64,000 nt of DNA from Flaccisagitta enflata (Eukaryota), in contig OZ231126.1 in assembly GCA_965153355.1 (NCBI GenBank), forward strand, positions 27,404,001 through 27,468,000, read 5' to 3'. Within the stretch, counting starts at the first letter, position 1; every line of letters starts with the position of its first letter. Of the stretch, positions 1 to 64,000 are shown one piece after another. The position numbers were made by a program, and so were the translations under genes. Under the pieces are notes generated by a model that made no database searches, was not told where the DNA came from, and worked only from the letters and a program-made list of their open reading frames with translations.

Positions 1-48
1 CGTTCGGATAGATCTCTTTCCACTGAGCGGGAGGAAGATCGGAAGAAA
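1..48 (+). CDS. PTBP1: PTB homologue, first exon in view (5' truncated): RSDRSLSTEREEDRKK
   Basis: Open frame ending at AAA|GTAAGT donor, phase 0; joins the next exon to give DRKKRAR, an NLS-like basic patch before RRM1 as in PTB. Confidence 0.7.
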
Positions 49-300
49 GTAAGTGCTGCGGCTGATTTGCCAAAAATGTACTGACTGCCATATGTCAAGT
101 ATATGTCGTAGTTAGTATATTGTGGCTTCCTGTTTCACCTTCTTTCGCGTCTCATTTCGATACTTCCATTTTCCATCTCACCCTCATTCTTTCGTGTGTT
201 TTTTTCACGTTTTTCACTTTATCCATCTTTCCTATGTTCCTTTACATCTTGTATCCCAATTTCCGCTCATGGAATCTTCTTGTTTGCTACCTGTGGAAAG

Positions 301-447
301 AGGGCGCGCGTGCCGCCTAAAGCACCCGCTTCACGCGTTGTTCACATTCGGAACATATCATCGGGAGTCGACGAAACGGACGTTATCCAACTTGGGCTGC
401 CTTTTGGGAGGGTATCAAACATTTTAATGCTCAAACAAAAGAATCAG
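301..447 (+). CDS. PTBP1: PTB homologue exon, RRM1 first half
   Basis: [41 protein letters not shown] resembles PTB RRM1; AAG acceptor at 298-300, CAG|GTGAGA donor. Confidence 0.93.
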
Positions 448-645
448 GTGAGAAAATAAGTTTGAGTGGACGAAACGTTTGAGTTGGCGTTAGAGCATGG
501 ATATCTTTGAACCTGGCTGTCAATTGATCAATCTCGTCGTTTAAATTGCATTTCCAGGTATGCGGATCCCTCTCTCGCAGGCCAGTCATCTCACATTTAA
601 ACTCTTTCCCTATTTTCCCATCAATTTTCTCCTGCTTCATTTTAG

Positions 646-747
646 GCGTTTCTTGAATTCGAACGAGAATCATCCGCAAAGACGATGGTCGAATACTTCG
701 AGAACTCGTCCCAACCAATGATTTGCGGGCGAACCGTGTTCGTGCAG
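646..747 (+). CDS. PTBP1: PTB homologue exon, RRM1 second half
   Basis: AFLEFERESSAKTMVEYFENSSQPMICGRTVFVQ; TTTTAG acceptor, CAG|GTAAAC donor, phase 0/0. Confidence 0.93.
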
Positions 748-889
748 GTAAACCCTGGTAAGGGGGGCCGGCCCCGCGGTACAGCCCTCAACCCTGGGAA
801 AAAGTCGGGGGAAAGGGAGGAAAAAGGAAGAAAAAGGAAAGATAGAAAGAAAAAAAGAGAGAAAGAAAGAAAGAGAAAAAGAAAGTGAG

Positions 890-1010
890 AACAAGGCCAA
901 GTAGGCCAATAAGGTGCGACGTGTAGATCGTCGAATGAATGCGTTAACGACCGACCAACAGACCAACCGACGGACACAGCCAGTTATAGAGGTGCTTTGT
1001 CGCACCTAAA
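890..1010 (-). mobile_element. HINE/DINE-1-like short element, family B
   Basis: Inverted near-copy of 51509-51625; AGGTGCGAC subterminal inverted repeat, GTCY-type microsatellite, 3' GGCC hairpin, CTTGTT end. Confidence 0.75.
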
Positions 1011-3513
1011 AAGAACAAAGGACAAATAACAGACAAAACGACAGACAAAACGACAGACAAAAAGACACAGACAAAAGACCGAAAAAAAGACACAGAAAAA
1101 AAGACACAGAAAAAAGACGGACAGAAAAAAGACAGACAGAAAAAAGACAGACAGAAAAAAGACAGACAGAAAAAAAGGCAGACAGAAAAAAAGACAGACA
1201 GAAAAAAAGACAGACAGACAGAAAAAAGACAGACAAAAAAAAGACAGACAGAAAAAAGACAGACAGAAAAAAGACAGACAGAAAAAAGACAGACAGAAAA
1301 AAGACAGACAGAAAAAAGACAGACAGAAAAAAGACAGACAGAAAAAAAGACAGACAGAAAAAAAGAGACAGAAAAAAAGACAGACAGAAAAAAAACAGAC
1401 AGACAGAAAAAAGACAGACAGAAAAAAGACAGACAGAAAAAAGACAGACAGAAAAAAGACAGACAGAAAAAAGACAGACAGAAAAAAGACAGACAGAAAA
1501 AAAGACAGACAGAAAAAAAGACAGACAGAAAAAAAGACAGACAGAAAAAAAGACAGACAGAAAAAAAGACAGACAGAAAAAAAGACAGACAGAAAAAAAG
1601 ACAGACAGAAAAAAAGACAGACAGAAAAAAAGACAGACAGAAAAAAAGACAGACAGAAAAAAAGACAGACAGAAAAAAAGACAGACAGAAAAAAAGACAG
1701 ACAGAAAAAAACAGACAGAAAAAGACAGACAGAAAAAGACAGACAGAAAAAGACAGACAGAAAAAGACAGACAGAAAAAAGACAGACAGAAAAAGACAGA
1801 CAGAAAAAGACAGACAGAAAAAGACAGACAGAAAAAAGACAGACAGAAAAAAGACAGACAGAAAAAAGACAGACAGAAAAAAGACAGACAGAAAAAAAGA
1901 CAGACAGAAAAAAAGACAGACAGAAAAAAAGACAGACAGAAAAAAAGACAGACAGAAAAAACAGACAGAAAAAGACAGACAGAAAAAGACAGACAGAAAA
2001 AAGACAGACAGAAAGACAGACAGAAAAAAAAAGACAGACAGAAAAAAAAGACAGACAGAAAAAGACAGACAGAAAAAGACAGACAGAAAAAGACAGACAG
2101 AAAAAAGACAGACAGAAAAAAAGACAGACAGAAAAAGACAGACAGAAAAAAAGACAGACAGAAAAAGACAGACAGAAAAAGACAGACAGAAAAAGACAGA
2201 CAGAAAAAGACAGACAGAAAAAGACAGACAGAAAAAGACAGACAGAAAAAGACAGACAGAAAAAGACAGACAGAAAAAAGACAGACAGAAAAAAACACAG
2301 ACAGAAAAAAAGACAGACAGAAAAAAAGACAGACAGAAAAAAAGACAGACAGAAAAAAAGACAGACAGAAAAAAAGACAGACAGAAAAAAAGACAGACAG
2401 AAAAAAAGACAGACAGAAAAAAAGACAGACAGAAAAAAGACAGACAGAAAAAAAGACAGACAGAAAAAAAGACAGACAGAAAAAAAGACAGACAGAAAAA
2501 AAGACAGACAGAAAAAAAGACAGACAGAAAAAAAGACAGACAGAAAAAAAGACAGACAGAAAAAAAGACAGACAGAAAAAAAGACAGACAGAAAAAAAGA
2601 CAGACAGAAAAAAAGACACTGACAGACAGAAAAAAAGACACTGACAGACAGAAAAAAAGACACTGACAGACAAAAAAAAAGACACTGACAGACAAAAAAA
2701 AAGACACTGACAGACAAAAAAAAAGACACTGACAGACAAAAAAAAAGACACTGACAGACAAAAAAAAAGACACTGACAGACAAAAAAAAAGACACTGACA
2801 GACAAAAAAAAAGACACTGACAGACAAAAAAGAGACACTGACAGACAAAAAAGAGACACTGACAGACAAAAAAGAGACACTGACAGACAAAAAAGAGACA
2901 CTGACGGACGAAAAGACGCTGACAGACGGACGAAAAGACGCTGACAGACGGACGAAAAGACGCTGACAGACGGACGAAAAGACGCTGACAGACGGACGAA
3001 AAGACGCTGACAGACGGACGAAAAGACGCTGACAGACGGACGAAAAGACGCTGACAGACGGACGAAAAGACGCTGACAGACGGACGAAAAGACGCTGAGA
3101 GACGGACGAAAAGACGCTGACAGACGGACAAAAAGACGCTGAGAGACGGACGAAAAGACGCTGACTGACAGATGAAAAGACAAACCGAAATAGAGACTGA
3201 CAGATGAAAAGACAAACCGAAATAGAGACTGACAGATGAAAAGACAAACCGAAATAGAGACTGACAGATGAAAAGACAAACCAAAATAGAGACTGACAGA
3301 TGAAAAGACAAACCGAAATAGAGACTGACAGATGAAAAGACAAACCGAAATAGAGACTGACAGATGAAAAGACAAACCGAAATAGAGACTGACAGACAAA
3401 AAGACAAACCGAAATAGAGACTGACAGACAAAAAGACAAACCGAAACAGAGATGGACAGAAAAAAAGACAGACGGAAAAAAGGAAGAAAAAAAAGGGAAA
3501 AAAGACAGACGGA

Positions 3514-3593
<80 letters not shown>

Positions 3594-3595
3594 GA
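1011..3595. repeat. Compound purine-rich micro/minisatellite: GACAGACAG(A)5-8, then ~20-, 23- and 31-bp units, then (GAAA)n
   Basis: Periodicity read directly. Confidence 0.97.
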
Positions 3596-4013
3596 AAAAT
3601 TTTTTAGGTGTATCTTGTCACACCATCCTGATATCTTCAAATCCTAGGTTCTCACTCTTACATATTGGCTCAAGCAGAATTCCAATTATAACAGAATGTT
3701 TTTAGTCCCTTGAAATTGTTGGAGTGGGACTTAGCTGTAAGTTTCTAAGCTTAGAAAATTTAATACTTTTCTAGTTTTGCTCGACAAGTTATGAGAGGAG
3801 GGAGTGGTAAGGGGGGGGTCAGCAAGGGGGGAAAGTAGCTACAGGGGGGCTAGGGGGCCCCGCGCTAGCTAAGTCCGGCTCAGTGTTGCGCCTCTACCAC
3901 TGCTGCATGCTGGTACTGGTAATAGTATGGGGAAGTTAACCCCGTACCATATCTTGGTCCTCTCACAGTAACTTCCGCAATTAGATGTTCTTACACGTTC
4001 TTCTTTGCTTCAG

Positions 4014-4131
4014 TTTTCTCAACATCGTGAGCTCAAGACTGACGCTTCTCATTCGAACGCCAACGCCAAGACACAGGCGGCGCTAAAAGCGGCAAATACG
4101 CTTCTGGATAACAGAAAGGCCAATAGAACCG
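4014..4131 (+). CDS. PTBP1: PTB homologue exon, end of RRM1 and RRM1-2 linker
   Basis: FSQHRELKTDASHSNANAKTQAALKAAN resembles PTB FSNHKELKTD...AQAALQAVN; TTCAG acceptor, G|GTAAGG donor, phase 0/1. Confidence 0.92.
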
Positions 4132-4419
4132 GTAAGGACCAATTTGTCAGTATTTTCGGATCGAGTTCGTTATAGTATACTCCTACAAATTGTCAAGGGT
4201 GGCAACAGGGGTGGCCTAGGCCACCCCTGTCGCCACCCCTGTTGCCGCCCTGGCCACCCCTAGTGCTGCCTTGGCCACCCCTCCTAAAAACTTGGCCACC
4301 CCATCTCTGAGGCCACCCCCCACCCCTAAAGCCACCCCTACCCTTAAAGCCACCCCAGCCACCCTTACCGTTATAGCCATCCTTAAAGCCACCCCCACCT
4401 TTAAAGCCACCTCTATTTG

Positions 4420-5100
4420 CAAAAAATACTTTACCATGGACCCAATATACTTTACCATCGGCAAATTGAACCATACCGTCAGCAAAGTACTTAACCATCA
4501 GCAAAGTATACTTTGACATCGATGAACTACCACCATCAGCAAAATGTACTTTACCATTGGCAAAGTGTACTTTACCGTCGGCAAAGTGTATTTTACCATC
4601 GGCAAAGTGTACTTTACTGTGGGCAAAGTGTACTCTACCGTTGGCAAAATATTATTGTCAGCAAAGTGTACTTTACTATCGGCAAAGTGTATTTTACCAT
4701 CAGCAAAGTGTACTTTATGATCAGCAAAGTGTACTTTACCATCAGCAAAGTACTTTACCATAGGCAAAGTTTACTTTACCTTTGGCAAAATACTACCATC
4801 AGCAAAGTGTACTTTACCATCAGCAAAGTACTTTACCATCAGCAAAGTACTTTACCATCGGCAAAGTGTACTTTACCATCGGTAAAATACTACCGTCAGC
4901 AAAGTGTACTTTACCATCAGCAAAATACTACCGTCAGCAAAGTGTACTTTACCATCAGCAAAGTATATCTTACTGTCAGCAAAGTGTACTTTACCATCGG
5001 CAAAGTGTACTTTACCATCAGTAAAGTACATTACCATCGACAAAGTATACTTTATAGTTGGCAAAACATACTTTACCGAAATAGACTTTGCCTATAGCAA
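4420..5100. repeat. 19-21-bp semi-palindromic minisatellite GCAAAGTGTACTTTACCATC
   Basis: Tandem periodicity. Confidence 0.93.
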
Positions 5101-5538
5101 AGTCGATTTGGCCTTAAACAACCTAATCCCTAAACCTAAACTCAACCCAGTCCCTAAACCTAAACTCAAACCAATCCGTAAACCTAAACTCAATCTAGTC
5201 CCTAAACCTAAACTCAACCCAGTCCCTAACTTTAAACTCAACCCAGTGTCTAACCCTTAACTCAACCAAGTCCCTAACCTTAAACTCAACCTAGTCCCTA
5301 ACCCTAAACTCAAACCAGTCCTTGGCCCTATACTCAACCCAGTCCCTAACTCTAAACTCAACGCAGTCCCTAACCATAAACTCAACCCAATCCTAAATTC
5401 AACCCATTCACTTACCTAAACGGGTTAGGGTTAACCCAAACCCTAACCCTAACCTCTCCACTCCAACCCTAACCCTCAACCCTAACCCTAACCCGCAACA
5501 TATACCTCAAAAGTGAAGTCAAACCCTAACCCTAACCC

Positions 5539-5635
5539 TAAGCAGCTTCGATATGTTTCGACTTTGTTTCGAATCGGTTTTTGAGCAGTATTTTCGAGTT
5601 GGGTCAAAATGGTCACTTTTTCGAGGAGAGGACGA

Positions 5636-5721
<86 letters not shown>

Positions 5722-5955
5722 GCATTTGAAGAGGAAGAGGATAAGGAAGAGAAAAAAGATGGGGAAATCGATTGGCACCATTGTGTACCATTGATAATGG
5801 CATCATTGCCGCTCATTGTCTCATTTTGTGTCGACTTTTTGTTTCGATCAGGTGAAATAAGGCATCGCCATTTCGTCCACCGGATGGACGAAAAAAAAAA
5901 GATCATATCGATCGAAATTGACCGCCCCTTCAGAAACCCTTTTCGAAGCTGCTTA
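5539..5955. mobile_element. hAT-like MITE with internal (GA)n
   Basis: 13-bp perfect TIR TAAGCAGCTTCGA; flanked by CCTAACCC on both sides; absent from the sister unit near 7081. Confidence 0.75.
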
Positions 5956-6400
5956 CCTAACCCTAACCCTAACCCGCAACATAAACCTCCAAAGTGAAGT
6001 TAAACCCTAACCCTAACCCTAACCCGCAACATATACCTCAAAACAGAAGTCTAACCCTAACCCTAGCCCATATACCTCCAAAGTGAAGTCAAATAAGGTT
6101 AGGGTTAGGGTTTGGAGGTTAGGGTTAGGGTTTGGAGGTTAGGGTTAATGTTTCAGTAAGTGAGCGACATGCACCCGCTCATGAGCGTCGCGGGTTAAGG
6201 TTAGGGTTAGGGTTAGCGTTATAAGAAAGTATAGCACTTTTACGCCTGAGGTTAAAACCTAATCTTGAACCCAAAACTCAAACCAGTCCCAAACCTCAAC
6301 CCAGTCCCAAACCCTAAACTCAACCCAATCCCTAACCTTAAACTGAACCCAATCCCATTCACTTACCTAAACGGGTTAGGGTTAACCCAAACCCTAACCC

Positions 6401-7005
6401 TGTAGAGATCAAAGGGTTCTACCCTTTTCCTCCATCATTTTACTCTATTATTACTTCCATCCTCAAAGAGGATTATTGCTGGCAATTGGAAAGTGCCAAA
6501 CTGAATAGACCCCTGATTCAGCGTTTTAGTTCTAGCGCCTTCTTTCACATACACTCCGTAACATGTTTTACTATTTATGGCGTTACATGATTAGGACATC
6601 CGTCCACGAGGCGGATTATTGCTGGCAGTTTGCCAGGTAGGATTGAAGACCCCTTTTTTGGTTTTACTCCAGCCAATGAGAGCGCCTCATTGCTGGGCAT
6701 CCAGCCAATTAGATGTAACCATGTAGGCTGATGCAACAATGTTCTAGAACATTCTAAAACCGGATTGAAGGCGCCTTTTCCTTAATTATTTTAGCCAATC
6801 AGCAGCCACCTTCTTTAACCTCAATCCTTTATAAGCAGGAAGCTTACCTTCCTCTTTAGTCTTGTTCTTCTTGGTTGATTGAGTAGTGGCTGACCTCAAC
6901 TTCGTGTGAATAGATGCAAGCTGATAAAAAAGAATTGTATGTCTCCTAAGGCGCTTTATCCCTTAGAGCAGACCTGTCTCTGTAGTGATAACCTTGTTAT
7001 CCACA
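6401..7005 (+). mobile_element. Solo LTR, 605 bp (Gypsy-type 4-bp TSD)
   Basis: TGT...ACA termini; ACCC duplicated; empty site visible in the sister unit at 5421-5460; three AGCCAAT boxes and TATAAG near 6830. Confidence 0.8.
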
Positions 7006-7296
7006 ACCCTAACCTCTCCACTCCAACCCTAACCCTCAACCCTAACCCTAACCCGCAACATATACCTCAAAAGTGAAGTCAAACCCTAACCCTAACCCTA
7101 ACCCGCAACATAAACCTCCAAAGTGAAGTTTAACCCTAACCCTAACCCTAACCCGCAACATATACCTCAAAACAGAAGTCAAACCCTAACCCTAACCCTA
7201 ACCCTAACCCATATACCTCCAAAGTGAAGTCAAATAAGGTTAGGGTTAGGGTTTGGAGGTTAGGGTTAGGGTTTGGAGGTTAGGGTTAATGTTTCA

Positions 7297-8594
7297 GGTA
7301 AATCTCAGCGGCAGACTCACAGACCAAATTTGTATGAATCACGCAGATTTTTCATTGCAAAAATGAAAAACTAGCGTAAGAAAACTCCCCTTGATGTTTC
7401 TCTAGTCTAAAGTCGACATGACGGAATGAATTCAGCGAAAAAAAAGCACCAATAGTGGTTTTGGTTCAAGATTTAGGACTCATTGCCATCATGTGCCACT
7501 CTTTATTTTCATGTAACAGGGTGTAACATTTTCCACTTCCGTAAATATCTCCGTCAAACTACCACTTTCCAGTCATTTTCTTTATTGATTTTCTATATTG
7601 GGAGCTTACTTGAGTAAAAGACAAAAAAAAATGGTAGTTTTATTCATGACGCTCTTCTATGTGCCCCTGAATGAGAATGTACAGAAAGTTACGTTTTTTT
7701 CACGAATTTTTAACCATGTAATATTTAAAACCGATACGACGACAACTGCTTTTAAAAAATTATCTAAAATATAGCCCGTATGCCCCCTAAGTACCATATT
7801 AATAATAACCGGTAAAAAGAAAAGCCAATGCATTGACGATTTTAGTTCTGAGAGCAAAAGTTGAATTTCGGACAATTGGTATTTGTCAACAATTTAATTG
7901 TCCCATTTGTGTCCGGCTTCAGCAAGTAACCTCTACTTCGAAAAATGTGGTTGAATTATTCTTTTTTTGTTCTTCCTCTTTTGTCTTGAAGATACACAAA
8001 TGGAATGGATGAAAAATATCCATGTATTTAATCATTCACCTCTCTCACAAAGAGAAAACTGAATTTCGGACAATTGGTATTTGTCAACATTTTGGGAAGA
8101 AAAGGCCTTACACATCAATTTTCACGGGAGGAAAACCAAATCAACTATGATTGTCTCATTGAATTGCTCTTGAAGTCATTTACACGATAGCATTCGTTAA
8201 CCTTGCAGAGAGTAACTGAAGGTCTACGTGAATTGCCTTGTGACAATAGTCACTGTTCACCCAGCTCCCCCGGGACTTGGAAAAAAAACTCGATTTTTGG
8301 TCAAAATTATCATAATTTTGAGAACCTGATATTTATATGTTTCAAACGATTCTGAATCGAATGAGACTTAACTTTTTTATACCAAAAATTTTTTCCACTT
8401 CCCCCGGCCATCAGCCCCTAGAGGCCCCTAGGGGCCCCTGGGGGCCCCTGGGGGCGCCATTAAGGTTTGACAATTACCAGTTTTAATCCCCCAGACCAAT
8501 ATGTTTACGAATACGTCATAGGTAAATACAATAATCAAGTTCTGAAAATGCGTTTTTTCCGCCTCAAAATGTGAGTCTGCCGCTGAAAATACCC
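7297..8594. mobile_element. Kolobok-like non-autonomous DNA transposon
   Basis: TIR core TCAGCGGCAGACTCACA, GG..CC termini, 4-bp TSD TTCA (TTAA variant); empty site at about 6152 and 9048. Confidence 0.7.
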
Positions 8595-9723
8595 TTCAGT
8601 AAGTGAGCGACATGCACCCGCTTATGAGCGTCGCGGGTTAAGGTTAGGGTTAGGGTTAGCGTTATAAGAAAGTATAGCACTTTTACGCCTGAGGTTAAAA
8701 CCCATTCACTTACCTTAACAGGTTAGGGTTAACCCAAACCTTAACCCTAACCCTCAACCCTATCCCTAACCTTCAACCCTAACCCTAACCCGCAACATGT
8801 ACCTCCAAAGTGAAGTCAAACCCTAACCCTAACCCTAACCCTAACCCGCAACATATACCTCCAAAGTGAAGTTTAACCCTAACCCTAACCCTAACCCGCA
8901 ACATATACCTGAAAACAGAAGTCAAACCCTAACCCAAACCCTAACCCTAACCCTAACCCTAACCCATATACCTCCAAAGTGAAGTCAAATAAGGTTAGGG
9001 TTAGGGTTTGGAGGTTAGGGTTAGGGTTTGGAGGTTAGGGTTAATGTTTCAGTAAGTGAGCGACATGCACCCGCTCATGAGCGTCACAGGTTAGGGTTAG
9101 GGTTAGAGTTAGCGTTATATGAAAGTATACCACTATTTCGCTTTCGGTTCAAACCCTAACCCTAAACTCAACCCAATCCCTAACCCTAAACTCAACCCAA
9201 TCCTTAACCCTAAATTCAACCTAGTCCCTAATCCTTAACTCAACCCAATCCCAAACCCTAAACTCAACCTTGTCTTCAACCCTTAACTCAACACACTCCC
9301 TAACCCTTAACTCAACCCAATCTCTTAGGTTATATTCAACCAAGTCCTTAACCCTTTTATTGGATTTGCACTATCCTGAGTAATCTAGGCCACCCCCCAC
9401 CCCTATGGCCACCCCCCACCCCTATGGCCACCCCCCACCTCTATGGCCACCCCCCACCCCTATGGCCACCCCCCACTTTAGTGGAAGCCACCCCTACCTT
9501 GACGGAAGCTACCCCTACCTTGACGGAAGCCACCCCTACTTTGACCAAGGCCACCCCTATCATGGCTACCCCTACCATGGCCACCCCTCTATAGAGGGGT
9601 GGCACTGTTAATTTACATTAGGAGGATGCTATAACGAACTTTAGCCGTATTTTCTCATCGCGTAGTCGCATCGTGATTCAGGGTGGCTTGCTCGAAAGAG
9701 GACTAGTTCAGATTTACGTGAGC

Positions 9724-10015
9724 TTTCTGGGCAGCGGCCCCAAAGGGAAAATGAAAAAAATATGAAATTCCCATTGAATAATATGGCAAATTGATGAGAA
9801 ATTGAAAAAAATGCAATACTCCCATTGAATATTATGGAAAATTGCTCCAAAGGCCTAAAATATGCCCTCTCAGGACGTATGGAAATCCTCCCCTGTGTCC
9901 TACAGGACATCAGCCCTTTGGGGCCGCTGCCCTGCGCTCACTCCATTTCGTCAGCTACCACTCCCAGCAGGGCATCGGGTACCGCTGACCATGTGCAATC
10001 CTTGGATGACTTGTT
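9724..10015 (+). mobile_element. HINE-like element, family E
   Basis: 19-bp inverted repeat GGGCAGCGGCCCCAAAGGG / CCCTTTGGGGCCGCTGCCC; ends GACTTGTT; relative at 40917-41680. Confidence 0.65.
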
Positions 10016-10277
10016 CTCTCTATTTTACCGTCTTATTTCCCCTGATTCTGCTAATTTCCCTTCTCTCCCTCTCGCTCTCCGCTTCCATTCTCTCGTTCCA
10101 TTTCCTTCTCTTCTCTCCCTTTCCCCTTTCCGTCTCTCCCCCCTTCTATGCTCTTCCCCTGTCCCCTCTCTTCCCCTGTCCCCTCTCTTCCCCTGTCCCC
10201 TCTCTTCTCTCCCCCTCTTCATTCTCTTTCTTCTCCTTTCTCTCTTCCCTTCACTCTACCCTCTATTTTCTAATCAG

Positions 10278-10429
10278 AATATCGCGGGGATGATCGGCCG
10301 GGCCGCATTTTGCATTTGACGGTGGAGAATCTCGTTTATCCCGTGACACTGAACACGCTCATTCTGATCTTCAAGAAATATGGTCCACTGGAAAAAATCC
10401 TAACCTTCACGAGGAACAATCTATTTCAG
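10278..10429 (+). CDS. PTBP1: PTB homologue exon, RRM2 first half
   Basis: RILHLTVENLVYPVTLNTLILIFKKYGPLEKILTFTRNNLFQ; ATCAG acceptor, CAG|GTGAGA donor, phase 1/0. Confidence 0.93.
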
Positions 10430-10652
10430 GTGAGAAGTTAGTCAATGTTACGATTGGTTTGTGCGTTAGTTTACTTCGTAAAGAGTAAGTATTGGTATGT
10501 TGATCGGGTTACGCAAATATTTCATTCATTAGAACAAGCCATTTACATTGATTTGATTAAAAAAAATTAAACCATTTATAATTCTTTGATACTTGGAGCA
10601 TCGCTGGCGTAAACGACTTTATTCCTCTCCATTTTGCCAAATTCAATCATAG

Positions 10653-10798
10653 GCTTTGATTCAATACGAAAGATCTCGAGACTCGGAAGAAGCTCGTTAC
10701 GCGTTGCACGGCCAAAATATCTACAATGGTTGTTGCAATTTGCAAATTCACCGATCCAAGGTCGATTTCGTCGAAGTCCAATTTAACGACGATGTCGG
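10653..10798 (+). CDS. PTBP1: PTB homologue exon, RRM2 second half
   Basis: ALIQY...LHGQNIYNGCCNLQIHRSK contains the PTB hallmark GQNIYN.CC.L.I; phase 0/2. Confidence 0.93.
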
Positions 10799-11108
10799 GT
10801 AAAGACGAGTCGTGCGTAATCAAACTAATCATGTTTGTTGAATACCGGCTGAATCCGTCGAGCTATTCTTTTTCTTTCGGCCGTGTTAATGATTGTCCAT
10901 GTTCTATCGGCTGTCTAATCTAGCGTCTTTCTTTAAATGACCCCCGTTAAAACAAGGATGATCCCTTGTCTCGGAAAGGTGGGCTGGGGCTCCGACAGGG
11001 GCTTTTTATGTCAATTCTTTCCCGAGTGTGATGGATGAACGGACGGATCTGTTAAGTCTATTAAGTCTCATGAACGCGACTTAGATTTTTGCCCTTATTC
11101 TGTTTCAG

Positions 11109-11275
11109 ATGGGATTTCACCAAATCGAATTCGCCTTCTAGCGAGGATCGCCGATCATCTCTCTACACAAGTCGATCGGAAGAATTCGGCGACCGGTTAT
11201 CATCGGGTCAACGTAATGCGTCGAGATTTGAAGAAGATACGAGGCTGCGCGCCACGGCCGAACGTGATGGGCATG
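11109..11275 (+). CDS. PTBP1: PTB homologue exon, end of RRM2 and divergent RRM2-3 linker
   Basis: TTTCAG acceptor phase 2 gives WDFTK (PTB RDYTR position); G|GTAGGA phase-1 donor compatible with the RRM3 exon. Confidence 0.8.
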
Positions 11276-11418
11276 GTAGGAGTATGAAAATTTAATGAAG
11301 CGTATTTTTAGATGTCTCTACGCCGCGTGATGTTCAGTGAGTGTATGTCTCTTTTTCTAACCCATATCCCTTATGCTCCTCTGTCCTTCCCTCATCATTC
11401 TCGTTTTCCCCTTCAAAG

Positions 11419-11492
11419 TTCTTGAATATATCCCCGTAGAGAGTTCAGTTGACTTCAGCGGTCAAGGCGGTTTCAGTACAGATCACGCGCTG
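11419..11492 (+). CDS. PTBP1: Possible extra linker exon A (VLEYIPVESSVDFSGQGGFSTDHAL)
   Basis: Pyrimidine tract plus AAAG acceptor in phase 1, open frame; donor at 11493 (phase 0) or 11498 (phase 2), each matched by an acceptor of the next exon. Confidence 0.45.
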
Positions 11493-11617
11493 GTGCGGTG
11501 AATCAGATGAAAAAGAATTTTATGTTTGATCAATGATCACTTTTCCGTTTTAAGACTTGTTTTCTCCGACGGTTAATAAATAATCTTATTTCATCTGATT
11601 CCGCTAAACCCGCACAG

Positions 11618-11759
11618 TATAACAGAATGAAAAAGCCAGATCGTCCACTTTACGAACCGCCAAAGGGGAAATTCCATGAAAACCTGACCTCTGATTTTCA
11701 CAAGCCATCCTCCAACCAACTTCTTCGAGGCATTTTAAAGGGTGAAGGTTTATGGCTGC
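11618..11759 (+). CDS. PTBP1: Possible extra linker exon B (YNRMKKPDRPLYEPPKGKFHENLTSDFHKPSSNQLLRGILKGEGLWL)
   Basis: CTAAAC...CACAG acceptor (alternative AACAG at 11625); four phase-1 donors (11742, 11748, 11760 GTGAGT, 11778 GTATGG) all fit the RRM3 exon; exact end uncertain. Confidence 0.5.
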
Positions 11760-11833
11760 GTGAGTCGCTGAAAGTAGGTATGGTTGGCCACTAGCAAAGT
11801 CTTTTTTTTTTTTTGTATTCTTTTATTTAGTTA

Positions 11834-12881
11834 CAGGGGAAGGAGAAATATAAGATGTGAACCCCCCTAAAACTGTAGCACCCCCCCATACAGCTCAAAC
11901 TACGGCAATGAATAATAAATTTAAAGTTGCTTATTAAAGTTTATGACTATACAAGTGGCGCCACACACGCCAAGGGAGAAATCTCTGCAGGCTGTATTAA
12001 ATACTCGGTTTTAATGGCCACTGCTTCTGAGATCAGAGAGACTCCCTCTTATCTTTTTCCATTTGAAATTAAAGAAATGCCCTTCAAAATTTGTTTAAAT
12101 TCAACAAAATATAGTTCTTTAAGAATGTTTTTCGCCAAGGATCTTTCCACTTAAAAGATTTGTATGTTTTGAGTAGAGATTCACATTCCTGGTAAAATTT
12201 CCAGTCGTTTGATAGGTCGCACTATATACTTATACTCATAAAAAAAATTGGCCAATTTTCTTAAAACATAAGATATCAACATTACTATTATAACAACCAA
12301 CAGTAATGTAGGGCAAACTTGAACTTTTTTGTCTCTTAGTAAAAGTATATAGTGCGACCTATCAAATGAATGGAAATTTTACAAGGAATACAATTCTTTT
12401 ACAAAAAATTAAAATGGGTAACCACGATTCAACTTATCTGGCAAAATGTATAAGATATGAAACATTTTGTTGATTTAAAAAGAATTTTGAAGGAGAATTT
12501 TTTTCTCTTTAGTACCAAGTGATAGAATAGACCTTCCTGAAACCCATACCACTCATCGTCATGACCGAGCATTTTTCTTGACCTATGAAAGCCTCCCCCG
12601 TAGCGTGCACAAGAGCGATTTTGCAAATTTCATTCCAGTCTCAAATTATACTGGAAAATCCTTGATTTTATGAACTTATAATAATAGTTAATTTCAATAC
12701 TTTATTAAGCTATATCTTGACTTAAAAAACAAAAATGAAAAATCGCTCTGGTGACGCCACTTGTATTAATATAAACATTTTCCCTCCACTTATAGAATAA
12801 CTATAATTTAATCGGTTAGAGCTGCAGGTGGGGGTGCTACAGTTTTCAGGGGGTTCACATCTTATATTTCTCCTTCCTCTG
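11834..12881. mobile_element. Tc1/mariner-type MITE, 1048 bp
   Basis: TIR over 50 bp CAG(G/A)GGAAGGAGAAATATAAGATGTGAACCCCC..., TA on both flanks; shorter copy at 54648-55047. Confidence 0.88.
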
Positions 12882-12984
12882 TACTTGGTTCCATAAGGTT
12901 TTTTTCCTGGGGCTCTAGCAAAGGCTTGTTCGTCTTTTTCAGCAAATCGTCTAAAAAGTCAAAACTATGATGGAGTGCAAAGAA

Positions 12985-13182
12985 AAGCTGATGAAAAGAT
13001 TGGAGGAAAGCTTGAAAAGAACAAAAATGGAAAGCTTGAAAAGGGCAAAAATGGTAAGCTTGAGAAAGGAAAACCTGGAAAGCTTGAGAGAGGAAAACCT
13101 GCAAAGCTTGAGAGAGGAAAACCTGCAAAGCTTGAGAGAGGAAAACCTGCAAAGCTTGAGAGAGGAAAACCTGCAAAGCTTA
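12985..13182. repeat. 24-bp minisatellite AAAGCTTGAGAGAGGAAAACCTGC
   Basis: Tandem periodicity. Confidence 0.9.
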
Positions 13183-13479
13183 GTACAGGTGTGGAGACCA
13201 GTTTTTACAGCGTTTCATAGTCGTGTATTTTCAGCTTTCCAGAAGTTATTGTTTTGTTTCTGTTAGTTTTACTTCATCAACCATTCTACCTTCCAATCTT
13301 GATTTCTGTTGACCCTAATACTTTTTGCTGGGATTCCCCTATCAGTAAACAATATTTCCTGTATACATTTCTTCTCTTCTCCTTTCCTCCCTCCCCCTCA
13401 CGAGTTTAGGCCTAAAAGAGCACCACAACTTTTATAACGAAAGCTAATTTCTTCCCCGTCACTCTTATTCCTCCTTAAG

Positions 13480-13728
13480 GATCCGTTTTGCTGGTATCGA
13501 ATCTGGAGGAATCGAAAACGACGCCGGACAAACTGTTTACTTTATTCGGCGTTTACGGCGACGTCACCCGCGTCAAGATTCTCTTCAATAAAAAGGACAC
13601 GGCGTTAATTCAGTTCGCCGACGCTCACATGGCCGACACAGCCAGGCAGCATCTGGACAAAGTCACCGTCGCTGGCAAAGCCATCAGCGTCAGAAGCTCC
13701 AAACATTCGACTGTTTCTATGCCCAAAG
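13480..13728 (+). CDS. PTBP1: PTB homologue exon, entire RRM3
   Basis: SVLLVSNL...TPDKLFTLFGVYGDVTRVKILFNKKDTALIQFAD...SKHSTVSMPK, very close to PTB RRM3; phase 1/1. Confidence 0.96.
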
Positions 13729-14549
13729 GTGAGAGGTTTTGAGGTGTGTTAAACTATGACTCATTTGACCAGTTACCTCTCTTTGATAAGTTTTTACAAT
13801 TTTTATCTCCTGCGCGTCGACAATGATCGGAATGAAACACAAGAAAATCATAATCGAATGTGTTATGAGTTTTTGAAGATCCGTATTGTTAAGTGACACA
13901 GGGTTGATTGTCCGAGATAAAGCGAATGTTTGTAGCCCTGATGTCATTACCTTCGGGAATAATCTAAAACCCATTATAACTACATCTTACGTTTAAGGTT
14001 TTTGTACTAATAGCAACCATTTATTTGGACCCCTGGGTCTGTGTTGGTTGCTATATATTATATTATATCATATCTTGCCGTTTTCAGAAGAAACCAAACT
14101 TTTTCGACATAACCGGAGGATTTTCTAATGAGTCTAATGACTAATGACGTCTAATGACTGCCCGGTCATTAGAGTCATTAGAGTCATTAGACTCATTAGA
14201 GTCATTAGAGTCATTAGAGTCATTAGTCATTAGAGGTCATAAGAAGTCATTAGAAGTCTCTAATGACTCATGAGTCTAATGAGTCTAATGAGTCTAATGA
14301 CTCTAATGAGTCTAATGACTCTAATGAGTCTAATGACTCTAATGACTCGGTCCGTAGAGTGAAAAGTCTCTAAAAAATCTTGTCAAATGGTAAAAAGGTC
14401 TTTTATGACCAAAGAAAATTTGGGCTGGAGAAAAAGTCTTGTCCCAAAAGAGGGTAAAAAATGGCTCTTTCAAGACCAATGACTGCAATATGCAAATGAG
14501 ATTATTGGACACTTTTTAATGTCTTTAAGTTCAAGGGATTTTATAAATA

Positions 14550-14757
14550 AACAAGTGACGCGGGGTCACAATATCGTTGCGGACGGGTGGGCAGGGGCAT
14601 CCAACCCCCTTCCACACCCATGCTCATCCCCAAAAAGTATCAAAAACGCTTGTTTTCCCGCTATTCAACTCGATGACCACGGACCATCGGACGGACGGAC
14701 CAACGGACGGACGGACGGACAAAGCCTCTTATAGAGTTGCGTGTCCGCAACTAAAAA
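14550..14757 (-). mobile_element. HINE-like element, family C, inserted in an A-run of a satellite unit
   Basis: AGTTGCGGAC subterminal inverted repeat, (GACG)n core; relatives at 56068-56270 and 56453-56656. Confidence 0.75.
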
Positions 14758-17700
14758 CAAGGGGGCTAGGGTGGTGGGTGGGTTAAGGCAGTCATTAGAA
14801 AAAAAAGTCTTGTTGAATATAAGGATATGGTTGGGGCTATAAAGGCAGGGGTTTTAAAGGGGGATTTTATTTTTTCTAATGACTAATGACTCATGGTCTG
14901 TAAAGTGAAAAGTCTTTAAAAAGTCTTGTCAAAAGGCAAAAAGGTCTTTTTTGACCAAGGAAAAGTTGGGCTGAAGAAAGTCTTGTCCCAAAAAAAGTTT
15001 AAAAATGGGTCTTTTGAGTCGATTGACTGCAATATGCAAATGAGATTATTGGACACTTTTCAATGTCTTTAAGTTCAAGGGATTTTATAAATAAAAAACA
15101 AGGGGGCTAGGGTGGTGGGTGGGTTAAGGCAGTCATTAGAAAAAAAAGTCTTGTTGAATATAAGGATATGGTTGGGGCTATAAAGGAAGGGGTTTTTAAG
15201 GGGGATTTTTTTTCTTCTAATGACTAATGACTATAATGACTCATGGTCTGTAAAGTGAAAAGTCTTTAAAAAGTCTTGTCAAAAATTAAAAACGTTTTTT
15301 TTGACCAAGGAAAATTTGGGCTGGGGAAAAAGTCTTGTCCCAAAAGAAGGTAAAAAATGGCTCTTTCAGGACCAATGACTCATGGTCTGTAAAGTGAAAA
15401 GTCTTTAGAAAGTCTAGTCAAAAGGCTAAAGGTCTTTTTTGACCAAAGAAAAGTTGGGCTGGAAAAAAAGTCTTGTCCCAAAAAAGTTTAAAAATGGGTC
15501 TTTTGGGTCGAATGACTGCAATATGCAAATGAGATTATTGGACACTTTTCAATGTCTTTAAGTTCAAGGGATTTTATAAATAAAAAACAAGGGGGCTAGG
15601 GTGGTGGGTGGGTTAAGGCAGTCATTAGAAAAAAAAGTCTTGTTGAATATAAGGATATGGTTGGGGCTATAAAGGCAGGGGTTTTTAAGGGGGATTTTTT
15701 TCTTCTAATGACTAATGACTCTAATGACTCTAATGACTCTAATGACTCTAATGACTCTAATGACTCATGGTCTGTAAAGTGAAAAGTCTTTAAAAAGGTC
15801 TTTTTTGACCAAGGAAAAGTTGGGCTGTAGAAAAAGTCTTGTCCCAAAAAAAGTTTAAAAATGGGACTTTTGGGTCAAATGACTGCAATATGCAAATGAG
15901 TTTATTGGACATTTTTCAATGTCTTTAAGTTCAAGGGATTTTATAAATAAAAAACAAGGGGGCTAGGGTGGTGGGTAGGTTAAGGCAGTCATTAGAAAAA
16001 AAAGTCTTGTTGAATATAAGGATATGGTTGGGGCTATAAAGGCAGGGGTTTTAAAGGGGGATTTTATTTTTTCTAATGACTAATGACTAATGACTCATGG
16101 TCTGTAAAGTGAAAAGTCTTTAAAAAGTCTTGTCAAAAGGCAAAAAGGTCTTTTTTGACCAAGGAAAAGTTGGGCTGAAGAAAGTCTTGTCCCAAAAAAA
16201 GTTTAAGAATGGGTCTTTTGAGTCGAATGACTGCAATATGCAAATGAGATTATTGGACACTTTTCAATGTCTTTAAGTTCAAGGGATTTTATAAATAAAA
16301 AACAAGGGGGCTAGGGTGGTGGGTGGGTTAAGGCAGTCATTAGAAAAAAAAGTCTTGTTGAATATAAGGATATGGTTGGGGCTATAAAGGAAGGGGTTTT
16401 TAAGGGGGATTTTTTTTCTTCTAATGACTCTAATGACTATAATGACTCATGGTCTGTAAAGTGAAAAGTCTTTAAAAAGTCTTGTCAAAAATTAAAAACG
16501 TTTTTTTTGACCAAGGAAAATTTGGGCTGGGGAAAAAGTCTTGTCCCAAAAGAAGGTAAAAAATGGCTCTTTCAGGACCAATGACTCATGGTCTGTAAAG
16601 TGAAAAGTCTTTAAAAAGTCTTGTCAAAAGGCGAAAAGGTCTTTTTTGACCAAAGAGAAGTTGGGCTGGAAAAAAAGTCTTGCCCCAAAAAGTTTAAAAA
16701 TGGGTCTTTTGGGTCGAATGACTGCAATATGCAAATGAGATTATTGGACACTTTTCAATGTCTTTAAGTTCAAGGGATTTTATAAATAAAAAACAAGGGG
16801 GCTAGGGTGGTGGGTGGGTTAAGGCAGCCATTAGAAAAAAAAGTCTTGTTGAATATAAGGATATGGTTGGGGCTATAAAGGCAGGGGTTTTAAAGGGGGA
16901 TTTTATTTTTTCTAATGACTAATGACTAATGACTCATGGTCTGTAAAGTGAAAAGTCTTTAAAAAGTCTTGTCAAAAATTAAAAACGTTTTTTTTGACCA
17001 AGGAAAATTTGGGCTGGGGAAAAAGTCTTGTCCCAAAAGAAGGTAAAAAATGGCTCTTTCAGGACCAATGACTCATGGTCTGTAAAGTGAAAAGTCTTTA
17101 AAAAGTCTTGTCAAAAGGCTAAAGGTCTTTTTTGACCAAAGAAAAGTTGGGCTGGAAAAAAAGTCTTGTCCCAAAAAAGTTTAAAAATGGGTCTTTTGGG
17201 TCGAATGACTGCAATATGCAAATGAGATTATTGGACACTTTTCAATGTCTTTAAGTTCAAGGGATTTTATAAATAAAAAACAAGGGGGCTAGGGTGGTGG
17301 GTGGGTTAAGGCAGTCATTAGAAAAAAAAGTCTTGTTGAATATAAGGATATGGTTGGGGCTATAAAGGCAGGGGTTTTTAAGGGGGATTTTTTTCTTCTA
17401 ATGACTAATGACTCTAATGACTCTAATGACTCTAATGACTCTAATGACTCTAATGACTCTAATGACTCTAATGACTCATGGTCTGTAAAGTGAAAAGTCT
17501 TTAAAAAGGTCTTTTTTGACCAAGGAAAAGTTGGGCTGTAGAAAAAGTCTTGTCCCAAAAAAAGTTTAAAAATGGGACTTTTGGGTCAAATGACTGCAAT
17601 ATGCAAATGAGATTATTGGACATTTTTCAATGTCTTTAAGTTCAAGGGATTTTATAAATAAAAAACAAGGGGGCTAGGGTGGTGGGTGGGTTAAGGCAGT

Positions 17701-20700
17701 CATTAGAAAAAAAAGTCTTGTTGAATATAAGGATATGGTTGGGGCTATAAAGGCAGGGGTTTTTAAGGGGGATTTTTTTCTTCTAATGACTCTCTAATGA
17801 CTCTAATGACTCTAATGACTCTAATGACTCTAATGACTCTAATGACTCATGGTCTGTAAAGTGAAAAGTCTTTAAAAAGTCTTGTCAAAAGGCAAAAAGG
17901 TCTTTTTTGACCAAGGAAAAGTTGGGCTGGAGAAAAAGTCTTGTCCCAAAAAAAGTTTAAAAATGGGTCTTTTGGGTCAAATGACTGCAATATGCAAATG
18001 AGATTATTGGACACTTTTCAATGTCTTTAAGTTCAAGGGATTTTATAAATAAAAAACAAGGGGGCTAGGGTGGTGGGTGGGTTAAGGCAGTCATTAGAAA
18101 AAAAAGTCTTGTTGAATATAAGGATATGGTTGGGGCTATAAAGGCAGGGGTTTTAAAGGGGGATTTTATTTTTTCTAATGACTCTAATGACTCTAATGAC
18201 TCATGGTCTGTAAAGTGAAAAGTCTTTAAAAAGTCTTGTCAAAAGGCAAAAAGGTCTTTTTTGACCAAGGAAAAGTTGGGCTGGAGAAAAAGTCTTGTCC
18301 CAAAAAAAGTTTAAAAATGGGTCTTTTGGGTCGAATGACTGCAATATGCAAATGAGATTATTGGACACTTTTCAATGTCTTTAAGTTCAAGGGATTTTAT
18401 AAATAAAAAACAAGGGGGCTAGGGTGGTGGGTGGGTTAAGGCAGTCATTAGAAAAAAAAAGTCTTGTTGAATATAAGGATATGGTTGGGGCTATAAAGGC
18501 AGGGGTTTTAAAGGGGGATTTTATTTTTTCTAATGACTAATGACTCTAATGACTCGTGGTCTGTAAAGTGAAAAGTCTTTAAAAAGTCTTGTCAAAAGTT
18601 AAAAAGGTCTTTTTTGACCAAGGAAAATTTGGGCTGGAGAAAAAGTCTTGTCCCAAAAGAAGGTAAAAAATGGCTCTTTTGGGACCAAATGACTCATGGT
18701 CTGTAAAGTGAAAAGTCTTTAAAATGTCTTGTCAAAAGGCAAAAAGGTCTTATTTGACCAAAGAAAGTTGGGCTGGAGAAAAAGTCTTGTCCCAAAAAAA
18801 GTTTAAAAATGGGTCTTTTGGGTCAAATGACTGCAATATGCAAATGAGATTATTGGACACTTTTCAATGTCTTTAAGTTCAAGGGATTTTATAAATAAAA
18901 AACAAGGGGGCTAGGGTGGTGGGTGGGTTAAGGCAGTCATTAGAAAAAAAAGTCTTGTTGAGTATAAGGATATGGTTGGGGCTATAAAGGCAGGGGTTTG
19001 AAAGGGGGATTTTATTTTTTTCTAATGACTCTAATGACTCTAATGACTCATGGTCTGTAAAGTGAAAAGTCTTTAAAAAGTCTTGTCAAAAGGCAAAAAG
19101 GTCTTTTTTTGACCAAAGAAAAGTTGGGCTGGAGAAAAAGTCTTGTCCCAAAAAAAGTATTAAAAAGGGTCTTTTGGGTCAAATGACTGCAATATGCAAA
19201 TGAGATTATTGGACACTTTTCAATGTCTTTAAGTTGAAGGGATTTTATAAATAAAAAACAAGGGGGCTAGGGTGGTGGGTGGGTTAAGGTAGTCATTAGA
19301 AAAAAAAAAGTCTTGTTGAATATAAGGATATGGTTGGGGCTATAAAGGCAGGGGTTTTAAAGGGGGATTTTATTTTTTCTAATGACTCTAATGACTCTAA
19401 TGACTCGTGGTCTGTAAAGTGAAAAGTCTTTAAAAAGTCTTGTCAAAAGTTAAAAAGGTTTTTTTTGACCAAGGAAAATTTGGGCTGGGGAAAAAGTCTT
19501 GTCCCAAAAGAAGGTAAAAAATGGCTCTTTTGGGACCAATGACTCATGGTCTGTAAAGTGAAAAGTCTTTAAAAAGTCTTGTCAAAAGGCAAAAAGGTCT
19601 TTTTTGACCAAAGAAAAGTTGGGCTGGAAAAAAAGTCTTGTCCCAAAAAAAGTTTAAAAATGGGTCTTTTGGGTCGAATGACTGCAATATGCAAATGAGA
19701 TTATTGGACACTTTTCAATGTCTTTAAGTTCAAGGGATTTTATAAATAAAAAACAAGGGGGCTAGGGTGGTGGGTGGGTTAAGGCAGTCATTAGAAAAAA
19801 AAAGTCTTGTTGAATATAAGGATATGGTTGGGGCTATAAAGGCAGGGGTATTAAAGGGGGATTTTATTTTCTCTAATGACTCCAATGACTCTCATGACTC
19901 ATGGTCTGTAAAGTGAAAAGTCTTTAAAAAGTCTTGTCAAAAGTTAAAAAGGTCTTTTTTGACCAAGGAAAATTTGGGCTGGAGAAAAAGTCTTGTCCCA
20001 AAAGAAGGTAAAAAATGGCTCTTTTGGGACCAATGACTCATGGTCTGTAAAGTGAAAAGTCTTTAAAAAGTCTTGTCAAAAGGCAAAAAGGTCTTTTTTG
20101 ACCAAAGAAAAGTTGGGCTGGAGAAAAAGTCTTGTCCCAAAAAAAGTTTAAAAATGGGTCTTTTGGGTCAAATGACTGCAATATGCAAATGAGATTATTG
20201 GACACTTTTCAATGTCTTTAAGTTCAAGGGATTTTATAAAAAAAAAACAAGGGGGCTAGGGTGGTGGGTGGGTTAAGGCAGTCATTAGAAAAAAAAGTCT
20301 TGTTGAATATAAGGATATGGTTGGGGCTATAAAGGCAGGGGTTTTAATGGGGGATTTTATTTTTTCTAATGACTCTAATGACTCGTGGTCTGTAAAGCAA
20401 AAAGTCTTTAAAAAGTCTTGTCAAAAGTTAAAAACGTTTTTTTTGACCAAAGAAAGGTTGGGCTGGGAAAAAAGTCTTGTCCCAAAAAAGTTTAAAAATG
20501 GGTCTTTTGGGTCGAATGACTGCAATATGCAAATGAGATTATTGGACACTTTTCAATGTTTTTAAGTTCAAGGGATTTTATAAATAAAAAACAAGGGGGC
20601 TAGGGTGGTAGGTGGGTTAAGGCAGTCATTAGAAGAAAAAAAAGTCTTGTTGAATATAAGGATATGGTTGGGGCTATAAAGGCAGGGGATTTAAAGGGGG

Positions 20701-21113
20701 ATTTTATTTTCTCTAATGACTCGTGGTCTGAAAAGTGAAAAGTCTTTAAAAAGTCTTGTCAAAAGTTAAAAAGGTCTTTTTTGACCAAGGAAAATTTGGG
20801 CTGGAGAAAAAGTCTTGTCCCAAAAGAAAGTAAAAAATGGCTCTTTTGGGACCAATGACTCATGGTCTGTAAAGTGAAAAGTCTTTAAAAAGTCTTGTCA
20901 AAAGGCAAAAAGGTCTTTTTTGACCGAAGAAAAGTTGGGCTGGAGAAAAAGTCTTGTCCCAAAAAAAGTTTAAAAATGGGTCTTTTGGGTCAAATGACTG
21001 CAATATGCAAATGAGATTATTGGACACTTTTCAATGTCTTTAAGTTCAAGGAATCTTATAAATAAAAAACAAGGGGGCTAGGGTGGTGGGTGGGTTAAGG
21101 CAGTCATTAGAAA

Positions 21114-21367
21114 AACAAGGACAACCCATTACAGTCGCGTGCGGTTGTTAAGACAATTTGACTAAAAGACAAAAGGACCAAAAGCCTAAGAGACTAAATG
21201 TTAATTGACTAAATGTAAATTAACATAAATTAACTTTAAATAACTAAAAATGACTTTAAATGGCGTCAAACGTCGAAAAAAAGCTAAAAAAAGCTAAGTG
21301 GGACCAACCGACAGACGGACCGACAGACGGACAGAGTGGGTCAGAGTTGCGTGCACGCGACTAAAAA
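21114..21367 (-). mobile_element. HINE-like element inserted in an A-run of a satellite unit
   Basis: AGTCGCGTGC inverted repeat, GAC(C/G/A) microsatellite; relative at 63374-63577; empty sites in sister units. Confidence 0.78.
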
Positions 21368-22649
21368 GTCTTGTTGAATATAAGGATATGGTTGGGGCTA
21401 TAAAGGCAGGGGTTTTAAAGGGGGATTTTATTTTTTCTAATGACTCTAATGACTCTAATAACTCGTGGTCTGTAAAGTGAAAAGTCTTTAAAAAGTCTTG
21501 TCAAAAGGTAAAAAGGTCTTTTTTGGTCAAAGAAAAGTTGGGCTGGAGAAAAAGTCTTGTCCCAAAAAAAGTTTAAAAATGGGTCTTTTGGGTCGAATGA
21601 CTGCAATATGCAAATGAGATTATTGGACACTTTTCAATGTCTTTAAGTTCAAGGGATTTTATAAATAAAAAACAAGGGGGCTAGGGTGGTGGGTGGGTTA
21701 AGGCAGTCATTAGAAAAAAAAAAGTCTTGTTGAATATAAGGATATGGTTGGGGCTATAAAGGCAGGGGTTTTAAAGGGGGATTTTATTTTTTCTAACGAC
21801 TCTAATGACTCTAATGACTCATGGTCTGTAAAGTGAAAAGTCTTTAAAAAGTCTTGTCAAAAGGCAAAAAGGTCTTATTTGACCAAAGAAAAGTTGGGCT
21901 GGAGAAAAAGTCTTGTCCCAAAAAAAGTTTAAAAATGGGTCTTTTGGGTCGAATGACTGCAATATGCAAATGAGATTATTAGACACTTTTCAATGTCTTT
22001 AAGCTCAAGGGATTTCATAAAAAAAAACCAAGGGAGCTAGGGTGGTGGGTGGGTTAAGGCATTAGAAAAAAAAGTCTTGTTGAACATAAGGATATGGTTG
22101 GGGCTATAAAGGCAGGGGTTTTTAAGGGGGATTTTATTTTTCTTATGACCTGTAATGACTAACGACTTCTAATGACTCATGGGCTGTAGCAAGAAAAATC
22201 ACCACATGTGATCCCTATAAGAGAAAGCTTCATTTTAAAAAAAAGCATGTCCCTATGATGTACAGCAAAACTAATTTGGAATTTTTTTTTATTCTAGCTT
22301 CTCCACCCATTGCCCCAACCACCCACCCCCACTGCCCCACCTCATGCGATCCCTATAAAGGAAAGCTTTTCTAAAGGATTGTGCTACTTTTGAATATATG
22401 CATTCCCTTATAATGACTACATGCGGTAGGGTGGTGGGTGGGTGGGGTGGTGGCTGTACTTTGTCAGGTCACACTTGTTTTGAAAAGCAGCTTTCCCTTT
22501 TAAGAACCGCATACGGTGGGGCGGTGGGTGGGTGGGGCAGTGGCTGTACCCCTTAGGGTCGCGCTCCTTTTGAAAAGAACCTTTCCCTTTAATGGATCGC
22601 CTGCGATGGGATGGTGGTTCTGAAGTTTGCAAAAACATCGCCTTCATCA

Positions 22650-23910
22650 AAATTGAGAAACTTTTCCTTTGGCACAAGTTGAGAAACTTAGCTTTCTAAG
22701 TTGAGAAACTTTGCCTTTGGCAAAGTTGAGAAACTTTGCCTTTGGCAAAGTTGGAAAACATTACCTTCGGCAAAGTTAAGAAACATTGCCTTCGGCAAAG
22801 TTGAGAGACTTTGCTTTTAGCAAAGTTGAGAGACTATGCCTTTGGCAAAGTTAAGAAACTTTGCCTTTGGCAAAGTTAAAGAACTCTAAACGCAACCCAG
22901 TCCCTAACCCTAAACTCAACCCAGTTCCTCACCCTAAACTCAACCCAGTTCCTAAACCTAAACTCAACCCAGTTCCTAACCCTAAACTCCACCCAGTCCC
23001 TAACCCTTAACTCAACCCAGTCACTAACCCTTAACCAGTCCCTAAACCTAAGCTCAAACCAGTCCCTAACCCTCAACTCAACCCAGTCCCTAACCCTAAA
23101 CTCAACCCAGACCCTAACCCTAAACTCAACCCAGTCCCTAACCCTAAATTCAACCAGTCCCTAACCCTAAATTCAACCAGTCCCTAAGCCTAAACTCAAC
23201 CAGTCCCTAACCCTAAACTCAAACCAGTTCCCAACTCTTGACTCAAACCAGTTTCTAACCCTAAACTCAACCCAGTCACTAACCCTTAACTCAATCCAGT
23301 CCCTGACCCAAAACTCAACCCAGACCCTAAACTCAAACCAGTCCCTAACCCTAAACTCAACCCAGACCCCAACCCTAAACTCAACCCAGACCCTAACCCT
23401 AAACTCAACCCAGTCCCTAACCCTAAACTAAACCCAGTTCCTAACCCTAAACTCAACTCAGTTCCTAACCCTAAATTCAACTCAGTTCCTAACCCTAAAT
23501 TCAACTCAGTCCCTAACCTTAAACTCAACCAGTCCCTAACCCTAAACTCAACCAGTCCCTAACCCTAAACTCAAACCCGTCCCTAACCCTAAAGTCAAAC
23601 CAGTTGCTAAGCCTAAATTCAACCCAGTTGCTAAGCCTAAATTCAACCCAGTTGCTAAGCCTAAATTCAACCCAGTTGCTAAGCCTAAATTCAACCCAGT
23701 TGCCAACCCTAAATTCAACCCAGTTGCTAACCCTAAATTCAAGCCAGTTTTTAACCCTAAACCCAACCCATTCCCTAACCCTGAACTCAACCCAGTCCCT
23801 AACCTTAAATACAATCCAGTCCTTATTCCTAAACTCAATCCAATCCTTATTGCCAAACTCAATCCAGTCCCTAACCCTAACTTCAACCAAGACCCTAACC
23901 CTACACCAGA
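22650..23910. repeat. 25-bp array GGCAAAGTTGAGAAACTTTGCCTTT followed by 24-bp CCCTAA-derived array (left arm)
   Basis: Periodicity read directly. Confidence 0.92.
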
Positions 23911-24148
23911 CCTCTTGATTATGATTATCTTCCGAGCAGCAGGATTTTTATACTAAATTCTTCCGACAGACCCTTTTTACTATTACTAAATAAAAAGTTA
24001 CAATAAATCGGGGTTTCAGCACTCAAAAATATTTTCAGATTCATCTTTGAATCTGTTTAAAAGGATGCGATGGTAGTTGGATGGGAGATATCTTTTTTTT
24101 AAAGATTTTGAAAATTTCTATTTCATGGTTTTAAGAGAAGAAATGCCC

Positions 24149-25085
24149 CAGGGTTGGAAGGGTGGATTAATCCATTTGAAAAAATCCTGAATTAATCCAA
24201 ATGGATAAAATGGATTTTTTCAAAAAATTTTTTGAAAAAATCTGGATTTTTTCAAATTTTTTAATTTTTTTTGCAAAAATGACCAAACCTCTAAGGAAGA
24301 TATTTTTCAATGGTTTCAAGTCCTGAATAAGACAATCTTTTATTTTCTCACAGATTTTTAGTCGCGTGCACGCGACTCTACAACCCGCTTTGTCGGTCCA
24401 TCCGTCCGTTGGTCCATCGGTCCATCGGTCCGTCGGTCCGTCGGTCCATCCGTCACACTTTACTTTTTTGGCGTTTTTGAGCTTTTTGGCCATACTGCTC
24501 CTGCCCAAATGCTTGGCTGACCTCAAATATGGCCCCTGCCCACCCGCACGCGACTGGGGTAGCCGTGTATCCAGCCTTGTTTTCTGTCTTTGAACGTATG
24601 AGGGCTTTTGTTTCTGAGAAACTTTCTCTTGACCAAAAGCATCTCGAACTCTGTGTGATTGAATCCAGGATACAGTAGAACGCTAGCAATCGATTTTATG
24701 AATTACATTTTCTCAATAATGCGCCATGCATATTATCTTATTAAATAGTTTTATTAAAGTTATGTGTATCCTTTTATCATATCTTGGTGTACGTAATTTT
24801 CGCAGAAATACATCTTTGAACCGGGATAACCAGGTGTGAAAAACATTTCCACTGTTGCCTGTTGAACTGCTCTATATTCATTTTATTAATCATTTATCTG
24901 TTACTTATCACATTTAATCATTGTATGCCCTATATCAATATCATAACCAGTAGTTAATCACATCGTATGGCGCATTTTTGAAAAAATCCACCGATTGAAA
25001 AAATCCACGATTTTATCCAGATTAATCCAAAATGGATTAATCCAAATGGATTTTTTCAAAAAAAATGGATTTTTTAACAACCCTG
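24149..25085. mobile_element. hAT-like MITE, 937 bp, with nested HINE at 24355-24581
   Basis: TIR CAGGGTTG; 8-bp TSD AAATGCCC at 24141-24148 and 25086-25093. Confidence 0.88.
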
Positions 25086-25444
25086 AAATGCCCTCTTTCT
25101 CCTTTTCCTCTTCTTTTTCTTCCCTCTATTTGATTTTTCATTTTTTTTCTTCTTTTTCTCTTTTTTCCTTCGTTTTCGTTTTCCTTTTCCTTTTCCTTTT
25201 CCTTCTCTTTTTCTTTTTTCTTTTTTTACTCTCTCTTCATTCCTTACTTCTCATTCCTTTTCTCCTTTTCCTCCCAAAACCTTCCGACATGCCCCCTTCT
25301 CTTCCAAGCAGCGGCGCTGCACGCTGCAACATAATCAAGACGTCTGCCCTACACTAAATCAGTAAATCCAGTCCCTAACCCTAAACTCAACTAGATGGTT
25401 GCAGCATCAACCTACTTGAAGCCACCTTTAATCACCCATCTACT

Positions 25445-27745
25445 TTAGGGTTAAGGATTTTGTCTAGTTAAGGGTGGGGGATTGGGTTGAGTGAAGGGAC
25501 TGGGCTGAGTTTAGGGCTAGGGACGAGGTTGAGTTTAGGGTGAGGGACTGGGTTGAGTTTAAAATTAGGGACTGGGTTGAGTTTAGGGTTAGGGACTGGG
25601 TTGAGTTTAGGGTTAGGGACTGGGTTGAGTTTAGGGTTAGGGACTGGGTTGAGTTTAGGTTAGGACTGAGTTTAGGTAGGGACCCAAGGAGTTTAGGGCT
25701 AGGGACGAGGTTGAGTTTAGGGTTAGGGACTGGGCTGAGTTTAGGTTAGTGGACTGGGTGAGGGGTGAGGGACTGGGGTTGAGTTTAGGGTTAGGGACTG
25801 GGCTGAGTTTAGGGTTAGGGACTGGGTTGAGTTTAGGGTTAGGGACTGGGTTGAGTTTAGGGTTAGGGACTGGGTTGAGTTTAGGGTTAGGGACTGGGTT
25901 GAGTTTAGGGTTAGGGACTGGGTTGAGTTTAGGGTTAGGGACTGGGTTGAGTGTAGGGTTAGGGACTGGGTTGAGTGTAGGGTTAGGGACTGGGTTGAGT
26001 TTAGGGTTAGGGACTGGGTTGAGTTTAGGGTTAGGGACTGGGTTGAGTTTAGGGTTAGGGACTGGGTTGAGTTTAGGGTTAGGGACTGGGTTGAGTTTAG
26101 GGTTAGGGACTGGGTTGAGTTTAGGGTTAGGGACTGGGTTGAGTTTAGGGTTAGGGACTGGGTTGAGTTTAGGGTTAGGGACTGGGTTGAGTTTAGGGTT
26201 AGGGACTGGGTTGAGTTTAGGGTTAGGGACTGGGTTGAGTTTAGGGTTAGGGACTGGGTTGAGTTTAGTGAAAGGACTGGGCTGAGTTTAGGGTTAGGGA
26301 CTGGGACTTGAGCTTCTAGGGTTAGGACTGGATTGAGTTTAGGGTTGGGGACTGATTGAGCTAGGGTTAGGGACTGGGCTGAGTTTAGGTTAGGGACTGG
26401 GTTGAGTTTAGGTTAGTGACTGGGTTGAGTTTAGGGTTAGTGACTGTCCAGTTTAGGTAAGGGACTGGGCGGGAGTTTAGGGTATGGGACTGGGCTGAGT
26501 TTAGGGTTAGGGACTGCGTGGAGTTTAGGTTAGGGACTGGGTTGAGTTTAGGTTATGGACTGGGTTGAGTGTAGGTTAGGGGACTGCTGAGTGTAGGGTT
26601 AGGGACTGCTGAGGTTAGGGACTGGGTGTGAGTGTAGGGTTAGGGACTGGGTTGAGTGTAGGGGTTAGGACCAAGTTGGAGTGCAGGGCTAGGGGACTGG
26701 GTTGAGTTAAGGTTAGGACTGCTGAGTTTGGCTAGGGACTGGGTTGAGTTTAGGGCTAGGGACTGGGTTGAGCTGTGTTTAGGGACTGGGCTGAGCTTTA
26801 GGTTAGGGACTGGGGCTGAGTTTGAGGTTAGGGACTGGGGGCTGAGTTTAGGTTAGGGACTGGGCTGGGAGCTTCTAGGTTAGGACTGCTGAGTTTAAAG
26901 GTAGGACAAGGGTTGAGTTTAGGTTAGGGACTGGGTTGAGTTTAGGGGTAAGGGACTGGGTTGAGTTTGGTTTAGGGACTGGGTTGAGTTTAGGTTAGGG
27001 ACTGGGCTGAGCTTTAGGGTTAGGACTGGGTTGAGTTTAGGTTAGGACTGCTGAGCTAGTTGGGACTGCTGATGAGGTTAGGGTGCTTGGGCTCTGGGAC
27101 TGAGTTTAGGTTTAGGACTGGGTTGAGTTTAGGGTTGGGACTGCTGAGTTTAGGGTTAGGGACTGGCTGATTTGAGGTTGGGGACTGGGTTGAATTTAGG
27201 TTAGGGACTGGAGCTGAGTTTAGGTTAGGACTGGGCTGGAGTTTGGTAGGTAGTTTAGGTGACTGCTGAGTTTAGGTTAGGGACTGGGTTGAGTTCAGGT
27301 TGGGACTGGGTTGAGTTTGGGGTTAGGGACTGCTGAGTTTAGGTTAACAACTGTTGAGTTTAGGCCAGGGACTGGCTGAGCTTAGGTTTGGGACCATTGA
27401 GTTTGGGGTTAGGGACTGGGTTGAGTTTAGGGTTAGGGACTGGGTTGAGTTTAGGGTTAGGGACTGGGTTGAGTTTAGGGTTAGGGACTAAGTTGAGTTA
27501 AGGGTTAGGGAATGGGCAAAGTTTCTCAATTTTGTCAACGGCAAAGTTTCTCAATTTTTTATGGCAAATTTTCTCAGGCAAAATTTCTCGACTTTGCATA
27601 GGCATAGGCAATGTTTCTTGACTTTGCCATAGGCAAAGTTTCTCAACTTTGCCGTAGGCAAAGTTTTTCAACTTTGCCGTAGGCAAAGTTTCTCATTTTT
27701 GCCGTAGGCAAAGTTTCTCAACTTTGCCATAGTTTCTCAACTGGC
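25445..27745. repeat. 24-bp array GGGTTAGGGACTGGGTTGAGTTTA then 25-bp array (right arm, inverted relative to 22650-23910)
   Basis: Reverse-complement units in mirrored order. Confidence 0.92.
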
Positions 27746-29533
27746 AAGGGTGGTAGGTCGGTTTGGCCAGTTAGCATGCTCAAATGCATATAAATCACAT
27801 ACATATGTTGAGTCCTTCCATTTAGAGACTCCATACCAAATTTCAACCAAATCGGTTGAGAAATGCACGTTTTTCTATTTTAGGCCGGTAGGCTGGTTGG
27901 GCCGGTCGGATCACAAAAATTGGATAGGATGTAAAGCGCCTTACTCTAGTACAACTTCCCACCAAATATGAACCATATCGGTCAAAGCATAAAAAAGTTA
28001 TCCATTTTTTAAAAATGTTTACAACGACGACGACAACAACGACAACGACGACACCCACCCGCCTTGAATTATAGTCTGCGTCGGAATGTTATTCCGTCGC
28101 GGACAAAAAAACCCAGTCACTAACCCTTGACTCAATCCAGTCCCTGACCCAAAACTCAACCCACACCCTAACCCTAAACTCAACCCAGTCCCTAACCCTA
28201 AACTCAACCCAGTTCCTAACCCTAAACTCAACCCAGTTCCTAACCCTAAACTCAACCAGTCCCTAACCCTAAACTCAAACCAGTCCCTAACCCTAAACTC
28301 AACCCAGACCCCAACCCTAAACTCAACCCAGACCCTAACCCTAAACTCAACCCAGTCCCTAACCCTAAACTAAACCCAGTCCCTAACCCTAAACTAAACC
28401 CAGTTCCTAACCCTAAACTCAACTCAGTTCCTAACCCTAAATTCAACTCAGTCCCTAACCCTAAACTCAACCAGTCCCTAACCCTAAACTCAACCAGTCC
28501 CTAACCCTAAACTCAAACCAGTCCCTAACCATAAACTCAAACCCGTCCCTAACCCTAAAGTCAAACCAGTTGCTAAGCCTAAATTCAACCCAGTTGCTAA
28601 GCCTAAATTCAACCCAGTTGCTAAGCCTAAATTCAACCCAGTTGCCAACCCTAAATTCAACCCAGTTGCTAACCCTAAATTCAAGCCAGTTTTTAACCCT
28701 AAACCCAACCCATTCCCTAACCCTGAACTCAACCCAGTCACAAAAATCGGATAGGATGTAAAGCGCCTTACCCTAGTAAAACTTCCCACCAAATATGAAC
28801 CATATTGGTCAAAGCATAAAAAAGTTATCCATTTTTTAAAAGTGTTTACAACGACGACGACAACAACGACAACAACGACACCCACCCGCCTTGAATTATA
28901 GTCCGCGTCGGAATGTTATTCTGTCGCGGACAAAAAAATTGTGGGTGGGGCGGTGGGTGGGGGGCAATAGGCAGGATTGGAAAACTCACTTTTAAGGCAC
29001 TAACCACCGCCCCACCGCCCCACCGGTACAAAAAGAGCAAAGGTACTTAACTTCACCCCAACTTTATAACTTCTTGAATAAGCAATAAAGAAAATGTTTT
29101 AACATTAAAAAACGGTGAGGCATATGAACAGCTAAAATATTTAACTAAGCGAAACATGTTTAGATAAGAACAGCATGAATCACATGCAATAGACAGAACA
29201 GTGAACTATTCAGTTCAAATCAATCTAATTCCCGGCAATCAATTTTTTTTTAATTAAATTCTCACACATAATCTATTCGGCTAATTTGTGATTCTATAAG
29301 TACATTTCATGAGTCACTCGTGAATGGGCACCTAATCCCATGAAATGTATTTATCTAAAATATCTATGTCATTAGGAAGAAATCTCCTGTTGATTCGCCC
29401 ATAAATCGAATAAAAACGTTTTCTAAATATCTAAAAACAGAAACGTGATTGACTTTTGTTGATAAGGAATGAAAGACACGGATCACTGTTCTATCTAAAG
29501 CATAAAGATTGCAGTCACTTATTCAAATATATA

Positions 29534-29658
29534 TTTTTAGTCGCGGACACGCGACTCTACACCTTGGTCTGTCGGTCGGTCCGTCCGTCCGTCCGTTTTG
29601 CGCACTACTGCTCCTGCCCAACTGTCCGCGACTGGATTGCCGTGTATCCGGCCTTGTT
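29534..29658 (+). mobile_element. HINE-like element, family A
   Basis: TTTTAGTCGCGGACACGCGACT start, (GTCC)n, GTCCGCGACT, GCCGTGTATCCGGC hairpin, CTTGTT end; relatives at 40005-40155, 40543-40746, 46302-46444, 52076-52584, 61455-61649. Confidence 0.8.
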
Positions 29659-29869
29659 TTTTTGCCTTCTAGTCAAAAATTCTACAAATTCGAAGGCACA
29701 AGCTAATTAGCTACGTCTAAAGAACAAAACCAAGTAAAATGGTTGTAACGAAACTATGTGACGATTAACTAGGTTTAAACGCATCACCTCAATAAGTAAA
29801 ACCAAAAAAAAAAAGATTTTTAAAAAATTCAGTCTTGTAATGTAGAGTTATTCATCAAAGTCTGACTGG

Positions 29870-30805
29870 GCGAAATAGTCTGACAAGGGAAAAAAGTCTG
29901 ACAAGGGAAAAAAGTCTGGCAAGGGAAAAAAGTCTGGCAAGGGAAAAAAGTCTGGCAAGGGAAAAAAGTCTGGCAAGGGAAAAAAGTCTGGCAAGGGAAA
30001 AAAGTCTGGCAGTGGAAAAAATCTTGCAGGGGAAAGAAATCTTGCAGTGGAAAAAAATCTTGCAGGGAAAAAAGTTTGGCAGGGGGAACAGTCTGGCAGG
30101 CGAAAAAGTCTCGCAGGGTAAAAAAAGTCCGGCAGGGTGTCGTTAAAAACGACTGGAAGCGGTCATGATAGGTCATTACAAAAGTCTGGTTGAGTCATTA
30201 GAAAGTTTGCCATGTCATAAGAAAAGTCTGGCAGCAACTTTGAGAGGTCATTAGAGAAGTCTGGTTGAGTCATTAGAAAAGTCATGAGTCATTAGAAAAG
30301 TCTTGAAGCAGTCAAGAGATGTCATTAGAAAAGTCTGGAAGCAGTCTGGAAAAGTCATTAGAAAGTCCGATTGCGTCATTAGAAAAGTTCATTAGACGTT
30401 CATTAGAACGGAGTCATTAGACGTTCATTAGACGTTCATAAATTTGCAAAAAAAAATTTTGCAAAAAAAAAATTGTGAAAAAAAAATTTGTGAAAAAAAA
30501 AATTTGTAAAAAAAAAATTTGTGAAAAAATAATTTATGAAAAAAAATTTGTGAAAAATTTTTTTGCAAAAACAATTTGTGAAAAAAAAAATTGCGTCATT
30601 AGAAAAGTTCATTAGACATTCATTAGAACGGAGTCATTAGACGTTCATTAGACGTTCATTAGAACAGAGTCATTAGACGTTCATGAGACGTTCATTAGAA
30701 CGGAGTCATTAGAAATAGTTAACGAGGTAGGGACGAGTAACTCAAGGTACGTCATTAGACGTCATTAGAGGTCATTAGAGGTCATTAGACGTCATTAGAA
30801 GTCGT
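29870..30805. repeat. 21-bp array AAAAAAGTCTGGCAAGGG grading into GTCATTAGA arrays
   Basis: Periodicity read directly. Confidence 0.88.
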
Positions 30806-30883
30806 AGGAGACTTTTCATTAGGCAATAAAGATGAAATCAACCAAGACCCGGTTATGTCGATCTTACTTTACTTTCGCCCCAG

Positions 30884-31070
30884 AGGAAAGTGCGCCGGAA
30901 AACTCCATACTAACCAAAGATTACACCAATTCTCCGTTACATCGTTACAAGAAGGCCGGATCGAAGAACTGCGGCAACATTTTCAAGCCCAGCTCCACTC
31001 TTCATCTCTCCAACATCGCCGATGGCGTCACTGAAGATGAACTAGTCCGACCGTTCAAACAATATGGAGA
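30884..31070 (+). CDS. PTBP1: PTB homologue exon, RRM3-4 linker and start of RRM4
   Basis: [42 protein letters not shown] acceptor, GA|GTAAGT donor, phase 1/2. Confidence 0.95.
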
Positions 31071-31261
31071 GTAAGTGTGCAAACTTCTATTGTTGTTAAA
31101 ACTATGGTTTTGAATTTGACGAGTACAAAAAAATAACTGCAGTGTGCAAAGGAGGATTTCATTCACCGATACAAGAAACGAAACTCTAACGTTTTAAGGA
31201 GTGCAGTGTGAAATTAGCACTGCGGCGGAGAGTTAGGTGAACTCTTAGCTGAAATGGTCCT

Positions 31262-31440
31262 CTTCTAACTTTCTTTCTCTCTTTCTTTCTTTCTCTCTTT
31301 CGTTCTTTCTCTCTTTCTTTCTTTTTCTCTTTCTTTCTCTCTTTCTCTCTTTCTTTCTCTCTTTCTTTCTCTCTTTCTTTCTCTCTTTCTTTCTTTCTGT
31401 CTTTCTTTCTTTCTGTCTTTTTTTCTTTTTTTCCTTCTTA
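31262..31440 (+). repeat. (TTTC/TCTC)n pyrimidine tract in the intron splitting RRM4
   Basis: Read directly. Confidence 0.92.
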
Positions 31441-31702
31441 ACCCCCCTTGGCTGGTTACAACTGCCGCACTTTTGCGTTTGCTCGCCGCTTAGCATTATT
31501 ACCATGCTACGCACAATCGGCACCTCTGATTATTATTAAGGGAAATTTTCCACAAAAGTTTTTTAGGATGAACGATTTTTTTTTTGTTTTGAGATAGCAT
31601 TTCGGCTATCTGAGGTCATGAGAGATTGCTTGTCCAAGTTTCAGTGAAAAATCTCAACAACCTCAACAACCTACAGCGTCATCGTATACTCTCATTTGAC
31701 AG

Positions 31703-31828
31703 GGTTGCGCGTTTCAAGTTTTTTGCGGGTACTCAAAAGATGGCGGTGATAGCGATGGCGTCGACGGAAGAAGCCATCGACGCCCTTATCAACATGCACA
31801 ACCATCCATTCAACAAGCAACATCTGAG
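31703..31828 (+). CDS. PTBP1: PTB homologue exon, RRM4
   Basis: FKFFAGTQKMAVIAMASTEEAIDALINMHNH...HLR; phase 2/2. Confidence 0.94.
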
Positions 31829-31984
31829 GTAAAACTGCTGCGTAATCTGAGCGTAAAAGCTAAGCCAGCGTAACGCAATTGACTACAGAGCTTTGTGCTC
31901 AAATACTTATCTAATTAACGAAATTTCGCTAACCCTTCTCTACCTCGCCTCGTTTCCAAAAGAAATATTATTTTTGTTTTTTAG

Positions 31985-32018
31985 GGTCTCTTTCTCAAAA
32001 TCGCCGTTGAAACCCTAA
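31985..32018 (+). CDS. PTBP1: PTB homologue last coding exon (VSFSKSPLKP stop)
   Basis: TTTTAG acceptor; completes HLRVSFSKS, the PTB C-terminus; TAA at 32016-32018. Confidence 0.93.
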
Positions 32019-33159
32019 GGATCTCTCAGAGCGAAACTCTTGGGGGAGACTCTGCCCTAACATTCTACTTTCGTTGTCTTTCATTTCTCATATCTTCGAC
32101 TCTGATGATTACGTAGACTAGTTAAAATGTTACTTATACGTTCCAGTATCTATTTATTTACGTCTATTTACGTTTCTCCGCGTATAAATGATTTTGCACC
32201 AAAAAAAGAATTATTTATTTCATACGATTGATTGAAATTCGCGTTGGAAGAATTTAATTCATGTGATAGCGAAATGAACAAAACTGATAGTTGTACAGTT
32301 TGCAACTAAAACTCCTCACCCAGATTCAGTTTGTTAGTTCGGTTACTCAATCGCGTGGGTAAGATGACGAGGACCAGACCGCGAGATAATGAAAAATTTG
32401 GACCGACGTCCTTAGGCGCCTAACAAGGAAAGACCGTGAAAGTTTCTACGGCGGACTCATGATTTGGATTCTTCGTTCCGTCAGATCATGATCAGATGCA
32501 GTTGCTTCTATGGCTTAAAGCTAGATGAGACATCACCACCAGCAGGGCGATGCCTTATAGATTCTGAAATCCAAAATCCTTCATGCTAGTGCTCTTTCAA
32601 TGGCCACTTGAATCTTGGTTTGAAAGGGAAACTGACAGCTTAATTACGCAACTTAAAGCAGTTGACGATTTTCTCGTCCCCTCCTTCCTTCCATCCCATG
32701 TCGTTCTGCAAGCCGATCTTCCCTCTGCTGTGAGTAGCTTGGAGTGTCACTATGTCACTCTCCGCCCGACAGTCTTTTGTTTGCGCATTTCATTTCGTAC
32801 CATTGTCATGTCCAAGTCGGTCCGCTTGTCTGTTATGGTAATTTAGTGCGCCAAAGCAATTTTACCAGTAAACGCGGTATTAAAGATAGATCGCCAAGTT
32901 AGCCTTTGATCGTGGTTCAGTGACAGTCATAACATGCACAAGCTGCAGACCTGTTCGCCGAGTCTTCTCCACTGTCTGAGCCTCCCCATGGGTGCCTGAC
33001 TAACAGTACAGGCCCTCTTTGTGCACGTTGCGACCGGAATGCTCCTCGACTGCGGCGGACGGCCAACTCCTCATCCGTCTTCGGCTAACTTGATAGCTGG
33101 AGATTGTTTCTATTTCATTGTCTTACATTATCCCTCCTTCTTATCTTGGAGAGATGGGA

Positions 33160-33634
33160 GAAAGAGATTAACTAACAATATGCGACGTTGTCGTTTGATT
33201 TAATGATTACTATTAAAAACCCCATTTCATCTACACTCCTCATTCAATCAATCGTGAAAGCTATCTTGCCAACACAAGAAAACAGCATATGATGACAGAA
33301 GCAGCTTAATCACTCATACGACACCAGAGTGGCCAAAATGGAAAGGAGCTAATGCTCATATTATAAACTTCAGATAGTTATGAAAGAACGTAATTAATCA
33401 TCCCATCAATCTAAAATATTGCGAAAATGATTCTTCTAAAAGCTACTATTGTCGACAAATCTATACAGCTAATAAGATTAATCCTGTAAATTTTTAAAAG
33501 CTAATCGTAAGTTAAGATACAGATGATCTAAGAACAGGACATGTGGAAATACACTACACAGGGGCTGTTTCTGTTTACATGGATTAAATACTAGAGTTCT
33601 TGAAAAGCTGGATGCCTAAATTACTCTATTACAG
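33160..33634 (+). repeat. Dispersed direct repeat, copy 1 (copy 2 at about 45107-45633)
   Basis: Colinear similarity from GAAAGA..ATGCGACGTTGTCGTTTGATTTAATG to TTACTCTATTACAG. Confidence 0.88.
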
Positions 33635-34121
33635 GGATTCACCCTCCCTAGAAAGCAGTCCCTGCGTCCAACTTCCCACCAAAGGGATTTCAAAGTAAAA
33701 AGAGTAATTTAAAGTCACACCAGGCCACATCTGCACCCTTATTAACTGCATCAAAACTTCCATCAACACTTATTTGTCAAACTGTTAATCAAGACAAGTG
33801 CGGGATAGTTCACGCATAATTGCGGCCAGGATTTGCCGCCAAAAATGCAGCTGGGATTCGCCCCTGAAAATGTGGTTGGGATTCGCCATCGGAAATGTGG
33901 TTGGGATTCGCCACTGGAATGATGACGGAGATGGCCCCCACCAAGGATTGGTGAAGTGTTGTGAACAGGAAGGCGAGGCTACAGCCAAGGACCCCGTGAC
34001 ATCACCGGAAAAGGAAAACGTTATGCTGCATCAGGAAGTGAAGAATCGTACAGGGTCTTCAATCTCATTTGACACGAAAAGAACCTATATTGCGCAAAAA
34101 CTAATTTATCTTTCAGTGTGA

Positions 34122-38008
<3,887 letters not shown>

Positions 38009-39134
38009 CTTCATAAAAGCACTATGTATGATATTTTTTGTATAAAAATTTCATGGGACTGGGTCTTGAAGTTTGGCAGCAATTTGAAGCTGTTCAGTGA
38101 ATTCAACAAAAAATGCTGTTTTCTAGCTACTATTGACTTAGAAAATGCTTTAAATTCAAAGTGATCTGAATCACAGATGTTTGATTCCAATCAAGTGATA
38201 GATAATAACACCCCAAAGTTAGAAATAGTCAGGTTTTGTCATATAACTTTGAATTTCAAGCAAAAACTTTTAAAATTTAGGCAAAATTCTTACAAAGACC
38301 TACTGCAATTGAGTTTTTTTCTAAAAAAAGTGAAATGGCTGAATATGATGAGATTTCAAAGGACTTTTTTTTGCAAATACAAAAACTAGATGAAATTATC
38401 TGCAATTATAGACCAATCTCACATTTGTAGCTCAAAGCGTTTTAAAATGAGAGCAGTTTGAAGATGAAAGGTCTAAATGTTAAAGTCAAACAGAACCGCC
38501 CATCTCATTATGACATCTTACTCTTAAAAATGGAATATCTCCGAAGCCAATTGACCCAGTAGTATGAAATTTGGACACAAAAAACATCTATAGTGCTTTT
38601 ATAAGAAAAGAAAATCAAACAAAAAAGTTGATTCATTTTTGCACAATATAGTTTTTGTCCCCGACGAACAGTTTTCGTCGGTGACTATGTGATAGCAGTG
38701 ATGCGTTGTCTGTTGTTGATGTTCGTTTAAAACCTTCTCATATCTTTTGAACCAGACCTCAGAAGTTCATGAAATTTTACCAGTCTTATTTTTATGTCAA
38801 TGGGAGCTTGTGTACCTTGTGTACCAGTTTTCATAGGTAGAGGGTAGTAAAAGTTTATGAATTTTTTTTTAATTTGGTATACAAGCAGAGGGTAGTAAAT
38901 AAACAACCCCTGCAAAATTCGAATTGAATCTGAGGTCTGGTTCCTGAGATATTAGATTATTTATGTAGTAGTATGTTGCTAGGACTTAGTCAATTTACAT
39001 AGGCAAAGGGTAGTAAAGGTATGTGAATCTTTTTCTAATTTGGTACACAAGTAGAGGGTAGTAATTAACTAACCCCTGCAAAATTCGAATTAAATCTGAA
39101 TTCTGGTTTATATGAGATATTAGCTTATTTAAGT

Positions 39135-42100
39135 TAATTTATTTCTCGAACCCACCTTTTTTGGAAAATTGGTACCAAAAAAGGTGGATTAGACCAATAT
39201 GAAGGTGGGGAACACGCTGGTGAGGTCAAAAATTGCGAAAAACGCCATCTTATGGTGGCGCATTCCACCTCAGGCCCCGCATCGAGCATTTTTTGCATTT
39301 TTAGTCATATTTTGGCCTATAATCGAGAAAATTTTTAGGAAAAAGGCAAGAAAATGAGTTAATGAGCACTCTGCATGTTTGTTCTAAGTACATTCACTCT
39401 TGCTGTTACCTTACAGACCACCTCGATTCATTTGAGGGCCCCGCTTCGCGCATAAATGACGCATTTTGCTCATTTTTTGGGTAATTCTTAGATTCAAACT
39501 ACAAAAAACAACTGAATTTGCTTTAGTATCAGGTATTAGACGTCGGGAAATTATCAATTAGTCAAGCAAACCTCTCAACCACCGGCTTAAAAGATGACCA
39601 GATGTGTTGTTATGATATAACGATCATAAAAAGTCCTTAACATTTAATATCCTATCAACGGAGAAAATAATGCGTCAAGTACTACAAGCCAGACTAAATT
39701 CATTAACTTCTAAGGCAAATCTTTCGACAAATTCGTCTATCTCTGCAATACCTCATATTTCTTTGGCAAAAAATCTGTATTTCCGAGCAAAGCTGTTGTA
39801 ATTTTCTACATAGAATCCAAATCTGGCGTCCAAAATGAGTTTGACTGACGCTAGATGGCGCAAAATGACGCTTTTTATTGGCGCGTCACTTTCGGTTATG
39901 GTGAAATTGTTTTTTTGGATGTAATTCAGACCATGCGCATAAGAGAAAGTGTTTACCTTTACGATTCCAGGTGGTACAAACCCACAGTCACTGAAGAAGC
40001 CAGCTTTTTAGTCGCGGAAACGCGACTCTACACCTTGCCGTGTCGGTCGGTATGTCTGTCGGTCGGTCCGAAATATTTTTAGATTGTGAGCGGATTTCGC
40101 ATTACTGCTCCTGCCGCACCGTCCGCGACTGGATTGCCATGTATCCGGCCTTGTTTGGATACCATCCATGTCAAGCGACGTCACTTTCAGTTTAAAAAAA
40201 TATTTTTCGCAAAGTAGATTGACAAAAATGTAAGGCTTAAGGATGTATGGCGCAACGACAGTTTACACTGGGTTACGATATCCTCACACGTGTACACTAA
40301 TCAACTGACTGACGCAGAGTTACGATATCCTTGTGTTTACACTATCTAACTGATTGTAAGACAGACAGACTGACTGACAGACAGACAGACAGACACAGAT
40401 TGACGGACAGACAGACAAACTGACAAACAAAGCTTTTGAAGGTCGCAAGTATGTAACAAAAAGCCTTCAACACTATTTGATGATTAAAGCCTTATATCCA
40501 GTTTCCGTTACAAAAAAAAAAGAACAAATGAATTGTAATACATTTTTAGTCGCGTGCTACGCGACTCTACATCCCGCTTTGTCCATCGGTTGGTTGATCA
40601 GTCGGTCAGTTGGTCTATCACATTTTGATTTTTTTAATGATTTTTATTCTTTGACCCTACTGCTCCAGCCCAAATAGACTGGTGACCTCAAATATGGCCC
40701 TGGCCCACCTGCACGCGATTGGGGTAGCCATGTATATGGCCTTGTTTTTCTAAGTTTCATCAAAATTTGAACAGTATTTCAAGATTTCATCAGTATTTCA
40801 TTGGATGTGAATGAATTAAACGTCCAAAACATTAGTTAAAATACAAACACAGAATACAAAACACAAAACAATCAAAGCAGCGACCACACTTTTTGACCTT
40901 ATGCTTGTTTAAGTCCTTTTGGGCAGCGGCCCCGAAGGACCCATGTCCTGTAGAACACTGGGGTGACTTTCCTTATGTCCATCCATATGTCCATTCGTCC
41001 ATCTGTCCTACTAATCGCTCTCCAAGGCCTCTCAGGCCCCAAATCTGGCTCTTAAAGGCCTGAAATCAGTTCTTAGATGCCCAAATCAACTCTCTCAAGT
41101 CCAAAATCGGCTCCCTCAGATCCAAAATCTACCTAGTTAGACCAAAAATCAGTTACCATGGGCCCAAAATCAGCCCTCTTGTACGCCCCGGGGCTCTCAC
41201 ATCGGGCTTCTGCCTTTTTGGGCAGAGGCCCTAAAAGGCTGATGTCCTTTAGGACACAGGGGGGAATTTCCAGACGTTTGTCCGTCCTTCCGTCCCCCCC
41301 CCTTTTGGCCATCGAGGCCTCAAATCTTCTCAGGCCTGATTTAGGCCCTCTCAGCCCTAAAATCAGCGCTCCAGGCCTTAAATCAGCTCTCCAGGCTTCA
41401 AATCAGCTCTCCAGGCCTCAAATCAGCTCTTAAGGCCTCAAATCAGCTCTCCAGGCCTCAAATCTGCCCCTCAGGATTGCCACCAGACCTCGAATCTAAT
41501 CTTCAGGCCTAAAATATTTCCCCCAGATCTCAAATCCCGCTTCAATTACCTCTTGGGCCTGATATATTACCCCTCAGGACGTCTGGAAATTCCCCCCTGT
41601 GTCCTTCAAGACATTGGCTCTTTGAGGCCGCTGCCCTGCTCTCACTCCACTATTTCATTTGATCACTCCAAGCATATTTTGAGGATTTTTATATTCACGA
41701 ATATCAACTGTCTCACAAGGGAGTGAGCGAATTGAGTGAGGCCATGAATGGAGCGAGCGAGCAAAGCAGAGTGCTGTAGAGCAAGTGAGCGGAGTGAGCG
41801 GTGCAAGCAAACAAGCGTAGCGAGCGACAGAGTGGCCCATTAAAAACATGATTGTCACATATAGAAACACACCCTCAAGACTGTCATTCTCTGTCTGTCC
41901 GTCTCAAAGTCGCGCTTATTCTTTAGTCCAAGTACGCAAATGTGTAATTTCAACCGCCAGTTGTTGTATATAAGATTTTGTTTACCTACAATAAGTTGGA
42001 TCAAAGCTGATGGCATGATATAAATACCTATACCCTTTAATTTGTGTAAAAGATGTTCTCATTTTTACTCGTTGGTTAATTACACCATAATTATTCGAAT

Positions 42101-42600
42101 TTTATCATGCTTTATCAATGATTGTTAGAATTTTGAAGAAAGTTAAATGTGCCAAAGCTATCAATCTTGCAATATGGAGGGTTATCAGATAGGTTACATC
42201 GGGTCAAAGATCAACACTCACCTCTTTTCACGTGGTATTGGGATAATGATGGAAATTAGGTGAAAAATAGTGAAAAAATGCTAATTTATGCTCGATACCG
42301 GGCCTAAAAATTGGTCCAAAGGGTCTGGATGCAAGAAAAAATTGAATCTGCAGTCACAGAAAACAAGTCTGAATTGTTTTCAAACCAATTGTTACCGCAC
42401 ACATCTGTTTTATGGCCTAAAAAAGAGCAAATAAGCGGAAAAATGCGAAAAATGCTCGATGCGGGGCCTGAGGTGGAATGCGCCGCCATAAGTTTTTCGC
42501 AATTTTTGACCTCACCAGCGTGTTCCCCACCTCCATATTGGTCTAATCCACCTTTTTTGGTACCAATTTTCCAAAAAAGGTGGGTTCGGGAAATAAATTA
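39135..42600. mobile_element. Mutator/MULE-like non-autonomous element, 3.5 kb
   Basis: TIR of about 170-185 bp starting TAATTTATTTC(T/C)CGAACCCACC; 10-bp TSD TTATTTA(A/T)GT with one mismatch. Confidence 0.8.
39585..40190 (-). pseudogene. Decayed reading frame of unknown origin inside the Mutator-like element, interrupted by a HINE
   Basis: AGFFSDCGFVPPGIVKVNTFSYAHGLNYIQKNNFTITESDAPIKSVILRHLASVKLILDARFGFYVENYNSFARKYRFFAKEI*GIAEIDEFVERFALEVNEFSLACST*RIIFSVDRILNVKDFL*; all three internal stops are TGA. Confidence 0.4.
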
Positions 42601-42877
42601 TTATTTATGTAGTAATATGTTACTATGACTTAGGCAGTTTACATAGGCAAAGGGTAGCAAAGTTATGTGATTTTTTTTTAATTTGGTATACAAGTAAAGG
42701 ATATTAATTGAACTGCCCCTGCAAAATTTGAATTAAATCCGAAGTCTGGTTTATAAGATATTAGCTTATTAATGTAGTAATATGTTACGAGGACTTAGAT
42801 TTATGTAGAGGATTGGAGTTCTTTTACTTGCTCATTTATTATATTCTGATTTTTCTTGCCATCATGGATTTCAAGAT

Positions 42878-44391
42878 TCATCTTCAACTACTGTCATCAT
42901 CTTCAACTACTGTCATCATCTTCAACTACTGTCATCATCTTCAACTACTGTCATCATCTTCAACTACTGTCATCATCTTCAACTACTGTCATCATCTTCT
43001 AACTACTGTCATCATCTTCTTCTGTCATCATCTTCAACTACTGTCATCATCTTCAGCTACTGTCATCATCTTCAACTACTGTCATCATCTTCCTACTGTC
43101 ATCATCTTCCTTCTGTCATCATCTTCAACTTCTGTCATCATCTTCAACTACTGTCATCATCTTCAACTACTGTCATCATCTTCAACTACTGTCATCATCT
43201 TCAACTACTGTCATCATCTTCAACTACTGTCATCATCTTCAACTACTGTCATCATCTTCAACTACTGTCATCATCTTCAACTACTGTCATCATCTTCATC
43301 TACTGTCATCATCTTCAACTACTGTCATCATCTTCAACTACTGTCATCATCTTCAACTACTGTCATCATCTTCAACTACTGTCATCATCTTCAATTTCTG
43401 TCATCATCTTCAACTACTGTCATCATCTTCAACTACTGTCATCATCTTCAACTACTGTCATCATCTTCAACTACTGTCATCATCTTCAACTACTGTCATC
43501 ATCTTCAACTACTGTCATCATCTTCAACTCTGTCATCATCTTCCACTACTCTCTCATCATCTTCAACTCTCTCATCATCTTCCTTCTCTCATCATCTTCA
43601 TCTCTCATCATCTTCTTCCTCATCATCTTCAACTCTCATCATCTTCAACTTCTCTCATCATCTTCAACTTCTCTCATCATCTTCAATCATCTTCAACTAC
43701 TGTCATCATCTTCAACTACTGTATCATCTTCAACTTCTGTCATCATCTTCAGCTACTGTCATCATCTTCAACTACTGTCATCATCTTCAACTACTGTCAT
43801 CATCTTCAGCTACTGTCATCATCTTCAACTACTGTCATCATCTTCAACTTCTGTCATCATCTTCAACTACTGTCATCATCTTCAACTCTGTCATCATCTT
43901 CAACTACTGTCATCATCTTCAACTACTGTCATCATCTTCAACTTCTGTCATCATCTTCAACTACTGTCATCATCTTCAACTACTGTCATCATCTTCAACT
44001 ACTGTCATCATCTTCAACTACTGTCATCATCTTCAACTACTGTCATCATCTTCAACTACTGTCATCATCTTCAACTACTGTCATCATCTTCAACTACTGT
44101 CATCATCTTCAACTACTGTCATCATCTTCAACCACTGTCATCATCTTCAACCACTGTCATCATCTTCAACCACTGTCATCATCTTCAACTACTGTCATCA
44201 TCTTCGACTACTGTCATCATCTTCAACTACTGTCATCATCTTCGACTACTGTCATCATCTTCGACTACTGTCATCATCTTCGACTACTGTCATCATCTTC
44301 GACTACTGTCATCATCTTCGACTACTGTCATCATCTTCGACTACTGTCATCATCTTCGACTACTGTCATCATCTTCGACTACTGTCATCAT
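42878..44391. repeat. 19-bp minisatellite TCATCATCTTCAACTACTG, about 80 units
   Basis: Periodicity read directly. Confidence 0.97.
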
Positions 44392-45735
44392 ATTCAAATT
44401 AAATTTTTTGAAATTTTTTTGCAAAATTTTTTTGAATTTTTTTTTTTTTTTTTTTTTTTTTTGAAAATTTTTTTTTTGAAAAAACTTATTTCTTAGATTT
44501 TAGTTGTCATTATCATTCATTGTTGTCATCATCATCATCCACTATTGTTATCATTGTCAAGTTTTGTCACCATTAAAACAATTTTTTTTCTTCTTGAAAT
44601 TGCTGTCTTGTAGTGTATCTTTTCGAGTTGCGTTTAAGCAACGAGAAAGCTTCAAAAATTACAGTCCCCAGTCAGGGACTGTAATTTTGAAGCTTTTTTT
44701 TTTGTGTCAAATGAGATTGAAGCCCCTGTATGTTGACTTATTGCAACATTAACAATATTTTTCTCTCACCTATGAAACGGAGGTGACTCTTCTTGTGCTG
44801 TCTTGAGCTTTAGCAAGGGAAGACTAATTCGGGAAATGGAGGTAAAGCCAGATTTAGGAGCCTCACCAAACCTAAATGCCTGGATAGCAGATAGGATAGG
44901 ACTACCTGTCCTACAATCTTCTCTCTTGCAAAGTGGGTGAGTCTGTATGAAACATCCAGAACACTCAATCAAATCAAGAACCATCCAAGGAAGAATTTGG
45001 GGATGAGACAAGAAAAGATTGGACAATGGGGAGCAACTAAAGACAAGATTCAAGAAGACCAGATTACAATGACTTTACCTAACACTGGAAACAAAAATCA
45101 GAGTGAAGAAAGACAGATTATCTAATAAGATGCGACGTTGTCGTTTGATTTAATGATAACTATTAAAAACCCCATTTCAGCTACACTCCTCAGTCAATCA
45201 ATTGTGAAAGCTATCTTGCCTACACAAGGAAAAAGCAACGGATCAATCTTAATGATAACAGGAGCAGCTTAATCACTCATATGACATAAGAGTGGCCGAA
45301 ATGGAAAGGAGCTAATGCTCATATACCAAACGTCAGATACTTATGAAAAAAATGTAATTAATTATCCCATCAATCTATATAAGATATCGCAAAAATGATT
45401 CTTCTAATAAAGCTACTATTGTCGACAAATCTATACAGCTAATAAGATTAATCCTGTAAATGTATAAAAGCTAATTGTAAGTTGAAATATACTGTCAATC
45501 TGTCACGAGAAAAGGTACTGATGATCTAAGAACAGGACGTGTGGAAATACACTAAACAGGGACTGTTTCTTTTTACATCCATTAAATACTAAGAGTTCTT
45601 AAAAAGCGGGATGCCTACATTACTCTATTACAGCGGCTCTCGCCGACCAGAAAAAAATCGTTAGATTGTTTTTGTTTTTTTATTTCCTTTTTTTTTTCAT
45701 TACATTTGTTTTTCTATCTCATTTTGTTTTATGCG

Positions 45736-45737
<2 letters not shown>

Positions 45738-45811
<74 letters not shown>

Positions 45812-45868
45812 TCACTGTCTTTTTGTCTCTCTGTCTCTCTTTGTTTCTATCTCTCTCTCTTTCTCTTT

Positions 45869-45965
<97 letters not shown>

Positions 45966-45992
45966 TTTTCTCTCTCTTCTTTTTCTCTCTCT
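45738..45992. repeat. (TG)n followed by (TC)n microsatellites
   Basis: Read directly. Confidence 0.95.
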
Positions 45993-47067
45993 TTTTAGTC
46001 TGTTTCTTTGGAGTACCAAGATGGATTACCAATAAGTTGTGATAAGTATTTTTGAAGTCGCGCGCTACATGAATTTATAACCCGCTTAGTCCATCTATCA
46101 ATTGGCTGGTCAGTTGGCTGGTCAGTTGGTCGGTCAGTAGGTCAGTCTCTATACTTAATGTTTATTAAACTCATTTTTGTTGTTATATAGGGCCTAAAAT
46201 TGAGATGGATGAAAAATATCAATCTTTGGGAAAAATGTGGATAATGTAAAAAAATAAAGATTAAAATTCATAATTAAAGTATTGGTCCAACAGTGCCCTG
46301 CTTTTTAGTTGCGGACACGCGACTCTACACTTTGCTGTGTTGGTCGGTCCGTTGGTCCGTAACATTTTTGAATTCCAAGCGGTTTTCGCATTACTGCTCC
46401 TGCCCAATTGTCTGCGACTGGATTGCCGTGTATCCGGCCTTGTTTCAAAAGGTGTAAGAAAGTGCTCTTTCACCTCATACCAATTTCAACCCAAGCTTCG
46501 GGCGAGCGTAATTGTGACACAACTTCTTTGAAACGCCTCAAGTGGAAATAGGAAAAATTAATTCCAAAGCGAAACTCAAAAAATCGAAAAACGTTTTTCG
46601 ATTTTTTTCCCAATGAGATGTCATGACTGACATGACTGTCTATTCTAAGGTTGGTCGGTCCTTCACGTAGTCTTATTGTGATCCTGTCGGCCTACACGAC
46701 GGCATGCTAGTTGCTTGGCCTTGTTCACCTTACCCTAACCTCTCCTACCCATGGCTGACTGGCGTGACATCCTTCTTCTAGCTGGCTTACATTATTTCTC
46801 CATGGCTGGCTGACTTCAGCTGCGCGGTTGCATCTTTTTCTGAGATTTTAAGTCGCTTGCTTAGCGATTCTTAAAGAGGCTGTGTCCCTTTGCGTAGGAA
46901 AGAATGTTGGTTGGTTGGTAACGCGAAATTTCAGACTGAAATAGTGATAGCTGCTAATTCATTACTGCCCCGTCCTGCCACAAACTGCCCCTGCCGCCTC
47001 CATTATTGCCCCAGCCTATCCGCAAGCGACCACATATTAGCCGTGTATCCGGCCTTGTTATAAATTA

Positions 47068-47513
<446 letters not shown>

Positions 47514-48250
47514 CGCGTGTCGCTTTAATTGGAATCCCAAAACATTTTGCTCTCTTATTTTCCTGGCCAATCCAAGAATTCCATTCTACCACGATTCAGA
47601 CTTATTCCTCCCATAAGTTGATTATCTGAAGTTTTTTTTTCATGGTTACTAGGCGGAACGGAAAGAAATTTCATGTCGCCTCAGGTAGAAAAAGGCAGGC
47701 TCTTTTATTCTAGTTAGCCTTCAGTAATTTGAAGAGAGGGGGGAAAAACTCTGATCTAATTCAAGTGTCAAGAGTCGTGTTTATGGAGCCTTCTAGAGAA
47801 AAAAAAACACATCCTGACAGATGAATGTGCCGCCCGCATTTGTGGTAACTCTTTGACATGAAGGGACGCCAAAAAACATTCTCGTGTCGCATGGAATCAT
47901 TACTGGTCATCATGGCCTGAGGATCTGGAGTTGGCCAGTCATGGAAATCGATATTAAACAATGACAATATTTTCGCTCTTTTTCGCAACTTTTCCTTTTC
48001 ATTGGTCTTCTGACGAACTGGCCGGGATGGAAGCCACAAAATAGAATTATGGTTCGTCCCTCGCCCTTCCTGGGCTTGCCGTCGCTAATCAAAGTCTACA
48101 TGCAACGCACAAATGTCCATTGAGTCCTATGTCATTTCCAATTTTCTAAGAGGAATTTCATCGTCCTTTCGATTGCCGTCGGCATCGAGGAATTATTGGG
48201 GAAAATTTCTTGACCATCATCCTAGTCGAGGAAGCATGAAATAGGGCTTG

Positions 48251-48252
<2 letters not shown>

Positions 48253-48344
<92 letters not shown>
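48253..48344. repeat. (TC)n directly upstream of the ATG at 48349
   Basis: Read directly. Confidence 0.95.
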
Positions 48345-48347
<3 letters not shown>

Positions 48348-48348
48348 C

Positions 48349-50446
48349 ATGTCTGTGATAACTCCCACATCAACGACCGCTTTCGTCGAAGACAGTCACT
48401 TGATAGAACTTTATGGAATATCCGAACTTGCCAACGCCGTCTCAACCACTCATCACATTCAAAATACTCTCAACCTCAAATATCGTTCGTCACGGCCACC
48501 TCCACTGGCGCGCGGCGGCGGCGGCGGCGGCGCCACCACGTCGACGTATCGACGAAACGCGTCGAAAAAGTTGCAGCCAACTGTCGAGAATGATTCTTCC
48601 GCGTCCTCCGTCGCCATATCTGCTTCTTCCGCAGTGGCTTCATCTCAAAACAACGCCGTGGAAGGCGAGGAAGAAGAAGGGGAAACGGAGAATGGCAAAG
48701 CGGAAGAAAGAGAAGAGGCGGAGCAACGTGAAAAGCTGCGCGTCTTACGTCACGACGTGGCGGCGCTAACGGAAGCTCTTCATCGGCGCGTCGACGATCG
48801 CCGTCTCACTGACTCGCTGTTACGCGTCTGTCATCCCGACGACGATGAAATCGAGGAAGAGTGTCTCGATCACATGGTCGTTTGTTACGATTGGTTGGAG
48901 GCGATGCGTGGTTGGCGCAGAGTCTCGCCCTTCGCGCGCTACGCCTACGTCAGTCCCTCTGTCGGCGGAGGAAAGAAGAAAAAGAAACATTTATCTTCCT
49001 CGACCCAACAACCGCCACCACCACAACCTATTGTCAATAAAGCCGACTGCGATATTGTGATGCCATACGTGTTGCCGTTAGAGAGCGATACTAGTTTTCC
49101 ACCGAAACCAAAACTCAGAAGCGCCCGACGAACGTTGTTGGGCGTCGGAAGAGGAGACCATGGCGAGGACGACACTGATGGCGATTCACCCGATTCTAAC
49201 GGCGAGGACGGCAAACTGCCGCAACAACCCTTTCCCAGTCCCCGCGAATCAGTCGGGGTGCCGCATTACATGCGAGACACGTATCTTTCGCGATATCACC
49301 GACTGCAGAGGGAAAGAGAACGCGAGAGAGAAAAAGAGTACAAAGAAAGAGAAGAGAAACTGCGGATGCATTATTTAAAAGACGACGACGGGAAATGGCG
49401 AGGCGGGACGGAGAAAAAGACGAATAAAGATGGTAAAGACGATCATTCTCAATCTTCGCAATCGCAGCAACAGCAGTCGCAGCAGCAAAGGAAACCCGAC
49501 GCCATCGATGGCAAGGATGATGCCGCCGCAGCCAGAAGACCACCAGCTCCAGAGACGAAACGACCGCGTCAAGGACTTCCGGTTGTCGAAGGCAAAGCGA
49601 AATTAGCCGTGCAAACTTATCCTCTGGAGGGCCAACGAGGGAAAGACGAGGCGAAAGAAACGAAAGAGGAGGAAGATCCACTAGGTAATAAAAAGAACAA
49701 CAACAACAACAACGACGACGACAAGAAAAGAGAAAAAAGAACAACGGGCAAATCTATCGTAAAAGTTCTTCCGGGTACGATTTACTCTTCGTCCTCGCCG
49801 GCGGGTATCATGGACGTCCCGAAGACGTCTCCGAAGCCGCTGAAAGGGAGAAACGTGGAAATCGGCATCGCGCAGCCCAAGGACGAGGTCTCGACGCCTT
49901 CGTTTCCGGGCGGCATCTCCAAGTTCGTCGCCAACAACTCTAAGATTCAAGTGCGGAAAGAACGATTCTCGAAAGGCGGTTCCTTCACGACGACGGCGTC
50001 GGAAGCGGATAAGTCGAATGATGAAATGACGTCGATGGCGAGGAAATTCCTCCAGCAAGACGATCAGCTGCTTTGGAAAGTCCCCGACGGAGATTTCGGT
50101 CCGTCGGTGGTTAAACCCGCGATTAAACATTTCATCGATAAACCGGATTCAATCATCGACGGAGAAGGGGGGAGAGTGGGAGGTGGAGGAAGAAGTGGAG
50201 ACAAATCCTCGGGGACTAACAACGGCAAGAGAGTCGCGCGATACCCGCCCACCGCGTTGTCCAAATCGCTACTGATGGGGCCGTCGTCTTTGGTCCTGGA
50301 AAATCTTATCCCAGTTTTGGATCGCGAAATTGAGAAAGACTTGGAACTGCGGAAGAATGGCGGCGGTCCGCTGAAGAAAAGAGTATCATTCGGACCAAAT
50401 TGTAAAGACTCTAATCAACTAAAATTCGCTTCTTCTATCTCACAAG
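48349..50446 (+). CDS. Uncharacterised low-complexity protein, coding exon 1 (an upstream exon cannot be excluded)
   Basis: About 700 non-repetitive open codons, GC/CpG-rich; CAAG|GTATGA phase-1 donor. Confidence 0.8.
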
Positions 50447-50607
50447 GTATGACACGAATGCAGGAGGTCATAGCTGGCTGGCTGGATCTAATCTTGTTCT
50501 AAAGCTTTGTTAGTTAAGATGAAATTTTTTATTGAGATTGATAGGATTCAAAAATGCTTGTCATAATCTAGTGAAATATTAATGAAAGTTGGTAATGTGT
50601 TCCACAG

Positions 50608-51485
50608 ATTCGCCCCACGCAACCGGATGTGATTACAACGAGAAATGGTCCGCGCGGGAGTCGATGGATTCAAACGACAGCGGGATTGAAAGTTGCGTCA
50701 CCTGCTTAGGCACGGGAGAAGAAAACAACGCCTTGAAGCCGTTGGAGAAAGTAACGCCGTCGCAGAGACATCGCAAGGACAATAATATGGCGACTTTCAG
50801 GAATAACGAGTTTCATCATCGAACGACGCCACCGGGAAAGATCACCTCCTCCCATTCCGCCTCCTCAATCTTGAATACCGCCGCGAAATCGTCATCGTCC
50901 CAGGATCTACACGTCCACCCCCAGAAGATTTCTTTGTTTTCCCAACTGCCCATCGCGACCGTGTACAATTTCGACGCGGCGGGTTCTTCCCATGAGACTG
51001 AAGCCGTGATTTCGCTCGCCGGAACCGGATGCGCGCAAGTGAAACGCGATGACGTGGTCCCGTCCTTTGGTCGTCGAGGGACAAATGGAGCAGCTCAGAA
51101 CCAATTCAGCAGTGTGACTTGCAAAGAGGACATGGCTTCCTCTAATGCCGAGGAGTTACATCCCAAGGATTCTTCAAAGAGAAGAAAATCTATCGCTTTT
51201 CCATTACAGACGCTGACGGCGCATTCCGGTCAGCAGCATCACCTACACGCGGCTTCCGCGCCGGCGCTAAAAACTGGCAAAAAATCGATTCTACCCGCCA
51301 TGGGACAATTACGGAAAGAGCTTGCAGGACAAAAGTCGAATGTTGGTAAAAGTGATTCGCGTCGGACGTCTCATCTACCTTTGACCGAAGGAATTTCGGG
51401 GATTAGCTTTAAAGAGAGTGCGGATAAATCTCATTCTGCCGAGTTTCTACCTACGATTTCTGGCAAACATTTACACGCTTTATAA
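50608..51485 (+). CDS. Uncharacterised protein, coding exon 2 (joined product about 991 aa)
   Basis: CACAG phase-1 acceptor in frame with the 298-aa ORF; TAA ending at 51485. Confidence 0.8.
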
Positions 51486-51508
51486 TCATCTGCTTTCATT
51501 TACTCTTA

Positions 51509-51625
51509 TTAGGTGCGACAAAGCACCTCTATAACTGGCCGTGTCCGTTGGTCTGACTGTCTGTCGGGAAACGCATTTGTTCGACGATCCACACGTCGCA
51601 CCTTATTGGCCTACTTGGCCTTGTT
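51509..51625 (+). mobile_element. HINE-like element, family B, between the convergent genes
   Basis: Inverted near-copy of 890-1010. Confidence 0.75.
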
Positions 51626-51823
51626 CTCTCGCTCTCGCTTTTGCCTCCATAGACTTTAGAAAGAGATATCGCGGAAATTGGATCTTACTAGGTTTTACTA
51701 GATTTGTTGTTTTGTCCAGTAATTAGTTTGAAAGTGATATCCCCTGGACATCAGTTCGTGTCAGTATCTAGTTGCATAATTTGATGAAAACCACGCTTCT
51801 TTTGATACCTGCTAAAGATTTGT

Positions 51824-51829
51824 TTTATT
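51824..51829 (-). terminator. Candidate AATAAA polyadenylation signal of SS18
   Basis: TTTATT on + strand about 100 nt past the SS18 stop. Confidence 0.5.
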
Positions 51830-51930
51830 CCTAAAGTAACTAAGTCTTGACTTTCTCATATTTAAATGATAAAGGCGAGTATGTCAACATCGAGATACAG
51901 GTACAAATAACAATGAAAAATGTACAAGTT

Positions 51931-52049
51931 TTAGTTAGATGAATATTGGTTGGCATGATTGTAGTTGGAGTATCCACCAGAGCTGGAGGTGGGTGTAGGG
52001 CCGTTGTGGCTGGAAACTGGAGCGGTTGCGTGAGGACTTCCAGTTGGGC
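51931..52049 (-). CDS. SS18: SS18 homologue last coding exon (total 521 aa)
   Basis: TTTTAG acceptor phase 1; ...SGGYSNYNHANQYSSN stop; the nine exons sum to 1566 nt. Confidence 0.87.
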
Positions 52050-52142
52050 CTAAAAAACAAAGAATGAGTGTTTTCTTTCAATTGCGTGCACGCCACTCTG
52101 TATCCTGCTATGTCGGATGGTCCGTCACTGTTAGCTTTTTTG

Positions 52143-52462
52143 CAGGCCTGTATATTGTTCCGTATTCCCCCCCCCGGTGGGGGGGGAAAATAATCAAAGG
52201 GTTTGAAGAAAGGGAAGGAAAAGGAGGAAAAAAGAGAAAAAAAAAGAAAACTTAAGGAAAATATAACTTTTGGCAATAAAAAATCATAAAACATGATAAG
52301 GTAAACATAATTTAACACTATTTAAACCTTTAACACCCAGTTTTAGTGGTTTATGGGGAAGAAAAAATTGATTTTGTAACGCGACGCGATGCGTTGCGGG
52401 GAAGAAAATCAAAGGCAGGGGGGGGAAAATAATCAAAGGTTATGAAATAATATACACCCCTG
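52143..52462. mobile_element. hAT-like MITE nested in a HINE in the last SS18 intron
   Basis: TIR CAGG(CC/GG)TGTATATT; 8-bp TSD CTTTTTTG at 52135-52142 and 52463-52470. Confidence 0.85.
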
Positions 52463-52761
52463 CTTTTTTGGCGTCTACAAGACTTTTTTGCATGACTGCT
52501 CATGCCCAAGTGTTTGGTTAGCCTTTTTATCACTGCCCCTGCCCACCCGCACGCGACTTCGGTAGCTGTGTATCCGGCCTTGTTTCAGAACGTCGCGGGT
52601 GCACGTGTGCGGGTATGTGTATTTCTGGCTTAAATTCCTTCATACTGGGGCTATGTGTGACTGCGGCCGTCGGTTGGTTGGTAGTTCGTAGTTCGTCTTT
52701 GGCCCTCCACTCTCGCGAATGATTGGACTTGCTCTTGTTAAGCTAAGCGTTTTATACTCAC

Positions 52762-52986
52762 CATTGTTGGAAGCGTTTGGACCGGGTGGCCCTGTTGGTC
52801 CATTAAGATGATTTGCTCCTCTCGGTGGTGGTGGATATGGTTGGTAACCATAGCCAGGTGGATACGAACCAGGTCCTTGATTTGGGCCAGATGGTTGTCC
52901 AGGAGGGGGGCCATATCCAGGACCCATTGGGGGACCATATCCATACTGACCAGGTCCGTATGGCTGACCATATCCATATGGTTGAG
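52762..52986 (-). CDS. SS18: SS18 homologue exon 8, QPGY-rich
   Basis: QPYGYGQPYGPGQYGYGPPMGPGYGPPPG...; TGCAG acceptor, G|GTGAGT donor, phase 1/1. Confidence 0.9.
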
Positions 52987-53114
52987 CTGCAGAAAATGAG
53001 CAAATGCCATGTGGTGACTAATCATTGAAATCCTCGATCGCATTTCAAATGAAAAATCCTTACCAACTCTTAGGTAGTCTATAGCTAGTCTCATTTTATT
53101 GGGTCTACACATAC

Positions 53115-53201
53115 CATTAGGATGTGGGGGATATCCACTTGGATGACTGCCGTGGCTTGGCCCATTGACCACAGAACCAGAGTTACCATATGTAGGAGGA
53201 C
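53115..53201 (-). CDS. SS18: SS18 homologue exon 7
   Basis: PPTYGNSGSVVNGPSHGSHPSGYPPHPN; TTACAG acceptor, G|GTATGT donor, phase 1/1. Confidence 0.87.
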
Positions 53202-53243
53202 CTGTAAAAGTATTGATAGTTGCTAAGTAACGACATTGATTTA

Positions 53244-53626
53244 CAGACGAGACCCTAACAAGAGCGGAGGAGGGACCCATAGTTTAAGCATCACCCCCTA
53301 CAGCTTATACAGTTCAAACAAATTTCTCGCTTGCTGTACACCGTAGCCCTTAGGTGGATACATGGCGCCACTGTGGTGAGTTTCAAATTTCCACCTAGAA
53401 CACCCTCAAATTGTAAAAATTTTTTAAAAAATTGCTCATTTTTTTGGGGAAGCCTTGGAGGGTGATTTTTTCAAAATTTAAGGGTGTTCTTGGTGGAAAT
53501 TCAAAAATCGCCATGGTGGCGCCAATTGTATCCACCTAAGGCGTAAACCGCCATAGCAAGTGAAGTTGTAGGGGGTGATGCTAAAACTTAAGGGTCCTTC
53601 CTCAGCTCTTATTAGGGTCCCGTCTG
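53244..53626. mobile_element. Palindromic Tc1/mariner-type MITE in SS18 intron 6
   Basis: CAGACG(A/G)GACCCTAA.AAGAGC TIR extending almost to the centre; TA flanks. Confidence 0.85.
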
Positions 53627-53679
53627 TAGAAGTTGGATATTATTATATACTCAGCTAATTCTTTCCATGTTCAACTCAC

Positions 53680-53851
53680 CATCTTGACTTGGCTGTGAAG
53701 TAGGGGGTCCAGCTGCTGAACCTGATGAGGCCCCTGGTGAAGGTCCTGAAGGGGGACCAGAAGATGGTCCAGTCGTAGAACCTGTTGAAGGTCCTGGAGT
53801 GGGTCCAGTAGAGTTGTTTTGCTCTGGGTTCTCGGGTGATTTGGTTCCAGA
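53680..53851 (-). CDS. SS18: SS18 homologue exon 6
   Basis: SGTKSPENPEQNNSTGPTPGP...QPSQD; TTTCAG acceptor, G|GTGAGT donor, phase 0/1. Confidence 0.87.
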
Positions 53852-53962
53852 CTGAAAAATAAGAGTTAATACTTAGTCAAATCTTGATGTTATTCTGCAC
53901 CACTCCACTACACAGTTTACCTGGTTAAAGAAAAACTGCTGATTATTTATGCGTTTACTTAC

Positions 53963-54183
53963 CAATGGACTTTCCTTCTCTTCTTTTTTCTCGGTTGACT
54001 GTGGTCTTTGATCAGGATTTCCAGGTGATGTCATACCACTCGATGGGCGTGATGGATGTTGTGCACTTTGATTATCATTGGAGTTTTCTGAATTATTTGT
54101 GGTGGTATGAGTTGTATTGCTTTCTCTCGGTGGGGCAGGGGCGTGAGGATGGCCTGGTGGTGGCCCATATCCACCATAAGGTC
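53963..54183 (-). CDS. SS18: SS18 homologue exon 5
   Basis: PYGGYGPPPGHP...EKKEEKESPL; TCCAG acceptor, TTG|GTAAGT donor, phase 1/0. Confidence 0.87.
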
Positions 54184-54265
54184 CTGGATTTCAAATGCAA
54201 GAGGATTTAATTGAGTGATACACTTGATTCGTTCAGTACAGCTTGTCTTGCAATCAAACCATTAC

Positions 54266-54379
54266 CTGGTCCATAAGGTGCATGATGCCACGGTCCTCGA
54301 GAATGAGGGGGGTAATTTCCATGCTGCATGCCTGGTGGGTATGGATGTCCCGAGTGGTTTTGAACATGTCCACCTGGAC
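54266..54379 (-). CDS. SS18: SS18 homologue exon 4
   Basis: PGGHVQNHSGHPYPPGMQHGNYPPHSRGPWHHAPYGP; CACAG acceptor, G|GTAATG donor, phase 1/1. Confidence 0.87.
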
Positions 54380-54647
54380 CTGTGAAAAATGAAACATCGG
54401 CTCAAGTATTCAACATCGTTTCTCCCTTTGGTTGTGTGCACGCGACTAGATGTTTGTCCGTCTGTCCAAGTTTCAGTCGATCAGTTGGTCCATCTGAAAA
54501 ATTGAATTAAAGCGTTTAGTAATTTTTACGATCAATTATGTACTGTTATTATGTAATTATGTAAGTGGTTGTTTTTATGTAAGTAGAGGTAATGCAAAGC
54601 TCGCGACTGTTGGATGAAATACCAGGATGATCAATTACATGCATTTA

Positions 54648-55047
54648 CAGAGAAAAGGTTAATATAAGGTGTGAACCCCCTGAAAACTGCAGCACCCCCT
54701 CTACAGCTCTAGCGGATCAAATTAAAGACACTTTAAAGGTAGAGGTAGAATGTTTATATCAATGCAAGTGATGTCATCAAAGCGATTTTTTTATTTTGTT
54801 TTTAAGTTAAGATATAGCTAAATAAAGCACTAAAATTAATTTTTATTAAAAGTTCATAAAATGAAGGATTTTATGTTATAATTTGAGATTGGAATGGAAA
54901 TTGCAAAATCGCTCTTGTGGCGCCACTTGTACAGTAATTAACTCAAAGTAGCAACATCCAATTCATTATTTATCACTGTAATTTGATCTGTAAGGAGGGG
55001 TGCTACAGTTTTAGGGGGGTTCACATCTTATATTTCTCCTTCCTCTG
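54648..55047. mobile_element. Internally deleted relative of MITE 11834-12881 in SS18 intron 3
   Basis: Shared TIRs and subterminal sequence; TA flanks. Confidence 0.85.
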
Positions 55048-55134
55048 TAAGTTGCCCAGCCAGACGGTTTTGTGAAAATTCCAAAAAATAGACTTGCTGA
55101 CAGGGATTATTTTTTTTTCTGCACGAAAGGTTAC

Positions 55135-55512
55135 CTTGAGGATATCCAGGCCTCCCTGGGTTGTCTGGGGGTGGTCCCGCATTGTGCTGAGCATTTGTAG
55201 AATTAGGGGGTGCTGGGCCATTTTGTGGCCCCGTTGGGTGTCCTGGTCCACCATGGGGTGAAGGGCTGGGGTACCCTGATGTTGAAGGGGGATGGCCCGG
55301 TCCTGGTGTTCCCGAATTTGAAGCGGATGGTCCATTATGGTAGTTAGGCTGTGAATGCGGAGGCGCTGAATTTTGGGAGGATGGTCCATTGCTTGAAGTC
55401 GGTGCTGCATTCTCTGAAGCATTTTTAGGCCCAGCTCCAGCCTGACTTGACGGTGGACCAGATGGTGGCCCAGAGGGTTGTGATGGATTTGAGCTAGGCC
55501 CTGGACCGGAAC
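55135..55512 (-). CDS. SS18: SS18 homologue exon 3, Gly/Pro/Ser-rich
   Basis: Open frame, CAAG acceptor, G|GTAACC donor, phase 1/1. Confidence 0.88.
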
Positions 55513-55737
55513 CTTGGAGAGAAATATCAAACGATGTAATGGGCATTAGTTTGTATTAGAGTTCTTGCTGCATAGGTAGGCTGTTAAGGCTCAACATAGA
55601 GCACTAGAGTTCTATCTAGCTATATCCTCGACTTCATGAACACCATTTGACGTTCTTCGTTTAGCTGAGTTCTCATAACCCCACTTAACGCTACTTCATC
55701 CCACTCTACCCACATGTACGTTTCCCTTTAGGTTTAC

Positions 55738-55915
55738 CTGGAGCCGGCAATAAGCTTCCTAAATTGGAGTTTCCAGAATCGGCCAGGGTTGCCAGGTATA
55801 CGAGATTCCGGTGTAGGACCTGCTGATATTGCACGCAATCTGCGGGCTTGCCCCCGCCCGGTTTACTTTGTTGATCTTGAATAGCTTGAATCAGCTGATA
55901 ATTTTCATCCAACAT
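55738..55915 (-). CDS. SS18: SS18 homologue exon 2, SNH/SSXT domain
   Basis: MLDENYQLIQAIQDQQSK...CVQYQQVLHRNLVYLATLADS...LLPAP, diagnostic SNH domain; phase 0/1. Confidence 0.96.
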
Positions 55916-57289
55916 CTGGCGGGAATGAACAAAATCAGAACGAATTTTACTGTTACACAAGTCATTGAAGAAAGCTGATTAGTTGGTTGTGGGTGGGCAG
56001 TGATGCAGATTCTCTTCCTCCCAAGGGCAGTTGTTGAAAAAAAGATTATCGACCTAATCATGGATGTATTTTTAGTTGCGGACACTCAACTCTATAAGAG
56101 GCCTTGTCCGTCCGTCTGTCGGTTCGTTGGTCCATTACAATCGAGTTGTCACGCTCGAGTTAAAAACGGGAAAAACGCGTATTTATGATGCTGCAGTTGG
56201 TATTGTTTGTGTGTGAGTGTGTTGGAGGGGTGGTTGGGGTGAGCCTGGAGTGATATATTGTGACCCCGCGTTTAGTTCCTGGCGCGTGCTTCAAACCAAG
56301 TCAACTAAATAGTAGAAGGAACCCAATTTGGGCAGTCAAACAAGTCTCACAAAGGGCATGGGCAACAAATATAAAAAAAGACCACCTAACATAACTTAAA
56401 CATGACCCAACCTAAACATTACCCGAATTGACTAAAACTTCATTGAAATTGCAACAAGTGACGCAGGGTCACAATATTGTTGCGGATGGGTGGGCAGGGG
56501 CGTCCAACCCACTATCTAAACCCACCCCCTACACAAACATACATAAAGAGCATCCAAAATGCTTGTTTTTCCACATTACAACTCGATCATGACCGACGGA
56601 CCAACAGATGGATGGACAGACAAAGCCTCATATAGTTGCGTGTCTGTAACTAAAAATGTAATTTTGAAAATACAGACGGACTGACACAGCAAGGTGGAGA
56701 TGTGTGTCCGCGACTATATTCTCATGTACCATTTGTATACCTAGAGGATTATCTCCATGCAAAATCAATTTGGACTTTATCTAGGTACTCCATCAGTAAT
56801 GCTGTTACATGAAATGACTTAGGAATAAATTTCTCTCACAACTACAGCAATCACTTCTATACAACTACAGCATTGATAACTAGATCAAGTCAAAACTGAT
56901 TATGCAAGTAGATTGAGCTTCAATGATACAAATGGAAATGCTTTTCTTTCGAAAGCCCAAAACAAGCGCGGCCTTCCAAATGGCCGCGTTGGGCAGGGGT
57001 TTAATGTGGGTTGATGTCTTGTTTTTGCCAAATGATATTCATTTAGGCTAAGATAACACAAATTTCTGTGAAGAATCTTTGAGCTAGAACAATGTTATTT
57101 ATTTATGCATTTAATGGGAATAAATAAGAGCAATTAGAGCCTCAAAATGGTGAAAAGGCGGAGTTCCCAATATCTCATAAAAATGGTGAATTCCATAGTT
57201 TAGCTTAGTGTGTTATGAGACAAAATTATACTTGGTACGCAGTAGAACTTGAGTCAATAATATGATAATGATTTCTCTTATTCTGGTAC

Positions 57290-57361
57290 CTTTTGAATGT
57301 TGGCTGCAGTAGGTGGTGGTTTGCTTCTTTGCATATTTGCTGGGAATGGTACCGACGACAT
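57290..57361 (-). CDS. SS18: SS18/SYT homologue exon 1 (MSSVPFPANMQRSKPPPTAANIQK)
   Basis: Resembles the SS18 N-terminus ending in IQK; AAG|GTACCA donor, phase 0. Confidence 0.88.
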
Positions 57362-59039
57362 TGTCCCTCCTTGACGTTTGCTCAATTGCTGAAGATCCAC
57401 GGTGAATGCGTTTCTTGATGATTTACACTTTTTTCATCGATTTATTGTTCAGGGCGTTGTAGTGATTCCGATGCTTAGAAATGGTTGTCTGAAGCACACT
57501 CACTCGAACTGTAAAATTTCTCCTTCACTGACGCTGAGGAGCCGCGGCGCAGATGGAGGGATCCTTTGTATTTGGGCTTGTGTTTTCTCCCTCAATCGAG
57601 GCATCGGGCTCCCGACTCGGGTTTGTAGGAGTTTGCTATTGGTCTGAAACGTTTTCCTCCTCTTCTTACTCTCAGGAAATGAGTTGGCTCCTGTATGCAG
57701 ATTCCAATTTTGAGCGGGTTAGTTTGATTATGCGAGGGTGTTTCTTACAGATTTTCAAAATGAGTTGTCTATAGTTTTGAGGGTATTGTGAAGCATTGCA
57801 AATACAAGAAAGCATGTCGGTGAGAAATTTACATGGAAGGGACTTGATTGTGGAATACTATCACACTGTGATCATGCCACCTGCTGTTGTGTAACAAATA
57901 ATAATTGGACTGTTTTTCGAAATTGGCATACAGTAGGACCCCGCCTCATGAGGGACCGATGAGCACATTGGGACTAAAGATTTTTCATCCTTATCTCAGT
58001 TTCACCTTAAAAGAGAGGTGAAATCACATTAGAGACTGTCATTTGGGGCCTTAAAATGTTGACCTTGATTGACGAACATTTACTACCTAGGAAAAAAGTG
58101 TATCTACACTTGGGATACAAAATGATTTAGTGACCTAATATTCATTTAATCTTTATAAAAAAAAAAATAAGTTTACAAAATAACTTATTTTCAGTCGCAT
58201 GCACGCAACTTTACTCTTTGCCGTGTCGGTTGGTAGGTCGGTCCGTTCGTCCTTAACATTTTTACGGTAATTTAAGGTACTCTAGGGTATTTTAGGGTAC
58301 TTTGGGGTACTTAAAGGTACTGAAGGGTATTATTCTTGGTACTAAAGGTACTTTTGAGTACTTTCAGATATTTTTGAGAACTTTTAGGTATCTTTTAGTA
58401 TTTTTGGGTATTTTAAATATTTTTGGTTATGTTTGGGTATTTTTGGGTATTTTGGTTATTGTATCATATCGATAATGTATCGATATCGTATTGACATTGT
58501 ATGAATACATATCGCGCGGCCTTGGGGGGTAGGAACTCTTTTGTTTGTCATTTCCAGACGCACGCGACTGTTGCCCTCTTGAGCTTGTTTGATTAAGAAT
58601 TCTTATGTAAGTTTTTGGAAGCAATATCTAAAGCTATTCCAACTTATTATAGAGGATATGGTGTTATCACTCATAGGCAAATTTACAATTTGGGAAGAAG
58701 TTTATATTTATATGTCATTTCTAAACATACAAAATCAAAAACTAGGATGAGTTTTGAGTTCGTCTTCTAGATTTTTTGATGATTTTTTAAGAATTGTACT
58801 AGCAGCTCTAGAAGTGGAGATATGTTGATTTAAAGCTGTTTATAATTTTTGTATTTTGCTGTCTCTTATATTTTTTTTATTTTGAAAATGAATGTCTTTT
58901 ACATTTTCGCTTGTAGTTTCTAAACTGTTTAAGATACACCAACCAGATTGGACTCATTTTGAAGATTTTTTGATGAAGTTTAATTTGTTTTTTTAATCTA
59001 TCTAGCAGAGAAGTCCTTAATAGAAGCTGTAGATATACT

Positions 59040-60448
59040 TTTTGTCCTCGACGATCAGTTTACGTCGAGGACTATAACATAGCACTGATCGTGTAGTAAG
59101 CCGTTTGTTGTTCGTTGTTCGTCGTGTCAACCCTTAAAAACTTGAGAATCACAACTCAGATGTTGATGAAACTTGGTCAGTGTTATTTTTAGGGCATTAC
59201 TAACCTGTGTACCAACTTTCAACAACATTCATAAATATTTTATACCCTTTGCCTATTATTTTTGTAGTAATATTAATTCCTGGACTTGTGCAATTTACAT
59301 AGGGGAAGGGTAGTAAAGGTTCACCAATGTTGTTCAAACTTGTTGTGAAGGTTTATTGCATCAATTAAAGCTTCCCTGCAAGATCTTAGATAATTCTGAG
59401 TATTGGTTTAGAAGATATAAGGGTATTTTGCTAGTAATATTAATTCTTAGACTCGTGCAATTTACATAGGGGAATGGTAGTAAAGGTTCACCAAAGTTGT
59501 TCAAACTTGTTGTGAAGGTTCATTGCATCAATTAAAGCTCCCCTGCAAGATTTCAGTAAATTCTGAGTATTGGTTAAGAAAATATAAGGGTATTTATGAT
59601 GTATCTAGTAACATTATTTCTTGGACTAATGAATTTTTTTTCGAAAAAATATTTTTTTTTTGAAATTTTTTTTTTTTTTTTGAAATTTTTTTTTGAAAAA
59701 AATTTTCTTTTTTCTTGAAAAATTTTTTCTTTTTTTTTTAAATGTTTTTTTTCTTTTGAATTTTTTTTTTTAAATTTGAAAATTTTTTGTTATCTTTTTT
59801 ATTATTGGATTATAAGGTATGCTTTCATGGACTTCAAGGAATGCCATCATGGGTTTCAAGGTATGCCATCATGGGTTTCAAGGTATGCCATCATAGGCTG
59901 CAAGGTATGCCATCATGAACTTCAAGGTATGCCATCATGGACTTTAAGGTATGCAATTGGTAGCCGGGTCAGACTGAGTAGCCGGGTCAGACTGAGTAGC
60001 CGGGTCAGACTGAGTAGCCGGGTCAGACTGAGTAGCCGGGTCAGACTGAGTAGCCGGGTCAGACTGAGTAGCCGGGTCAGACTGAGTAGCCGGGTCAGAC
60101 TGAGTAGCCGGGTCAGACTGAGTAGCCGGGTCAGACTGAGTAGCCGGGTCAGACTGAGTAGCCGGGTCAGACTGAGTAGCCGGGTCAGACTGAGTAGCCG
60201 GGTCAGACTGAGTAGCCGGGTCAGACTGAGTAGCCGGGTCAGACTGAGTAGCCGGGTCAGACTGAGTAGCCGGGTCAGACTGAGTGGCCGGGTCAGACTG
60301 AGTGGCCGGGTCAGACTGAGTGGCCGGGTCAGACTGAGTGGCCGGGTCAGACTGAGTGGCCGGGTCAGACTGAGTAGCCGGGTCAGACTGAGTAGCTGGG
60401 TCGGACACCAAATAGACTACAGTCGAGGACTGTTGTTTTTAAGCTTTT
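59040..60448 (+). mobile_element. Long HINE-like element related to family D, carrying an 18-bp array
   Basis: 5' palindrome GTCCTCGACGA..CGTCGAGGAC; 3' AGTCGAGGAC then AAGC and a T-run; ~170-bp and 21-bp repeats. Confidence 0.75.
59958..60402. repeat. 18-bp minisatellite GAGTAGCCGGGTCAGACT, about 24 nearly perfect units
   Basis: Periodicity read directly. Confidence 0.97.
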
Positions 60449-61113
60449 TTCCTAGATAGTTAAAGCGGGTCTGTTATTGTGGGGTCCCTCTGTACTTACA
60501 GGGTTGTATGTATCCTTTGAGGGTGGGGGTGGGGAAATCTTGGGTGCAGAGGAGGGGACGGGGAAAAAGAGAGAAAAATTAAAACTAAGGATTTAGGAGA
60601 TTTTTACTTTTGACAGTACTGAAACTGGACTTAGAAATGGAAAAAACGAAAGGAAATTTTGATAACAATGACATATTTGAACCATTAGCTATGGCATAGA
60701 TGAAATTTTTTGTGCATCATATTATTCATAAGGGATTGATAATGATTGTTTAAAAGCTGTGTAATAACGTAATGCAGACAATTTTTGATTGGTTATCCTT
60801 GCTCTGTGCTTGTCTGGGCTCAACCTAGGCAAGCCCACAATATAGAAAAAACATATTTAAGTCTCCCTAGCCTAGGCACGGGGGCTGGTAGTCAGGCATG
60901 TTATCAAACCGTTGATACATCGGGCAAGCCCATGGATGTGGGAAATGCCACGTCCATGGATGTAGTAAAAGTCGGTCTTGAAAATCAAGTCAAGTCTTGC
61001 ATTAAGAGTGATTCAAGGTTAAAAACTTAAAAATGTCTTTGAACCAAAGACAAAAATTCAGCTGAGCTTGTTTGAAATATGATAAAAAACCTTCAGATTG
61101 AAGATTTTCACTA

Positions 61114-61440
61114 CAGGTTCGGATGGATTATAAAATGCTATATGTTACTTTATAACCCACCCTACCCTACATCCTAAACTATTCATTGTAGAGATATGAA
61201 ATTTGGTGTAGTAAGTCATTGGGGGAATACTTTTACAGCCATCAGAGGGTTTTTCAGGGGTTACCCCGCTCCACCTCCATATCTCAGCTCAGGGGCGGGA
61301 ATTGGAAAAATCCTCTGATGGTCCAAAAGTATTCCCCCAATGACTTTCCATACAAAATTTCATGTTTCTACTATAAATTGTTTGAGCTGTAGGGTGGGTT
61401 AGAAAGTGATATATAGCATTTTATAATCCATCCAATCCTG
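61114..61440. mobile_element. Palindromic Tc1/mariner-type MITE
   Basis: CAGG...GGATGGATTATAAAATGCTATAT long TIR; TA flanks. Confidence 0.85.
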
Positions 61441-61906
61441 TAATGAATGATACATTATGCTACGCGACTCTACACCCAGCTTTGTCGGGCCGTCCGGCCG
61501 TTGGTCAGCTGTCGGTCCGTCCATCACTATTTTTTGTTTTTTGTTTTTGGTTTTTGGCCTCACTGCTCCTGTCCAGATGATTTAATGACCTCAAATACTG
61601 CCCCTGCCCACACACACGCAACTGAGGTAGCCATGTATCCGGCCTTGTTCATATTTAAAATAAGTCGGTCTTGAACGTGGCAAATTTCAGAGCCCCCCAC
61701 ATCCATGGACAAGCCCATAGCAAAAGCAGTGTAGACTTTCACAATGGTACGGCAGAACTGAAACAACGATCTGTGAGACGAGCCAATTACATCGAGTCAG
61801 GCGGTGAGGGATTGTTCATTACTAGTTACTACACGAATTTAAAAAAAAGACGCAACTTTTTTTTTGCTGATAAAACTGACAAAAAGAATAAATAAATAGA
61901 AATATA

Positions 61907-62081
61907 CAGTAGGACCCCGCCTCATCGGTCCCATTGGGACTGAGGATTTTCACCTTTATCTCAGGATAACCTATAATGAGAGGTGAAATCATAATAAAAA
62001 CTATCATTTGGGACCTCAAAATGTTGACCTTTATTGATGGGGAACCTTTAAAAGCGAGGCTGTTATTGCGGGGTTCCACTG
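61907..62081 (+). mobile_element. pogo/Tigger-like MITE, intact copy
   Basis: CAGT(A/G)G.ACCCCGC TIR; TA flanks. Confidence 0.82.
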
Positions 62082-63129
62082 TAATAGAGAAAATGATTTT
62101 GAAGATTCTCAAATTATCTTTTATTCTAGACCAATCCCAGATTTGTATCTTTAACAGTTAAGGAGCTAGAGCTCTCTAAAGTGAGACGCCATTTTGCTGA
62201 ATTTTGTCTTTTTTAAAGGAACTGCAAAAACAAATTTGGCAACTTTTTACTCGAACTAATGACATTTCCATACGAAAAAAGATACCAGATTTCAATTACT
62301 TTTTTTGATTTTCAATGGTGCAATCAACCATTCAAAAGTGCATATTTTTTTTAGATGCGTCCTCGCAGAGGGTCTGCCCGTCTGTCCATCCGTCTGTTAC
62401 GCCTCCTTGAAAATCAGTTTTTGGCACTTTTCAGCCGCGAGGATGTCATGTATCAAGTAATTAGAATATTTTGAGAGCCTCATTCGATACTACTATCTTC
62501 GCCAAAAGAAACGCAGCAGTTGATAAATAGGTTCATTATGTAAGTTTTTGCAGAAGAACGGTATGTCTGCTGGAACAATGTTTGCTGTCATTGGATCAAC
62601 AGTTGTCTTTTTTTTATTTGATAAGGTTGATATGGTGATAATAAAAAATGAAAAACATATCTAGAATTGTAAGACGCTTGCCATTGATATGACTATAAAC
62701 TTGACGTAATATTTGTATTTTACAAAAATTATTTATCATAAGAATAATAACTAAACAGTGAGAAAAAGTAAAAAATATCATCAAAGAGTCTCATTTGGCC
62801 AAATCATACGCAATAAGTAATTTGAAATACCGAATTGTTTCTCTGGAATCTCGTACAGCATGCTGTCAATGATTCGAGCAAAATTTAAGAAATTAATCTT
62901 ATTTCCTTAATGATTTTTTAAATGCATGAAATATTAAAACCGTGCGTTGGCCAACTTCTTGTGCTTGCATCAAGCTGCACACCAAGATTCAACTACCCCT
63001 GATATCTATCCACGCATATGCAAAAGCTCAATAGGATCTGTAGAGTCAGCTAGAGTCAGCTCGCGTTCAAAGATATTACTCAAATATGCAAATTAAGTAA
63101 ATGCAAAATGAAATTTATTTCGTAATGAT

Positions 63130-63206
<77 letters not shown>

Positions 63207-63373
63207 GACAAAAAAATAAAAAAAGATTGGTATAAATGAATTCCTTGTTTCAGATTGTGAATTCATTTAACATCGCTGAATCTAATAATTTTCTTTGTTT
63301 TTACAATACTCAGATTAAATTATGTTTCATGATACTTTGTTTTGAGCAATTTGAATTCTTTTTTTAGGTTGAA

Positions 63374-63577
63374 AACAAGGCCAACCCCTATAAGTCGCGC
63401 GCGAGACTTACAGATTGATTTAGAATGACTTAGAATGGCTTGGAATGACTTAGTTTACCCTAAAATGACTTGAAATGACATAAAGAAATAAATTACCGAC
63501 TGACCAACCAACCGACTGACCGTCTAACCGACGGACGGACAAAGCGGGGTGTAGAGTTGCGTGCACGCGACTAAAAA
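63374..63577 (-). mobile_element. HINE-like element followed by (TC)n
   Basis: AACAAGG...AGTCGCG...GACC/GACG core...GTTGCGTGCACGCGACTAAAAA. Confidence 0.75.
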
Positions 63578-63612
63578 GAAAAAGCAGATCTGTCTCTTTC
63601 TCTCTGTCTCTC

Positions 63613-63689
<77 letters not shown>

Positions 63690-64000
63690 CTAGTTTTAAT
63701 CAGCCACTCTGTTTCTATCCACAGAACAGATAGGCGGCAAAATATTCACTTGAGGGTCTTGTGATCGGAACGGACAAAAAAGGCTTCGATATTGCTAAAA
63801 ATATACCGTTTTCAGCTAATCCGCAGTATTTTCGCCGGGGAATCCAAAAATCATGGTCTCGAAAGGCTACAGAAACCAATTCAATATCTTATGCTAATAC
63901 TTACATTATGAAGCTCAAATACTACAGATAAATGTCAGATTTTTATTCCAAAGACGCGTGTGGGCTCCCCCAGCATTAATGATGGCTTGCATTCACCTTG

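Follow-up and report, generated by a model that had tools for sequence, protein, structure and literature searches.

Introduction

Does the linker between RRM2 and RRM3 of a PTB splicing repressor carry, in an optional exon, a peptide with which the protein could dock on the exon junction complex (EJC)? The question is raised by a stretch of 64,000 nucleotides, analysed here as a whole and called the window, in which a preliminary description had placed a candidate exon at 11618..11777 and likened part of its translation to the EJC-binding motif (EBM) of UPF3 and SMG6. The EBM of UPF3B is described as binding a contiguous surface formed by EIF4A3, MAGOH and RBM8A (PMC9108619; PMC9162471), and SMG6 as having two EBMs and competing with UPF3B (PMC9162471). 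An Arg-to-Ala difference at position 423 has been suggested to explain why UPF3A binds more weakly (PMC9108626). Several further putative EBM proteins have been reported (PMC7355637), and R3HCC1L is, in the words of a preprint, only predicted to co-localise with the EJC. In the sections of the literature that treat peripheral binding to the EJC, such binding is structurally understood for UPF3B only, and the few proteins that carry an EBM are mostly NMD factors (PMC7355637, PMC9162471).

The peptide at issue here is KKPDRPLYEPP, encoded at 11630..11662 on the + strand and matching the pattern [KR][KR]P[DE]..[LIVM]Y.P. Whether it belongs to a real exon, whether it is conserved, and how far an EJC-binding role accounts for that conservation are taken in turn below.

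Results

The host gene and its surroundings

The window holds a PTB/hnRNP-I gene with four RRMs on the + strand, extending from about 298 to beyond 31829. Exon-sized open frames on this strand correspond to RRM1 (about 298-450 and 646-747), an inter-RRM linker (about 3990-4130), RRM2 (10277-10427 and 10651-10797) and RRM4 (about 30895-31071 and 31695-31829). The constitutive linker exon f (11109..11275, +; WDFTKSNSPSS...TAERDGH) is the last exon 5' of the optional block described below, and the RRM3 exon g (13480..13728, +; GSVLLVSNL...) follows that block.

A database protein of the same species, P0004 (501 aa), maps to the window exons, exon f among them, and its best pieces are 98-100% identical to them. 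It reads ...TAERDGH/GSVLLVSNL..., that is, exon f straight onto RRM3, and its first 25 residues are encoded upstream of the window. Two further proteins, P0002 (496 aa) and P0003 (617 aa), lie on contigs of 2.3 and 2.5 kb, and on account of these lengths are regarded as intron-less transcripts of one relative. Both belong to the PTB family by their matches to Pfam RRM_5 (4e-46), RRM_1, RRM_8 and RRM_occluded, and the precomputed Pfam list of P0004 names the same RRM families.

Much of the surrounding sequence is repetitive. Two long arrays, visible as repeating ORF fragments, lie inside PTB introns: one at ~990-3640 is simple and purine/pyrimidine-skewed, with KKDRQ-like frames, and the other, a satellite of repeating units (KVSNNLICILQSFDPKDPFLNFF... 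frames) at ~14100-22200, fills much of the RRM3-RRM4 intron. Microsatellite-like arrays encoding LNPVPNPK and GLGTGLSL on opposite strands are found at ~5090-5420, 6250-6400, 7050-7280 and 8785-9380, with more at ~22850-23960, 25650-26410 and 28020-28915. Further along, long open frames occur on the + strand at 48226-50502 (758 aa) and 50586-51485 (299 aa), and Pro/Gly/Gln-rich open frames on the - strand at 52640-55555. A Pfam search at E up to 0.01 assigned no family to the four long ORFs at 48226-55555 or to the ORF at 33789-34118; the frames at 48226-55555 probably belong to other genes, as exons coding for low-complexity proteins.

Exon B is a cassette exon

Exon B (11618..11777, +) comprises 160 nt, or 53 codons and one base, in the RRM2-RRM3 linker. 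It is preceded by an AG at 11616-17 with a weak pyrimidine tract, is read in phase 0 from 11618 with no stop, and translates as YNRMKKPDRPLYEPPKGKFHENLTSDFHKPSSNQLLRGILKGEGLWLRESLKV. In-frame GT donors are present at 11742, 11760 and 11778.

Contigs of three marine metatranscriptome runs (Logan), X1 and X3 from study P1 and X2 from study P2, were aligned to positions 10250-13760. Depth was zero in the intron bins and present in the exons, and the contigs therefore represent spliced RNA. In all three runs contigs span 10797>11109 and then end or branch at 11275, the end of exon f. The joint 11275>11419, which leads into a further optional exon A, is found in X1 and X3 with GT..AG borders, and one of its sides is only 29 letters long, as is to be expected where an assembly graph branches; the skipping joint has the same 29 letters in these two runs. 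Exon B is entered through 11492>11618 in two of the three runs (X1 and X3) and left through 11777>12943 in all three, with GT..AG borders in both cases. Raw reads of run X7 over 10250-13760 numbered 0, which carries no weight either way.

The acceptor and distal donor (11777) of the in-phase exon put forward in the preliminary description are thus borne out by spliced contigs, as are the junctions 11275-11419 and 11492-11618 that it had proposed, both of them present in X1 and X3. Its remaining junction, from 11759 or 11777 to 13480, is found in no contig: 11777 is joined to exon C at 12943, and the donor at 11759 is unused.

Skipping is seen as well, with the joint 11275>13480 in all three runs. 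The skipping set (word depth 52.7-61.5, 13.1 and 11.3-11.8) joins 10427>10651, 10797>11109 and 11275>13480, and in X2 all four exons joined in this way lie on a single contig of 1588 nt; P0004 is this form at the protein level. Skipping contigs are deeper than inclusion contigs (word depth 61.5, 13.1 and 11.8 vs 11.2, 5.2 and 6.2 in the three runs), contig depth being a poor gauge of isoform ratio. Since inclusion and skipping joints are both found in spliced RNA, exon B is a cassette exon of the PTB RRM2-RRM3 linker, which the earlier reading had considered probable. Its inclusion contigs come from three runs of two studies, and it is confirmed as real, in-frame and alternatively included.

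The lower depth of the inclusion isoform and the weak acceptor are what might be seen if exon B were tolerated splicing noise, or a recent exonisation with no function of its own. Its recurrence across the three runs and two studies speaks against this, and the comparison with the relative, given below, bears on it more directly.

Exons A and C and the coupling of frames

Exon B is accompanied by two other optional exons. Exon A (11419..11492, +; 74 nt) reads (V)LEYIPVESSVDFSGQGGFSTDHAL and is bounded by the joints 11275>11419 and 11492>11618 of X1 and X3. When stops were counted for each combination of exons, the frame was closed by A alone, B alone, A+C and B+C, and open with none of the three, with C, with A+B and with A+B+C. 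Exons A and B therefore form a frame-coupled pair, since only the two together, with or without C, stay open.

Exon C (12943..13188, +) is Lys-rich (ANRLKSQ...GKLEKGKP/GKPAKLER repeats). Its 5' end is observed; its 3' end is placed at 13188 by the GT at 13189 and the reading frame, because the contigs break off in a tandem repeat. They reach 13045-13101, and depth goes on into the bin 13082-13199. The repeat itself, at 13005-13181, consists of 7.4 copies of a 24-nt unit and gives rise to the Lys-rich octapeptides GKLEKGKP and GKPAKLER. The counterpart of exon C in the relative is a short Lys-rich insert, present in P0003 only. A protein search with exon C scored 8000 candidates and returned 0 at E up to 1. 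In a Pfam scan at E up to 10, exons A and B matched 0 families, and a match of exon C to PriS_C at 0.27 was put down to chance.

The B-C intron contains a foldback/MITE-like element of ~1.05 kb (11832..12883, no strand assigned), non-coding for PTB, with 69-nt terminal inverted repeats that are 90% complementary and with nested inverted repeats. The ends of the element have high depth in X2 and loose ends into unrelated sequence, which suggests that other transcribed copies exist.

The size and composition of the block raise the possibility that it acts in cis, with the length or charge of the linker altering RNA affinity, or the spacing of RRM1-2 from RRM3-4 and looping. Vertebrate PTBP1 linker isoforms differ in repressor strength, and the block sits at the same protein location as the vertebrate exon 9 cassette. 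Together A, B and C lengthen the linker by 160 residues; the start of exon B is basic, and exon C, Lys-rich in both species, poorly conserved and built on a 24-nt repeat, fits a contribution of bulk charge. Such a role leaves unexplained why 32 of 41 positions in exon B are near-invariant beside a linker that is 34% identical, and an AlphaFold2 model has no contact between this part of exon B and an RRM, weak evidence given the shallow alignment there. On balance we regard a role in cis as unlikely.

A conserved module in exon B

The exon B peptide reads KKPDRPLYEPPKGKFHENL..DFHKPSS..LLRGILK, and its counterpart in P0002 and P0003, the two transcripts known from the relative, both of which include exon B, reads ...RSRKPDRPIYQPPKGKFHENLATDFHKPSSKLLLRGILK. 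Comparison with these proteins delimits a conserved module, N-R-..-KPDRP.Y.PPKGKFHENL..DFHKPSS..LLRGILK, at 11621..11740 (+), which is 78% identical over 41 residues with 32 invariant columns. Identity to P0003 is 34% in the constitutive exon f, 67-88% in the RRM exons and 78% in the RRM3 exon g. The residues K-P-D-R-P-x-Y-x-P-P are all invariant between the window and the relative. Conservation of the Pro, Tyr and Pro had been named as a check on the peptide; in the sole relative known with the exon these residues, and the flanking basic residues, are invariant.

Beyond the module P0002 continues as G-SVVLVSNL, and P0003 as a short Lys-rich insert followed by GSVV. The relative thus ends the exon at GILK/G-SVV and GILK/A-HKK, a place homologous to the in-frame GT donor that follows GILK-G at 11742..11743 (+) in the window and that no contig uses. 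Among the differences between contigs and window, the sole one in exon B is synonymous (three runs). In the RRM exons 9 of 10 differences are synonymous, vs 1 of 4 for exon f and 2 of 6 for exon C, where the other four change the residue.

Outside this pair of species the module was sought widely. When 5.8 billion proteins were searched through a word index with the exon B peptide, 21 candidates emerged, three of which carry it: P0002, P0003 and P0001, the last an unspliced gene call identical to the window. With phmmer, run exhaustively against 1.84 billion representatives, only P0001 and P0002 were returned at E up to 0.001. A scan of JGI metagenome contigs with an exon B profile produced 326 pattern matches, 0 of them confirmed, and the ESM Atlas gave no usable match to exon B. 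The pattern [KR][KR]P[DE]..[LIVM]Y.P occurs in 3 of 121 proteins (68,564 residues), again P0001 to P0003, and in 0 of the 118 other PTB proteins, which were the best of 1022 PTB-family matches to the RRM3 exon. In an alignment of 119 proteins, from which P0001 and the fragment P0055 were left out, the other PTB linkers are Ala/Gly/Met/Pro-rich and unlike the module.

The preliminary description knew of no such motif in PTB proteins, and this agrees both with its absence from the 118 others and with the titles and opening lines of abstracts on PTB (including PTBP1), the EJC, EBMs, direct interaction and MAGOH, in which no PTB EBM was found. Because it is missing from those 118 PTBs and from the rest of the 1.84 billion representatives (E up to 0.001), the motif is not a general PTB property, and in these searches it is limited to one small clade.

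A FastTree phylogeny over 467 well-filled columns recovered this clade as ((P0003,P0002),(P0004,(P0009,P0005))) with support 1.0. Beyond a sister group of this clade, the bdelloid rotifer PTBs sit in the next clade out and are the nearest named PTBs in the tree; ranked by RRM3 identity, molluscs come first at 70-72%. The four lineages of the clade (P0004, P0005, P0009 and P0002-3) are known only from marine metatranscriptome-type contigs. Since exon B occurs in both branches that part at the deepest split of the clade, the ancestor of the clade probably had it; P0005 and P0009, as skipped forms, are uninformative on exon B, and one lineage besides that of the window carries the exon in the databases.

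These comparisons return us to splicing noise. Restriction to one small clade would be in keeping with a functionless exon. Against this, the frame is kept, the sequence has been preserved far better than the constitutive linker between the two branches of the clade's deepest split, and both known transcripts of the relative include the exon. In view of this conservation, neutral noise or functionless exonisation is very improbable, and the natural reading of the module is a regulated docking peptide.

Likeness to EJC-binding motifs

The peptide was set against the motifs of UPF3B and SMG6. In these EBMs position -6 is basic, -5 is Pro and -1 is aliphatic; Tyr stands at 0, with Pro at +2 and Gly at +3. 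The PTB peptide has Lys, Pro, Leu or Ile, Tyr, Pro and Pro at these places and thus fits the pattern at five of six; at +3 both species have Pro in place of Gly. The pattern has a chance of 2.6e-8 per position, or 0.26 expected occurrences per ten million residues, a figure subject to a look-elsewhere effect as the finding was picked because of the motif match.

That the core of exon B is an EBM docking on the EJC is the best single hypothesis, and one that we hold tentatively, at rather less than even confidence. The EJC core is the sole specific partner with any positive indication, and the nature of the host protein makes it a plausible one. A feature that counts against the EBM reading is that conservation continues for 27 residues after the core (PPKGKFHENL..DFHKPSS..LLRGILK), more than an EBM requires, which points to an interface that is larger or of another kind. 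The Pro at +3 and the limitation of the motif to one small clade weigh against it too.

The module might accordingly dock on another partner, such as an import or export factor, a co-repressor, a kinase or an SH2/SH3-type reader of P-x-x-P-x-Y-x-P-P, with the EBM likeness a coincidence. The conserved block of ~38 residues greatly exceeds an EBM core in length, the invariance of its second half (KGKFHENL..DFHKPSS..LLRGILK) equals that of its first, and the module is predicted to be disordered; moreover, no database evidence ties it to EJC ligands. PDB sequence searches (E up to 10), one with the exon and one with a profile of two sequences, returned no UPF3B, CASC3 or other EJC-ligand chain, search negatives that carry little weight for an 11-residue motif, and their best likenesses, non-significant, were to unrelated proteins. 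Weighing the other way, no search yielded a candidate for this other partner, the match to the EBM pattern is specific and rare by chance, and the host is an mRNP protein, in which an EJC handle makes functional sense. We consider docking on a different partner possible, if somewhat doubtful.

Several specific candidates were tried and set aside. The two PDB likenesses were yeast TFIIE-beta (5fmf_S/5fyw_X; 34 residues spanning the whole module, E 0.09-1) and the C-terminal tail of API5 (3u0r_A/6l4o_A; E 0.8-0.84, covering the Y-x-P-P-x-G-K-aromatic part), both non-significant and probably due to chance. The SELOR of CASC3/Barentsz (Pfam Btz, PF09405) is the segment with which this fourth protein of the EJC core binds eIF4A3, and P-x-Y-x-P-x-K-G-x-F-x-E of exon B resembles a conserved SELOR stretch; no Btz match came up for exon B, P0002 or P0003 in Pfam at E up to 10. 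The PRI motifs of Raver1 and Matrin-3, which are ligands of PTB RRM2, have a core of [S/G][I/L]LG. The GILK that ends the module is superficially similar, but has Lys for the defining Gly, no Pro after it and no docking on RRM2 in AlphaFold2, and was rejected by eye. Also judged by eye, a UHM-ligand Trp motif in GLWLRE, class I/II SH3 sites, a classical NLS and an eIF4E-binding motif were dropped, as none fits its consensus.

Predicted structure of the linker

P0003 was modelled with AlphaFold2 from a 119-row alignment. The four RRMs are confidently predicted, and the mean pLDDT is 73.3. The linker, residues 256-417, has no secondary structure and a pLDDT below 50 except at 305, 324, 335, 343 and 365-371. 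The alignment is without depth in this linker region, and the model is thus weak evidence there; for the same reason little weight attaches to the finding that the module docks on no RRM. Within residues 344-417 only 365-371, the homologue of the core (KPDRPIY), does not fall below 50. The exon B module is thus predicted to be disordered, and the pLDDT profile, as weak evidence, resembles what a short linear motif within a disordered linker would be expected to give.

Discussion

The analysis began from a short peptide that resembled an EBM and leads to an optional exon that is real and spliced, and to a module within it that is strongly conserved in one relative. How the core would act, if it is an EBM, can be set out as a model. 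The first 11 residues of the module, KKPDRPLYEPP, would act in the manner of the UPF3B and SMG6 motifs, with the basic residue, the Pro, the aliphatic-Tyr pair and the second Pro sitting on the composite eIF4A3-MAGOH-Y14 surface. The inclusion isoform of PTB would then be held on spliced, EJC-bearing mRNAs, and would compete with UPF3 and SMG6 for one site, a competition that we propose because those two compete with each other. The skipped and deeper isoform would be without the handle, so that splicing of A+B would switch the link on or off. In its full form, in which inclusion of A+B docks PTB in the UPF3/SMG6 site, so that PTB-bound, spliced mRNAs are either shielded from EJC-dependent decay or directed into it, the model is a doubtful one.

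The PTB peptide resembles the EBMs of UPF3B, UPF3A and SMG6 in its short basic-Pro-x3-aliphatic-Tyr-x-Pro form, in a region predicted to be disordered, in a protein of mRNA metabolism. As in UPF3B, a basic residue is kept at the place of Arg423 (Lys in the PTB peptide), and as in other EBMs the sequence is conserved between species. It departs from UPF3B and SMG6 in that its host is a PTB splicing repressor and not an NMD factor, in that it lies in an optional exon and inside a 38-residue conserved block, and in having Pro in place of the Gly after Tyr-x-Pro.

A second comparison is with the exon 9 isoforms of vertebrate PTBP1 (PTB1, PTB2 and PTB4), which likewise arise from a cassette in the RRM2-RRM3 linker and exist with and without the extra residues. 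The two are unrelated in sequence (in 114 other PTBs the linker is Ala/Gly/Met/Pro-rich), and in contrast to exon 9 the present block has three exons, with A and B coupled in frame and B carrying a highly conserved motif. A cassette in this linker is thus a known vertebrate theme; what is new here is the three exons, the unrelated sequence and the conserved EBM-like peptide.

Should EJC binding fail, exon B would still encode a conserved, regulated linker module of a major RNA-binding protein. PTB is known to shield mRNAs from NMD through RNA binding, and is not known to do so through the EJC; a conserved EBM-like peptide, subject to alternative splicing in PTB, would link a splicing repressor physically and directly to the EJC. 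If this holds, PTB would be the first splicing regulator with an EBM, and the EBM the first under the control of alternative splicing; it would also be an example of a lineage-specific cassette exon through which a protein has gained a short linear motif.
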